DNA of 64,000 bases from Takakia lepidozioides (Eukaryota; Plantae; Bryophyta): assembly GCA_030704615.1 (NCBI GenBank), contig CM060731.1:28830001-28894000 (forward strand). The letters run 5' to 3'. Below are positions 1-64,000 of the stretch, piece by piece (position 1 is the stretch's first letter; every line of letters begins with the position of its first letter). The notes below the pieces were generated by a model. That model was not told the origin of the DNA. It saw only the letters and a list, made by a program, of their open reading frames with translations, and made no database searches. Both the position numbers and the translations under genes were made by a program.

Positions 1-96
1 AGGCCGAATAGGTGTCCGCGGTTATAGGTGAGCACATGCAGAAGCGTGAGCAGAATTCTGCTCACGGAATTTTCTGCTCACGGTTTAGCAATCCCC

Positions 97-520
97 GAGG
101 CCCTGCAACTATTTGGCTATTTGGAATAATGCAAAGGGAAGGCTTCAAGTTGGACAGTATCACCTTTATATGTGTTCTCTCTGCATGCAGCCACACTGGC
201 CTACTGGATGAAGAAAGACGCTACTGGGATTCCCTGAGTCAAGATCATGGTGTCACTCTGACAGTAAGTGCACTTTGGCTGCATGGTGGACCTTCTTGGA
301 CGTGCGGGACAACTGGATGAGCAGTGGACCTGATTAATAAAATGCCATCAATCCAGATGCTGTGGTGTGGAAGGCCTTGCTTGGTGCCTGCAGAATCCAT
401 GGCAATGTGGAGATGGCTGAACGTGTGGCAACATCTAGCCTCACGTCGGATGAACAGGATCCGCGACTTATGTGTTGCTATCAAATATCTATGCTGCAGC
501 TGCTAGGTGGGATCCATCTG
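97..520 (+). pseudogene. 3' fragment of a PLS-class PPR gene with E1/E2 extension motifs, frameshifted
   Basis: Pieces in different frames: EALQLF..IMQREGFKLDSITFICVLSACSHTGLLDE (P2/L2 motif), WKALLGACRIHGNVEMAERVA (E1) and ATYVLLSNIYAAAARWD (E2, about 464-514). Several frameshifts; no DYW domain seen downstream. Confidence 0.85.
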
Positions 521-828
521 AGTAGCAGAATGTTCTCCCTGCATTTTCCCAGCGCCTAACAACAAGCTGTATGCCCCATCACATTTCACATGAGCTTGTT
601 CTTCCTTGTACGACAATTTGACACTTAGAATAGTTTATATAGCTACCGGGACATTAAATTAAGAATCCAAACTATTTGAAATCTACACCAATTGCCCATA
701 AACAAATGGTCGAAGGGGTTAGAAAGGAGCCAGGTCGCTGCTGTATTGAGGTATTTTATCAAGACAATCATTTTTTATCAAGATAATAAAGCTAAATGTT
801 GAGAAACTAAAGGATGGCCAACAGTCAA

Positions 829-935
829 CACTTAAGTTGGTTAGTAAACTGAGTGCCACCCAGATGATATCAAGGGGCCTGATTTGTGAGCTGTCGCTCA
901 CAGGTGTTTCCCTTTAAAAAAAATAAAAATAAAAA
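829..935 (+). mobile_element. Internally deleted copy of a tRNA-derived SINE family
   Basis: Head motif CTGAGTGCCACCCA and tail AAGGGGCCTGATTTGTGAGC...GTGTTTCCCTTT plus A-rich run, both shared with the copy at 28348-28546. Confidence 0.65.
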
Positions 936-1109
936 ATGATGAGCAACGAATAAACAACCGGATTTCGGTGCTGCTGAAACAAATGCTTAACGAAGGGGAA
1001 AGTACGGGTTCACCTCTACCTCACTTCTAGGGCATAGATAGAGGTAGCTACATACATCAAACAATGAAATTTGGAAACCCACCTTATTTTGTGAAAATTG
1101 AACGTAGTT

Positions 1110-1476
1110 CTCAGAATTCGTCGCTAGTAGTGTGGAGCAACGTGAAGCCCTAATATATAAAAAAAACTACAGTTTGTTGGCAGGGTGGAGGTTGTGGTCT
1201 GGTGGTAGGTCAATGGCGATGCAACGATGCAAGTCTGTGGTTCTATTCCCTAAACGTGGTTCACGTGCTAGGTGCTGGCTACAACTACCTCCATGGAGGT
1301 AGTATGTAGCTACTCTCATGCAGGTAGTTTCAGCTTGGTTTTGCATGGAGGTAGTTGTAAATTTCATATGCCAAAAAAATTATAAGTCCTGGACGCATGA
1401 AGGTAGTTTGCTCCTAGACGAGGGGCCCCATCGTCTGACCAGCCTCATTAGGACGAGGCCACACTAACTTCTGAGC
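1110..1476. mobile_element. Degenerate copy of the MITE at 2084-2558
   Basis: 1168-1475 aligns by eye with 2215-2556 and ends in the TIR-like CTCATTAGGACGAGGCCACACTAACTTCTGAG; remnant left TIR CTCAGAATT near 1111. Confidence 0.65.
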
Positions 1477-1635
1477 ATGGATGCATTGTCCCGACAAACC
1501 AACAAGAGATGAAAGATCGCTGCCGACTCTGCGACCACTATGTGGCGTGATGATGATGACGTGGCTACTATGACATGTCTACGATGACGTGTTTTATGAT
1601 GATGTGGCACTATGGCACCCTATTCCTGCTCTACG

Positions 1636-2224
1636 CTAAACTAGTCGCTGACGACTATGTGGCGTGATGACGATGATGTGGCCACGATGACATGGCTACT
1701 ATGACATATCTATGATGACGTGGCAACAATGACGTGGCACCATGGCACCCTAGTCCTGCTTTAGGCTAAACTAGTCTCCAACGCCTCAGAATTTTGTGTG
1801 GCCTCGTCCTAATGAGTCCGCAGGGTGCAGAGGGGACAGCGACCTGACAGCGGCCCGCTACATTAAAAGGATCACTATTCCCTTGTTTCTCTTTATATAT
1901 CGAAAAAATGTCGAGTTGTTGGCTAAACTAGTCGCTGACGACTATGTGGCGTGATGACGATGATGTGGCCACGATGACATGGCTATTATGACATATCTAT
2001 GATGACGTGGATACTATGACGTGGCAACAATGACGTGGCACCATGGCACCCTAGTCCTGCTTTAGGCTAAACTAGTCTCCAACGCCTCAGAATTTTGTGT
2101 GGCCTCGTCATAATGAGTCCGCAGGGTGCAGAGGGGACAGCGACCTGACAGCGGCCCCGCTACATTAAAAGGATCACTATTCCCTTGTTTCTCTTATATA
2201 TCGAAAAAATGTCTAGTTGTTGGC
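1636..2224. repeat. About 300-bp tandem duplication containing GATGACGTGGC-rich repeats and the left end of the MITE
   Basis: 1636-1923 and 1922-2224 are nearly identical (GCTAAACTAGTCGCTGACGACTATGTGG ... TACATTAAAAGGATCACTATTCCC). Confidence 0.85.
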
Positions 2225-2558
2225 ACGGAGGTTGATGTCTGGTGGTAGTTCGATGGCGATGTGGCAATGCAGGTCTCGGGCTCCATTCCTTGAACGTAGT
2301 TCGGTGGTTCGCGCTTACTGCAACTACCTCCACGGAGGTGGTATGCAACTACTCTCATGCAGGTAGTTCAGCTTGGTTTTGCAACTACCTTCATGTAGAA
2401 AATCCTAAAACTACCTGCATGGAGGTAGTTGTAAAATTCATATGCCAAAAAATTCGAAGTCCTTGTCGTATGAAGGTAGTTTGCTCCTATATTAATGAGA
2501 CGTCCTGACCGTCGTCTGACCAGCCTCATAATGACGAGGCCACACAAAATTCTGAGCC
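2084..2558. mobile_element. Non-autonomous TIR element (MITE), Mutator-like by TSD length
   Basis: 32-bp TIR CTCAGAATTTTGTGTGGCCTCGTCATAATGAG (2086-2117) against 2525-2556 with 1 mismatch; flanked by GTCTCCAAC (2075-2083) and GTCTCCGAC (2559-2567), a 9-bp near-perfect duplication. Confidence 0.7.
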
Positions 2559-2924
2559 GTCTCCGACCTTTAGTTGACGCTAGAATAACATATTCTGTTT
2601 TGCCAACGTGCTACCCGAACCTATACTATTTCCTGGAAATATCGGGGCAAAACTTATACCCTCCTTAGAAAGAATAGATTCACTTGCCCATAGTCACTTA
2701 GTCTACCATAGCCATTATTTCCAGAGAAATGCGCATGCCTCATACACATTCAATTTACCATAAGGCAATATGCTGCGAAAAGAGCGGCTCAAATAGGTGA
2801 TCTTTTATCCAGTGGAGGGAGACCTACAGGCGTTTTTTTTTTTGTTTTTAAGTTCTCTGCCGGCACCCACACAAGAACTCTTACATCTACTCACAAGATA
2901 CTACCCCCCTTTCAAATCCTGTTA

Positions 2925-3024
2925 ACCTCCCTTGTACTGTGTTGCCCGTGTTGCCTCATGACAGGCTTTCCTCTCACTATTACTATAAAGGGGGTCTGAT
3001 TTGTCACTCCTGAGTGTTTCCCTC
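2925..3024 (+). mobile_element. Degenerate 3' part of the SINE family
   Basis: TTCCTCTCACTAT..GGGGTCTGATTTGTCACTCCTGAGTGTTTCCCT matches the family tail. Confidence 0.5.
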
Positions 3025-3602
3025 ATATCGAAATGAATGAATAAAAGAGACCCGCAAGGAGAATTATGAGAGCGAAACTAAAGAGAATTCTATATACTCA
3101 CTGAGTCCACAACTTACAGAGTATCAGAGGAATATCAAAGGAAGCTAGATGTTTGCACATTTGTTCTTCAGGTATGGGCGTTACCTCGGAAAAAAGATTA
3201 AATTAAAGTGCATAGGAGTTTTAAGACAAAAGCAGGCACAGCAGCTATATTAAGTGGCCATTGGCCGTTGCTGCTGGTATTCAATACAAGCTACACGAAG
3301 TTAAGTGACAACCCCCTGAGATGATCACCTCCAATCCCGATAGCCAACCCTGATCATTTAGCCTGTCCTTGGCTCCAGCGTACTAAGAAAATTGTGAAGG
3401 ATAAGAGTGTGGTCATGCACAAATCCACATGACTGATGAGCACCAGGACTTTCGGCACTGCATAAGGGAAATTTGCACATGGTAGCAAAAACAACAGACT
3501 GCATCGAGCCAAAAAACAGTACAGAATATGAAGCAGCCTACCTTGACTGCCATGCCATGTCAAACCACCCTAAGGAAATGGCCATGGTTACAGACTCGAA
3601 GA

Positions 3603-6600
3603 CTAGGAGAAGGCTGCCGCCTTGCAAATTGGGCACTGGTTTTTTTGAACAAGCCACTGCTCAATGCATAAAACGTGATAACCATGCCCACAATCGATCT
3701 TCCCCAACTCATCACCCTCCTTGTACTCCTCCTGACAACAACCCAAGCACAAATGCAATGACTCGTTTGTCAGCAACTTGACACATCTAACACAGGGACA
3801 ACTTGGAGAGATGAGACTCTGCAACTGCTGTGGTTGTTGCTGCAGCGAGAGCCTTCAAAAGCCCTGGCTCAAGAAGCCAGGGCACATATTCTAAAAGCAT
3901 GCAACACTTCATACCAGACTGCGGTATATCTGTGATCTGCGTCCATAACTTTAACTTTCAAACCAGATTTTTGCTAGGAAAAACTTTGATACAATTGACC
4001 GAAGCATGTGTGGTTTTAGGTGCTATCACTGCTGTACAGACTGCTTCCAGCTACAATCCACAACTCTATTTTAACTAAGGTACCTCCCACCATGAAATTG
4101 ACCCAATCACAAAACAGGTACTACAACGAAGTTCAGACTCATATGAACCTGGCAGATGCTGCATTTGATGTCACATTCTTGGGACAAATGAGTAGCCACC
4201 ACATCCAGCGAGTAGTAAAAACTCCGTTTCAATCGGTGCATCAACATCTCAGTACTCACTCCAGTACTCACATTGCCTATTCTCTCACCCAAAGCAAGCA
4301 ACTCCTGCACTCACATAGCCACCTTCACCAAATCAGTTCTATCATGCTGAGTGCTGACCACTGCTCCCCACTGCACAGCTGAATACAAAGGTTGATTATG
4401 AAGTCGTCCTATTGAGGAGCAGACTATTCCTCTTGCTATAATTGAGAATCTGCAAAATCCCAAAACCCATTTTTGATGACAAACTTCCTTCATGACTGGA
4501 AGAATTAAAATTAAAAGGTTCTAATACAGCCTTTCCTCAAAGCCCATACTCATCCTTTTGACTACAGTTGGAAAATGAAACAATATTAACAACCTGGACG
4601 GGCCTCACTCACAGCCCATCTATTTCTGAGGGTTCGCCCCCATGTGAACTACCACAATTCTATTGGACACAGCACACTGAAGCGGGCGACTCACACAGTC
4701 TGGGCCACATTCTAAGGCTCCATCCAAATGTTTGGCCAAATACCAGATTGTAAACCTCACCCTGACTCCTCCCAAAGCAGGCATACATAGTGTCTGCTTT
4801 CTATCTGGAAGGAGGACCCTTCTACTAAAAATGTAGCTAACTTGTACCAGATTCTGGTATGTGGAGCATCAGCGGTCTGATCTGGCTTGTCTTCGATCCT
4901 TCACTGGACTCGAGCTTAGTGTTGTTGATCCACAAAAAGGGTACAGGCCCCCATTACCGTGCAGCAGTGTGAGAGCTGCCCACACTTTATGGAAAGAATG
5001 TGGGCTATGTGGATGCACAAAGCTCCCAAATTGCATGTCCTGACCTTACGCTGTTTACCATAGGGGAACACAAATAGGAGGTAGGAGAAAATTGGACCTC
5101 ATAAGACATGTTGTCGACATCAAGGCGCAGGTCGCTATGCTGGTCATGCAGACCCATGCCTCCAAATAAAAGTGTTGCCTCCAGCATCAGAAGTTGCTGC
5201 AGAGGTCATAGGCTCACCTTATCAGCAAGAATCAGCTTCCACAAAACCTTGAGGTTCTCACATGAGAACTCATAATCTTCAAAAAATCTGAAAACAATGG
5301 CATCACTACTTCCATAGCAATAGACTCCTCTGCATTCCAATTTGGAGATCTGCAAGCTTAAACTCGGGCTGATCAATGCAGCATCCAAAGATGATGCTCC
5401 ATGTATATATTAAGTTGGATGAGATTCCCATCAACGAAGCAACCAGAGGATATACTCAACTGCATCTTTCAAGAAGAAAGCACAATTGCTCACTAGAAAC
5501 ATGAGAAATATATATCAGGCCCTGGGGGGACAAATATGACTCACCTCATAAGTAAGATCTTCGTCTCTCTCAACACGCTCCAGTGCCAATAGAATCTGTT
5601 TAACAAGCAAATCAAATCCAAAACTTTGATGGATTATATAGCCAACTACCATCAGAAAAGAGAGTTTGAAAGGTATACAATTCTCCTGTGTAGTATTTCC
5701 AAATTCTTTCAAATATAGACGATATGTGAGATCTAAACGACATGAACGTCATCTCTTAGTAAGACAGTCAAGAACAAGCAAGTTCTCCAGACCATGCAAC
5801 TGTATGACTAAAAGAAGTAGCTCAAACCTTGTAAGACTCAAAATCAGGGTGCATCAATCCTAGATCTTGCCTACTTGGACAACATGTCAGCTTTAACACC
5901 ACTTGCAACATCAACAAGTGAGCTGTTGCTCTCCCAAGTCGCCGAGTAATCACACAACAGTGACAAAGTGTAGAAACATGAAGTGACCAACCTCTGCAAG
6001 TCCCTCTGCAACTAGTCGAGGCTGATGTGGTCCATCACCTGCTGACAGCTGTAGACCCCGAAAAGGCATTCCAAGCAGACTTTCTGCAGCAGCTGAAAGA
6101 CCTCTTTCACTGCGAACTCTCACTGAAGATCCCCTTGGCAACAACGACCCTGGAAAGAGACTTGCTGGTGATGGCAGTGTATCCATGGAGGTAGCAAATG
6201 ATGAAGAGACTGAAGGAGGAGAAGGAGGTATGCGAGAAGGGGCCGGTCCTGATGATGACAGAGTGGGCAGTAATGTGTGTACACTGCTGCCCTGAGATCT
6301 GCTCCGCAACACCGGGGGGTGTGGAGGAGGTCGTGAAGGTGATGGCCCTGAAGTGGCTGCTGAATTTGCAACTGTTGGCAATGAGGAGGAGACAGGGTCT
6401 GCAAGCAAGGGAGAAATAAGAGAACTGGTGGGGTCCAAGTTGTTGGGATTGATGCCACGATTCCGAAGTCTGCTCTCAGTTGCAACTGCAGCTCCAAGCT
6501 GATTGGCACTGGAGGCACTGGTCACCAAACTACGTGTGCTACTGCCCATGTATCTGTGTGAAAACCGTTCCCCTATACTAGTCGAGCCAAAACTGGCGTC

Positions 6601-8241
6601 CCTGCGTCTCAGGGATGAAGAGCTGCCACTTCTGCCACTTCCAATCAAAGAACTGCCACCCCGGCGGTCAGCCAGCACCCGATCATACAGAAGGTTGCTA
6701 GAGGAATTGCTCTCATCTGCATCCATGGAACACTCAGCTGGTGATGCTCTCCCAGCACTCCAGCTTTCAGGCTGTAGGACTGGCATGGCCCTGCGCACAG
6801 TCCGGGCGAACTGGGGGGCCTGTGAAGCTCCTTGCTCCAACAACACCACTCCAACTGCTCCACCACGAATGTTTCTTTGAGAACTGGAACCTGCACCAGC
6901 GCTCCCCACCACAGCCTTCCCAGGACGGCCATCCTGGACAGCTTCAGCATCGACTGCCTCTCTCATGGAGAGCCCCCTGCTAGTCCACGGCTCCTCCAAA
7001 CCATTTGCCATGGCTGGCAGTTCACCACCTCGGTGAAGTGGTGTTGCCTCTCCCGACATTGACAGGGAGGGTACAACATCAGAAGCAGACGTGCAGCCTG
7101 GAATGCCTGTGCTGTGCCTACTAAGACTGCTACCTCCAAAAATTCCACCGTAGTTCTCCCGAAAAGCAGAAGGGTGAGGGGAGCCATTTCGACAAAACAG
7201 ACTACCTGCCACACCAGGTGTACAGCTTTTTCTCTTACAAGAAGAACTTCTGGAACTGCTACTTGGGTTACTACGACTACCAGCAGCATTTTCCAGGCTC
7301 CCTAGGAAACTCCCTCTCAAAGATGGTCCGTCTGAAACATAATGATGTGCATCACTGCTGCAGGCTGCTTGACTATTGTAAAGGCCCTCACTCCTAATAG
7401 CACCTGATGAAAATGCCTCGGTTGGACCAGAAAAGTTGCTACTGCTGCTGTGGTAGGCTTGGTCATCCAGACCTTGCTGATCCATGAAGAGAGAGTGGGA
7501 CGTCATACTTCCACCTACCTCGCCTACCCTTCCTTCATCACTACCATTCCTGCCTCCATGATAGGCACTGCTTGGACCTGCTAGAGCTTGTCTATCACCC
7601 ACAGGTGGCAATCCTGCGCTGCGACTTCCCACATTCTCCATGACATGCCCTCCAGAACTCCCTAAAAAGAACTCAGAGGTGCTGCTCAACCCAACTGGCA
7701 CTCTCCCAGCCAGGAAATCAAGACTGCTGTTCACTGAGCGACCTCCCATTTCCAACAAGGAATCTGTACTACTGCAAGGGTGTCCATGGCCTGGGAGGAT
7801 GTTATCCTCTTGTGACAAGCCCAGCTGTGTGCTGAGACCCATTGCAAAGTTTGCTTCCGCATCCATGCCTACAGACTCTGATTCTGTCTCATTAAGACTG
7901 CCCCCAAAGCTCTGTAAAACATTCCACTGCCCTTGCAATGATTCATGATGAGGTCTCTGCACCCTGCGAGATCCCGAGGAGCGGGCAGCCACCAGCTTCG
8001 GAGACATTTGAGATGGCTTTCGGGCAGAGGGCCTGCTAGACTCTGGACTTTTGCCTGCTTCCTGGTTACAGACCCTTGCTGACCATGATTCCCCAGCTTC
8101 TTCCAACCTAGTCAGCCGGCTATTGCTGTTGCTCCCACTGCTGCCCCCACTACTGCTAGGCTGGTGATGCATATCTGCAGAGGACCAGCAGCTCCCTCCC
8201 ATGTGTGGAGCACCCCTTCTTGAGTCCATCCCCTCATCCAT
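3603..8241 (-). CDS. RING-H2 E3 ubiquitin ligase, CTL family (MBR1/MBR2/RHG1A/HIP1-like), about 894 aa, 5 coding exons
   Basis: Exons 8241-5992, 5595-5545, 5196-5098, 4304-4149 and 3731-3603, all with GT-AG phase-0 introns, join into one ORF. Contains DQHSDLRLDVDNMSYEELLALGERIG and the C3H2C3 RING CSICQEEY..CGHGYHVLCIEQWLVQKNQCPIC after a long Ser/Gly-rich N-terminus. Confidence 0.93.
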
Positions 8242-10078
8242 TGTACAATTCTGATGTCTATATAAGAGCCGGGAAGAGATATGGCTGGTTGTTCAGGGAT
8301 AAACAATGTTGCAATGAGGCAGCTGCAAGCTGCCCAATCAAAGACTTAGAAGGCCATCGGCTCCTTTGGTCGTGCCCTACTTGCTCTGAACACCTCCAGA
8401 AAGTGGACACAGACCTCCGCAGGCCTGAGTTCACAAGCTGGATTCCAGCGCCCAACCTGGGAATGAATACAGGAACTTTCAACATCAGACCGCACACGAC
8501 ATAACCAGAATGGAGAAGATTGAGTGTAGAGATCAGCCACAGAAAAACTCCCTTCAGCAGGTTCTAGCATGTGCATAAAAAGCCCAGACTTACTCTCCAC
8601 ATTCATCACCACAGATACTTATGTTGTGCTGAAGGGATTTGCAACAAGGATGTGTTGAAATAGGGTCCTGTAGCTCCTTTCCTCCAGGGTAAGATAAACA
8701 GAAAGGGAGGCCACAGTTCCTGGTATATGCATTGAGATCAACAAGATAACTACATGGAAGAAGCGGTTTTGGCATACTAGCAACCTCAGATATAGGAAGA
8801 TATAATCCCCATCTGGAGGCATTCAGTGAATCCTTATGCAATCATAGAATAATGGAAAGGAAAGGACCATCGGCCAAGGACATACAGGAAATAACAGAAA
8901 GAAGTTCAATATTCCACTGCTTGCATGGATAAGGAAGGATTTGAAAGAGTGTCCTTGCTCATGGTTCAAAAATTAAAAGAGAAAAGAAACATCAAGTCAC
9001 GCGATAGATGCACCTTTTGACCAAGAAAGAGGACATAAGGGCTGTAATTGTCAAGTATTTGATAAATAGACCTCTGGAAGATAAGGCTGCTTGAGGTAGG
9101 CTTAATTTTAACTTCACACCATCCCAAACAGAGTAGTTGCAAAAGGAAGGAGGGCTTGAAAAGCTCTCCCTGGTCAAACTTCCTGAAAAATAAGACAATT
9201 CAGCCTAAGGACAAGATGTATGAAAGATTGGAAGTTGAATCGAGAGACTATCATAGACTATGATCCTATCTAAGCCCCTTCTTCACTGCATGTACAACAC
9301 CAAAATCAACTGAGCACTAGGTCACTGAGCCAAGACCTGCTATGACCATGAAAAACAGTCTAAAACCTGCTTTGGATTGATGAAGTGCAAACTTCAGTGG
9401 AAGGATTGAACCAAGAAAAACATAAATTTGATTAAGAGCCTTTCATACATGAATGGTTGGGGAAGGGTGTCATTGAGGCCAGGGTTCCTCTCAAAGAAAC
9501 TAGTTGTTTAGAGTTGGTCATATGCAACATTGAATAACACAACGCTGTCCATTAGCCAGTAAAATGCCTGCATGATTGAATGGATAAGCTGCGGAAAGTA
9601 TAAATCAGAGGGAAAGACCTTGTAGTTTTAAAGGCTCTGTGGCTTTGCAGGACCCACCCCTTAATCGACTCAAACAAGCACAGGAAGGTGCTTATAATTA
9701 GTCATTCTAATACGTGAAGGAAAAAGGATCTCATACAACTAGTTGTGAAATCCAGTACCATGCCACTCAGATGTGAGCAAATAGGCCTACAGAATGTCAT
9801 CTATATCAACTCGACTGCTCATACTGTTCACAAGCATCTTGGAGGTCCGACTAGTGCTACATTAAGGTATGGTAAGCCTATTGGTGAGACCTCAGAGCGT
9901 GAGAGTGGACTCCTTGCCTTACAAGAAAAGTGAGTCGAGGGTACTGAGCCTGCAAATGAATTCGTCTCAGCAGGCTTGTGAAATACCACAGAAACACCCA
10001 TCACCAGTTCTTCTGGTGGAACTTGCGGGTCTACCACCAGAGAGGTCAAACAGGCGTCTGTAGTCATGAACTTTAAAA

Positions 10079-10462
10079 ACAAGATTCACAAAAAGTCACA
10101 GGCATTTGCTCTTTCCATCTGCAGAGAGGGTATTACAAAGTGAGCTTCAGCCATCATATTATTCGTGGAAAATTTAGAGACTTACTAACACACAGAGGTA
10201 AGAATCATCTGCTACCGCTAAACACATACCATATCCCCTGCCAACATTATACATATACTTCCAAACGGTTGTGAACAAGAGTCACAAAAAGTCATAGGCA
10301 TTTGCTCTTTCAATCTGCAGAGAAGTGGATTGCAAAGTGAGCTTCGGGAATCACAATTTTAGTGGAAAATTCAGAAACTAAGTACCGTCACACACAGGGG
10401 TAAGAATCGTCTGCTCCCTCCCGCGTGGCAACATTATACATATACTTCCAAATAGCTGTAGA
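10079..10462. repeat. Diverged tandem duplication of about 195 bp upstream of the RING start codon
   Basis: Both halves share CACAAAAAGTCA(C/T)AGGCATTTGCTCTTT..ATCTGCAGAGA..AAAGTGAGCTTC..GGTAAGAATC..CAACATTATACATATACTTCCAAA. Confidence 0.8.
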
Positions 10463-12470
10463 TGACCACCTACCTTCTCCACTGGAGGCACTAAGTGTTA
10501 GGTCAACTTAGGAAGCTGTAATTTCCGGGATAAAAGGTCTGTATATGTTGGTTTGGACTCAATTGCTTAAGGTCTGGACAGCTAAGGATTGTGTCTATTA
10601 TGTATGCTGTTTCAGGCCATGTCTACCATTGAAACTCAGCACAAGTCAAACTCATCCATACATATCACAACTTGCATCTCTTCCCACCCTTCCCAGCCAC
10701 ATGACGAACTCCCTCTCTATGCACCCTTCTAACCTGCAAGCTGCTATCTCTCTCCATGATGCCTGACTTCCCTGACTTCTGTCTTGCCAGAGTGTCCTTC
10801 CAACTGAAACTCACATCCTCCCTCTCACTGTCTGAAAGGTCATCGGCTTGGTTCCCTCTTGTCCTTGTTTCCTCCACTGTTCCTAACATAGGGCCAGTTC
10901 ATTCTTCCATCCAACATGCATGACAGATGTTATTCCAGCACTCTGATGAGAAGAAGCTTCACCACAATCCACCACCAAAAGAACTCCCAAAGCAGGCTTA
11001 CAACTTACAAGAATGAGACCCCAAGACATTCACACCAACAAGAACCTACCCAATCCCTGCATGTCCAAGGGGTCGCCCCCTAGACCAGCCTCAACAGAAA
11101 CAACCTTGCGGGCAAAAGGCATGCAAGCATCAGCCTTGCATGCATCAGTTTGGAGGATACCCATCACCACCATGGAAAGAGAGGAACTGGAGAAACTGGG
11201 GTACCCATCGTTAAGTACGAAATCCCCAAGTTGGTCTGGACAAATAGAAATTTGCCTTGCAGTATCCTATACATAACGATGTGTGAAATGATTGGTGGGG
11301 AAAACACTTTGCTCTCCAGTCTACCAAAGGAGAGAATTGACTCATAACTAGAATCGTCCAAAGAAGAAGGGATCGGATTTGAATCGCAGAAAAGAAGTCA
11401 ATCAGGACATAATGAGAAACTAGGTAGTGACGCACAATGTGGACTAAGGATGTAAAGACTCAGATCAGGACGCCACTGGAGGGCTAAATCAACTTCCACT
11501 ACAAAAGATAGTTCCCCAAGTTACAAGGGGCCAGAAGTGAGGAGATGCTAATGCACATCCACTCTGTGCGAAGCAAAGGAAGATACCTATAATATCGAGG
11601 AAGCGGTCAAATCAGCACGCTCACTCTCATCAGCACCGTGTAGTATTCCGCAAGTATCGTCGACAAGGAAATGTAACAATGGCAAAGGGACGATACACAA
11701 GGGGAAATGCGTGGCTTCAAGATGACAAGCAATCGTCTACAAGACGAATTTCTCAATTTACAATCACTACACCATAGGCAGGAAGACCTCAACAGGGCTG
11801 ACAGGCAAGAACGAATACACTCTACCCTCCATCCACAAGCAGCGGCGCAACAGAAGCAACAGAAACCCTAGATTGACAACACAAGACGGTGACTGCACAA
11901 TAACAGGATCGCAGACCAAGCGAGGAAAAAGTAACACCTTCAGACACTCAAAGGTGCCCCGGCTGGAGAAAATGAGACGGAACGAAACACAATCGAATCC
12001 AGCAGGCGAGCGAAGGGCAGGGGCTTGCGTGGCCCCAATTCTGGGACTTCAAAAGCGGTCCACACCTCTAAGCCTGGCTTGCAGCGAGTAACAATCCCGT
12101 CTCTCCCCGCCCCCGCCCCACGACACACGCACAATCGCACAGCAAATTGCGTGCGAGACGAGCGCTGCAGCCTGCGTGCCTCGAAAGAGGCGTGGCGGTA
12201 TGGGACCAGGCGTCAATGCCCCATGCATCCATGCCACGCCATGCCTCATACCCCTGCTCTCTCCAAGACCACTTCTGCCGGTCCGCGACCGGCACCTCAG
12301 CCCTAAACTTTACAGCACCCCCTGAATCCTGATTACAGTTTTTCTTTCTTTCTTTTCTTTCTTTTTTAAAAGATGAATTGTGAGCAGTTGCTCCGAGGTT
12401 TCCTTCTTTTAAAAATGGTCCCAGGATAGTACTGTCTCCTGTTTTTCAGAAAGGAAAACACCACACAACA

Positions 12471-13590
12471 GGGCTGTGGCCCAGTGGTAAGCCACTCATG
12501 GCCTGTGGTCTGGGGTTTAACCCTTAAGTGTCCGGGCCCATTTTCACGACATGCTGTGAAAAAAGGACCCTGGCCCACTAAATCTTTTTTATCTCCCAGA
12601 TTTCTAAATCCCTGCAAAAGTGACCGTTGAATTTACTGCCCATCTACCCAAACTATGACCTCAAAAAATTGCAGCCGTATCCACTTGCCAGATTAGAAGA
12701 TTATAATATGCAGATGTGCCCCAAAAAGAATCCTTCCTAAAAATGAAGAGCATAAAAACCAAGAAATTTACCAAATTTGGGCAATGTTTCCCTTGCATGA
12801 TATGAGAGTCTTGGGAATTGTGTAACCTCACTCGATGCCACACCTTCCCTGAAATTTTCGTTTTTTTCCGACTTGTTTTCGTGTGGGCTGCTTTGTAATC
12901 ACAAATTGGGGGGTCTCAAAACCCAATTTGAAGCGGGTAGACCAAAATTTGAGCTTCAAAACTTACATAGGACACATCTACAGTCCAATTCTCAATCGTT
13001 GTGGTCCATGTCATCATTGTATGCAAATGTTGTTGTAGAAATCAATCTAATTGGGAAATGTTTTAGGCTATTTTCGGGCACTGCCCGGTAATTCCCAGCC
13101 CAACCTATATTTTGGCCTGCAGCCCTACCATATTTCCTACTCTAGCCCTTGTACCTAGCGGGTTTTGAGACTGTTTCACCGCTCATGTGGTGAAACATGT
13201 GGCTGCTACACATTCATGGGGCATTGGGATGTGTGTGGTCCCCCAATTCTTAGGGTGGAAACCCTTTCAGTAACCTGACCGTGGTTGCCATGTAAGCAGC
13301 TCGGGCAAGATGATTCAGCAAAAATATGTCAAAAAAGCCGAGTTAGCCCGGGGGTCTTACTCCATGTATATATTTATTTTTTGAAGATTGGCCAATGCCA
13401 TTGTGTGTAAGAGTTTTTATCCTACCTAATGAGCCTAATTTGACTCAAATCAGAGTTAGCCCCAGTAAGAACTGGATGGTTGAAGAAACCTAACCAACTC
13501 AAAACAGGTCGGTTTGACACTTAAGGGTTAAACTCCCATTTCTCTTCCTCGGGACTGAGGCTCTGCCCATGTAATGCCTCCATGGCTCAG
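12471..13590 (+). mobile_element. tRNA-derived SINE split by the piggyBac-like insertion (head 12471-12520, body about 13532-13590)
   Basis: A box TGGCCCAGTGG; B-box-like GGTTTAAACTCC is restored when the insert is removed; body CCCATGTAATGCCTCCATGGC resembles CCCATGTAGACGCCTTCATGGC of the 28348-28546 copy. Confidence 0.6.
12521..13527. mobile_element. piggyBac-like non-autonomous element, 1007 bp
   Basis: TTAA (12517-12520), perfect 12-bp TIR CCCTTAAGTGTC ... GACACTTAAGGG, TTAA (13528-13531); no convincing ORF inside. Confidence 0.8.
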
Positions 13591-13633
13591 AAGGGGGTTT
13601 ATTGGTTCCTCTTTATTGGCTCCTCTTTATTCT

Positions 13634-14090
13634 AAAGAGGAGACTACACATCACTATCAAAATTCGCTAAGCCCCTGTTGTGCCTTCCCCAAGGCTCACC
13701 TGGTCTCCTCCAGGTAGCACCTCCCTCAAATAACATCTCTCTTATTGAACAATTTATGAAGAATAATTTGATGATTTTCTCGAGTTTATTATGGATGAAA
13801 GTAGACTTGACACTATTCGCAAAGAGGAGCCACACGCGACTAGCCGCTTGTTCCAAAGAGGAGACTACGCATCAGTGTCAAAAATCGCTAAGCCATGTTG
13901 TGCCTTCCCCAGGTTTTACCTCATCTCCTTTGATGGAAACTAGGGGGGCCTCTAGGTAACACCTCCCTTAGGTAACATCTCTTATTAAATAATTTATGGA
14001 TAATAAATGGATGAGTTCTCAAGTTTATTTTGGATGAAAGTAGATTTCACTATTCACAATGAGGAGCCATATGCGATTAGCCGCTTGCTC
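13634..14090. repeat. Diverged tandem duplication of about 220 bp
   Basis: AAAGAGGAGACTAC(A/G)CATCA..TCGCTAAGCC..TGTTGTGCCTTCCCCA..TGGATGAAAGTAGA..CACTATTC occurs from 13634 and again from 13855. Confidence 0.8.
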
Positions 14091-14129
14091 TCCGCCTCAA
14101 GGCCCAGTTCTGGGGCTGTGGAAGCAAGG

Positions 14130-14325
14130 AAAGAAAAACAACACACGAGGGAGCGGCCGCTCACAAATCAGGCCCCATATTTTACTGTGAGAGGAGAAAA
14201 TAATCTCTTGGCACCTATACCACACCCAACAAGGTAGCCCTGTTGACCTTTGTGACCAATGAGTGGATTGAACCCACAACCACTTCTGAGGTAGTATGTT
14301 CCAATTACCACTCAACTACAACTTA
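14130..14325 (-). mobile_element. tRNA-derived SINE copy
   Basis: Minus strand reads A box TAGTTGAGTGG, B box GGTTCAATCC and family tail TCTCCTCTCACAGT..GGGGCCTGATTTGTGAGC. Confidence 0.65.
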
Positions 14326-14458
14326 GTTAGTACATTTATATGGTGTTGAGTAGTGTTTAAACTCTTTAGAAAAGTATATACACTTTTAAACGGGGACGAT
14401 TCCGACTCCAGATTTCCATGGCAGTTATTTGGATTTTGCCCTTCATAATTCCTTCATA

Positions 14459-17400
14459 GGGTACTAGGCCCAGTCATTGCGCATGACCCTTCACTGCGCA
14501 GGTGAGGTGGCACCTTAATATGCGCATCTGGCTATATCACTACGCACTTTTGGACCAAACCCATATTGCTGGAAGATTCTACTACATTGACCAATAGAAT
14601 AGTTTGTTTCTCCGAGTTGTATATTTTCACATTGACGTGTACTAAAAAACTGCAGAGTTATATCATATTCAGATTACACTAAGATCACAGCTCATGACAA
14701 CTGAACTTGATTAAGAGCATTTGAAGCTTGCAGCCAGAATAAAGACAAGGATGATTATGGGCATAAAGAAAGAAAAGCCATATGGCCAGGAGCGATCAGG
14801 CCCAAGACACGTATCAGGGTAATATAAAGACTAGCGCTGATTCTGAAGATCAGAAAGCACAACAAGCTGTGAGTGTGGGCATATCACTTCTTTTTGCAGA
14901 TAATCATTAGTCGCACTTGTTTGATCTGTGTAGGGAAGGTAGACTCTTACAATCCTAGATCACATTGCAAGTGTAAACTAGTAACTTATGGCTATCTCTC
15001 CCTGCAAGATGTTGTTAGAGCACAAGCTTTAAGGTGTCGTTGTGAACAGAAGCGCATATTACCTGCTTGGATGTGTAGCAACAACTTGAAAGAGAAAAAT
15101 TCAGAATAGATTATATAGCTCTATTATACTGTAGGGACAGAGAGAAATTAGAATGGATGCAGCAAAACGTAGGAGGGTATTAGCTCGACAACCAACCAGT
15201 CCATAACCTGACCAAAATTATGGAAAAGCAAGCTCTCCAAATCAGATCTGTGCACTAGAAAGAATCCAACGACGTCAGAGATTACGATCACAATCGGCCA
15301 GAAAAAATACAGATCAGCTTGCAACCTCGGGCACTAATGCTGGCAACACTAACTCTACGACAAGATCATTTCGACGTCCTATTCAAAATGCTAAAAGAGG
15401 ATGTTGGACAGAAGCAACAATGTCAAGTGCAATTACAGACATTGAGAATGGGTTCATGAGCATTAGAAAGGTAGGCCGATTGTACGAGATACCTGAATCA
15501 AGTATTAGAGCGTGGATGGAAGGAAAATTCCATACCAAAAAATCGGGTGCAGCAACTGTTCTCACAAGTGAAGAGGAAAGTGCACTTGTCAAGTGGATTT
15601 TGGAGATGCAAAGGAGAGCACATGGAATCACAATCCCAATTCTTCGTAGCAAAGTTGCTGAGATAGTCATGGACAGAGACACCCCTTTCAAGGATGGTGT
15701 TCCAGGACGACACTGGTGGGAGATTTTTCTCAAACGACATCCAGAAGTTTCAGTTCGAAAATTTGATGCCATCAACAAAGAAAGAGCTGCTACTATGCAA
15801 CGTGTTGTGGTCGAAAGCTTCTATCGAGACCTTTCTGTATGTATGCAAAACATAACTACCCACCTTCGAATATTTGGAACGCTAATGAAACATGTTGTGA
15901 GGCTGGAAGGAGTTGTAGATCCAAGGTCTTGGCACGAAGGGGATCTAACAATGTTTACAATACTGTGCCCACCAATCGAGAACATATTAGTGTTTTGGTG
16001 TGCGTGAACGCAGCAGGTCGATCAATTCCAAACCTCTATTTATTCAAAGAGGTACGAGCAAATGTTGAATACATTGAACACTGTGAAGATGGTGCCCAAA
16101 TGGCTATGGCCAAAAAAGCATTCATGACAACTGACGTTTTTCTTTACTGGCTCTTTCATTTCAAACGGAATATTCCTGGAGGTGTTAACTAAGGAAATCG
16201 TCATTTGCTTTTAGTGGATGGACATGGATCGCACGTTGCATTGGACGTAGCCGAGAAGGCAGCAGAGATGGGATGAAAAATTTTGTTACTACCTCCACAC
16301 ACTTCACATAAACTTCAGCCACTGGATGTAAGCGTTTTTGGTCCATTCAAGTCTTATTTTAGCAAAGAATAAAACAGCTACGTAACAAACAAGAGAAATG
16401 ATGATGTACGAAAAAATGTACTTGCAGGGCTGGTTGCTAAAGCTATGAATCAAGCTTTATCACTTGAAAACGTGAAATCAGGTTTCAGACGAACTAGAAT
16501 TTGGCCTTTTGATGCTAGCAGACAAGAGCAAAAGTATAGTGTGGTGGAGATGTTTGGTTCTACAGAGATGCAGGACAATCCGACAGATGAGGAGCAACAT
16601 CATGAGAATGACATGGAAGAACGGGTAAATTTTCTTTCTCTATGTAACACTATAGTTTTCAAATTATATAGATGGTGTGGATAAAACCCTAGAGAAACTA
16701 TATATTGAAGTCTAACTATTTGCTCCACTCTTCACAGATAATTGATGTTGGAGATGCACAAGAGCACGACAATTTAGATGCATGAGCTGAAGGTGTTAAT
16801 GTATGAATGGCTGAACTACCATTAGCCTTACGCAACGATGATATGGATTGTGATGTTGCTATGGAGGCGTCATATCCCTACTATCCAATGTTGCCACCAG
16901 ATATTTTTGGCAACGTGAATCATGAAAATGTTATGGATGAGCCCTATAGTCCAACATTGCCACCAGAGATCTTCGGCAATCTGGATGGAAATGTTATGGA
17001 GGAGCAAGCTGAAATGTGCTTCCCACAAATCGAAGCAAATGAAACGCATGAGAATATCCATTTGCTTCATAACAGTGAGTTTAGTGCATTCCGTCCTTAC
17101 TGCATCAATAGAAATGGCTGAGACTTATTGCATGCTTCTGTCAACAGGAGTACTAGTAATATAAACAGAGAGTCGAATTGGGCACAACCGCCGGCCCTCA
17201 CAAATATGTGGCCACAAGGTTCTATCAATGAGGACCTAACTAATGGTACTATCGTTGAGCATCATGTGGAGATTGTAGATAGGTCTCTTTCTGCAATATT
17301 AAATCTCCCTAATGTTCAGCCGCCTAGAACAATCAGAAGGAGCAAGTTGATTACTATTTCAGAGTACATCGTTGAACTCAAAGCAACTTGAATGCTCGAT

Positions 17401-17708
17401 TGACTATTTCGAGGATGCATCTGTTTTAGTGCGCATGGATAGGGTCTTGCTGCGTAGAGATTGATTCCACGTGTAGGAGGCGATGCGCAGTGAACCGTCA
17501 AGTGCGCAGTATTAGTTCTAGAAAAACCCCCTTTCACACGTGCAGGAATATCTCCTATAGGCTTGCTTGTTTCCACGTTCACCAGCCATATTCTATTAAT
17601 ACATCTCATGACGATTCCAACCATATAAATATTAAAAATTTCAGTAATTAATTAAGAGTAAAATAAAATAATTTTGCCTTAGGTGCGTAGGGATTCGGCC
17701 TATTACCC
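14459..17708 (+). mobile_element. Decayed pogo/Fot-like DNA transposon, about 3.25 kb
   Basis: Imperfect 25-bp TIR GGGTACTAGGCCCAGTCATTGCGCA versus GGGTAATAGGCCGAATCCCTACGCA (19/25); TA on both sides (14457-14458, 17709-17710); encloses the transposase pseudogene. Confidence 0.75.
15390..16624 (+). pseudogene. pogo/Fot-like transposase (HTH_psq + CENP-B-type HTH + DDE_1), disrupted
   Basis: WTEATMSSAI..SIRKVGRLYEIPESSIR (psq-type HTH), VLTSEEESALVKWI..PGRHWWEIFLKRHP (CENP-B HTH), WNANET, LLLVDGHGSH and [14 protein letters not shown]. Frameshift near 15838; stops at about 16190, 16273 and 16370. Confidence 0.9.
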
Positions 17709-17849
17709 TACAAGTCCTGTAGCCGCACTGATCCATTTCTCAGGTCAACTTCTGGCGGTTCTTTTGCCAGAAAACAAAACATTGGAAGAAAGTTTCTTTT
17801 GTTTGTTAATCGAAAGGGAAATAGTTATTTATGGATAATTTCAATTGCA

Positions 17850-18300
17850 AGAAAATCTTGGACTCTTGTGGCAGCTCTCCTTAGGTGTGGCAAATCTCGG
17901 AGAGCCTAGCTCCTCGATGCCTTTGATAATTCATGGGGAAAGAATGGTATTTTCTCCAGAAGGATTTCAGAATCCAGAATTGTGTGGTATGAAGAACTTT
18001 CGGCCTACTGGGAATGCGGTCACCACAGGTCAACCTCCTCTACAACATAAATATAAGGATGTCAACTGGAGGCACAAGCCTCGTAGTTTACGAAAGGGAA
18101 AGCTTAAAATTCATCTTACTTTTGAAGCTCCCAAAAGGAAGAGGGGAAGCAGGTCTAGAAGTAGATGTAGGGCTGTGCCCCATTCTGCTTGTTTTTTCCT
18201 TACATGCCTGATACTGCTTAGGTTGTGTAGCTTGTGGTGAACTTGTAAAATATGGTTCCTCTGTCTCTATGGTAGCTCAGCACCCTTATTAGGCTACCTT
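17850..18300 (+). mobile_element. Degraded 3' end of an L1-like LINE, same family as 33620-34890
   Basis: Encodes VNWRHKPRSLRKGKLKIHLTFEAPKRKRGS, matching VNWRHKRSLRKGKSKARLSFEAPKRKRGN at about 34430-34521. Confidence 0.7.
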
Positions 18301-19269
18301 GCTTGTTTTAATTAGTGGCAGCTCTTTTAGGCCGTCGTTTGTTGCGGCCCTTTGCCTTGAGGGCAGGGGGGGTCGGGACACAAGAGGGGCTGCCCCTGTA
18401 GTGGGGGCAGCGGCAACAATAGGTACATGGGCTGAAGCACCCTTGAGTGCCCAAAGCACTCAAGGAGATGGAGGCGCTCATTAGGTGGAGGCCCGCACAC
18501 CGGGTTGCGGTGGGGGTGGTTCCACGAGGGGTTGTGGTAGCTTGTAGGTCTTAGTGGGGGTGACATAGGACTCACCATGGGGCGGAGACCTTGTGGTGGG
18601 AATTGTGGGGAGTCTTGGGACTCATCACGGTCCAATGGGGCCATGGTAGGTGGGCCAAGACTCACCGCAACTCATCACCGGGAGTCAAGGGTCACTAGAA
18701 GAGAAACCGGCTTTTTCCACACTTTTGATGTGGAATCAGCCGCAGTCCACACCTGCCATGGGTGTAAGGAACGACTAGTGCTTTCGGACACCCCGTGGAC
18801 GGCCTGGCTCTCGGGTGGCCCTGTGGAAAAGTCCACGGATGGTTTTTTCCACGGGAGGCTTTTTCCATGGGTGAGTTTTTTTCACGGGGTGCATGGTGAC
18901 ATGGCCGATGGCATAACTGACATGGCACAGTGTGAAAAAAGGCCAGTGTGGCATGTTTCACGGCGGATTTCACATCTTGAACAAGCCACTATGCGACACG
19001 TGTCATATTTCACACCTTCGACAAGTCACTATGCAACACGTGTTCGTTCCTGTGTGGTGGTACACATTAATTAATTATTATTTGCTTTCCAATATTAAGT
19101 TTGAATATTAATGGATTTAATTTTTTATTATTATTATTATAGGAAAAATGGACAGTGGCCTGGATGAGAACATTATTAAATAACAAAAATATTAAAATTA
19201 GAATTTTAGAAATTATATTTATTCGCTCAGATACCAAAACACACCCTTTGCAGGGAAGGAGAGTTTGCC

Positions 19270-19872
19270 TTAGTATCTATGCTGAGTTGCATCTCCTACT
19301 CTCTGTAATCTAATAGATATTCACCTTTTTCTCTCGGTTGTCCCACCCTTGACTGCGGTCAGAAAAGCATTCATTCCACACCTTCTCCTCATCTCTGTTA
19401 CATGTTTCTGGATACTTTCGTATTGTCACTTTGGTAGTATCATGTCAAAATCACTCCAAACTATGTACCATCTACCCAGGCAGGTTTCTTGTAGCTAACC
19501 CTCCACAGGGAATCATAAGTAATCTGGAGCTTGAAATCTGGCCCTCTTGGATGACACTCTATCCCTGCTCCTTCAGCTATCCATGCATCTGCACAGATCA
19601 TGCATACATCCTTGCATTGCTGTTAGCAGCTGACAATGACAGCCTAGATTTGTTCCAGCAAACACCCAACTAATCTCATCACACCGGTTTCTATTCTCAA
19701 TTGCATCTACCACTCTGTAATCCAAAGGCATTTACCTTCCAAGATAGTTGTCCCAACATTGACTGGGGTCATAAAAGTATTTATTCCACAGCTTTTCCTC
19801 TCTGTTACATATTTCAGGATACTTTCCTATTGTCACTTTGGCAGTGTCATGTCAAAGTCACTCCAAACTATC
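19270..19872. repeat. Diverged duplication with about 408-bp offset inside the CACTA element
   Basis: GATACTTTC(G/C)TATTGTCACTTTGG(T/C)AGT(A/G)TCATGTCAAA(A/G)TCACTCCAAACTAT at 19411 and 19819, with similar upstream sequence. Confidence 0.75.
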
Positions 19873-20079
19873 AAAGGTTCGCTCAACCAGCTAACTTGCA
19901 GAATTCTTAAAACATGAAAATTTAGGGTGATTCTGATAAGAGGGGAAAACAGAGTGAAATGGGTTGAAGAAGGTACCTTGATTAGCATTGCCTGATTTTA
20001 TCAATTGTGCCGCTGCTGCTGCGGCTTCCAGTTGACCATCTACCCATGCAGGTTTCTTTGAGCTATTTTTCCACGGGGA

Positions 20080-20600
20080 ATCACCCCTTCCCGCATCATT
20101 GCTCATAGGTCTCCAAAGCCTCCATCCGCGCCCTTGCTGTGCATATCCTGCAATCATCGCACTCCACGACACCACATCTCGTTCAGCCATACTGTCAAAC
20201 ACTTCCTTTGCATCCTCGATGCACCCACATTTGGCATACATGTAGTCCACCAGGGCAGTGTTCAGAATGACATTGGGTACAATTTCAGATTTGACGATGT
20301 CACCATGGACCTCTTTGCCCTTTTCCAGAGCTCCCAGCTTGCACATGCATTACAAACAAATGTGATGTGGTTGGGCTTCACCCCTTCGCGCAACAGTTGC
20401 TCATAGGTCTCCAAAGCATTCCTACCACACCCATGTTAAATCCTGCCAACATTATATTCAACGTGATCAAAGTTCGTTGAGGCATTCCGTTGAACACTCG
20501 GTGTGCATTCATGATGCTCCTGCACTTAACATACATGTTCACAAGGGGGTCGAGGAGAAAAACACTTGGTGCGAATCCACTTTGGATAATGTGACTGAAA
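20080..20600 (-). pseudogene. Diverged PLS-type PPR fragments
   Basis: LGALEKGKEVHGDIVKSEIVPNVILNTALVDYMYAKCGCIEDAKEVFDSMAERDVVSWSAMIAGYAQQG with frameshifts on both sides. Confidence 0.8.
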
Positions 20601-20754
20601 TGCTCCTTGGTTTAAAGGGTAGAGCCTCTTTCAGTCTGCCTGCCTCACAAAGCATCTTCATATGCCCAGAAGAGCAAGAAGAGGCATTATGGACTCCTTC
20701 TCTTGATCCTCTTTTAGAAGCTGTGGTATGATTGAGGTGCCTGATTTAAATCAG

Positions 20755-23700
20755 GGTTGCCAGGCCTGCAATGCACACAAATATGATGTGGTCGGGCTGA
20801 ACCCCTTCCCCCATCATTTGCTCATAGGTCTCCAAAGCCTCCATCCCACGTTCCTGTTGTGCATACCCTGCAAGCATCGCACTCCATGACACCACATCTC
20901 GTTCAGCCATAGTGTTGAACACTCCCTTTGCATCCCCGATGCACCCACATTTTGTATACATGTCCACTAGGGTATTGTTCAAAATGACATTTGGTACAAT
21001 TCCAGCTCTGAAGGTGTCACCATGGACCTCCTTCCCCTTTTCCAGAGCTGCCAGGGCAGTGTTTCGAATGACATTAGGTACAATTCCCGCTTTGATGATA
21101 TCCCCATGCACCTCTTTGCCCTTCTCCAGGGCTGCGAGGCCTGCAATGCATACAAACATGATGTGGCCGGGCTGAACCCCTTCCCCCATCATTTGCTCAT
21201 AGGTCTCCAAAGCCTCCATCCCACGTCCCTCCTGTGCATACCCTGCAAGCATCGCACTCCACGACACCACATCTCGTTCAGCCATAGTGTTGAACACTCC
21301 CTTTGCATCCCCGATGCACCCACATTTTGCATACATGTCCACTAGGGTATTGTTCAGAATGACATTTGGTACAATTCCAGCTCTGAAGATGTCACCACGG
21401 ACCTCCTTCCCCTTTTCCAGAGCTGCCAGGGCAGTGTTTAGAATGACATTAGGTACAATTCCCGCTTTGATGATATCCCCATGCACCTCTTTACCCTTCT
21501 CCAGGGCTGCCAGGCCTACAATGCATACAAACATGATGTGGCTGGGCTGGACCTCTTCCCCCATCATTTGCTCATAGGTCTCCAAAGCCTCCATCCCACG
21601 TCCCTGTTGTGCATACCCTACAAGCATCGCACTCCACGACACCACATCTCGTTCAGCCATAGTGTTGAACACTCCCTTTGCATCCTCGATGCACCCACAT
21701 TTTGCCTACATGTCCACTAGGGTATTGTTCAAAATGACATTTGGTACAATTCCAGCTTTGAAGGTGTCACCACGGACCTCCTTCCGTTTTTCCAGAGTTG
21801 CCAGGGGAGTGTTTCGAATGACATTAGGTACAATTCCATCTTTGATGATATCCCCATGCACCTCTTTGCCCTTCTTTAGGGCTGCCAGGCCTGCAATGCA
21901 TACAAACATAATGTGGCCGGGCTGGACCCCTTCCCCCATCATTTGCTCATAGGTCTCCAAAGCCTCCATCCCACGTCTCTGCTATGCATACCCTGCAAGC
22001 ATCGCACTCCACGACACCACATCTCGTTCAGCCATAGTGTTGAACACTCCCTTTGCATCCCCGATGCACCCACATTTTGCATACATGTCCACTAGGGTAT
22101 TGTTCAGAATGACATTTGGTACAATTCCAGCTCTGAAGATGTCACCACGGACCTCCTGCCCCTTTTCCAGAGCTGCCAGGGCAGTGTTTAGAATGACATT
22201 AGGTACAATTCCCGCTTTGATGATATCCCCATGCACCTCTTTACCCTTCTCCAGGGCTGCCAGGCCTACAATGCATACAAACATGATGTGGCTGGGCTGG
22301 ACCTCTTCCCCCATCATTTGCTCATAGGTCTCCAAAGCCTCCATCCCACGTCCCTGTTGTGCATACCCTGCAAGCATCGCACTCCACGACACCACATCTC
22401 GTTCAGCCATAGTGTTGAACACTCCCTTTGCATCCTCGATGCACCCACATTTTGCCTACATGTCCACTAGGGTATTGTTCAAAATGACATTTGGTACAAT
22501 TCCAGCTTTGAAGGTGTCACCACGGACCTCCTTCCGTTTTTCCAGAGTTGCCAGGGGAGTGTTTCGAATGACATTAGGTACAATTCCAGCTTTGATGATA
22601 TCCCCATGCACCTCTTTGCCCTTCTTTAGGGCTGCCAGGCCTGCAATGCATACAAACATAATGTGGCCGGGCTGGACCCCTTCCCCCATCATTTGCTCAT
22701 AGGTCTCCAAAGCCTCCATCCCACGTCTCTGCTATGCATACCCTGCAAGCATCGCACTCCACGACACCACATCTCGTTCAACCATAGTGTTGAACACTCC
22801 CTTTGCATCCCCGATGCACCCACATTTTGCATACATGTCCACTAGGGTATTGTTCAAAATGACATTTGGTACAATTCCAGCTCTGAAGATGTCACCACGA
22901 ACCTCTTTCCCCTTTTCCAGAGCTGCCAGGGCAGTGTTTCGAATGACATTAGGTACAATTCCAGCTTTGATGATATCCCCATGCACCTCTTTACCCTTCT
23001 CCAGGGCTGCCAGGTCTACAATGCATACAAACATGATGTGACTGGGCTGGACCCCTTCCCCCATCATTTGCTCATAGGTCTCCAAAGCCTCCATCCCACA
23101 TCCCTGTTGTGCATACCCTGCAAGCATCGCACTCCACGACACCACATCTCATTCAGCCATAGTGTTGAACACTCCCTTTGCATCCTCGATGCACCCACAT
23201 TTTGCGTACATGTCCACCAGGGTATTGTTCAAAATGACATTTGGTAAAATTCCAGCTCTGAAGGTGTCACCATAGAGCTGCTAGGGCAGTGTTTCGAATG
23301 ACATTAGGTACAATTCCCACTTTGATGATATCCCCATGCACCTCTTTGCCTTTCTCCAGGGCTGCCAGGCCTGCAATGCATACAAACATAATGTGGCCGG
23401 GCTGGACCCCTTCCCCCATCATTTGCTCATAGGTCTCCAAAGCCTCCATCCCACGTCCCTGTTGTGCATACCCTGCAAGCATCGCACTCCACGACACCAC
23501 ATCTCGTTCAGCCATAGTGTTAAACACTCCCTTTGCATCCCCGATGCACCCACATTTTGCATACATGTCCACTAGGGTATTGTTCAGAATGACATTTGGT
23601 ACAATTCCAGCTCTGAAGATATCACCACGGACCTCCTTCCCCTTTTCCAGAGCTGCCAGGGCAGTGTTTAGAATGACATTAGGTACAATTCTAGCTTTGA

Positions 23701-23780
23701 TGATATCCCCATGGACCTCTTTGCCCTTCTCAAGGGTTGCCAGGCTTGCACAAGCATTGCAATGCACACAAACATGATGT
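20755..23780 (-). pseudogene. Tandem array of about 8 x 375-bp (125-aa) PLS-type PPR units, disrupted
   Basis: Unit landmarks at about 20912, 21287, 21662, 22037, 22412, 22787, 23162 and 23517. Each unit is P (VVSWSAMLAGYAQQGRGMEALETYEQM..QP) + altered L + S (NTLVDMYAKCGCIGDAKGVFNTMAERD). TAG stops at 21706, 21982, 22456 and 22732; 20-bp deletion near 23272. Confidence 0.93.
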
Positions 23781-25520
23781 GAGAGGGCAAAACAGGTTGA
23801 AATGGGTCAAAGAAGAAGATGCCCTCACCACATTGTCCTTGAGGTTGCGTCATGACTTGACCGACCATCAACCCAAAATGACCTCTTGTTTGTGTCTGTA
23901 GTCAGGTAATGTCAGATTGGTCTGTGAGATCGAACCACCACGGTGTAGCTGAGTAGGCAGAGATTGAAACACGGCCTGCTATGACCAAGCTAACTCTCCC
24001 AAGAACGGCAAGCTCGCAAGAATGTTGCGAGCTTCTCTTCGTCTCATCTCCTCCTCCTCTCCTCCTTCCTGCATCATTTGCTCAACGCCTCCATCCCACG
24101 CCCCTGCATATCTTGCGATCATCGCGTTCCATCCCTCAGCTACATGGTGTGGCGCATGGAGACAAAAGAAAAACGCCAAGTCCCAGCCCTCCTCTGTGTT
24201 CACGATTACCCTAATGGGCAACCTTATTAGCAACTTTTTGACTTTTTAACCTTTTGCACTTTGATTCATTCTAGGTCAGAGGCTAAAGTCCTGCTACCAG
24301 ACTTGTCTAGAAAACCAAAACACCACGTAGACAAACATTTGATAATTGTAATAAAATATATTACCATTGGGCTGGTTTGAACACTTGTTAGTAGGGTTTT
24401 TTCGAAATATTCTGGTTTTCTTTGATGTGTGAGATGACACAGTCCAAGCATGTCACATAAACAAGGAGTTCAACGTAATGATGATGCAAGTGATTTGTGG
24501 CAAAAAGTGTAAATCATGCCTATGCCTATTTGTCCTAGTTGTGTCATAGGTTGCAACGGAACGGGGCCACCTTTGAATACGATCCCCATGCTCATTTCAC
24601 CAAGGGCATTATAGACTTCATAATGGAGAGATTGAAAATGGGGTGTATTCTTCACTTGCTAGTAGCCCATCGTGCAGATTTCTAAACATGAACATGAAGT
24701 TCATAATCATTTTCCAAGGGCATCATTCTCAAACTCCCCATACACCACAATCAGTGGAAATAATTGTATGTTCCCATTTCACACATGTGTGTAACATGCC
24801 ATGTAAACTAAGCCAACCCCTGCCACGCTCATGGTTGTTTTCACACCGTTCTTGCCTGGGGTGTGGACCACATGTGAGACACCCCACAGTTAGGGCATAT
24901 TTAGACCCACACCTTGGCCCGTGATAGACCCGTGATAAAAGCCGTGGAATGTGCCAGGTGTGAGATGACAGAGCCGTGGAAAAAGCCGGTTTCTCTTCTA
25001 GTGGGTCTTTGTGGTGGTTCGTCATAAAATGACTGGGTTGTTTGTGAAACCCCCGCGGACAATCACAGAAGTATATATAGGGAGTAGTAACCCTGAGAAC
25101 GGTGCAAGCCCGTTGGTGGCCAAAACTAGTGAGTAAGCGTGCGAGCCGGAAAGCGACCAAGATGTGGGGAGCTGTTTCGGACTGCCAACAACCAAAGGGA
25201 ATTTCCACTAGGCCCAAATTGAGCGAGGGTCTTGTAGAGAAGTAAAGGGGGACCGTTACGTCCCGGTGAGCAGCTGAAGCTCCGAGTTGGCCCGACAGCC
25301 AGTTTGGGAGTTAGGCGTGCGCATCAAAGCGAGTAACTATGACTTGAAGGGGAGCTTACCGAAGTGAGGTGTGCGACATTGTTTCTGCAATATCTTTGAA
25401 ATTCTGCTTCCAGCTTTTCTTCCTTTTCTCTTTGAATGTTGGCTCTGAGTGGAACCTCTTTCCTCTGCCTTCATGGATTTTTTCCTTATTCTTAATAAAA
25501 TTTCCACTGCAATCCCCATG

Positions 25521-25551
<31 letters not shown>

Positions 25552-25654
25552 TATAATATATTTTCTTTCTAACTATAGAGAATCGTTGTTTCCGTCCATG
25601 GGAACATTTGCGAGTTGAGGATCAATCAAATTATTAACCAGTGAATAGTTATAG

Positions 25655-25716
25655 CTTCTCATTGAAAGATAATAGCATCTTCAATGTGCACACGTGTGCT
25701 TGTGGCAGGGCCCACG
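25655..25716 (+). repeat. Dispersed 60-bp repeat, second copy at about 32295-32355
   Basis: TTGAAAGATAATAGCATCTTCAATGTGCACAC(G/A)TGTGC(T/A)TGTGGC(A/T)GGGCCCACG in the same orientation at both sites. Confidence 0.75.
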
Positions 25717-26039
25717 TGTAGTAGAGGGGGTGGTGAAGGGTGGGAACGCCCTTACCATCGAAGGGTCCGTTGCAGCTCAGTCTGTTGTTGGATCTGCCAT
25801 GCAAGTAGATATGCTGCTGGGTCTATCAGGCAAGCAAGTCTGCTACGGTAGGTCCCAACCAATAGGGGACCTTCCTATAGGCTTTGGTAATGCACATAAA
25901 ACATTAGTTATTTCAAAGGTTTGTAAAAAGCAGCGGGTAATGTGGTGGTTAAGAGCAACGAATAATGAGCATGAGGTTTGGTATTCAATTTTTGTCATGT
26001 GGTAATGTGTGTTATTAATTATACTAGGGTAGCATGTGC

Positions 26040-26530
26040 CGGTGGCCCAAGTGTAGTCTCCTATGTATCCAAGTGCATCCCCTTTGTCCAAGTGCAATCT
26101 CCTATGTATCCAAGTACGTCTATCATGTCCAGGCCCAAGTGCGACCTCTAGGGTAGCCTCTGTCGTTGGCCCATGTATGAAAAATTGAAATCTAAGACCA
26201 AGTGTAATTTCCTATGTATCCCTGTGTGTCTCTTATGTCGTGGCCCATCTAATTAGCCCAAGTGCAATCTTCTACATGTATCCAAGTGCATCTCCCATGT
26301 AGAGGCCCAAGTGCGATATCTTATGTATCCAAGTGCGTCTCCCATGTGTGTCTCCTATGTCGAGGCCCATCTAAGCCCAGTGTGGAATCTCTTATGTATC
26401 CAAGTACGTTTCCATGTCAAGGCCCATTTATTTATTTATTTTTCATGAATTTATTGAGTAGTAATATCCAGTCATTATCGATATGTCTCTCGTCTTTAGG
26501 GTAGCCTGTGCCATTAGCCCAAGTGTCCAA
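26040..26530. repeat. Degenerate tandem repeat built from GGCCCAAGTG and C(C/T)TATGTATCCAAGT motifs
   Basis: Motifs recur at irregular spacing (TATGTATCC at about 26062, 26103, 26213, 26322, 26393); probably subterminal repeats of a transposon. Confidence 0.7.
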
Positions 26531-26894
26531 TGCCAAATGCATTTTTTTTCCACGTAGCCTACGACCAGATTTAAACCGGAGACCTTTCCCTTAATATCTC
26601 TCCTGTCGAGGCTCCAACCTTTGTCCCAGGAATGCCCACTTTGCAATTTTTCATAAATTTCCAGCGACCCAAAGTACTTGAAATTCCACATCTCCCACAC
26701 CGCAAAGTCCAAAAATCGTGAGACCAAGCCCGTGCACCCCTCCTCGTCGAGGGCTTTCCAACGGGACCAAGCACTTAGGGTGGGCCCCCGCAGTTTGGGA
26801 CATCTCAAATCTACAAAACAAACGTCTCGATTCATATATTGATGTTTTGTATACTGGTTCTTTCTGAAATTTTCCTTAGTCCTTGTTCTTCTAC

Positions 26895-27120
26895 GATGGT
26901 GGACCTTCCAGCGGACTGGGCAGACTCTACAGGTGGACTCAGAGTCTACGCTGCACATAGAGTGGACCCTCCAACGGACTCTGCAGAGTGGACTAGACTG
27001 CAAGGTGGACCCTCTCCAGCGGACTCTGGGTCCACCGGACTGATCTGGAGAGTCGGTGGACCCTCCAACAGACTTTCCAGAAGAGACTAGACTATCCAAT
27101 GGATCCTTCATCCTGGTGGA
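26895..27120. repeat. Degenerate tandem repeat GTGGACCCTCC..CGGACTCTG
   Basis: GTGGAC recurs at about 26900, 26933, 26962, 26988, 27005 and 27056. Confidence 0.65.
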
Positions 27121-28347
27121 TGGGCGCTGGGCTTCTAAGCTCACCGAGGGGGGTAGTGGCAGGGGCCATAGGCGCATTGAAGACGCTATTATCTTAAAAT
27201 GAGAGCCCATATAGTTATATGCACAGGTACGGCTGGAAATGAAAATTCAAAAAATCAATTTTATTCATTACAGTTTTTTTTTGGACCAAAATGTTCACTT
27301 TCTCTAAAAATAAAGCCAAAAATAAAACAACACACCAATTTAGAGATAGCCTACACATTGCGGTTGCCTATCTATGAGTTGGGACAAATCACAAAACCAG
27401 TAAATACATAATTGCTTTTGGGAGATAATTTTAAGATGTTAAATACTTCAATATTGACACTGAATGTTGAAAACCATTTAAATATAATTGATTTCTTGAG
27501 ACACAAGAAAAATAAGTATTGGGCTCTACCCTTCAAGTTAAGAAATATATTAGCTTGAGTCGAACCTCGTTTCTCAGACTTCATGGCGTTTGTCAGGTTA
27601 TTTTTTCCTTACCTTTCACTAAAATTTTCAGGGCCACTGTCCCTGTTCTATAAAAATTTTAAAAAGAAAAAAGAAAAATCAGAAGCATCAAAAATACAGA
27701 ATGAATAATGTCTTAGCTGTTGATTATCTTATGGAAGAGTCTTCCATCTTTTGTCATCTTTTGTCTTCCATTGTCGTTCCGTCAGATGCGTTTCAACCAA
27801 TCAAAACCGTATGAAGATTTTGAAGATATGTCCAAAACATAATACCAGTGTTGTATTGGTACACACATTAATGAACTAAGATGTCAATGTCGTTGATGAG
27901 CAGTGTTTTTTCGTTTCACGGATTCTATCTACCTCCTCTTGAGGGAAAAACACGGTCACATCCGGCACAAGATGGACCTCCAACTCCGAAGCAAGGCCCA
28001 TCTCATATGCTTGTGATGCAATGAGGTTGCGCGCCTGGGCAAAGACTCGTGGCTGCACGTACTATTAACGTTAGTATGATGGGTTCTTAGAGACTCACCT
28101 TTGCCGCATCTGCAAGCCCATTTCTCTTGTAGTGGTCCTCAACAATGTGTGCTTGACGCATGACTGGTCGAAACCCCGATAGTGTCCGTGCCCAACACTT
28201 CTTGCACCAACACTCCTTCGGCGGGGGTTCCTCAAATGTGGGCCGATTGGGGCCTTGTGGCTCTGGACCTGGAGGCCTAGGGCCTTGAGGCGGCAAAGGA
28301 AGCGGAATGGGATGCCGGGGGGGGGGGCTTGTTCAGGCACATGTGGT

Positions 28348-28546
28348 TTTTCCTAAAGGGAAACACCGGGGAGTGACGGCTCACAAATCAGGCCCCTTGA
28401 TAGTGAGAGGAGAACCTCGCCATGAAGGCGTCTACATGGGACCGCCCAAGGGAAGGAGGTGAAGTACATACACACACGTCCGTCAAGATAGGATTTGACC
28501 CCAAAATCATTTGGGTGGCACTCAGTGCACTATCCAACTGAACTGT
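28348..28546 (-). mobile_element. tRNA-derived SINE, most complete copy in the window
   Basis: Minus strand: A-box-like AGTTCAGTTGG, B-box-like GGGTCAAATCC, body, then tail GGGGCCTGATTTGTGAGCCGTCACTCCCCGGTGTTTCCCTTTAGGAAAA shared with the other copies. Confidence 0.7.
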
Positions 28547-28926
28547 TTCTGTTCTTTTCTCATTTCTCCATAATCGCTGGAGGGCCACATGTAAATTCGA
28601 CCCCGCGCCCATGTGGCAAGAACAACAAGGTGACAAGGTAAGAAAAGTGGCTGTATAACACGTGGCACTTTTTGACAGGTCCACCTAGGTTAAGTCAGGC
28701 TCATGATATTTAACTACTGGTGCTTTCTTGCGACTTTTTTTTGTTTTTACCCCCTCCTAATTCCTTTGTACAAGTAGCTGACCCGTTTTCCAGGTCGAAA
28801 TCTGGCAAATTTTTGCCAGAAAAAAAAGCCTGAATTTCAAGGTTTTCTAAAGCTGAAATTTTGAGGGGTCAGATCTCTTTTCTTCTCTAAACCACAATCA
28901 TGCCTTTTCCAATAGAGGGTGGTTAA

Positions 28927-30154
28927 CCCTTAAGTGTCAAACCGACCCTTTTTGGGTCGGTTAGGTTTCTTTAACCAGCCATAACTTCCTGTGGTTAAGG
29001 CTGATTGGCCTTTTTTTTGGCTCAATCGACAGATAATCGGGTCCCCCTTCATATGGCATTGGCCAATCGGTCAATGCCTGAAGGGGTATGGGTCTGGACC
29101 AATTGGAAGGGGGCACACTCAGCTTTTTGAGGCCAATTTGGCCCCCCTAACCTGCCCAAGTTGCTGACATGGCAACTGTGGTCAGGTTAGGGCGACTGAA
29201 AGATACCCCATAAAGGTTAGGGTGGCACGCTCCCCCAAACCCCTTGATTGCCCGGCATGGGCATGGCTCCCGGCGCAGGTCTGGGCATTCCCAGGCCTGG
29301 GACCTAGCCTGAATCGACGGCGATGGCAGCTCCGGCGAACGCCATGCAGGGCGGGTTGGAGGGAGTGCAGCCGCGATGGCAGCGCTCGGGGCTCGAGAAA
29401 AACGCCACTAGGAGTGGGCCAAACCTAGGGCGGGGGTTTGAGAGGGTTCAGAGTGGAGTGGCCCCCCATGAAAGCAGGGCCGGGTAAGCCAGAGGAGCTC
29501 CCAAGCCCCGTGCCCATCTGGGCTATGGCTCCAAATATCCTAGGCCTGCAGGCTATAACATAGGTGTGCCATTTGAAGTCTTGGGCAGGGAGCCTAAAGA
29601 TGTGAGGGCAGTTACCGATTGGTCCCCAAACTTTTCTTGGGATCTCATATGGATGTTCATGACACTTCAACCGGAGTGATTAGGAATTGAAGGGCTGAAA
29701 TTGTTCGTATAATTTTAGGAAGAGATATTTTGGCCTGCCCAAAGAAAATGGCATATTTTGATCCCCCAATTTGTCACTACAAAGGAGCACACTTGAGAAC
29801 ATTTCAGAAAAAACTGAAATTTTATGAGAATGTGTGTTATCAGGTATGGAACAACAGTCTTGAGACCCTCGATCAGAAAAAATTAAAAATGCCCAAATAC
29901 GAGCAAAAAACTGCTTTTTTTGGCACCTAGTTCTTAGTGGAGATTTTTTTTTGTCCCCACTCTACACTTCATAATCTTCAGATCTGGCAGTTGGATTTTG
30001 GTGAAACTTTTTGTGGTAGGAGGTGGGGTAGGTGGGAAGTAATTCCAACGGTCAGTTTTACAGGGACACAGAGATTCTATAGATAATTCTTTTTTTGGGG
30101 ACCCGGGTCATGTTTTCCCACGAGAGGGTGAAAATGAGTTTTGACACTTAAGGG
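28927..30154. mobile_element. piggyBac-like non-autonomous element, 1228 bp, opposite orientation to 12521-13527
   Basis: TTAA (28923-28926), 15-bp TIR CCCTTAAGTGTCAAA ... TTTGACACTTAAGGG, TTAA (30155-30158); internal similarity to the reverse complement of 12521-13527. Confidence 0.82.
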
Positions 30155-30158
30155 TTAA

Positions 30159-30270
30159 CCCGTAAGTGTCAACCGACCTTTAATGGGTCTGTCAGGTTTC
30201 CTGAACCATCCAGTTTTTATTGAGATTAACTCCGATTTGAGTCAAATTGGCTCACTAGGTAGGAAATAAG
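30159..30270. mobile_element. Truncated end of a third piggyBac-like copy
   Basis: CCCGTAAGTGTCAACCGACC..AACCATCCAGTT..GATTTGAGTCAAATT matches the reverse complement of about 13415-13527 and starts immediately after the shared TTAA. Confidence 0.72.
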
Positions 30271-33200
30271 TTTTTCTCCGGTGAATTTGTATGTAATTAC
30301 TTAAGGTAACTTATTTTATGACAGTCCTTTGGAGAAATTATGTTTATTAAGTCACATTCAGAAGCATGCTCAATTATTGAATGAAATATACCATTGCAGT
30401 TGTCAGAATGCAGCTAGGGATTTATGTAGGTATGACTGCACAGTCAAGGAATGATGAGCACACACGGCCACACCCACCCATCGCCTCGGGTTGCGGGACA
30501 CACATGCGTGATGTTCAAGTGTAATAATCACACGTGTATCTCTCTACTCTCTACCATCATGCCAGGCTCAGCTTGGTGTTCCACAGAATGCTCACAATGT
30601 GTTTTTTATTCCGAGGAGGAGAAAGGGCCCAATATCCCTCTCTCATGACAGTGCCAGCAATTGAATAGAGCAAATGATTCTGACTTCAAATCTTGGATAC
30701 CTACCTGTTTGCACGGTCAGCTCACCTCTTGTATTGCCTTGTTCTCTATCAACTTCATAGCTTAAGGCTTATTGGCAGGAAGCCATCCTACTATACATTT
30801 TTCTGTCGTTGATGGGACAACCGCCCATACCACCTTGGCTGTGGTTGTGGGTTCAATCCACCGATGGTGTCACAAAGGTGTCCAGTGTCCACCTTTCCGG
30901 GTAAAGAGACACCATAGTTTACGCTGTCATATTTCTTTATTTCTCTTTTTTTCTCCTGTCCAGGTTGTGTCCCATTCCTATCTTGGCGGATAAACACTCA
31001 GGACTTGGTAAGCATTGCAAAGTTATCCACGTATTGTGGTGCCGGCACTTGCGTGACTAAACCCAAGAACGTTGCGTGTAAGCACGTTGAGGCAAGACCT
31101 GGGTTCGAATCCGAACTCTGTAGGCAAATGTTTTGGTCTTTGTGTGAGCATGCCGCTTGGTCACCCGGACTTCACTGGTCAGTATGACCTGAAGGGACCC
31201 ACATTGGCCTGTAACTCCAAATGTGGCCTTTATGCAATTCCAGCAACATTTCCCGGCACTTTTGTTGGTTGCCGGCAAATGATGTTTTGTCGCCCTGGGC
31301 CTAAGGCTTACAACTTGCAGGGCCATTGGATGCCGTGCAGCAGGTTTCCCTATTCCCACCACCTGTACTTCTTTTCTTTTCTTATCTTTTATTCAACGAA
31401 AAATGATAAAAAGTAAAAACAAACCTTGCGATGACGAACGAAGGAGACACTGCCCCGTCGACAAGGCCCATGTACTTTTACGAAGGTTAGGTGGTACGTC
31501 GTCTTTCCTCTATCAAATAAAAAACAATTCAAAATCATTGCACTCTCAGATTCCGACCGGACAAATGGGTCAGCTACAAATACAAAGGACGTACGGGAAA
31601 AATCCGTCAGTGGAGGAATATAGGGTGCCTGATGCGCGATCGTGGACCTGCCATGTGTCATATAACAACGTCTACAGGTTCCAGCTCGGATTTTTCGCCA
31701 CATGGGCCTTGGGTAGAATGCACAGGTGCCTCGTCAGCTATGGAATGAGGAAAAAAAAACCCCACTAGACCATTGTCATTAGTATGTTGTAAGAGTTTTA
31801 TGTAAACCTTGATTGTTGATCAGAGATCGTTTGGGTAACGTAACCATTGGTTAGAAGTTAACCAACAATCATAATGTGGTCACTTAGGCACTCTAGCACA
31901 ATGGTTGGGTGGTGTATAACCCAGGTGATCTGGGGATCAAAGTGTAGACCTTCCAACAGACCGTAGTAGTCCTTTGGGGATGAAGTCACACTATAATTTG
32001 CGTTCCACTAGAAAGAGTTGTCCTTTTTGTCTTGGTCACTTGGGGAATTATGAAGTAGAAATAGAAGTACCTTTCATGGTGCACCAAATTGGCTAAATGT
32101 AATAAATTTGTGTACTTTTAACCTATCAGGTCATGTAATACCTTAATAGAAAGCTCTTGAGATGCTCTCTATGATGCATTTGAAGGTCGGACAAACAATG
32201 ATTGGAAGGTTGGAAGAGACAGATGGTTGCCACTTGAGACATATATGTTTTTTTTATTCTAGTCGGATGCTCATGGTATGCTCATTCATTTGGCTTCTTC
32301 TTGAAAGATAATAGCATCTTCAATGTGCACACATGTGCATGTGGCTGGGCCCACGCCTAACTAAGGCAGGAATGGTAGATTGGATGGCTCAGGGGGTTTT
32401 TGGAAAAAGCACTACACCTTTTCTCCGGATTCTACCTATCACCTCCGGTCGAATCATGTCGCTCGTATTCCAGCGCTCATATATCATCCATGCCAACTAG
32501 CCCTAGTGCCAAAGAGAATGGAGAGAAATTGAAGTCATGCAGATATTCTATCTCCTCGCTCGCAGAACATTGCGAGTTTAGACAATAGCAACAGAATGCT
32601 TCGCAACAGGGGTGCGTCGTGGTGTGCGTCAATGCATACCACTTCTAATTGCAGAAACAGGATGAGAAGACATAGGGTTTAGGGTTGGAAGGGGAATATC
32701 ACCATGTTGCATCGTTAGGAATAGATGAGAGACGGGGCTGTTGGTGGTCTGGGTGCTGTGTTGGTCTTATTTGCGAGCTTCAGGGCGTTCCGATGGTGTT
32801 CGAGGAACCTGCTACTGGCCTGCTTTCCAATGCTTATCGGCCTGATAAAAGTTTGTGTTATCCTGCAGTTACCATAAACTGTTATCAGACTGATAAGCAT
32901 TGCAAATTGGCATTTGTTTTGCACTCCACCAGTTTGTGGTGACAATTGGACTCATCAGCACACCAGCACATTAGAGTGAGCTTCAGGGGATTGTCTAGGC
33001 GAGATGGTAATTCTTCCCTTTCTTGCGTTGGCCTCTTATTCTTTTTCGTTCGTGTTCACTGCACTTGAAAAAGGTGTGTGGTGACGCACACCCTCAATGG
33101 CCGACTCTCTGCTACATTTCTATCCAGGTCGGTCGTTGATTCTCCACCTCAGTTATTGTCCTGAAAAGTTTTCAATATGTTTTGTTTTGCACTAGGAAGT

Positions 33201-33619
33201 GGTGTGCATTACCGCACATCGTCTAAAGCCCCGTCACTCCTTTGTCCCCCCCAAGAAACAATTATTATTATTATTATTTCTTTCCCTTGGTTGTTTGGAA
33301 AAACGGTGTGCGTCAATGCATACCATTATGCCTGATCCCATTTTCCAGATACTTCGAAGCACACCATTTCTGCTATATATGCTCCCTTTCAAGTACCCTC
33401 CATGCTTTCTGTTGCTTCTGAAGAGACCTCAAAAAAAGCCTTTTGGATGGCTTTGAAACACACCATTTCTGCTATATATGCAGCAATCCATTTCAAGTAC
33501 CCTCCATGCTTTCTATTACTGTAGATCAGAAATCATTTGCTCAACCACTGGTAATGCAAACCCATCACCCCCTATGCAGCTTCAACACTATGATAATGTT
33601 TTTTTTCTGGTTCCTATCT

Positions 33620-34890
33620 ATGCCAGTAATGTTGCTGCAATTCGATCCTGGTGAATGGATGTGGAGGTAAAAAAAACATGACCATTTCTTTGCCTATACC
33701 GTGAAAATGGGTTATTCTCCCTTGGTCCCTAAACAATCCTTCCACAAGAAATGGTCTCACCTTCTCGGACAATCGAACCCGTGGAACCTGGTTTGGGTGG
33801 ATATCTGGAAGAAACATAGACTAGTTAAAATCTCATCTTTTCTTTGGCGGGTTGCCAACAGAATTTTCCTTGCGGGGAGCAATATCTCTGACCCCCTCCC
33901 CCCTCTTCCTGCCTAGCATGCAGTTTCAATGCTCCAGAAGATTTGGAGCACTGCCTAGTCTCTTGTCCCTTTGCTGCGGCAGTTTGGGCCCGTGCCACGG
34001 CCCTTTATGCATTCTGGAAAAATGATCTCATCTTTTCCACTTTTGCTCTTCTCTTTAATGTCAAAGATGGGAGCTTGTTTTGTTCCTGTCCATTTTGGGA
34101 GTCCCTTAGAGGAATAGCGCTTTGGCATATATGGAAGATGAGGTGTTATACTGTTTTTCAAAACGATTTGCCTTGCCTGCAAAAGGTCATATACCTAGCT
34201 CACTCAGACCTAAAGTCTGAAGCTCGAAAGTCTTGGTGTACCCTTGTGGCAGCGATTGCAAGATGTGGAATCAAGAAGAAAGCTCCTTGCAAATTTCGAC
34301 AGATCGTGGGGCAAAGGAGGATTTTTTGCAGAAGAATTGATGACTCACAGATTGAGTGGTATGAAAGCACCCTGCTTGCTGGAAGTGCCATCAATAACAA
34401 AGATTCTCCAATGGTTGGTAAGGATATGGAAGTAAATTGGAGGCACAAAAGAAGTTTGCGAAAGGGGAAATCCAAGGCTCGTTTATCTTTTGAGGCCCCC
34501 AAGAGAAAGAGAGGCAATATGTAGATCTCTGTTTTGGATCTTGTTGTTCTCTCTTTGGCCCTGCTTAGATGATGCAAATTATCTCTTGTATCTGGTGCAC
34601 TAGCATTTAGTCCTCTAGTTTAGCAGGCTGGTTTTAGTTTGTTTAGGCCTGTATTCTGCTCTCTGAGCTTCTAGCCCTGTCATACAATCCTGCACTATTT
34701 GGTACAGTGCTTTGTAGCCTTTGTAGTCTGATTCATGGCCCTTTTCTCCCTCCCTCCCTTGAACTACGGGCTCGGAGTGGTATCTCATTCCTATGCCTTA
34801 TGGCTTTTGTAAGGTTATTTTTTCCTTACCATTATTAATAAATTTCTTAGGGCTGCAATCCCATGTTCATAAATAAATAAATAAACAAGC
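33620..34890 (+). mobile_element. 5'-truncated L1-like LINE (ORF2 C-terminal zf-RVT region, 3' UTR and tail)
   Basis: WVDIWKK..KISSFLWRVANR, EHCLVSCPFAAAVW and LWHIWKMRCYTVF are typical of the plant L1 zf-RVT region; internal stop at about 33914; ends in AATAAA and (TAAA)n. Confidence 0.8.
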
Positions 34891-34935
34891 CTCAAACGGC
34901 AATTGGCTCTCTTGTTTTGCTTTGGCACAACATAA

Positions 34936-35365
34936 GGGCCATGCCACACTAGCGGCACAACCAACGACACTGACATGGACGTTGCAACTAGGGATTATTA
35001 GATGATATAGGTCCATGTCACCAAGCGGCAATGAATCGGCTACCACACTATAGCATAAGCCCACTGGCAAAAAAAAATCGGTATGAGAGACCATTGCACG
35101 AGGGGGTTGGAGAGACCAGCTTCGTGATGTGGGAGAATCGCATCACGACAAAATATCTTCCTAAAATTGTGGACATCGAGGGGACACTTTTTGGATATCT
35201 GTATTTCACGATAATGTGACATGTAAGTGCCATGTCAACGCCTCATAGCCGGCAACAGCCGTTAGTGTGGTAGGTAGAGCGGCACACTGCCGTCCCTTTA
35301 ATCAATAGGAGGGTCCGATATTGAGTGCTGCTGCCCTCTTGCTTGCCGCTAGGTTGGTATCACCC
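34936..35365. mobile_element. Tourist/PIF-Harbinger-like MITE, about 430 bp, in the ferredoxin-like gene promoter region
   Basis: Imperfect TIR GGGCCATGCCACACTAGCGGCA versus GGGTGATACCAACCTAGCGGCA (17/22); flanks TAA and TAC; internal inverted CTACCACACTA / TAGTGTGGTAG. Confidence 0.5.
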
Positions 35366-35663
35366 TACGAGGAAGGTAAGACTAGGGAGCTTGACTCAGC
35401 ACAACACACCAATCAGCTCCTTGACACGGTGTAAGGTATTTTGACTGCATTTTCTCCATTGACATGTCTCCGCAAAGTCTCTCTCTAAAGAGAACCAATA
35501 AATAAATAAATACACATAAACATAAGCATTAGTAAAACATCGGAGCAAAGTTCAGAATAAAAAATAAGAATGAGAAAACAGTAGGAACTGAAAAAGTGAG
35601 ACTCGGAGAGATGAGCATGAGAGCGTGAAGTTGCAGTGGGAAGGGTTTTGGGTGTGAAGGTCG

Positions 35664-35671
35664 TAGGGTTT
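35664..35671 (-). promoter_or_regulatory. Telo-box (AAACCCTA) just upstream of the start codon
   Basis: TAGGGTTT ends 13 bp before ATG 35685; a short motif that could occur by chance. Confidence 0.3.
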
Positions 35672-35684
35672 GCATCGTTGCACC

Positions 35685-38600
35685 ATGGCCACCAGCTCGG
35701 GACCCGAGGAAGCGCGCCCGGTGACCCCCGCAGAGACTTTGCAGGCAGCGGGAACGGAACAGAGCAGCACCGATGATGAATCCAGCTATGGATTTTCCCG
35801 TCCAGAGATTAACAAGGACGCATTGGTGGGAAGTGTGGACTATTTCGAGCGCCATGTGTTTTTGTGCTATAAAGGCCCCCAGAGCTGGCCTGCCAAGGTG
35901 GAGTCTGCTGACTTCGACCCGCTCCCCCATAGCATGGTGGCTGCATTGCGGAAACACAAGAACGACATGCCCAAGAAGGTGAGTTTCCGGGAAACAAATC
36001 GTTGTAAATTAAGCTCAGTTTGGTTGTTCGATCCACCTAGCGATTTATATTTTCCAATTTGGCGAAGTCTCCGATCACGTCCTATAGTCTCTGCCACTCT
36101 CTACAGCCGCAGGCAGGGTCTTAAATGCCGCTGATCAGCTGGAAAATTGGGGAATTCTGGTATATGTCATGCGGGTCGGCAGTGACCTTGACTTTCATAT
36201 CCGAATATTAGCATCCACCACCTTGTGCAAAGACTTCACTGTTCAAGATCACTTCGATCTCAAGTACGATGGTGAGGAAGGGGAGCTGAATAATTGATCT
36301 CGTCCTCCTTCCCTCGTTATTCTACGATTGGGGGACATTCTCGAGTCAAACTTCAGATTATTGTGTGATTTTGCTAAGATTGTAGATTTTGTGAACGGCT
36401 GTCTGACTGGGTAACGGGCTTGAATATGGCTACAATGATGGATTCTGCGCATTCCTAGGTGACACCACGTCCTTGGTGTGTGTGGTGATTTGCAGACTCG
36501 CCTGACTATTGCGGAAGGGTTCACATCTGATTCCTCTGGAGATGTCCTGATCTTCCCAGATATGTTGAAGTACAAGTGAGTTTTTCTGCTTTCATCCTCG
36601 TATACGTTACTTCACTGTCATGCGCGGCGACACTCTGGACCCAGCAGGACTTTGGTTTGTGTATGCAGTTTGGCTGGTTAGAATGGCCTGCATATTTTAC
36701 TGAAGATTAGGGTACAATGTTGGGTGCTTGTGATCAGGTGATGTTGAAATGTAGCCTGGACTTATGTGCTTTTATGTGGTAGGGGACTGGGCCATTCGGA
36801 CATTGAGTCATTTGTGGATGAAGTCCTGGTGGCGGGCAAGGAGTGGGCACTGGGCAATGCAGAGCCACTAGTGGGTAGCCATGTGTTTATTTGTGCACAT
36901 GGCAGTCGTGATAAGCGCTGTGGTGTTTGTGGGCCCCCATTGAAAGAGAGATTTACTGAAGAAATTACAAAACTTGGGCTGGAAGAGAAAGTGTCAGTGA
37001 AGTTTTGCTCCCACATTGGTGGACACAAATATGCAGGCAATGTAATTATCTTCAGCCCCACAGAAGATGGGATGGTGACAGGCCACTGGTAAGGATCGTG
37101 TCCATTTCTCGTTCCACTCCTGAAATGGCAGGTGGATTCTGTAGGTGTTTTCTTAAGTGTCAGGTGCTTGGGCTCCCTGGCAGCCATTCAAGAATATCTG
37201 AGTTTCCCCATGATCTCCTATCCAGACGACATTTGAAAAACTGTAGGGAAACTTCAACTCAAGGTGTCAGTTGGGTCTCTATGGTAGACAATCACCTTGT
37301 CAAAAGGACGATTGTTGCTTGACCATCCAAAGGACCTACAGGTCTGTTGATCCCTTTTATCAAACAAATCTGAGAATTGCCCAAAGTTCTACGTTTTATA
37401 CTGGCAAATCTCAATCTTATTTAAGACCATGCAATAAGCAGGAAACTTCCGTTTGAAGTCGCACATTTCTGCACAAGCAGATGTGTACAGTTTGGTCTGG
37501 CCACATGAGAGCCTTAACATGTGCCTGACTGTCAAAGCACGTGGAATTATGTTGCCGTCAGTAGCAGTGTTTGCTAATGTAGGAGTTGTTTTGGTGAGCA
37601 GGTACGGTTATGTCACTCCAAATCACGTGCCTGAACTGCTGGAGCAGCACATTGGCCAAGGGAAGATTATAGAGCGGCTCTGGAGGTAGGTTTTGTTTCG
37701 CCAACTGGCGGTCAGACGGTGGTAGTTGGAGTCTCTTTTCCTGTGTTTTGCCTGAGTATTTGGTTCCTCCACTGTCTGATATGGGGGAATGTTCCTGTTA
37801 TAACAAGAAATTGCCTTGTGAATGTAAGTTCTGTGGCATTTGTGCTGTTGGTGCAAATCTGGAAGGATCCTCCGCGAGAACTTCAATTTCTTTAGTCTAA
37901 TTGCTATGGAAAGATTCTATGTGACTCCTTGTGAGGGTTATGGGTTCAATATGAATCCGTGTTCATTGTTTTGTTTGTATCCGTGTCTATTTTGTCCTTG
38001 CTTCTTTTTCTTTCTATTGTATTTTTTCTTGTCTCTGTTTTTCTTTACTTCGTTCCCTTCTGTTCTGCCCAATCAGGGTGCGGGGTCTATGGCCGCAAGA
38101 CAACGTCTTATGAGTAAATTCTGTTTTTCTTTTCTTTGCTGTTTTTTCTGGTTTTATCTTCTGGAAAGCCCTCTAACCGCATATGAGATCTTCTCTCTAT
38201 TCCTTTTTAGTTACCTTCAATTGTAAGTATGGAGATATCTTGATACTTTGAGGATACTTTGAGGTTTGGGAACAATGCATCAACGTCTGGTCTGGTTGTC
38301 CGAAGACTTACATTTCTTCTGCCAGGATCTATGATCTGAAGTCATGAAGGGATGTATGATCTGTCTAAATGGGCCACCATGAAAGGATATGACCATTGGT
38401 GGATGTCCTACTTGAGGTCCAAGGAATGTAACTTTTCTTATTGGTACCTCTCCTTTTTTGACCTCACCGTTGGTGGTGGACTGCCACATTGCAGGGGGCA
38501 GATGGGGATGAAAGAGGAGGAGCAGAAGCAGTTGCAGCAACAGAGGCTTGGGCAAGCAGAGGGAGGGGGGTGCCCCTGCAGTGAAAGTCAAGATCAACTG

Positions 38601-38942
38601 TGCACCCGCGAGACTGCCCATCAAAATGGATCAGACCCTAAACTTGACAAAAGCTGCAGGGAGCCTTCAACCCTACTGCCTCGTGTTGGGTCACGAGACC
38701 TACTGCCTCGTATTGGGTCACGAGACCTCCACAAAATGGAAGGGGATGAGGAAGATGATGCTACTATCTTGACACGAGTGTTACCTGTGAAGAAGAGCTG
38801 GCCAGCGCGAGTGCTCAAGATGCCTAAGTGGGCTCAGGACTGGGAGAGCGAGGATATCAAGGCGGCCCTGGCTGTCGTGGGAGCTGCTACATGTGTGGCT
38901 GTTGCTTATTTTCTGTACCGGAACTCAACCAAGCAGCAGTGA
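35685..38942 (+). CDS. Sucrase/ferredoxin-like protein (Aim32/Apd1-type thioredoxin-like [2Fe-2S] ferredoxin), about 403 aa, 5 exons
   Basis: Exons 35685-35978, 36496-36575, 36783-37088, 37602-37685 and 38495-38942 (GT-AG, phases compatible). Motifs YGFSRPE, RHVFLCY, DVLIFPDM, VFICAHGSRDKRCGVCG, CSHIGGHKYAGNVII, WYGYVTP and LWRGQMG. Confidence 0.93.
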
Positions 38943-40723
38943 TGGTAATTCTTGAAGGTTTTTTGTTGCATCACAGGAAGGGATGACATGCTTGTCAGCT
39001 GTTCATTGCAAGGCGACAACTTGCCCAAAGTGCACATGGGTAGATTAATGGACAGAAGCTCTCCATCTACACGATTCTGTAGTCGCGTACGGTGAATCTA
39101 GCTTGTACTCTTTACGTTTTTTACTGCGCTCATCAGGGCTCTAATTGGATAGGAGCTTGTACCTCTGCTGGTAGTGTACAAGGACACTTGCTTCCATAGC
39201 AGCACACATATATGTGGTCCACCAGGTATTCATGAGGTTGATATGTTGTGTATGTCTGGTTCTGACTTGTAACCTACGGCATCTTCTGCAATGTCAAGCA
39301 AAACCATCATCTTCGGCACAATCAGGGTGAGCTTTGGCACTTAACAGCTGTGTTGTTGGTTGCTTTCCACTGGCGATCTGGGACATTGTGTTCCCAGAGA
39401 CTAAACTCAGAGAAGGTGTCACTTGGGAGGAAAAGGGTGCCTGGTGGTAGGAGAAGATGATATCAGGCAGGTGCTAAGTTGTGGGTTGTAAAACAAGTGG
39501 CAACTGCAATATTTGCTGGCCTCTGTCATAAGGTAGAGACTATACATTGATCTACTAGTCCCACGTCTCCATTGTGTTACTATATACTCTTGTGCACCTT
39601 TTCTTTGGATGAGCTGCATTCTCATTTCCTGTACTTTAAAAGGCTGACTCTCCCAACAGCTGATCATGACCTTATGATTTTCAGGTGAGCTCTCCCTCGG
39701 ACATAGAGGGACTAGCAGGCCTTTTTACCTGTGAGCGTAATAAGATTTGAAAACCAAAATCATAAAACCATGTGGTCAGACACACATTAATCTCTCTCTC
39801 CCTTTCAATTCTGAGCCAGCAGAGTATCCACAGTCAAGTTGTCCTAACTCAAATAGGGAGTGATTACTAAGCATTTGTAGAAAAGTGCATTAAGTCGAGT
39901 GTGGGAAATGGTGTCTTGCTGTTGCCCTTTGTAGTATCACACAGTCCACTTCACATATCTCGGACTATACTATTAAGTGTTGTGTTCATACAGTTTTGGC
40001 AGGATACTGGAAATAGCTTCATGTTTCAGTCATTCAAAAAATCTAAGGATGCAAAGTCCTCAAGGATCTCTACTGGGTGTGTGATTACATGCCAACTTTT
40101 TGGAGGAGATATAGTGCGCCAAGGGCAGCTGAGAGTTGTTTCTACGGAGCATTTCTGCAATAACCAATGCTCACTTCTCAAACTTTCAGTGTTCACTCTC
40201 CAATTTTTGGTGCAGCAATGGCAGCTCCTGACACCTGTTTTCTGCCATCTAATGGCAGCTCTCTGGGGTTGCTCTCACTTTGCATATGTCCCATAAGGGC
40301 ATGTAAAGGGAGTGCTAGGTACCCCAAAACCAGACACCTAAGATGCCAAGAAGAGATGCCAAGGTCCAGAGAGAGGAAAAAAAAATAGAAGACACAGAAA
40401 ACAAGACAAGGCCGTTGACCATGATACAGAAAACAACACCAACTAGAGAAGTAAAATGTGTCTAACACTTCAGCCCCCCTTCAAAATTCTTAGTTTTAGA
40501 GCTTAGGATGGCGTATATTCCTTTGAATACAGTATTTAAAAGCAGTGATTTACCTGGTAGGGTGGAGCCATTTCGCTTGTTGTTGTTGGTAGAGCGACAG
40601 CTCGGGTTGACTGTGAAGGGTGTGTGATTGAGGCAAGGAGCGATGGTGTGAGGTTGATCAACACAGACAAGCAATTGGGTTAGGTTGCTTCGACTGACCT
40701 GCGAGTGAGCGGATACTAGGACG

Positions 40724-43700
40724 ATGGAGGTGAGTTCAGGAGGAGGTCAATCCATCAGCAGCATGCGCGTGGCCATCCAAGACCTCTTCAATGTTTATCT
40801 GGGGGTGAGTTTCGAATCCTGAGAGCTGACCCATAAGCATATCTGAAGCAAGAAGTAGTGAACTGCTGAGAGGCTTGTCAGACATTCAGTCAGCTCCAAC
40901 GGTTGGCAATAGAGAGAGGGAGAGATTGTATTTAGCTAAGGACGTCGAGGTCGAGGTGTGAAGATGTATTTGCAACCTGTGATCTGAGTGCGAAGCACAT
41001 GGAATGGCAGCTAATTTCCTGTCTTATCTTGCACTTCTGCGTGCATTTTCATGAGCTTCAATTTCATTGGGTTATAGTTTGTGTTTCTCATCAATGGAAG
41101 TACTGGGGTTACACAACGCTGCACAACTTGAAGACGCAAGTAAAATTTGTTTTCGAGCTGCAAGGTGCAAGTTTTAGTAAGATTGGGATTTTTTTTCCCC
41201 CATCATGAGCTTGAGAAGGTCGACGCCTAAAGTTCAGTTAGCAGACTCGGCGCAATGCGGCCGAAATCCTTAACTTAGTTTGGGTGGCAAGCCACAAAGT
41301 GGCTGGTTTGGCTCCAGTCTGGAGGCTTTGGCTTCCTTATGTGTTATGCACTAGTCTGTTTTTTGACTCGTTGCAACCCTTGCTTGTCTTGCATTTGCAG
41401 CGAAGCCTGAATAGCAAAATGGATGGTTCAAGAGAGAATCCGTAAGTGTTGTTTCTTGTCCATGCTCTACTTCAGCTCGGATGATCTGATTGTTTCACTG
41501 TCTCCTCTCTCTCACCTCCATCTATTGACTAGGAGGAGGCTGGAAAATTGCACCTTCAAGTTTATTGCCGTTGCGTTAGTGTTATGATGAATTGCGCATT
41601 GAACAATGGGCGCAGGACATCTTCACTGCCGAAAAGAGTGTCAGTCAGTAGCAGACCTACTCCCAAGGATGAGCAATTTTCGAGTGACTTTTTGCAGCTG
41701 CAATCCCAGTTTATGGTGAAAATTATGGAAATTTTTGTCAAATATTTCTTTGAATTCTTGAGGTTGTTTGGCTCATTTCAGCTTACATCGTTTGGTTCCT
41801 GTTTCCAGAAACCTTCAATTGTTCAGATAGTGCCTTTTGGGCACATCCTAGGCTGTTTGTCCATAACCTGACCAGAGGAAGAATTGAATTTGCCTTTGCA
41901 ATGGAATCCCACTAGGTATTGTAAGTGAATTGAGGAGCTAAACTGTCTAAGTTCACTTGGTTGGGGGAAAAGGACCAGGAGCAGGGTCGGGCAGTGACGG
42001 AGGCAGTAACAGCAACGCTGTTGGTGCAATGCAGTAGCCATGCGCTGCAGGCTGATTTCCTTCTCTCAGCTTTGCAAATGCTCACCAATCTTGGTGTTAT
42101 TCGCTGGGACTCCTTTCTGCCCATGTTGCTACGTGCTTCGGTGACAGCTGAGATGAGTGGCTTGTCAACACTGGGACCTGTGCAGGCAGGTAGCATGGGG
42201 TCTGTTGGGGGCCCACCAGCTGGCCCTGTGTCATTACTCATGGCAGGAGCATCTGGAGCAGCTGCAGCTTCCTCCCCTGCTTCTCCCTCTCCCTCTTCCA
42301 ATCTCTTGACCTCACCTGCGCATGCAAGTCTAGCTGCATCGCCAGCCCATTCACCACTTGTCCTTGTGTCTGGAAATGTGTCCCAGTTGTCTTCAACCAG
42401 CAATGTGACCGTGCCGGGAGTGAAAGTACTAAACTGGTTGCGGCCATTGGTGTGCAAAGTAATGCTTGTTGCTTTGGAGGGAGACCTGAAGCCTGTGACC
42501 TGCCTCGATATTCTCTTGCAAATAATTCAATGGATTCACAGTTGGGATACTAAGGGTGAGACGAAGAAGGAAGATGAAGGCAATAGCAGGCCTAGAGTAC
42601 AGAAGTTGGAGTCAGTGACGTGGCTTCATAGTTGTGTGGATGTCATTTGGGCATTAATTGACGAGAGCAAGTGCCGCGTCCCATTCTACGCATTGCTCCA
42701 TGACCGCACTGAGCTGCAGGTCTGTATGTGTGGTCTGTGTTCTTGAGTAGGACTGGATGGATTCCCTTCTGGCCATGTGGGTGAAGGGCATGGTACCATT
42801 GCTGCAGGAAATTTTCACTGTCATGGGCCCTTAACTACTCTTAGCCCCACTGGGATTGTCGCAGCAAGTGACACCAGGGATGATGCACGCAATTGTCACC
42901 GAGCCTTGTTACAGGGTTGAGCAGGGTTCTGTGGCTATTTGAACAGTTTGGGTTCTCCATTATCATGAGTGTTCAAAATACAGGCTCCTGAGCATCATCC
43001 TAACTGAGATGGTTTGGACTGCTGCAGGTTGAGCAGTGGCTGGAGGATGAAGTACTTCTTGCACTTTACCTGGAGGTGCACCGCAGACGTGACAAAATAG
43101 CTCTGCACATGATGCCGCTAGACCAGCACTTACACTGTCCCACCTTTGCCACACTTCGCATTGCTCCCTTCACCTATCCTGGTATCATGGGCGAGCCTCT
43201 GCATGGCGAGGTCTATCCTGACCTGCACTCTGTTTTGTGTGTCAAAGTTGTTGGACAGCTTTCATATAGTACACGTGGGGAGAGTCAGGCACGGTGCCCA
43301 GGTGTACAGCGTGTCTGCATTAGAACAAGAGGAATCCCCTCAAAATGAGTGCTTCCTTGCATCTGAGTATGACCTAAACTTAATGGCAACATTATGTTTG
43401 CTCTTCCATGTTCTGGACTTATGTCTTAATATTGAAGCATTTAACTACAAAGCGTTGTAGTTTCTTAATACTTCACCAAGAGCCCTCCAGTGCTAACTAC
43501 CTGCCAGCTTACTAAGCAGTCATAAAGTCTTTCATCATGGTGCAGAGGTTGGGGCCTTTAAGCCACCAGTCCACCCTCTTGAGCATGATGACATCCAAAA
43601 ACATGGCCTAAGAGCTCTCCAAGCTTCATATGAACCAGAAAATTTCCGGAAATTCTGGACACTATGATAGCTTATGAATCAGACTGGATATGATCACATA

Positions 43701-46700
43701 ATTGCCTACCTTCAATTGGTAGGAGAAACTTGAGTTTTTTGAATAAATCTGTAAATTTGAACTGACATATCAAGTGGATCATAACTTAGTAAATTGTCAA
43801 TCTATGACTGCAAATAAAAAGATTTACAAGAGTTTCCAATGTAGGATGTTTGTCAACTTCCTCAAAAGTGTTTTTTGAGTTGTCAAGCTTTGAGATTTTC
43901 ATAACTGCTGCAAGTTGTCACGGAAATTCCTTTGAACAAGAAGTCTAGACGCAGCTGAAGACAATCATTGAGTTTTTCATTGAAAGATGACCAACTTTCT
44001 CGTTATCCCTTAATACTTACGAAGATGTCTTGAAGTCTCCACATTTCTCTCAGGTCCGCCATTGTATGTTCATGACCCTTTTAATTTAGTCTAGTGGCTC
44101 AATATAAAATGGATGCAGGATGTTGCAACAGCAGTGCCAAGGGGGAGCTTGGAGTGGGATAGGGCATTGCGGTGCCTACGACAGGGGCTGCGGGTGGGTG
44201 TGTCAACTGATTGGTGGAGACGGGTACTCGTGGTGGCCCCACGGTTTAAGAAAAATGTGCAACAACCTAACCCTCCCAGGGCAGGTGCCATCTATTTAGG
44301 CCAACCATCTTTTGAATTTTCTGCAGATATGACCTGCGATGCTGTGGTTGAACGCATCATGGAGCTCATGCAACCCCTGACCACAGGCAAAGTCTAACTC
44401 TTTCCTGCTTTTTCAAGAGGTTCTCTTTGTTAAAAGATTTTGCCTGGTTGTAGTGGTATGGACATCCCATCCTTTTTATGTCAGTCTTATCTTGAAAGTG
44501 TCACGCTTTTTCTTCCTGTCCTCTTGCTCTGTGGTTTCATTATGATAAGGTAGAGTTTCGTTGTGAGTGAAAAGATAATCTGATATTTCTGAGTTGCAGG
44601 CAACACGGGTGGAACGGTGGCAATGACAGAGATAGGGAGGTGGCAAGAGTGGTTGATGTTTTCAGACCTCTTCTATTTCTTCATGAGCACGGGCTGCCTC
44701 GACTTCTTGGACTTGATTGACAAGCTGGCAGTACGGTTTTCAAGTGGGGAGCAGTCAGTGATGCGCAGCAATCATGTCACATGGCTGCTGGCTCAAGTGT
44801 TTCGACTTGAGACGGTTTCGTCTACCATTGGCTCTGATTCTCGGAAGGTTGTCCCTCCCTCTTTCTCTGTTGTAGGTGCTTATCTTGAAACTACCTGGAT
44901 GCTCAAGTGGAGGCTTCTTTTTCATTCCATATTGGTCCGTAAACTGGAACCTTATTGCATGCACTTATAGAAATCACCTGAGCCAAAATATAAAATGTCG
45001 ACATGAGCATCTGGAACCGTTCGTTAGTTTCCAGTCAATAATCTTGTGACAAAATTTAATCCAGGTTGGTCTTCTTGTTTTACCCACAAGAGATTTTTGT
45101 GCTTTCAGGTATTAATAATCTGAAAATGCAAACAGGAAAGAGGGAGATGTAATTGAGGGTATTACCTGGTGTATTTCTCCTAAGACACAACCTCTTTTGC
45201 AGGTTGTTATGCATTTGCAAAACAGTATTCTTGACTTGTCTGGGTGGCTGTCATTTGGTGTATGGCATCTGCGGTAATTGAAGGCACTCTTTGCGAAGCT
45301 TTGCAGAATGTCTGTGAGAGTCCTAGTATCTGGGGTTTCAAGACTTCCACAGAACTTTTCAAGACCATGCAATTGTAGATGGGAACCTGAGGAGGATGGG
45401 TTTGTGCTGCAGGTTGAGACAGCTCGCAAGATTCTGGCTTTCAACATGTCAGAGCGATCAGTAGATCAAACTGCCAATGTGACAGCGCAGGCATTGCTGC
45501 TGGATTTTGTTGGCAGTAACCAGATGCTGCTCTTATGGTCCATCGACCGTTCCATGATGGAGCATCTTCATGGTAACCGCATGCAAGAACACATGCAGAA
45601 GGGCAAAGTCATTGACGAGTGGTGGAAGCAGGTCCTGAAAGGTATAGTTGGGACCTTCTACCTTACTTTCCAGTTGGTTTTGTGTTTGACTAGCCTTCAC
45701 CCAGGACTATGAATGCCTTGCATGGGATGCAGGATTTCTGCTTTATGTAGGGAATGCTGAAGTGTTTAGAAACTGACCGAAGTTTTTGGGCTTCTGGAAC
45801 TTTGAGTGCACTGTGTGGTTCAAGATACCATGCACTAGACTAGGATTGTATGTGCCATTGTTGTCAAATGACTTGGGCAGATTCAGTACCTATTACAAAT
45901 TGCAGTGTACTATTTTTCATATGACAAGATTTTTGGAGCACTGCAGCCTGTGGCTCATCTTTGTGCCACTTTTCCCTCCGATGTAGGAGAATTCATGAAC
46001 AATTTGGTTTTAGTTCTCCTTGGGACCGTCCAGGACGAGGTGGTACATTATGATGTCCCAGCGCAGATGGCTTGCACCCCCTCATTCAGCTGCGTCAGGT
46101 CACAAACTGCCACCAATCTTCCCCAGTGGCATGTAGGGGCCATACTGCTGAATGGGAGAGACCCTGCACCATGCAATGACCATCCAGCTGCTTTTCATGT
46201 GGCGGTTTCTCGGATGTGGATGTTAAATACTACTGGACGGGTTAGTTGTTTTAGACTCTCAAACCAGGATCTACCAAGCTCTCACTCAAACAATACAGAC
46301 AAGATGTACGCTCAACAATCTAGACTCACGAAGGTAGAACTTTATTTCAACCAAATTGTGAAGGAAGCTACCACAGTTTCATGGCACAGCTTGCTTCAAG
46401 TGCAGATCCATTTGCATCATAGTGGAGTCTTCCAGTTTCTAGTGTATTGGATAGTTACAGTGGCCCATATACACAAGATTTACTACGTGACCCAGTCCTA
46501 TCAGCCGTGGCATGACACTTCCCATAGTACAATGAATTGGAAGGTTTCATGGTTTTCATAACAAGTTCTACTGTCTATTGAGTACCGCAGGCCCCCAATC
46601 TGTTCGTGACATGAGCCTGCGCCTAGTCTAGTCAGACAGGTCAAAGCCTGGCTGAAAGCGTGACTGTATTAGTGAATAATTTCCAGTACATGGAGACCAT

Positions 46701-49700
46701 AAAATGGGCACTGTGTCATCGTCTCCCCACTGCCATACAACTCAGAACTACTCCTCTGGCTCAAGTTAATGTTGTCCACAGAAAGTTCCCATTTTTGATA
46801 AATGAGAATTTTTCTTACAATTCTACGAAAGAGTTTAGGGATCCAGGATGCATGCCATTGGATGCTCTTAAGACACTCTGGAGATATGGATTTGCAGGAG
46901 ATCGGGTGCTGGACTATGCCATGCTGGATGAGAAGGCCATGGGCATGGTCTGGGTACTTTCAAATACCATGACACAACCTCTTAGTGATGCTCTCATGGC
47001 ATGGTTCAAGTCAAGTGGCGTAGTGGATATTATGCTACCTCCCAATGTTGGGCAGCCTGGAGAGCGGTTGTCCATGGTCCATGAGACACGGGCTTTGCCC
47101 ATGTCACTGCTGTCAGGCCTGTCCTTGCACCTATGTCTCCGCCTCATGAATCAGATTGAAGAGCTCATATTTGCTGGTCAGGTGTGGTTCTATGCAATTT
47201 TTGTACACTCTTGTTTTTATTGCTGGTAAACTTTACTTGGAATAGTCTATTTCTTTTTACCCTTCAAGCCCTACTCCCTTTGATGATTTCAGATAGCAGA
47301 AATAAAGCTTGGGAACCAAGAGTGTGTAGGATCTTCTCTGGAGTCTTCAATTAATTTCTTATCTTTCAAATCTTCAGTTTGAAGCCTGCAGCAAGCATCA
47401 ACACAACAGTTGTGTTTGAATTTTGCAAAGAAGCATGAGACAAGGGAATGTTTGTTTTGTGCAGATTGTACCGAGCATAGCCATGGTGGAAACATACGTT
47501 CGACTGCTATTAGCTGCACCCCAGAATCTCTTTCGGCACCATCTCAATGTGTGTGCAACAACCCCCAAGAGAAGATCTGTTATCCGCTAGTACTTTTCTT
47601 TTTCCAATTCCCCGTGTGGGCCTTGCCTTGTTCTGTAGGCTCCAAATGCAACCAGTAAATCTACCTTTCTCCAAAACAATGTTCTGGAGTCGGTGTCGGT
47701 TTCCTAAGTGTTGCTAAAGGCCCCTGCGGTAATTTCTCAGTGGCAGGTACTTGCAAGGGTATCTCAATTCTGTTCACATCACCGTCTAATGCCAATTCAG
47801 CTTTATTAAGTGTTCACAACACATGAAGGTCCTGACCAGTCCAGACTTGTTATGAAAAAGTTCAAATTGACTGCAAGTAGCACTGATTTCAAAGTGCAAT
47901 TTTCATCCTGAACAGTGTCCATCAGTCAGTCAATGAAATTGTGCTTCGTTGTGCTTATCAACGTTGCATTGTTATGGAACCTTGAGGATTTATGTGTGGT
48001 GAAAGTAGAAAAAACTCCAACTTTAACTTGGGCTGGGAATTTGAGCAGGGAATGATGCAACGATTTCAAGCTGGAACAGCAAAAGCGGGTGTCTCTCTTC
48101 TCCTTCTGGAATTGCTGAACTACCGTCTGTTTCCACTGTACCGGTGAGTTCATACATCTGCTGTTAGCATAGCTCTAACCCAGACTGCACACCACATCAT
48201 TGTGAGGTGCTTTGTGAATGCAATTGACAATTGAAAGAGTTGACTCTATTGCTGTGACAGGGGCTATCTTGTGCAGCAGGTGATACAGTTGGTGATAGTG
48301 TGATAGAGGTTAACAAATGGATGTCTGGGATGTCGGGGCAGGTATCACAACAAACTAAAACAACTCATATTTGACATAGCAAAGATCCTTATCACAGTGA
48401 AGGTCAAACGAGGGGAGCACCGTCTTTTCCGCCTGGCTGAAAATCTCGGCATGAATCTCATCCTTAATCTACGGGAGGTCATGCTGGTGAAGAAAGAATT
48501 GAAGGTGAGTATCAGATGTGCTGTGACAGGACCAATGTTGCTGTCCTGATCTTCTGGATATTGCCCTCATCTCCTATTGACTCCATCAAAATTTGGTAAC
48601 CTTTACTTAGCATGTTGGGAGATCCACACTATGCCAGCCATTTAGAATAATCCTAGATGCTGAGTTTATAGTGCACATGCTTTTAGGTGCTAGTTAGTGG
48701 TTGAATCAGTTCAGATTGCTTTTGCAGTAATAACTCTGTAGTCTTTTTTCATGGTGTCTTTCCAGAGAAGTTTCAGTGTACATAACCAGCAGTCAGTTTT
48801 CAGGGTTGTATCCGCCACATGCGGAGGCCTCATAGCTTTCTGTCCTTCCCTCCTGTGGGCTTGTTTGACTCCACTGTCACTCCCTTGTCATACTAATTGA
48901 CAGGGTACTCACAAAAACAGTAGCTGAAGTCCTGTTTACAGTTTGATATGGCTTGCTGTTGGTCCTTGCCATGGTTATTCTTAATTCTATGTTTGGTGTT
49001 CCAGGGGGCAACAACTGAATTTACAGAGACCTTAAATAGAATTATGGTTGTCAATCTGGCTTTCACAATGAAGACACGAGGGATTGCAGATTTTGAGCAG
49101 ATGTTGATCCTGAAACCAGCTCTCGAGCAGATCCTGACCAGCAGTCAGCACACGTGGTCAGAAAAGACCATGCGCCACTTTCCTGCACTGCTACGGGATG
49201 CACTTGCGGGCCGCCCTGATAAACGTGCCCAAGTCCTTCAATCTTGGCAACAGGTAACCATAGTGTCAGATAGCCATATTGTCCATTGCCCATGAATTTG
49301 ACCAAGGTTCTTGTGGAGGTGTGTCTTGCCTGGCTGCTTTCGTAAGTCCCACTTGTGAGAAAGCTGGATGAGTTTGTATGCTTTCTTTGTGTACACTGTT
49401 TATGTTGCCAATTGATTTTTTTATTCGTGAGGTGAATGTGCATCAGAACAAAATAGATACCACTGGATAGTTTTCAGTGTCTGAGATTATGCACCAGCGT
49501 AGGGCATTTCCAATAGCACTCATTCTGTAACTCGGCTCTATGTTGAGCACTGTATGCTGACAGATTTGGACTTGGCTGTGACAGGCCGAAGCCACGGTGA
49601 TGAACCACTGTCGGCAGATGCTGGTGGCTAGTGCAGACCCTTCGTATGTTGTCACATACATCAACCACAGCCTTCCACAGCACCGCCAATTCCTGTGTGC

Positions 49701-52700
49701 TGGTTCGTGGATGCTCATGGATGGCCATCCTGACAGCATCAACATTTCAAATCTTGTAGGCTGCTCTGCTGCACATCCTCTATTTAATCTGCAGTTCACC
49801 TATGAGTACTACATCTGTTTCAAGTGCTGACCACTTTATTGCTGCCAGATTTATGTCAGAAGCTAGGTTGACACTTTGGAGACTATTTTGGACTAGAAGG
49901 GTTATCCTTCTAGCCATGTAGGTTGGAAAGAATGTTCCATCAACCATTTCTCGTCTATCTTGCTTTGGGGATATGGCAGGGTCGGGCACTGAAAGAGTTG
50001 TCACCAGAGGAGGTGACAACAAATGTGTACATGATGGTGGATGTGCTGTTGCATAGTATTCATTTGCAACTGCAACATGGTCATCCCTTGCAGGTCTACT
50101 GATCAACTTCTTTTCAGAATGTAATGCAACATCTATATGTGTTGTAAATCAGTTGGGTTTATGAGTTCAATTTACACTCTTTAGGTCACTTGAGATGCTG
50201 CCCCCTGTATGTAGGCAACGCATGTATCGCGCAGGACTGAAGAGTGTGGTAAGCTGTGTCAGTTCTTTTTCAAACTTCTTCTCAGGTGGTTGCTGGACCT
50301 CTAGATTGGTGCAAAGTGCAAGACTAAGAAAAAGTGGAAGAATACCAGAAGTGTGGATACTGGTGGGCCTAACTGTGAAATATTGCTAAACTTTTCAAGA
50401 ATCCATTTTGACTGTCAAATTGTCACTCTCTCAGGACTTGCTTCTGAGAGCCAGTGCCGGGCTAGCAGTCTTCATGTGGACTCAAGAACTGCTGCCATTT
50501 GATATTGTGTTACTGGCTCTTGCTGACCGCGATGATGATACTCATGCTCTGCGGCTGGTGGTATGGATGTCTTCTCTGTCCTTTCCCTAGCATTCCGATT
50601 CTTCCTTTGATTAAATCATATAGCAATTGTGTTGAGCGGTACATATGTTGGATTTCATTCAGCTCTTACCTGGCTTTGTATATAAACAGGAAGTAGAGCA
50701 TTTTCTTTCCACTTCATCCCTCTCAAGTCTTCATCATTAACCCATTCTGTGCAAGACAAACTCTTACATCGGAGTGATCTGTGAGGTCCACCAGGTGGGT
50801 TTACTGCTAGACAGGCCAGAATTCCAGTCTCGAGTTCAGCAGTACTTTGTGCTCCGGGGACAGCAGGAGCACTGGCTGCAGCCAGGGCCATTCCAGCGCC
50901 CTGAACCCCCACAAGCCCTTGGTTCACACCTCGCTGGCAAGGACAGGTAGGCATTCTTTGCAAAAACTCTTCTACCAGTCTGTGCATACTACCATGAAGA
51001 ATTTGAATGTGGTTAATGGCTTTGTGCAACATACATGTTTGTGGAGCATGTTCATCCTTCTTAAAGAGCCTCTGAAGCAGAGTGTTGGGTGATGGCAACG
51101 TGCAGGTTCCCACTATTTTTTGATGACATGTGTTTGCGGGCACTGCCGGTGATACAGTTAATCGTTTATCGTTTAATAGAGAATGATGCCACAGAGACTG
51201 CAGAACGATTGTTGGCTGTTTACTCCCCACTGATGCTCTACCATCCTACACGCTTTTCATTTGTTCGAGACACACTTTCCTATTTTTATGGGCATCTTCC
51301 AACCAAGCTTGTTGTCCGCCTCCTTAGCAGTCTGGGCCAGTTAAAGGTTAGCAACTCCTTTCGCCCCTTTCTTGTTGGAATGTCTCACCCGGCTTGATTA
51401 CTTGTGGGCAAGTTTGGGAGCTGTCTTGAACAAACTTGTGAAGGCACAAGCGCAAGAATACATGTTGCAATGATTTTTCTCTTTAGTGTTTTGAAGAAAC
51501 ATCTCCAGGTTATGCCACTTTCAACTGTGAGAGAGATATTGTATAGGGTATATAAATGCTGGGATAGAGTTTGGGATTCTGCAAATGTTTTGATTGCTTT
51601 AGTGTGGAGGACTTTTAAAAGTCTCGTTTCTCAGTTGTGCAGGACTTGCAACAAGACTGGTGTAGAATGCCTGTTCATGGGCACACGTGATTGCATAGTG
51701 CAGGAAACTGCTTGTGACTCAAGAAAAAGACCTGGCAGTAGGAGGTTTAAATTAACCAAATGATGTGACTGTCTGCGTGCAGATCCCATTTTCAGAGGCA
51801 TTTCTACAACACATACGGTCGGTCAATTCAGGAAATAGTCTATCATATGAGTACTTTGCAAACCTGCTATTGGGTCTGGTGAACAATGTCATTCCACCCT
51901 GGAATGGAAAACCAAAGACAACTGCCACAGGTGCGGATGGTGTTTCCACGTCATCGCGTTCAACATCCACCAGAGGGCAAGCTGCAGCCTCAGCCGCGAT
52001 CCAAAACACCGCAGATGTGAACAAGGCATTTTATCTTCACCAAGATCCTGGAACCTACAGCCAATTGTTACTGGAAACAGCGGTTGTAGAGCTGCTGTCG
52101 CTGCCTCCTCCTCCCAACCAGGTGGTTGCCATGCTTATCCACATTGCAGTGCGGATTCCTCTTCCATCTTCCCTGCCTGGAACCCCTAGAAGCCCCTTCC
52201 CCCCTTCATCTCCCTCATCTGCTGGTGGGGATCCAATGTCAGGCAGCACTGCTTCGGGCTTAAGTGGTCCAACACTGTCACATGCGTCATCACCACTTAC
52301 AATACAAGCCTGTGGACTTCTTCTAGCACAGTTACCCATTGCTTTTCACGGGGCCATTTATGCAGAATGTGCGCGTATCATCAAGGACTGCTGGTGGTTG
52401 ACCAATCGAAGCAAGCCATCACGTGACCTGGATGCTGTGTTTGGTTATTCAGCATGGGACCCCAGCTGGGCAGTCCAAGATGAAACGATGACTGTTGTAG
52501 GTAAGGACTTCTCATGCCATTGCTGCGCGGTCTATGATTGCAGAGGGAGGTGTCACTGCTTTTCCTACTCCTCCCCTTGTAAGCTTACTTCAGCAGTTGT
52601 TGCAGCTGTTCTATCGTCAACGTCATTGACATGCAGGCTGGTGTGGTTGCTGTGGGGAATAGGAAATACTGTTGCGCTGTTGCATGCAATTGGCTCCAAT

Positions 52701-53819
52701 CTTCCTTTCGAATGGCTGGAGGGAATGCATGCTGTCATTACACTGCAGAGGCCGATTGCATCCGTCGTGCATCTGCGACTAGCCTACCGAATAATGGGGC
52801 CCTTGTTGCCTCGATTGCTTATCTCACGTCCCTTGTTTGCCAAGGTAATAGTTTATATTCTATATATTGTTCGAAGGTTAGTAGTACAGTCACTGTCCAG
52901 GCAAATAGAACAATTACGCAAAAGATCTTTGATGGGATCGTATTCATGCTTTTTCAGAGACAACACTCTCTACAGCTAACTAGAAAGCCAGGTCTGCACT
53001 TCCATTGAGGTGGTTCGTAGTTTTTGACTATGACAAGGAGGGGGCAATCTTTTCACAAATGCTGGGAGTGGGTTGGATGTGTGAGCCCTACAGACCCTGG
53101 CATTACTGTTCACAATTTTGGCAGATCTTTTTGGGTGCAACTCTTCGGTGTCACCAGCTGCTGACGCATCTGAGATTTCTGACCTTGTCGATTTCTTGTG
53201 AGTTCAAAATTCTTCACTTGTTCTCTTCTTCGTGTATCATGGACGTATACGATGTGTTTGCATGTCCTGGATTCTGCATTGAAGCTTCTGGAGGTTTTGG
53301 GAGACGGCTACTGTGGTCTACTGTTCCTATGTTGACATGAAGCTGATTTCAAAGCATGAACAGTGCTACTTGTTCATATTCAGAACAAGAAAACTGAGAG
53401 TTCGAGAGATATAGCAGTTTTACATTTTTCAGAGAACATTTTGCGAGTAATCTTTCTAGATCTGTGGCACATGCACCTAGGAATCCTGCTCAGACACCCT
53501 GCACTCAATTATGTCACAAATAGTCTGTGCCCCTCATGCATCGGCTTGATGTATACACGCAACCATACACTTAGGGGCAGATTGTGTGCTTCACAGGCAC
53601 CACGCCGTGATGATGGAAGTACAACTAGCTGGGCAGACTGGGGGCAGGCCCAGGCCTGAGACACTGATGCTATGTAGCAAGGCCGTGGAGCGACTGCGCC
53701 CTGACTTGCAACATCTCTTCCGACATCTTAGTGCTGATCCCAATTCCTCCATATATGCTGCCACTCACCCAAAGCTCGTTCAAAGACCATCCTCATCTTC
53801 TCTCATGGGTGTCTTGTAA
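40724..53819 (+). CDS. MED23: Mediator of RNA polymerase II transcription subunit 23, about 1600 aa, about 22 exons
   Basis: N-terminus AIQDLFNVYLG; motifs HRRRDKIALHMMPLDQHLHCPTF, GSLEWDRALRCLR, WQEWLMFSDLFYFFM, EFTETLNR, FPLFFDDM and SIYAATHPK. Approximate exons: 40724-40804, 41401-41441, 41616-41714, 41973-42719, 43028-43210, 44119-44386, 44600-44847, 45413-45641, 46898-47181, 47465-47548, 48049-48143, 48342-48504, 49004-49253, 49585-49755, 49980-50093, 50435-50560, 50795-50947, 51106-51346, 51783-52500, 52662-52844, 53093-53197, 53597-53819. Confidence 0.92.
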
Positions 53820-55309
53820 CTACTTCCCCTGTGAGGTGCATCATCCATATCACACAAATGCATATGACTCTCCAGCGGGGCCGGAGAACTGTAGCCAATC
53901 AAGCTAGTCTTGCTGCCTCTCAGGTAAGCTCCTTCCCTCATAGAGAGCCATATGAGGATATGTAGAAACATTTTCCCTCTTTGGTGTATTATTGGTCAGG
54001 GTGTCAGGGCCTTAATGAATATCAATTTGCTGTAACCAGACAAGGACAATCACATGTATCGCATGTGTTGCAAGAGAGTAGTAATGTTGAATCATTCTCA
54101 TGCTCTACTATGAGGAAAAAGCTTGCAGATTTATTAGCACTGAATTACGGCTTGTAACTAGATGATTACCCATCTCTGTCACAACCAATTGAGCATGGAC
54201 AGTTGGGCTTGTAGGTAGAAGAGAGTTGTTGCTCTTTAAATTTATGGATTGTGATTGCAAGCTACCTGCAGCAATGGAAGGATCTTTGAATTTTTGTTAG
54301 CTTTTCATGGTTACATGATTTGCGAAGTACTCTCATTGTAAGTGTCATGAGGGAAGACGGGAGAATGTAAACATTTCATATCCCAAGGAGCACAGGTCCA
54401 TCTTTGGAAATGAGGGTTTACTTTCCCTTTATGAACTGGGTGAAGATGACATTTGTCAACACTGGATCTTGGTAGTCAAGGTGTACATGTTAGGTGCACA
54501 ATGTGTACAATACTGTTCAGAGTATCAGCTGGAGATTGACCTGTAATGTGGCATGGTAATCAATACAAACACTCTGTAGTAACAAGCCTCATCAGCTGTA
54601 GCTAGAAGTTTTCTTTGAAGTATCTTTGGGACACGTCATTTCTAACTAACAGTTGGGTGTCATGCAGGATGGCAATTAGACAGCTGGACAATGACAGCTG
54701 TTGTTGAAACAAAGGTAAGGAGGCGCATGGCAGGCATGACATCCAAAAGATATGCTACACGTTATTACAGAAAGTGGTTTTGCAAAAAAAAAACCATGTC
54801 CCCACTTTGATTCCTTGGTGTGACTTGAATAATTTGAAATGTTGCTTTGACAAGTCACACTGCAGATTTATTACTACAGACAAAGTGAGTCATGTTTGCA
54901 ACTAATCGCAATGGAATCAACTTGTCTTTTGCTGTCCATCTTTTGATGCCTTCCTGGCATTGCAAGATCCAACATTTCATCACCATCTCTAGCATGCCCG
55001 AGTATAGAGGACATCTGCTTCTATTATTGGATGATGCAGTTAACTTGATTGTGATATCAATGTTAGCATTATTTGGAGTAGGATTTGTCAGCCATGTCCT
55101 TTTGTGCTACCACCCTTAAAATGCCGAGCGCCATAGTTTGATTTTTAAAAAAAATAGGACCTGAAATGATGGTTTAATTTTTAAAATTTTGATTTTTTTA
55201 AGAACTTAACCACATATTAAAGTTATCCGTTAAGTCCCGCCTTGTTTGACTCTTTGATCCATCCCCACGGGAGGCTCTGGTGGGTAGTTTGAGCTTTAAG
55301 ACCCCATCA

Positions 55310-55615
55310 CCAAGCCCATATCACCAAAGTATTTCTCAAATATTAAAATTTCTCAAGTAAAAGTTTTCTCAAAGTGAAACCCACTTCTACATAGTATTTC
55401 TCAAATACAAGTAAGAGTTTCTCAAAGCGAAACCCACTTCTGCATGGTATTTCTCAAATGCCAGGGAATGTTTCTCAATGTGAAACCCACCGTTGCATAC
55501 GTTTGTGTCCATATCACCAAGTCTGTCTCAAATACCAGGAAGGGTTTCTCAATGCAAAATCCACCGTTGCATAGGTTTGTGCCCATATCACCACATCTTC
55601 CTCAATGCGAAACTC
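55310..55615. repeat. Degenerate tandem repeat TTTCTCAA(A/T)G(T/C)GAAACCCAC
   Basis: TTTCTCAA recurs about 8 times; longer motif at about 55365, 55418, 55471 and 55546. Confidence 0.7.
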
Positions 55616-56629
55616 GTCGCCGCAGGTTCCTGGCTACTCTACTGAAGTTTTCGCCTCGCGGACTTGGCGCAGATGTACCGTATATATGCACCGGTCCTCT
55701 ATACCCGCTTATGGTTTTATTCCGTTTTGGAAACATATAACTCCTATGAACGAGGTTAGAAAAACATGAAACTCCCATGACCATGGATTGTGCTCACGCG
55801 ATACCAACCCCCAACTTTATTATGTGCGCATCAGTAGCCGCAAGGCGAAGTGGCTCTTAGTTAAGCCGGTCTCGGCCGGAGTCTTCTTTTTGTGCTCTAC
55901 ATTCCACGTGGTGTTTTCTGCGATAATTGCCTTAGAAATTGGGTGCAAGAGGAAGATGCGCACAAAGAATAAACATATCATTTGCAGCCGCCGATCGTTT
56001 CATCTTCCCCCTTTGTTCTTTCCTATACCCGCCTAGGCTCGCTCTTGGCAAGAACATGTCTGCTGTCGTCCTTCGCTTTCACCATTGTTGTTGTATTGCA
56101 GGTCGTATTGCAAGTTCTGAAGCATGGTCAGATTTTCCCACTTCAATGCTTTCACCTACTTCACTAAAGAATAGCGGGAATAGAAGCAGAGAAGCAGACA
56201 AGAAAAGATTAATGACATAAGAGTATGAAGAAAGAATGACATAGATGACGAAGAATATCCATGGAATGACGCAGAACTGCAAGTATAAATCAGCAATAAC
56301 GCGACCTTCCACGAAAGGGGGTGACATTTCCTATGAATGATGCTCGCTAACTGTATTTCTCAATAAGAACAGTCGCCAAGCTTGCACACAGCAAGCATCG
56401 TGGTACTGGAAGACAGGTAGAATCCGCAGCCCAGAAGCAGGTCGCACACGCTGCGTGCAGAACGACCTGAAGCGCTTCGGATAGACGAGCCCCGCAAGAC
56501 TGGCGTGCGGAAGAAGCTCAACGTAACGGCTCACAACATGCAAATGGCGTCATGCAGGCAATACATGCGGCAACGGCCCATTTGTTGCACGTGACATATA
56601 TTAATACGTCGGCACAATAATTACAGCCA

Positions 56630-57090
56630 TCATGGTTTGTCCTCCAGATTCGCAATCATGGTCTGCCCTAATGGTCCGTCCTTATGGTCTGCCCTCATGG
56701 TCCACTATCATGGTCTGGCAGAATGTCCATTTGGATGGTCCATTGCCATGGTCTGTTGTAATGGTCCATTGAACATGCGAGCGCAGTGACCGTTCCGACG
56801 AAGATTCTATGGAAGGTTATGTCCAAAGGGTCCATATCAAAGATCCATCCATTTGTTCATGTAAATGGTCCCTTCTAAGGGGCCCTTGCAAGGGTCCCTC
56901 TCATACGTCCATATGGAAGGTCCATTGGATGGGTCCGTAACAAATTCCTTCAGTATAAGTCCCACCCCTGACAAGGGGGGCAATAACCTTAAGTTGAAGT
57001 GGCTCTTAGTTACGCCGGCTTCGGCCGGAGTCTTCTCTCTCTAAATTCCTTCAAACATGTCCACCGGGAAGGTCCACAGGCAAGATCTAC
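56630..57090. repeat. Degenerate (A/T)GGTCC-rich short-period repeat
   Basis: ATGGTC(C/T) or AGGTCC recurs more than 15 times at 10-25 bp spacing. Confidence 0.65.
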
Positions 57091-57097
57091 CTGTTAC

Positions 57098-57692
57098 TGT
57101 CAAGGACAAGAGCATAACTGAACACAAACAACACATCATACTAGAGGTACAAAACTAGACAAGAAGTCAAGGTCGGCGTGGCCGAATGCATGATAGGTAT
57201 ACATGAATCAAGATGATCTTTATAACAATGGACAAGAGTACAAGATACTAGAATTTGACTTAGATACTGGAATGCTGGAAACTAGACTGAAGTACTAGAT
57301 ATTGGAAACTGGACTAGAGTACTGGAAGCTGGACTGGAGTACTGGGACTGGAAACAATAGTAGCTTGAACTTGTGTACTAGATACTGGCTACTTAGAAGC
57401 TTCCCCGGAGGTTTCTTGCTGGAGAAGTTTCCAAGATTAAACAAATGTTTCTTGATGGAGAAGCTTCTTTAAACAAATGAGGTATTTTGATGGAGAGGTT
57501 TCCTCCAAAGGAAGCTTCCTAAGCAGTTTTTCAAGTTACTCTTGGTAATTTGATAAATTCACGGTAATTTGGTAAGTAATGATAAATCATAGTGGATCAT
57601 GGTAAATCATGGTAAATCATGGTAACTTTCGGTAACATGGTAACTTGATAACTTCTGGTATTGATAAGTTCTTCTGGGCTATGTCCATGACA
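57098..57692 (-). repeat. 3' LTR, 595 bp
   Basis: Direct repeat of 62838-63347; contains internal ACTGGA-based and GGTAAATCAT tandem motifs. Confidence 0.9.
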
Positions 57693-58339
57693 TCACCCCC
57701 TCCTCTAGCACCAAGTTCCTCGAGGAGCGGTAAAATCTTGGACTTGTTTAGATTTGGAGAAAATCCAAAATCCGACGAATGGTACTTGCCTTGTATTCGA
57801 CTCTTCGTTCTTAACTCAAATGATTTATAGGTCCCTGCAACCATCGATAGTGTCCAACACCTTGAACTTGGAACCACATAGTGATTTGAGCATTCTGATT
57901 TTCGAAACTGCCTTCAAACATGATTTCGTTGCCCTATGGGTCCGAAGCCTCAACCTCCAACAGAATTATTAGACTTCGAGTAGGCTCCACTTGCCGTCGT
58001 ACAGGGTCCAGATGAGGAAGTACGCATCGCATTGGTGGCCCATCGTTTCAAGAGCGTCGGCGTGATGTTGAAGGTCGTGAGAATTGGAACGGCTGATCTG
58101 GTAGTTGGGTAAGTAACAACTCCAATGTATCTGGTTCATGTGACTTCATACTGTCAATACAAGATGCAAGAGTGTTGGAAATGTAGATATATATACTGAT
58201 GTGTGGTGCTTCTCCCTCCTTAGCGTGTATCAGGTAGATTGAATGTGGAGTCTTCACCTTGAAGCTAACTTGGCTGACATCATCGTTGTAACGTCTTATT
58301 GACGTGAAGCTCGGGGCTTAGCTGGATATCATTGATGAA

Positions 58340-61300
58340 ACTCTTGGACTTTGTCAGAGGCATTGGTGAGATTGGATGAAGGTTCTCACGTTCATTTGTT
58401 GATGTCGTAGTCTTTCTAATGTACGAAATACTCAAGACGTTTATACTTGATACGAGAGTCTAGGACTTCGTCGACTTCATACTCAATTTTCTGATTGACT
58501 TCGATTGGTGGAGGTGGTACGGAAACTCTCCCTGGAATATTCGATGGATGATACAACTCCAATAATGAAACATAAAAGACTGGATGGATGCGCATACTTC
58601 GTGGAAGTTCAAGCCGAAAACTGACCGGATTTATTTGTCGAATAATTTTGAATGGTCCCAGGCGTTGATAATCCAACTTCCTTGATGGTCGCGAGTTTTG
58701 TATATCCCGTCGAAGAAGCCACACACGATCTCCGACCTTGAACTGGGGTTGGAGTTGGCGACGTTGATTTGCATACTCCTTGTATTGTTTTTGAGCTTCT
58801 GCAAGATGGGATGTAAGCTCCTTGTGAATCGTAGCAAGATGAGTAGCAGGGCTTCCAACAGTTTTCATGTGGAAATGGTTTGCTCGAGGATGATGACCAT
58901 AATTGGAGAAAAATGAAGTTTGTTTGGTCGAAGAATGTATAGTGTTGTTGTAGGCAAACTCAGCCAATGACAGAAGGTCCGTTCAATTATCTTGGTGATA
59001 ATTTATCGTACAGCAAAGATACTGCTCCAAATCTGGTTTACACGTTCGGTTTGACCATCAGTCTGTGGATGATTAGCTGTAGAGGTTGATCTCGGTATCC
59101 AATATGTGAAATAATCCCTTCCAGAAATTTGATATAAACTGTGGTTCTCGATCAGATACGATGTCATTCGGGAGTCCATGAATGCGGTAGACATTATTGA
59201 GGAAGAGTCTTGCAGTTTCCTCGCCGGTAACCGTCTTATTACATGGAATGAAATGTGTCATCTTCGCAAAACGAGCTACAATAACAAGGATTGAATCGGT
59301 GGTCTTGGAAATTGGAAGGTCCGTAATAAAGTCCATAGACACGGATGACCATGGACCCTTAGGAATGGGTAATGGTTGAAGAAGGCCGTAAGGTCAATGT
59401 CGTGGTCCATTCGTTCTAGCACACGTGTCGCAAGATTTTATGAATTCTTTCACGAGTTTCCACATCTGCGGCCACCAATAGTCCCTGGATATCAATTCCA
59501 TTGTTTTGTTGAAGCCGAAATGTCCTGCAGCCGGAAGATCATGACATGTTTGAAAAATTCGAAGTCGTGTAGGTCCTGGAGGTACATAGAGAAGTCCCTT
59601 GAAATAAAGTAAGTCATCTTTGAATTCAAAGTCGTTTGTAACATGTGGGTTGTCTCTAGATCGATTTAGTTGACTTCGTAGTGTCGTAGCAAAATGGTCG
59701 CTCTTCCGTACTTCCTGAATCTCCTTTATGATCTCTGCATCGTCATAGGTGGACATGGATAACATATTCAATTGGAGATTTGTTGGTTTCAAGATGATGG
59801 ATTTTTGTTGGTCAAAAGCTGCATCCCCTTCCTTTGGCGCAAGATACGATCGTCGAGAAAGAGCATCTGATTTTCCTTGAAGATGTCCGGGACGGTAGGT
59901 AATAACAAAATCAAACCTTGCTAATGACATACTCCATCTCGCTTGACGTCGATTCAAAACACGAGCACTCATAAAATACTCGAGGTTTTTGTGATCAGTA
60001 TAGACAGTGACCTGATGTTAAACTTCTTCCAATAGATGACGCAACTCCTCAAAAACATCGATAATCGCTAGAAGTTCTTTATCATGGATTTCATAATTGA
60101 TCTCCGCAGCGGAAAATTTGCGAGAACGAAAACCAACAGGGTGAAGTCGGCCATCTGTACCGTATAGAGAAAGTACCGCGCCAAGTGCAAAGTCCGATGC
60201 ATCTGCTTTAAAAAAAAATGGTTTAGATGGGTCTGCATGTACCAATATTGGAGCCGTTGTAAATGCCTACTTCAGCCTTTCAAATGCTTGGTCAGCATTT
60301 TCGTCCCATACAAATTTGTCCTTCCATGTGAGTCGTGTCATTGGTACAACAATTTTGGAGTAGTCCTTGATGAAGATTTTATAGAAATTTGTAAATCCTA
60401 GAAAATATTGTACATCTCGGACCAAAGATGGTTTAATCCACTCGATGATGGTTTGTATTTTCTTCTAGTCCATAAAGACTCATTTGTCGGAAATAATGTA
60501 GTTCAAAAATTCGACTTTAGATTGGTGAAAAATACATTTTTCCAACTTGGCATATAGTCTTTTTTCCCTCAATTTATCAAGGACAAGGCGTACATGGCGA
60601 CCATGTTCTTCTTCACTCTTTGAAAATATCAAAATGTCGTCCAAATAGATGACTACAAAGTCATTTAAAAATTCTCGAATGATGTCATTCATCATGTGTT
60701 GAAAAATTGCTGGAGCATTTATAAAACCGAAAGGCATAACACTGTATTCGAAATGTCCGTACTTTGTGCGAAAAGCAGTATTCCATTCGTCTCCTTCATT
60801 TATTCGTACAAGGTTGTAAGCTCATCTCAAGTCGATCTTTGTGAAAAAATTTGCTCGTCCAAGTTGTTCGAGGAGTCCGGAAATCAGCGGTAGTAGGTAA
60901 CGATTTTTTATAGTGACTTTGTTGAGCCCACGATAGTCCACACACATGCGTAATGATCCGTCCTTCTTCTTCACAAATAAAATAAGTGCTCTCGCGGGGG
61001 ATTTCGAATGTTGAATGAAATTCTTTGACAAATTTTCATCAATGTATTCGCGTAAAGTAGCCAACTCCGTCTGAGATAAATTGTAGATCGGGTAGAATTG
61101 TGGTTGAACTCCTTCTTGCAACTCAATTGCACAATCATAAGGTCAATGTTTTGGCAACATGTCTGCATTTTTCTTCTCGAAGACATCATTGAAATCTTGA
61201 TATTGAGTAGGTAATGTCGAAGTACCTTGGTCTGTTGTGGTTTTGATCGGAGTCGCATAAAGTGCAAATGTCGCGTCTTTCTTCGTAGCTCTCATGAAGG

Positions 61301-62825
61301 CTCTAGCTCCAAGAAACAGGGGTTGAATACCTTTGGTACTTTTGCATTTTTGTCTTGCCGAAATTTTTCGTAATCGCCAGTCGATGTCAGGATTATGAAG
61401 TATACACCAAAGAAGTCCAAGGATCACAGGATTCGTTGGAGACTGGATGACATTGAAAACAATCCGTGATGCTTGATTTTTAAGCTTCACTTCAAGGGGT
61501 CGAGTTTCATGGTCAATATTTCCTGATATTAACGGTCGTCCATCGATGACTTCAACAGGGGTCGAGAATTTCTTTCTTACGAGCGTTAAATTGTGTTGCT
61601 TCGCAAAGTCTTTGTCAATAAAACAAGCTGAAGCGCCCGAGTCCAAAAGTGCTTCTATGGAGATATCTCGATTTTGCATCCTGATTTTTACTGGAACTGT
61701 GAAACAAGGTACAGGGTTTGGAGGTAGAAAGAGACATTTTTTTTTTGAGGAATTTGGAGTGTCCAGCCGCATGGTCCCTACTGTGACTGGACATCTTCGT
61801 TTTTCGACCTCCTCGTATGGAACACTTGAGTTGTGCCCCGAACTTTGAATCTTCTTTTGTTATGGCAGTTTAATGCTATGTGATCATCTTCTCCGCAATA
61901 AAGGCATAATCCATTCGAGCGTCGTCTTTGTTTTTCTTATGGCGTCAATGGCTTGAATCAGACAGCATCAATCTGCATAGCATCATTACCGGATGTCTGA
62001 TGGATCGTTGTATTTGGTGCCGTAGTAGCAGCGGCATGGTCCGTCGTCGACCATCCAGATCACTTCTCTTGACGTCTTTCGATCAAACGATTATCGCATG
62101 CAATGACTTGGGTGATGAATTCGCTCAGTATACTCACGTTTGACATTGTCAGCAACAAATCTTTTACATCCTCTTTTAGGCCACATCGAAACTGACTAAT
62201 GAGGCTCTTCTCTTTCCAGTCGAGATCGCACGCAAGTTGTCGAAATTCGGCAGCATAAACGGAAGCAGGACGTGCTCCTTGTCGAAGATTTTGCATCTTT
62301 GTCTCTGCAACTCTCTCTATATCATTATCTCCAAATGTTGCAGTGAACTCGGACATGAATGCTTCAAAATTGTATAGTAAATGCAAATTTTTCTCTAATA
62401 GCGGTGCAAACCAAGATAGGGCAGTGCCTGATAGAAGGGTGCCCACGAATCCCACTTGAATATCTTCATCAGGGAAGCGTTGTGGATGTAATCGTAAGAA
62501 CAATCGTACTTGTTGAACAAAACCGCGAAATCTTGATCTCGTCCCATCAAATTTCTCGGGCATGCTGACCTTTGGTTCCCTTGTAATCTGTTAAAGATTT
62601 GGAGGAACCGTTGCAGTAGGATTTGTTGTAATAGAGACTCGTAAGGTTGAAGATCTATTGTTCGACTCCTTCAACTCTGAAATTTGTTGTTGCAAATTGT
62701 TGAGAGCGTTGCCAAGATCTTGAGACTGATCAGCTTGTAATTGGGCAGTAGAGGCACGAAGTTCTTGCATCTGGAACTGAAGACTCTACAATATGGCGAC
62801 CATTTCCACAAATGTGCCTTCCATC
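58340..62825 (-). pseudogene. gag-pol of the chromovirus with many stops and frameshifts
   Basis: gag EPKVSMPEKFDG; zinc knuckle CLYCGEDDHIALNC; protease ALLDSGAS; [17 protein letters not shown] and YLDDILI; RNase [12 protein letters not shown] and [11 protein letters not shown]; integrase [18 protein letters not shown] and HPQTDGQTER; GPF motif; chromodomain EYEVDEVLDSR. Confidence 0.93.
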
Positions 62826-62837
62826 TTAACTAACCTG

Positions 62838-63347
62838 CGTGGCCAAATGCATGATGTGTATACATGAATCAAGATGATGATCTTTATAACAATGGACAAG
62901 AGTACAAGATACTGGAACTTGACTTGGATACTGGAATGCTGGAAACTGGACTGGAGTACTAGATACTGGACTAGAGTACTGGAAGCTGGATTGGAGTACT
63001 AGGACTGGAAACAAGAGTAGCTTGAACTTGTGTACTAGATACTGGCTACTAAGAAGCTTCCCTAAGAAGCTTCTCCTATGGAGGTTTCTTGCTGGAGAAG
63101 TTTCCAAGATTAAACAAATGTTTCTTGATGGAGAAGCTTCCTTAAGCAAATGAGGTAGCTCGATGGAGAAGTTTCATCCAAAGGAAGCTTCTTGAGCAGT
63201 TTCCTAAGTTACTTTTGGTAATTTGGTAAACTTCCGGTAACTTGATAAGTAATGATAAATCATGATAGATCATGGTAAATTACGGTAAGTCTTGATAACT
63301 TGGTAACTTCTGATATTGGTAAGTTCCTCTGGGCTATGTCCGTGACA
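62838..63347 (-). repeat. 5' LTR lacking about 80 bp of its inner end
   Basis: Matches 57178-57692 but has no counterpart of 57098-57177. Confidence 0.85.
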
Positions 63348-64000
63348 GTTACTCCAACATTGAACGCACATAACTCGGTCGCAAATCTGAATTTTATACA
63401 GCCAACCATGCACATATGTTTCCGCCGTTTTTGCAATGTTGTTCTACACATGATATATGGAGGGCTCGCCTCAAAGAGGAGAATGAGACAATGGAAAGAA
63501 TGATACACAATTGCGAGAAACGAAATGATGAACTGAATATTTTCAACTGTTAGTAAAGATATGCAGGGGTCTGTCAACAGAGCTCACTTCCATTAAAGTG
63601 TGCATTGTAAACTCAATGTAAACACGTAGGTGAAACGCATATGAACCACAATTACGAGAATATTACAAAACAACCATGCGCGAAGGAATTTACAACATCA
63701 TCAAAGGGAATCGCGTACCATGCACAACCCTAAACAATATGACAATGGTCCATTTTCAATAGAAAATTGCAAATGAAGCCTTTCAACATGAAAAATGTCT
63801 CCTAAATTGTTTGGCAGTCTGCCAATGAAACTTAAATATGAGATGCCATCAAACCTTGCTTTCATACAAGCTTGCCAAAAGGAACCTTGGTATTCTCAAC
63901 CAATCCAAAGAAAGTAACTTGAGGCGGAAACCCGGAGCTAATTGGTCTAATATTGGCGGAGAAAAAATGACAAACTACTTCTTTGTTAAACTAAACAAAT

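Follow-up and report, generated by a model that had tools for sequence, protein, structure and literature searches.

In some early-diverging land plants PLS-PPR genes run into the thousands, and their mode of spread is a matter of debate. A kingdom-wide study has credited PPR expansion to retroposition, with the dispersal of PLS-PPR sequence being considered in hornworts, Takakia and lycophytes, and has characterised Takakia by "dispersed duplicates with limited retroposition features" (MBE 2026, PMC13386178). Transposons that carry host gene fragments have been described in several plants. In Arabidopsis thaliana, Pack-CACTA elements combine CACTA TIRs and a target-site duplication (TSD) with an interior of host gene fragments, no transposase and a length of 0.3-15 kb (Catoni et al. 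2019, PMC6379663; packFinder, Gisby and Catoni 2022, PMC8903248), a pattern which is also found at the locus described here. In rice and maize, most Pack-CACTAs are present in few copies (PMC6379663 / PMC8903248). A CACTA element holding a portion of a PPR gene's coding sequence, inverted as it is here, is known from grapevine as Cactavine-5, and an antisense regulatory role has been proposed for the fragment (Benjak et al. 2008, PMC2528002). Tgm-type CACTA elements of soybean likewise carry host gene fragments, which can be transcribed (Zabala and Vodkin 2007, cited in PMC2528002). Lastly, the elements Tnat1 and Tnat2 resemble the present one in being non-autonomous DNA transposons with an expandable interior tandem array (review PMC10794571).

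The locus compared with these systems lies in a stretch of 64,000 nucleotides from Takakia lepidozioides, which was analysed as a whole and is referred to here as the window. A preliminary description had proposed a non-autonomous CACTA element with an amplified PLS-PPR cargo, and this has been borne out by the ends, the TSD, the subterminal motifs, the absence of a transposase and the Pfam PPR matches. The locus is probably a non-autonomous Pack-CACTA transposon of the CACTA (En/Spm) type whose PLS-PPR cargo is dead and tandemly amplified, that is, a selfish repeat spreading dead PPR sequence. Taken as a whole, the preliminary description is partly supported: the earlier observation is confirmed, with its structural reading holding on every testable feature, and its functional suggestions are either unsupported or conjectural.

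Ends and interior of the element

The element spans 6,311 bp and is composed of the following features, given in window coordinates:

18690-18692, no strand: left target-site duplication, GGT
18693-18720, plus strand: left TIR, 28 bp, beginning CACTAG
18721-18960, no strand: left subterminal region, containing a 16-bp repeat in 3.5 copies and repeated TYCACRG motifs of either orientation
19273-20083, no strand: internal non-PPR segment, two diverged copies of one piece, no Pfam match
20074-20730, minus strand: older PLS-PPR motifs, broken by frameshifts
20752-23780, minus strand: tandem array, 8.1 units of 375 bp, 92% matches
24040-24150, minus strand: degenerate P-motif remnant (WNAMIARYAG...)
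24151-24975, no strand: right arm, devoid of ORFs matching any family, subterminal motifs close to the terminus
24976-25003, minus strand: right TIR, 28 bp
25004-25006, no strand: right target-site duplication, GGT

The two TIRs, whose first letters are CACTAGAAGAG..., are complementary at 28 of 28 positions. Even with three mismatches allowed, the 28-mer has two sites in the window, with none expected, and these are the two ends of the element. The perfect TIRs and the intact GGT claimed earlier are both present as described, the latter directly outside each terminus. When the whole window was scanned for pairs of CACTA/G termini with at least 13 of 16 TIR matches, six pairs were obtained, one of which (18693-25003) is flanked by a matching 3-bp TSD. 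The outermost 260 bp of both ends contain seven occurrences of the motif TYCACRG, a density of 13.5/kb as compared to 0.49/kb in the rest of the window (27-fold enrichment), and the 16-bp repeat of the left subterminal region lies at 18832-18888. Judged from the sequence, the element has subterminal repeats of the putative TnpA-binding type in both orientations, a feature of CACTA (En/Spm) transposons. The state of the ends may suggest recent mobilisation, on a basis of just 56 bp of TIR and 3 bp of TSD. When the flanks were joined computationally without the element, no notable ORF spanned the junction. A candidate for another CACTA end, at 28121-28134, was rejected, as it lacks both a partner and subterminal motifs and is within chance expectation; a sigma-70 promoter scan, which is inapplicable to a plant, was disregarded.

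No transposase domain was detected in the tested ORFs of the element, of at least 60 aa, as had been noted in the preliminary description. Testing of the larger ORFs and the search for other valid CACTA pairs revealed no autonomous TnpD/TnpA partner within the window, nor was a second match of the element found elsewhere in it. Because the element encodes no transposase, its movement would have depended on TnpA/TnpD-type proteins supplied by an autonomous CACTA element at another place in the genome. Such proteins would bind at the subterminal motifs and the 28-bp ends and generate the 3-bp duplication. With regard to the packFinder definition, the interior matches a host coding gene (Pfam PPR) and, in the ORFs tested, no transposase, and the length falls within 300-15,000 bp, with a TSD. 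In the non-PPR segment, 19273-19515 resembles 19687-19871 plus 20035-20083 (80-84% identity), and words of this segment are present in probably-RNA runs. In the left part of the window, a 763-aa ORF (5950-8241) returned weak leads only in a protein-atlas look-up.

Composition and decay of the PPR cargo

PLS-type PPR sequence extends over about 4 kb on the minus strand of the window, with Pfam matches to PPR, PPR_2 and PPR_1 (E down to 3e-35). About 3.5 kb of PLS-PPR coding sequence had originally been noted; the PPR content stands, but the stops and frameshifts described below show that the coding sequence is not intact. Identity to PLS-PPR proteins is 42-50%, the best match being 50%, in word-indexed and exhaustive searches of collections without the host proteome. 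The best protein matches, PLS genes of Diphasiastrum complanatum, are ordinary genes and were rejected as donors, their loci having only PPR-level DNA similarity (68-78%) to the window and no transposons in common with it. Beside the array, an un-duplicated P-L-S copy at 20083-20337 is 86-88% identical to the array units, a second older copy at 20378-20584 has around 73% identity to them, and the remnant at 24040-24150 is likely the upstream edge of the captured fragment. The cargo corresponds to an interior fragment of a PLS-class PPR gene, lacking both a start and an E/DYW end. Within the window, no array-like sequence occurs outside the element.

Each unit of the array is composed of a P motif (35 aa), a shortened L motif (32), 28 aa that repeat the latter half of L, and an S motif (30), which differs from the canonical P-L-S lengths of 35-36-31. 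In an alignment with a canonical PLS protein, the L motif of every unit shows 28 inserted and 4 deleted residues. The tandem amplification of P-L-S modules proposed previously is consequently upheld as far as amplification is concerned, but not with respect to a canonical triplet. At the DNA level, one already aberrant 375-bp module was multiplied into eight tandem copies, probably through unequal exchange, through slippage in replication or through template slippage while excision gaps were repaired.

The array contains five in-frame stops and one frameshift, as well as a 20-bp deletion in unit 7, and further frameshifts are found in 20074-20730. One ORF of 308 aa is open; an AlphaFold model of it, made without an alignment (mean pLDDT 39.6), was set aside. 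Most units differ by 4-7%, with identities of 99.5% between units 3 and 5 and of 98.1% between units 2 and 4 and between units 4 and 6. One stop (TAT>TAG) is common to units 3 and 5 and another (CAA>TAG) to units 4 and 6. Since these two stops recur at a spacing of 750 bp, the final amplification copied sequence that was already broken: a two-unit block of 750 bp was the last to be duplicated, after the stop codons had arisen. The cargo yields no working PPR protein.

The variable sites are distributed over the three codon positions as 13/12/16 (p=0.73). Among the variant codons, 15 are synonymous and 26 non-synonymous, a synonymous share of 37% as compared to 23% under equal rates, which constitutes a slight excess (p=0.04), and pN/pS is low (0.07-0.2) in some unit pairs. 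Both the low ratios and the synonymous excess may stem from transition bias or from a trace of earlier constraint on the donor gene. Neither the codon positions nor the variant codons indicate purifying selection on the array coding sequence, and the cargo is a pseudogene evolving close to neutrality. No E/DYW end was detected in it, as the C-terminal parts of four PLS-E/DYW proteins match only PLS repeats in the element. A separate fragment at 87-522 of the window is also matched by these four C-terminal parts. The cargo differs from a functional PLS-class editing-factor gene in its reading frame, its motif lengths, the absence of an E1/E2 (DYW) extension and the absence of purifying selection.

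Read evidence and alternative explanations

In a DNA run of the organism, 34,184 short contigs with a likeness of at least 95% fall on 6 kb of the element. Their summed word depths range from 3e3 to 7e5, as compared to 64-310 for the single contigs listed, summed depths not being equivalent to copy numbers. The right arm is approximately 4-75 times less deep than most of the cargo bins, its depth nonetheless being well above that of the listed single contigs, and an independent "plant metagenome" run tracks the DNA run at a near-constant ratio. Cargo-like sequence is therefore highly multicopy in the organism, and the multicopy reads lend dispersal of the PPR cargo support of an indirect kind only, while related PPR repeats or genes, instead of the element's own family, may account for much of the depth over the cargo. 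Two further runs (X7 and X8), which are probably RNA, the label being the tool's guess, contain words from 19250-24050, with depth ending near 24040-24150 and being lower by a factor of 100 or more across the right arm and flank. Transcription of cargo-like sequence at some place in the genome is therefore probable. In the JGI metagenome collection, exact matching of 22 nt from the TIR and of 24 nt from the array consensus returned no outside copies.

The interpretation of the element as a single transposon with a dead cargo has to be weighed against several alternatives. That two separate CACTA ends should have come to lie by chance around a resident PPR pseudogene array is highly improbable. 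The full element has been inspected in one copy, which would agree with such an origin, but the ends are identical over 28 bp and in inverted orientation, their 3-bp duplications match (1 in 64 by chance), neither end has another partner TIR in its vicinity, and one contig of the DNA run terminates exactly at 25003, the last base of the element, as expected where the flanks of different copies diverge. An assembly artefact, in which array units 92-99.5% identical have been collapsed or over-expanded and the length, order and true number of units are wrong, is unlikely. The near-identity of the unit pairs named above and the read-contigs, which show over 100 alternative joints within the array, are in its favour, although the divergence between most units is enough for long-read assembly to tell them apart, the joints have short sides (20-40 nt), as other copies of a multicopy family would yield, and both ends and the TSD are clean.

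Two other alternatives attribute a function to the cargo. Transcription through it, for instance from the transposon's own end, could produce antisense RNA or siRNAs acting on PLS-PPR genes, a role which is compatible with the dead-cargo transposon and which we regard as unlikely. It is the idea already proposed for Cactavine-5, and it would fit both the presence of cargo-like words in the two probably-RNA runs, from which the right arm and the flanking repeat are missing, and the inversion of the cargo relative to the left end, which is richer in subterminal motifs than the right. On the other hand, the contigs carry neither strand nor origin, so that the words possibly come from real PPR genes or other copies, and there is no hairpin siRNA precursor, because no inverted repeat longer than 28 nt exists inside the element. 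A working PPR-like protein with repeated modules, its stops perhaps removed by splicing or RNA editing, is extremely improbable. The open 308-aa ORF, the low pN/pS of some unit pairs and the same probably-RNA words can be cited for it; against it are the five stops and several frameshifts, the missing start region and E/DYW domain, the equal variation of codon positions, and an L motif which in every unit has a first helix 4 residues short and 28 extra residues. The RNA target of identical modules would, moreover, be expected to be periodic, which no editing site is.

Significance for PPR expansion and comparison with known systems

A multicopy cut-and-paste family loaded with PPR sequence would constitute a second, DNA-based route for the spread of such sequence. 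The single element demonstrates that this route exists, with a cargo that decays and expands in a satellite-like manner, and demonstrates no benefit to the host. A bolder proposal, which we consider possible but doubtful, is that PLS-PPR sequence in the Takakia genome owes its dispersal in large part to transduplication by high-copy Pack-CACTA families instead of to retroposition. If true, it would explain the dispersed duplicates with few signs of retroposition reported for Takakia (PMC13386178), PPR gene counts would be inflated by transposon-borne pseudogenes, and new editing-factor genes or PPR-directed small RNAs may occasionally have been seeded. In practical terms, PPR-loaded elements can be miscounted as PPR genes.

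Soybean Tgm-type elements reportedly contain pieces of several different genes and give rise to novel spliced exon combinations, whereas the element here shows neither multi-gene pieces nor novel exon splicing. In comparison with the Pack-CACTAs of Arabidopsis, the TIR is distinct (CACTAGAAGAG... here, CACTACAA... there), the interior is a PLS-PPR fragment with an internal eight-unit tandem array, and mobility is predicted from the sequence. Whereas the elements of rice and maize are mostly low copy, the reads suggest a multicopy family here. The repeats of Tnat1 and Tnat2 are 60 or 240 bp long and non-genic (PMC10794571), as opposed to a 375-bp PPR module of genic origin. The present element, with its TIRs and TSD, is a DNA transposon of the cut-and-paste kind, a route outside the scope of the retroposition model (PMC13386178). 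In Cactavine-5, which still encodes a transposase, two copies hold coding sequence together with a 3' UTR, with no amplification described (PMC2528002); the Takakia element is non-autonomous, with a PLS-class cargo in which one module has been tandemly amplified. The element therefore belongs to a known kind, the gene-capturing CACTA transposons, among which capture of a PPR fragment has its precedent in grapevine, and what is unusual about it is the non-functional eight-unit cargo.

Ends and identity of the element

The stretch at 18693-25003 is bracketed by two 28-bp terminal inverted repeat (TIR) arms (18693-18720 and 24976-25003), which are perfect complements and both start with CACTAG, and is immediately flanked on each side by GGT as a target-site duplication (TSD). 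With up to three mismatches allowed, no further site for the TIR 28-mer was found in the 64-kb window, where none is expected by chance. A search for CACTA/G ends across the entire window, requiring a TIR match of at least 13 of 16 positions, returned six pairs, a number also obtained from shuffled sequence, and of these only the 18693/25003 pair combines perfect arms with a matching 3-bp duplication. Short repeats are expected at the ends of En/Spm-type elements. Seven copies of the motif TYCACRG lie within the terminal 260 bp of both ends, a density of 13.5 per kb vs. 0.49 per kb for the remainder of the window, and a 16-bp repeat is present in 3.5 copies at 18832-18888. Taken together, the TIRs, the GGT duplication and the subterminal short repeats identify the bracket as a real CACTA-type transposon, 6,311 bp long. 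No transposase domain was detected in the tested ORFs of at least 60 aa within it. The perfect TIRs, the TSD and the lack of a recognisable transposase put forward in the preliminary description are all borne out, and the element is a real, well-preserved Pack-CACTA, a CACTA transposon carrying host-gene fragments, whose PLS-PPR cargo is dead and has been tandemly amplified.

Composition and decay of the PPR cargo

The cargo is of genic origin, with Pfam matches to PPR, PPR_2 and PPR_1 (E-values down to 3e-35), and its PPR sequence lies on the minus strand. The element's interior is arranged as follows, and none of the element's sequence matches the rest of the window.

Features of the element's interior
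19273-20083, left interior: diverged duplication with no family match
20074-20730, minus strand: older, frameshifted PLS motifs, downstream of the array in the PPR sense
20752-23780, minus strand: tandem array, 8.1 units of 375 bp with 92% matches
near 24040-24150, minus strand: P-motif remnant, upstream of the array in the PPR sense

Among the older motifs there is one un-duplicated P-L-S copy with 86-88% identity to the array units. No start region is visible in the cargo. When the C-terminal parts of four PLS-E/DYW proteins were compared with the element, their matches were confined to PLS repeats, so the cargo lacks E and DYW domains. In an alignment of a 308-aa ORF (the predicted structure of which is too poor a model for use) with a canonical PLS protein, every unit contains a 28-residue insertion, which duplicates the back half of L together with the first six residues of S, and has lost four residues from the first helix of L. 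With a composition of P35 + L32 + 28 + S30 (125 residues), the array unit is not a normal P-L-S triplet. Since the two 84-bp copies within a unit are only 78-86% alike, this oddity of the L motif predates the 375-bp amplification.

The array frame is interrupted by five in-frame stops, and a 20-bp deletion in unit 7 has placed the first third of that unit, together with unit 8 (the first in the PPR sense), in another frame. Identity reaches 99.5% between units 3 and 5 and 98.1% for each of the pairs 2/4 and 4/6, and is 93-97% in the remaining pairs. One stop (TAT>TAG) is common to units 3 and 5 and another, a two-base change (CAA>TAG), to units 4 and 6, so a 750-bp two-unit block was duplicated when both stops were already present; the stops thus came first and the last duplications afterwards. 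This duplication is a DNA-level event on non-coding sequence. Minimum substitutions among the units number 13, 12 and 16 at codon positions 1, 2 and 3 (p=0.73). Variant codons comprise 15 synonymous and 26 non-synonymous cases, a synonymous share of 37% that is slightly higher than the 23% expected at equal rates (p=0.04), a gap for which transition bias would account. Low pN/pS is seen in a few unit pairs, where the counts are very small, and is taken as noise or a trace of constraint before capture. The cargo is dead, with amplification having continued after its death. Therefore, the amplified PLS-type array proposed previously stands on its Pfam hits and its 8.1 units of 375 bp, but the approximately 3.5 kb described as coding sequence retains its PPR identity and not its coding state, given the five stops and the frameshifts, and the tandemly amplified P-L-S modules are aberrant triplets.

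Public reads and the surrounding sequence

The stretch is present in four DNA runs from one sample of one organism, and parts of it are found in one run labelled plant metagenome and in several small runs from other studies. Reads were compared over 19250-25249 as short Logan contigs with a likeness of at least 95%. The best DNA run has 34,184 such contigs there, half of them fitting two places, with more than 100 alternative joints. Its summed word depths, which are not copy numbers and are used only qualitatively, range from 3e3 to 7e5 per bin vs. 64-310 for listed single contigs. Cargo-like sequence is therefore highly multicopy. Within the right arm (24151-24975), depth at 24250-24850 is well above that of listed single contigs and approximately 4-75 times below that of most cargo bins. 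One DNA-run contig stops exactly at 25003, the point where copies with different flanks would branch the assembly graph.

The ratio of the plant metagenome run to the DNA run is near-constant over all bins, as should be the case for DNA. Two further runs are probably RNA, a label that is itself a guess. Across 19250-24050 their ratios are 3-43 and 0.03-10 per thousand, and both drop at least 100-fold across 24050-25249, so that neither run is whole-genome DNA. Both contain words from the PPR cargo and from the non-PPR left interior, while right-arm and flanking-repeat words are found in neither. This pattern is consistent with cargo-bearing sequence being transcribed somewhere in the genome, to which real PPR genes could contribute, the contigs showing neither strand nor copy of origin.

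The right flank (25050-25249), which the probably-RNA runs lack, ranks among the deepest DNA-run stretches, with a summed word depth of 6e5. The insertion apparently lies within or next to a further, very abundant repeat. Other features were observed in the window:

12-560, plus strand: separate frameshifted C-terminal PLS-class PPR piece of P2-L2-S2-E1-E2 type, cut by the window start, with the sequence parts ...ITFICVLSACSHTGLLDE..., MVDLLGRAGQLDE, LLGACRIHGNVEMAERVA and SNIYAAA; it matches the termini of PLS-E/DYW proteins from Diphasiastrum, Sphagnum and Taxus
827-923 and 28347-28547: two inverted short-repeat copies (86-89% identity over 42-56 nt each, ~27 kb apart), which may be MITE-like
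5950-8241, minus strand: 763-aa ORF with an ATG start, lying where GC content is locally raised (53%); no Pfam family, no exact record in the public contig collection, and protein-atlas leads that are only weak (RING-type E3-like clusters, score 0.78)
15420-16007, plus strand: ORF encoding a Tc5-transposase domain and a DNA-binding Psq helix-turn-helix domain, probably the N-terminal portion of a transposase of the pogo/Tc5-like type
26044-26418: degenerate array with five copies of a ~44-bp unit (66-80% identity), immediately upstream of an ORF of 255 aa (26443-27210, minus strand) without family match
57212-57692 and 62876-63347: direct repeats (88-94% identity, ~5.66 kb apart) enclosing aspartyl-protease and integrase zinc-finger ORFs (59394-61772, minus strand), together an LTR retrotransposon

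Possible origin and known counterparts

In En/Spm elements, TnpA/TnpD-type proteins bind to subterminal motifs and cleave the DNA at the TIRs. By analogy, the element would have been moved in trans by proteins of this type, binding its subterminal motifs and cutting at its TIRs. The array may have grown by unequal exchange or by slippage in repair synthesis. Pack-CACTA capture has been proposed to occur through aberrant transposition of neighbouring insertions (PMC6379663, PMC13317346), and the PPR fragment could have been acquired in this manner.

Exact scans of the JGI metagenome collection with TIR (22 nt) and array-consensus (24 nt) words were blank, exact contig look-ups with two ORFs of the window returned no record, and protein searches with the cargo gave nothing above 50% identity. 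The best protein matches come from the lycophyte Diphasiastrum complanatum and represent ordinary PLS genes, whose loci share with the window PPR-level similarity only and no common repeats. The literature search found no paper tying CACTA elements to PPR genes in bryophytes, Takakia or other non-seed plants, and as far as it reaches such elements are unpublished for the lineage. The value of the element lies in the family-wide question, at the whole-genome level. A 2026 kingdom-wide study ascribed PPR expansion in these plants to retroposition, but reported that such features are limited in Takakia (PMC13386178).

Pack-CACTA elements are well documented from Arabidopsis, rice and maize (PMC6379663, PMC8903248). 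As in the element described here, part of a PPR gene lies inside a CACTA transposon in a grapevine family, where two copies carry it in inverted orientation and an antisense role has been suggested (PMC2528002). DNA transposons with central tandem repeats, resembling the array of this element, are likewise known (PMC10794571).
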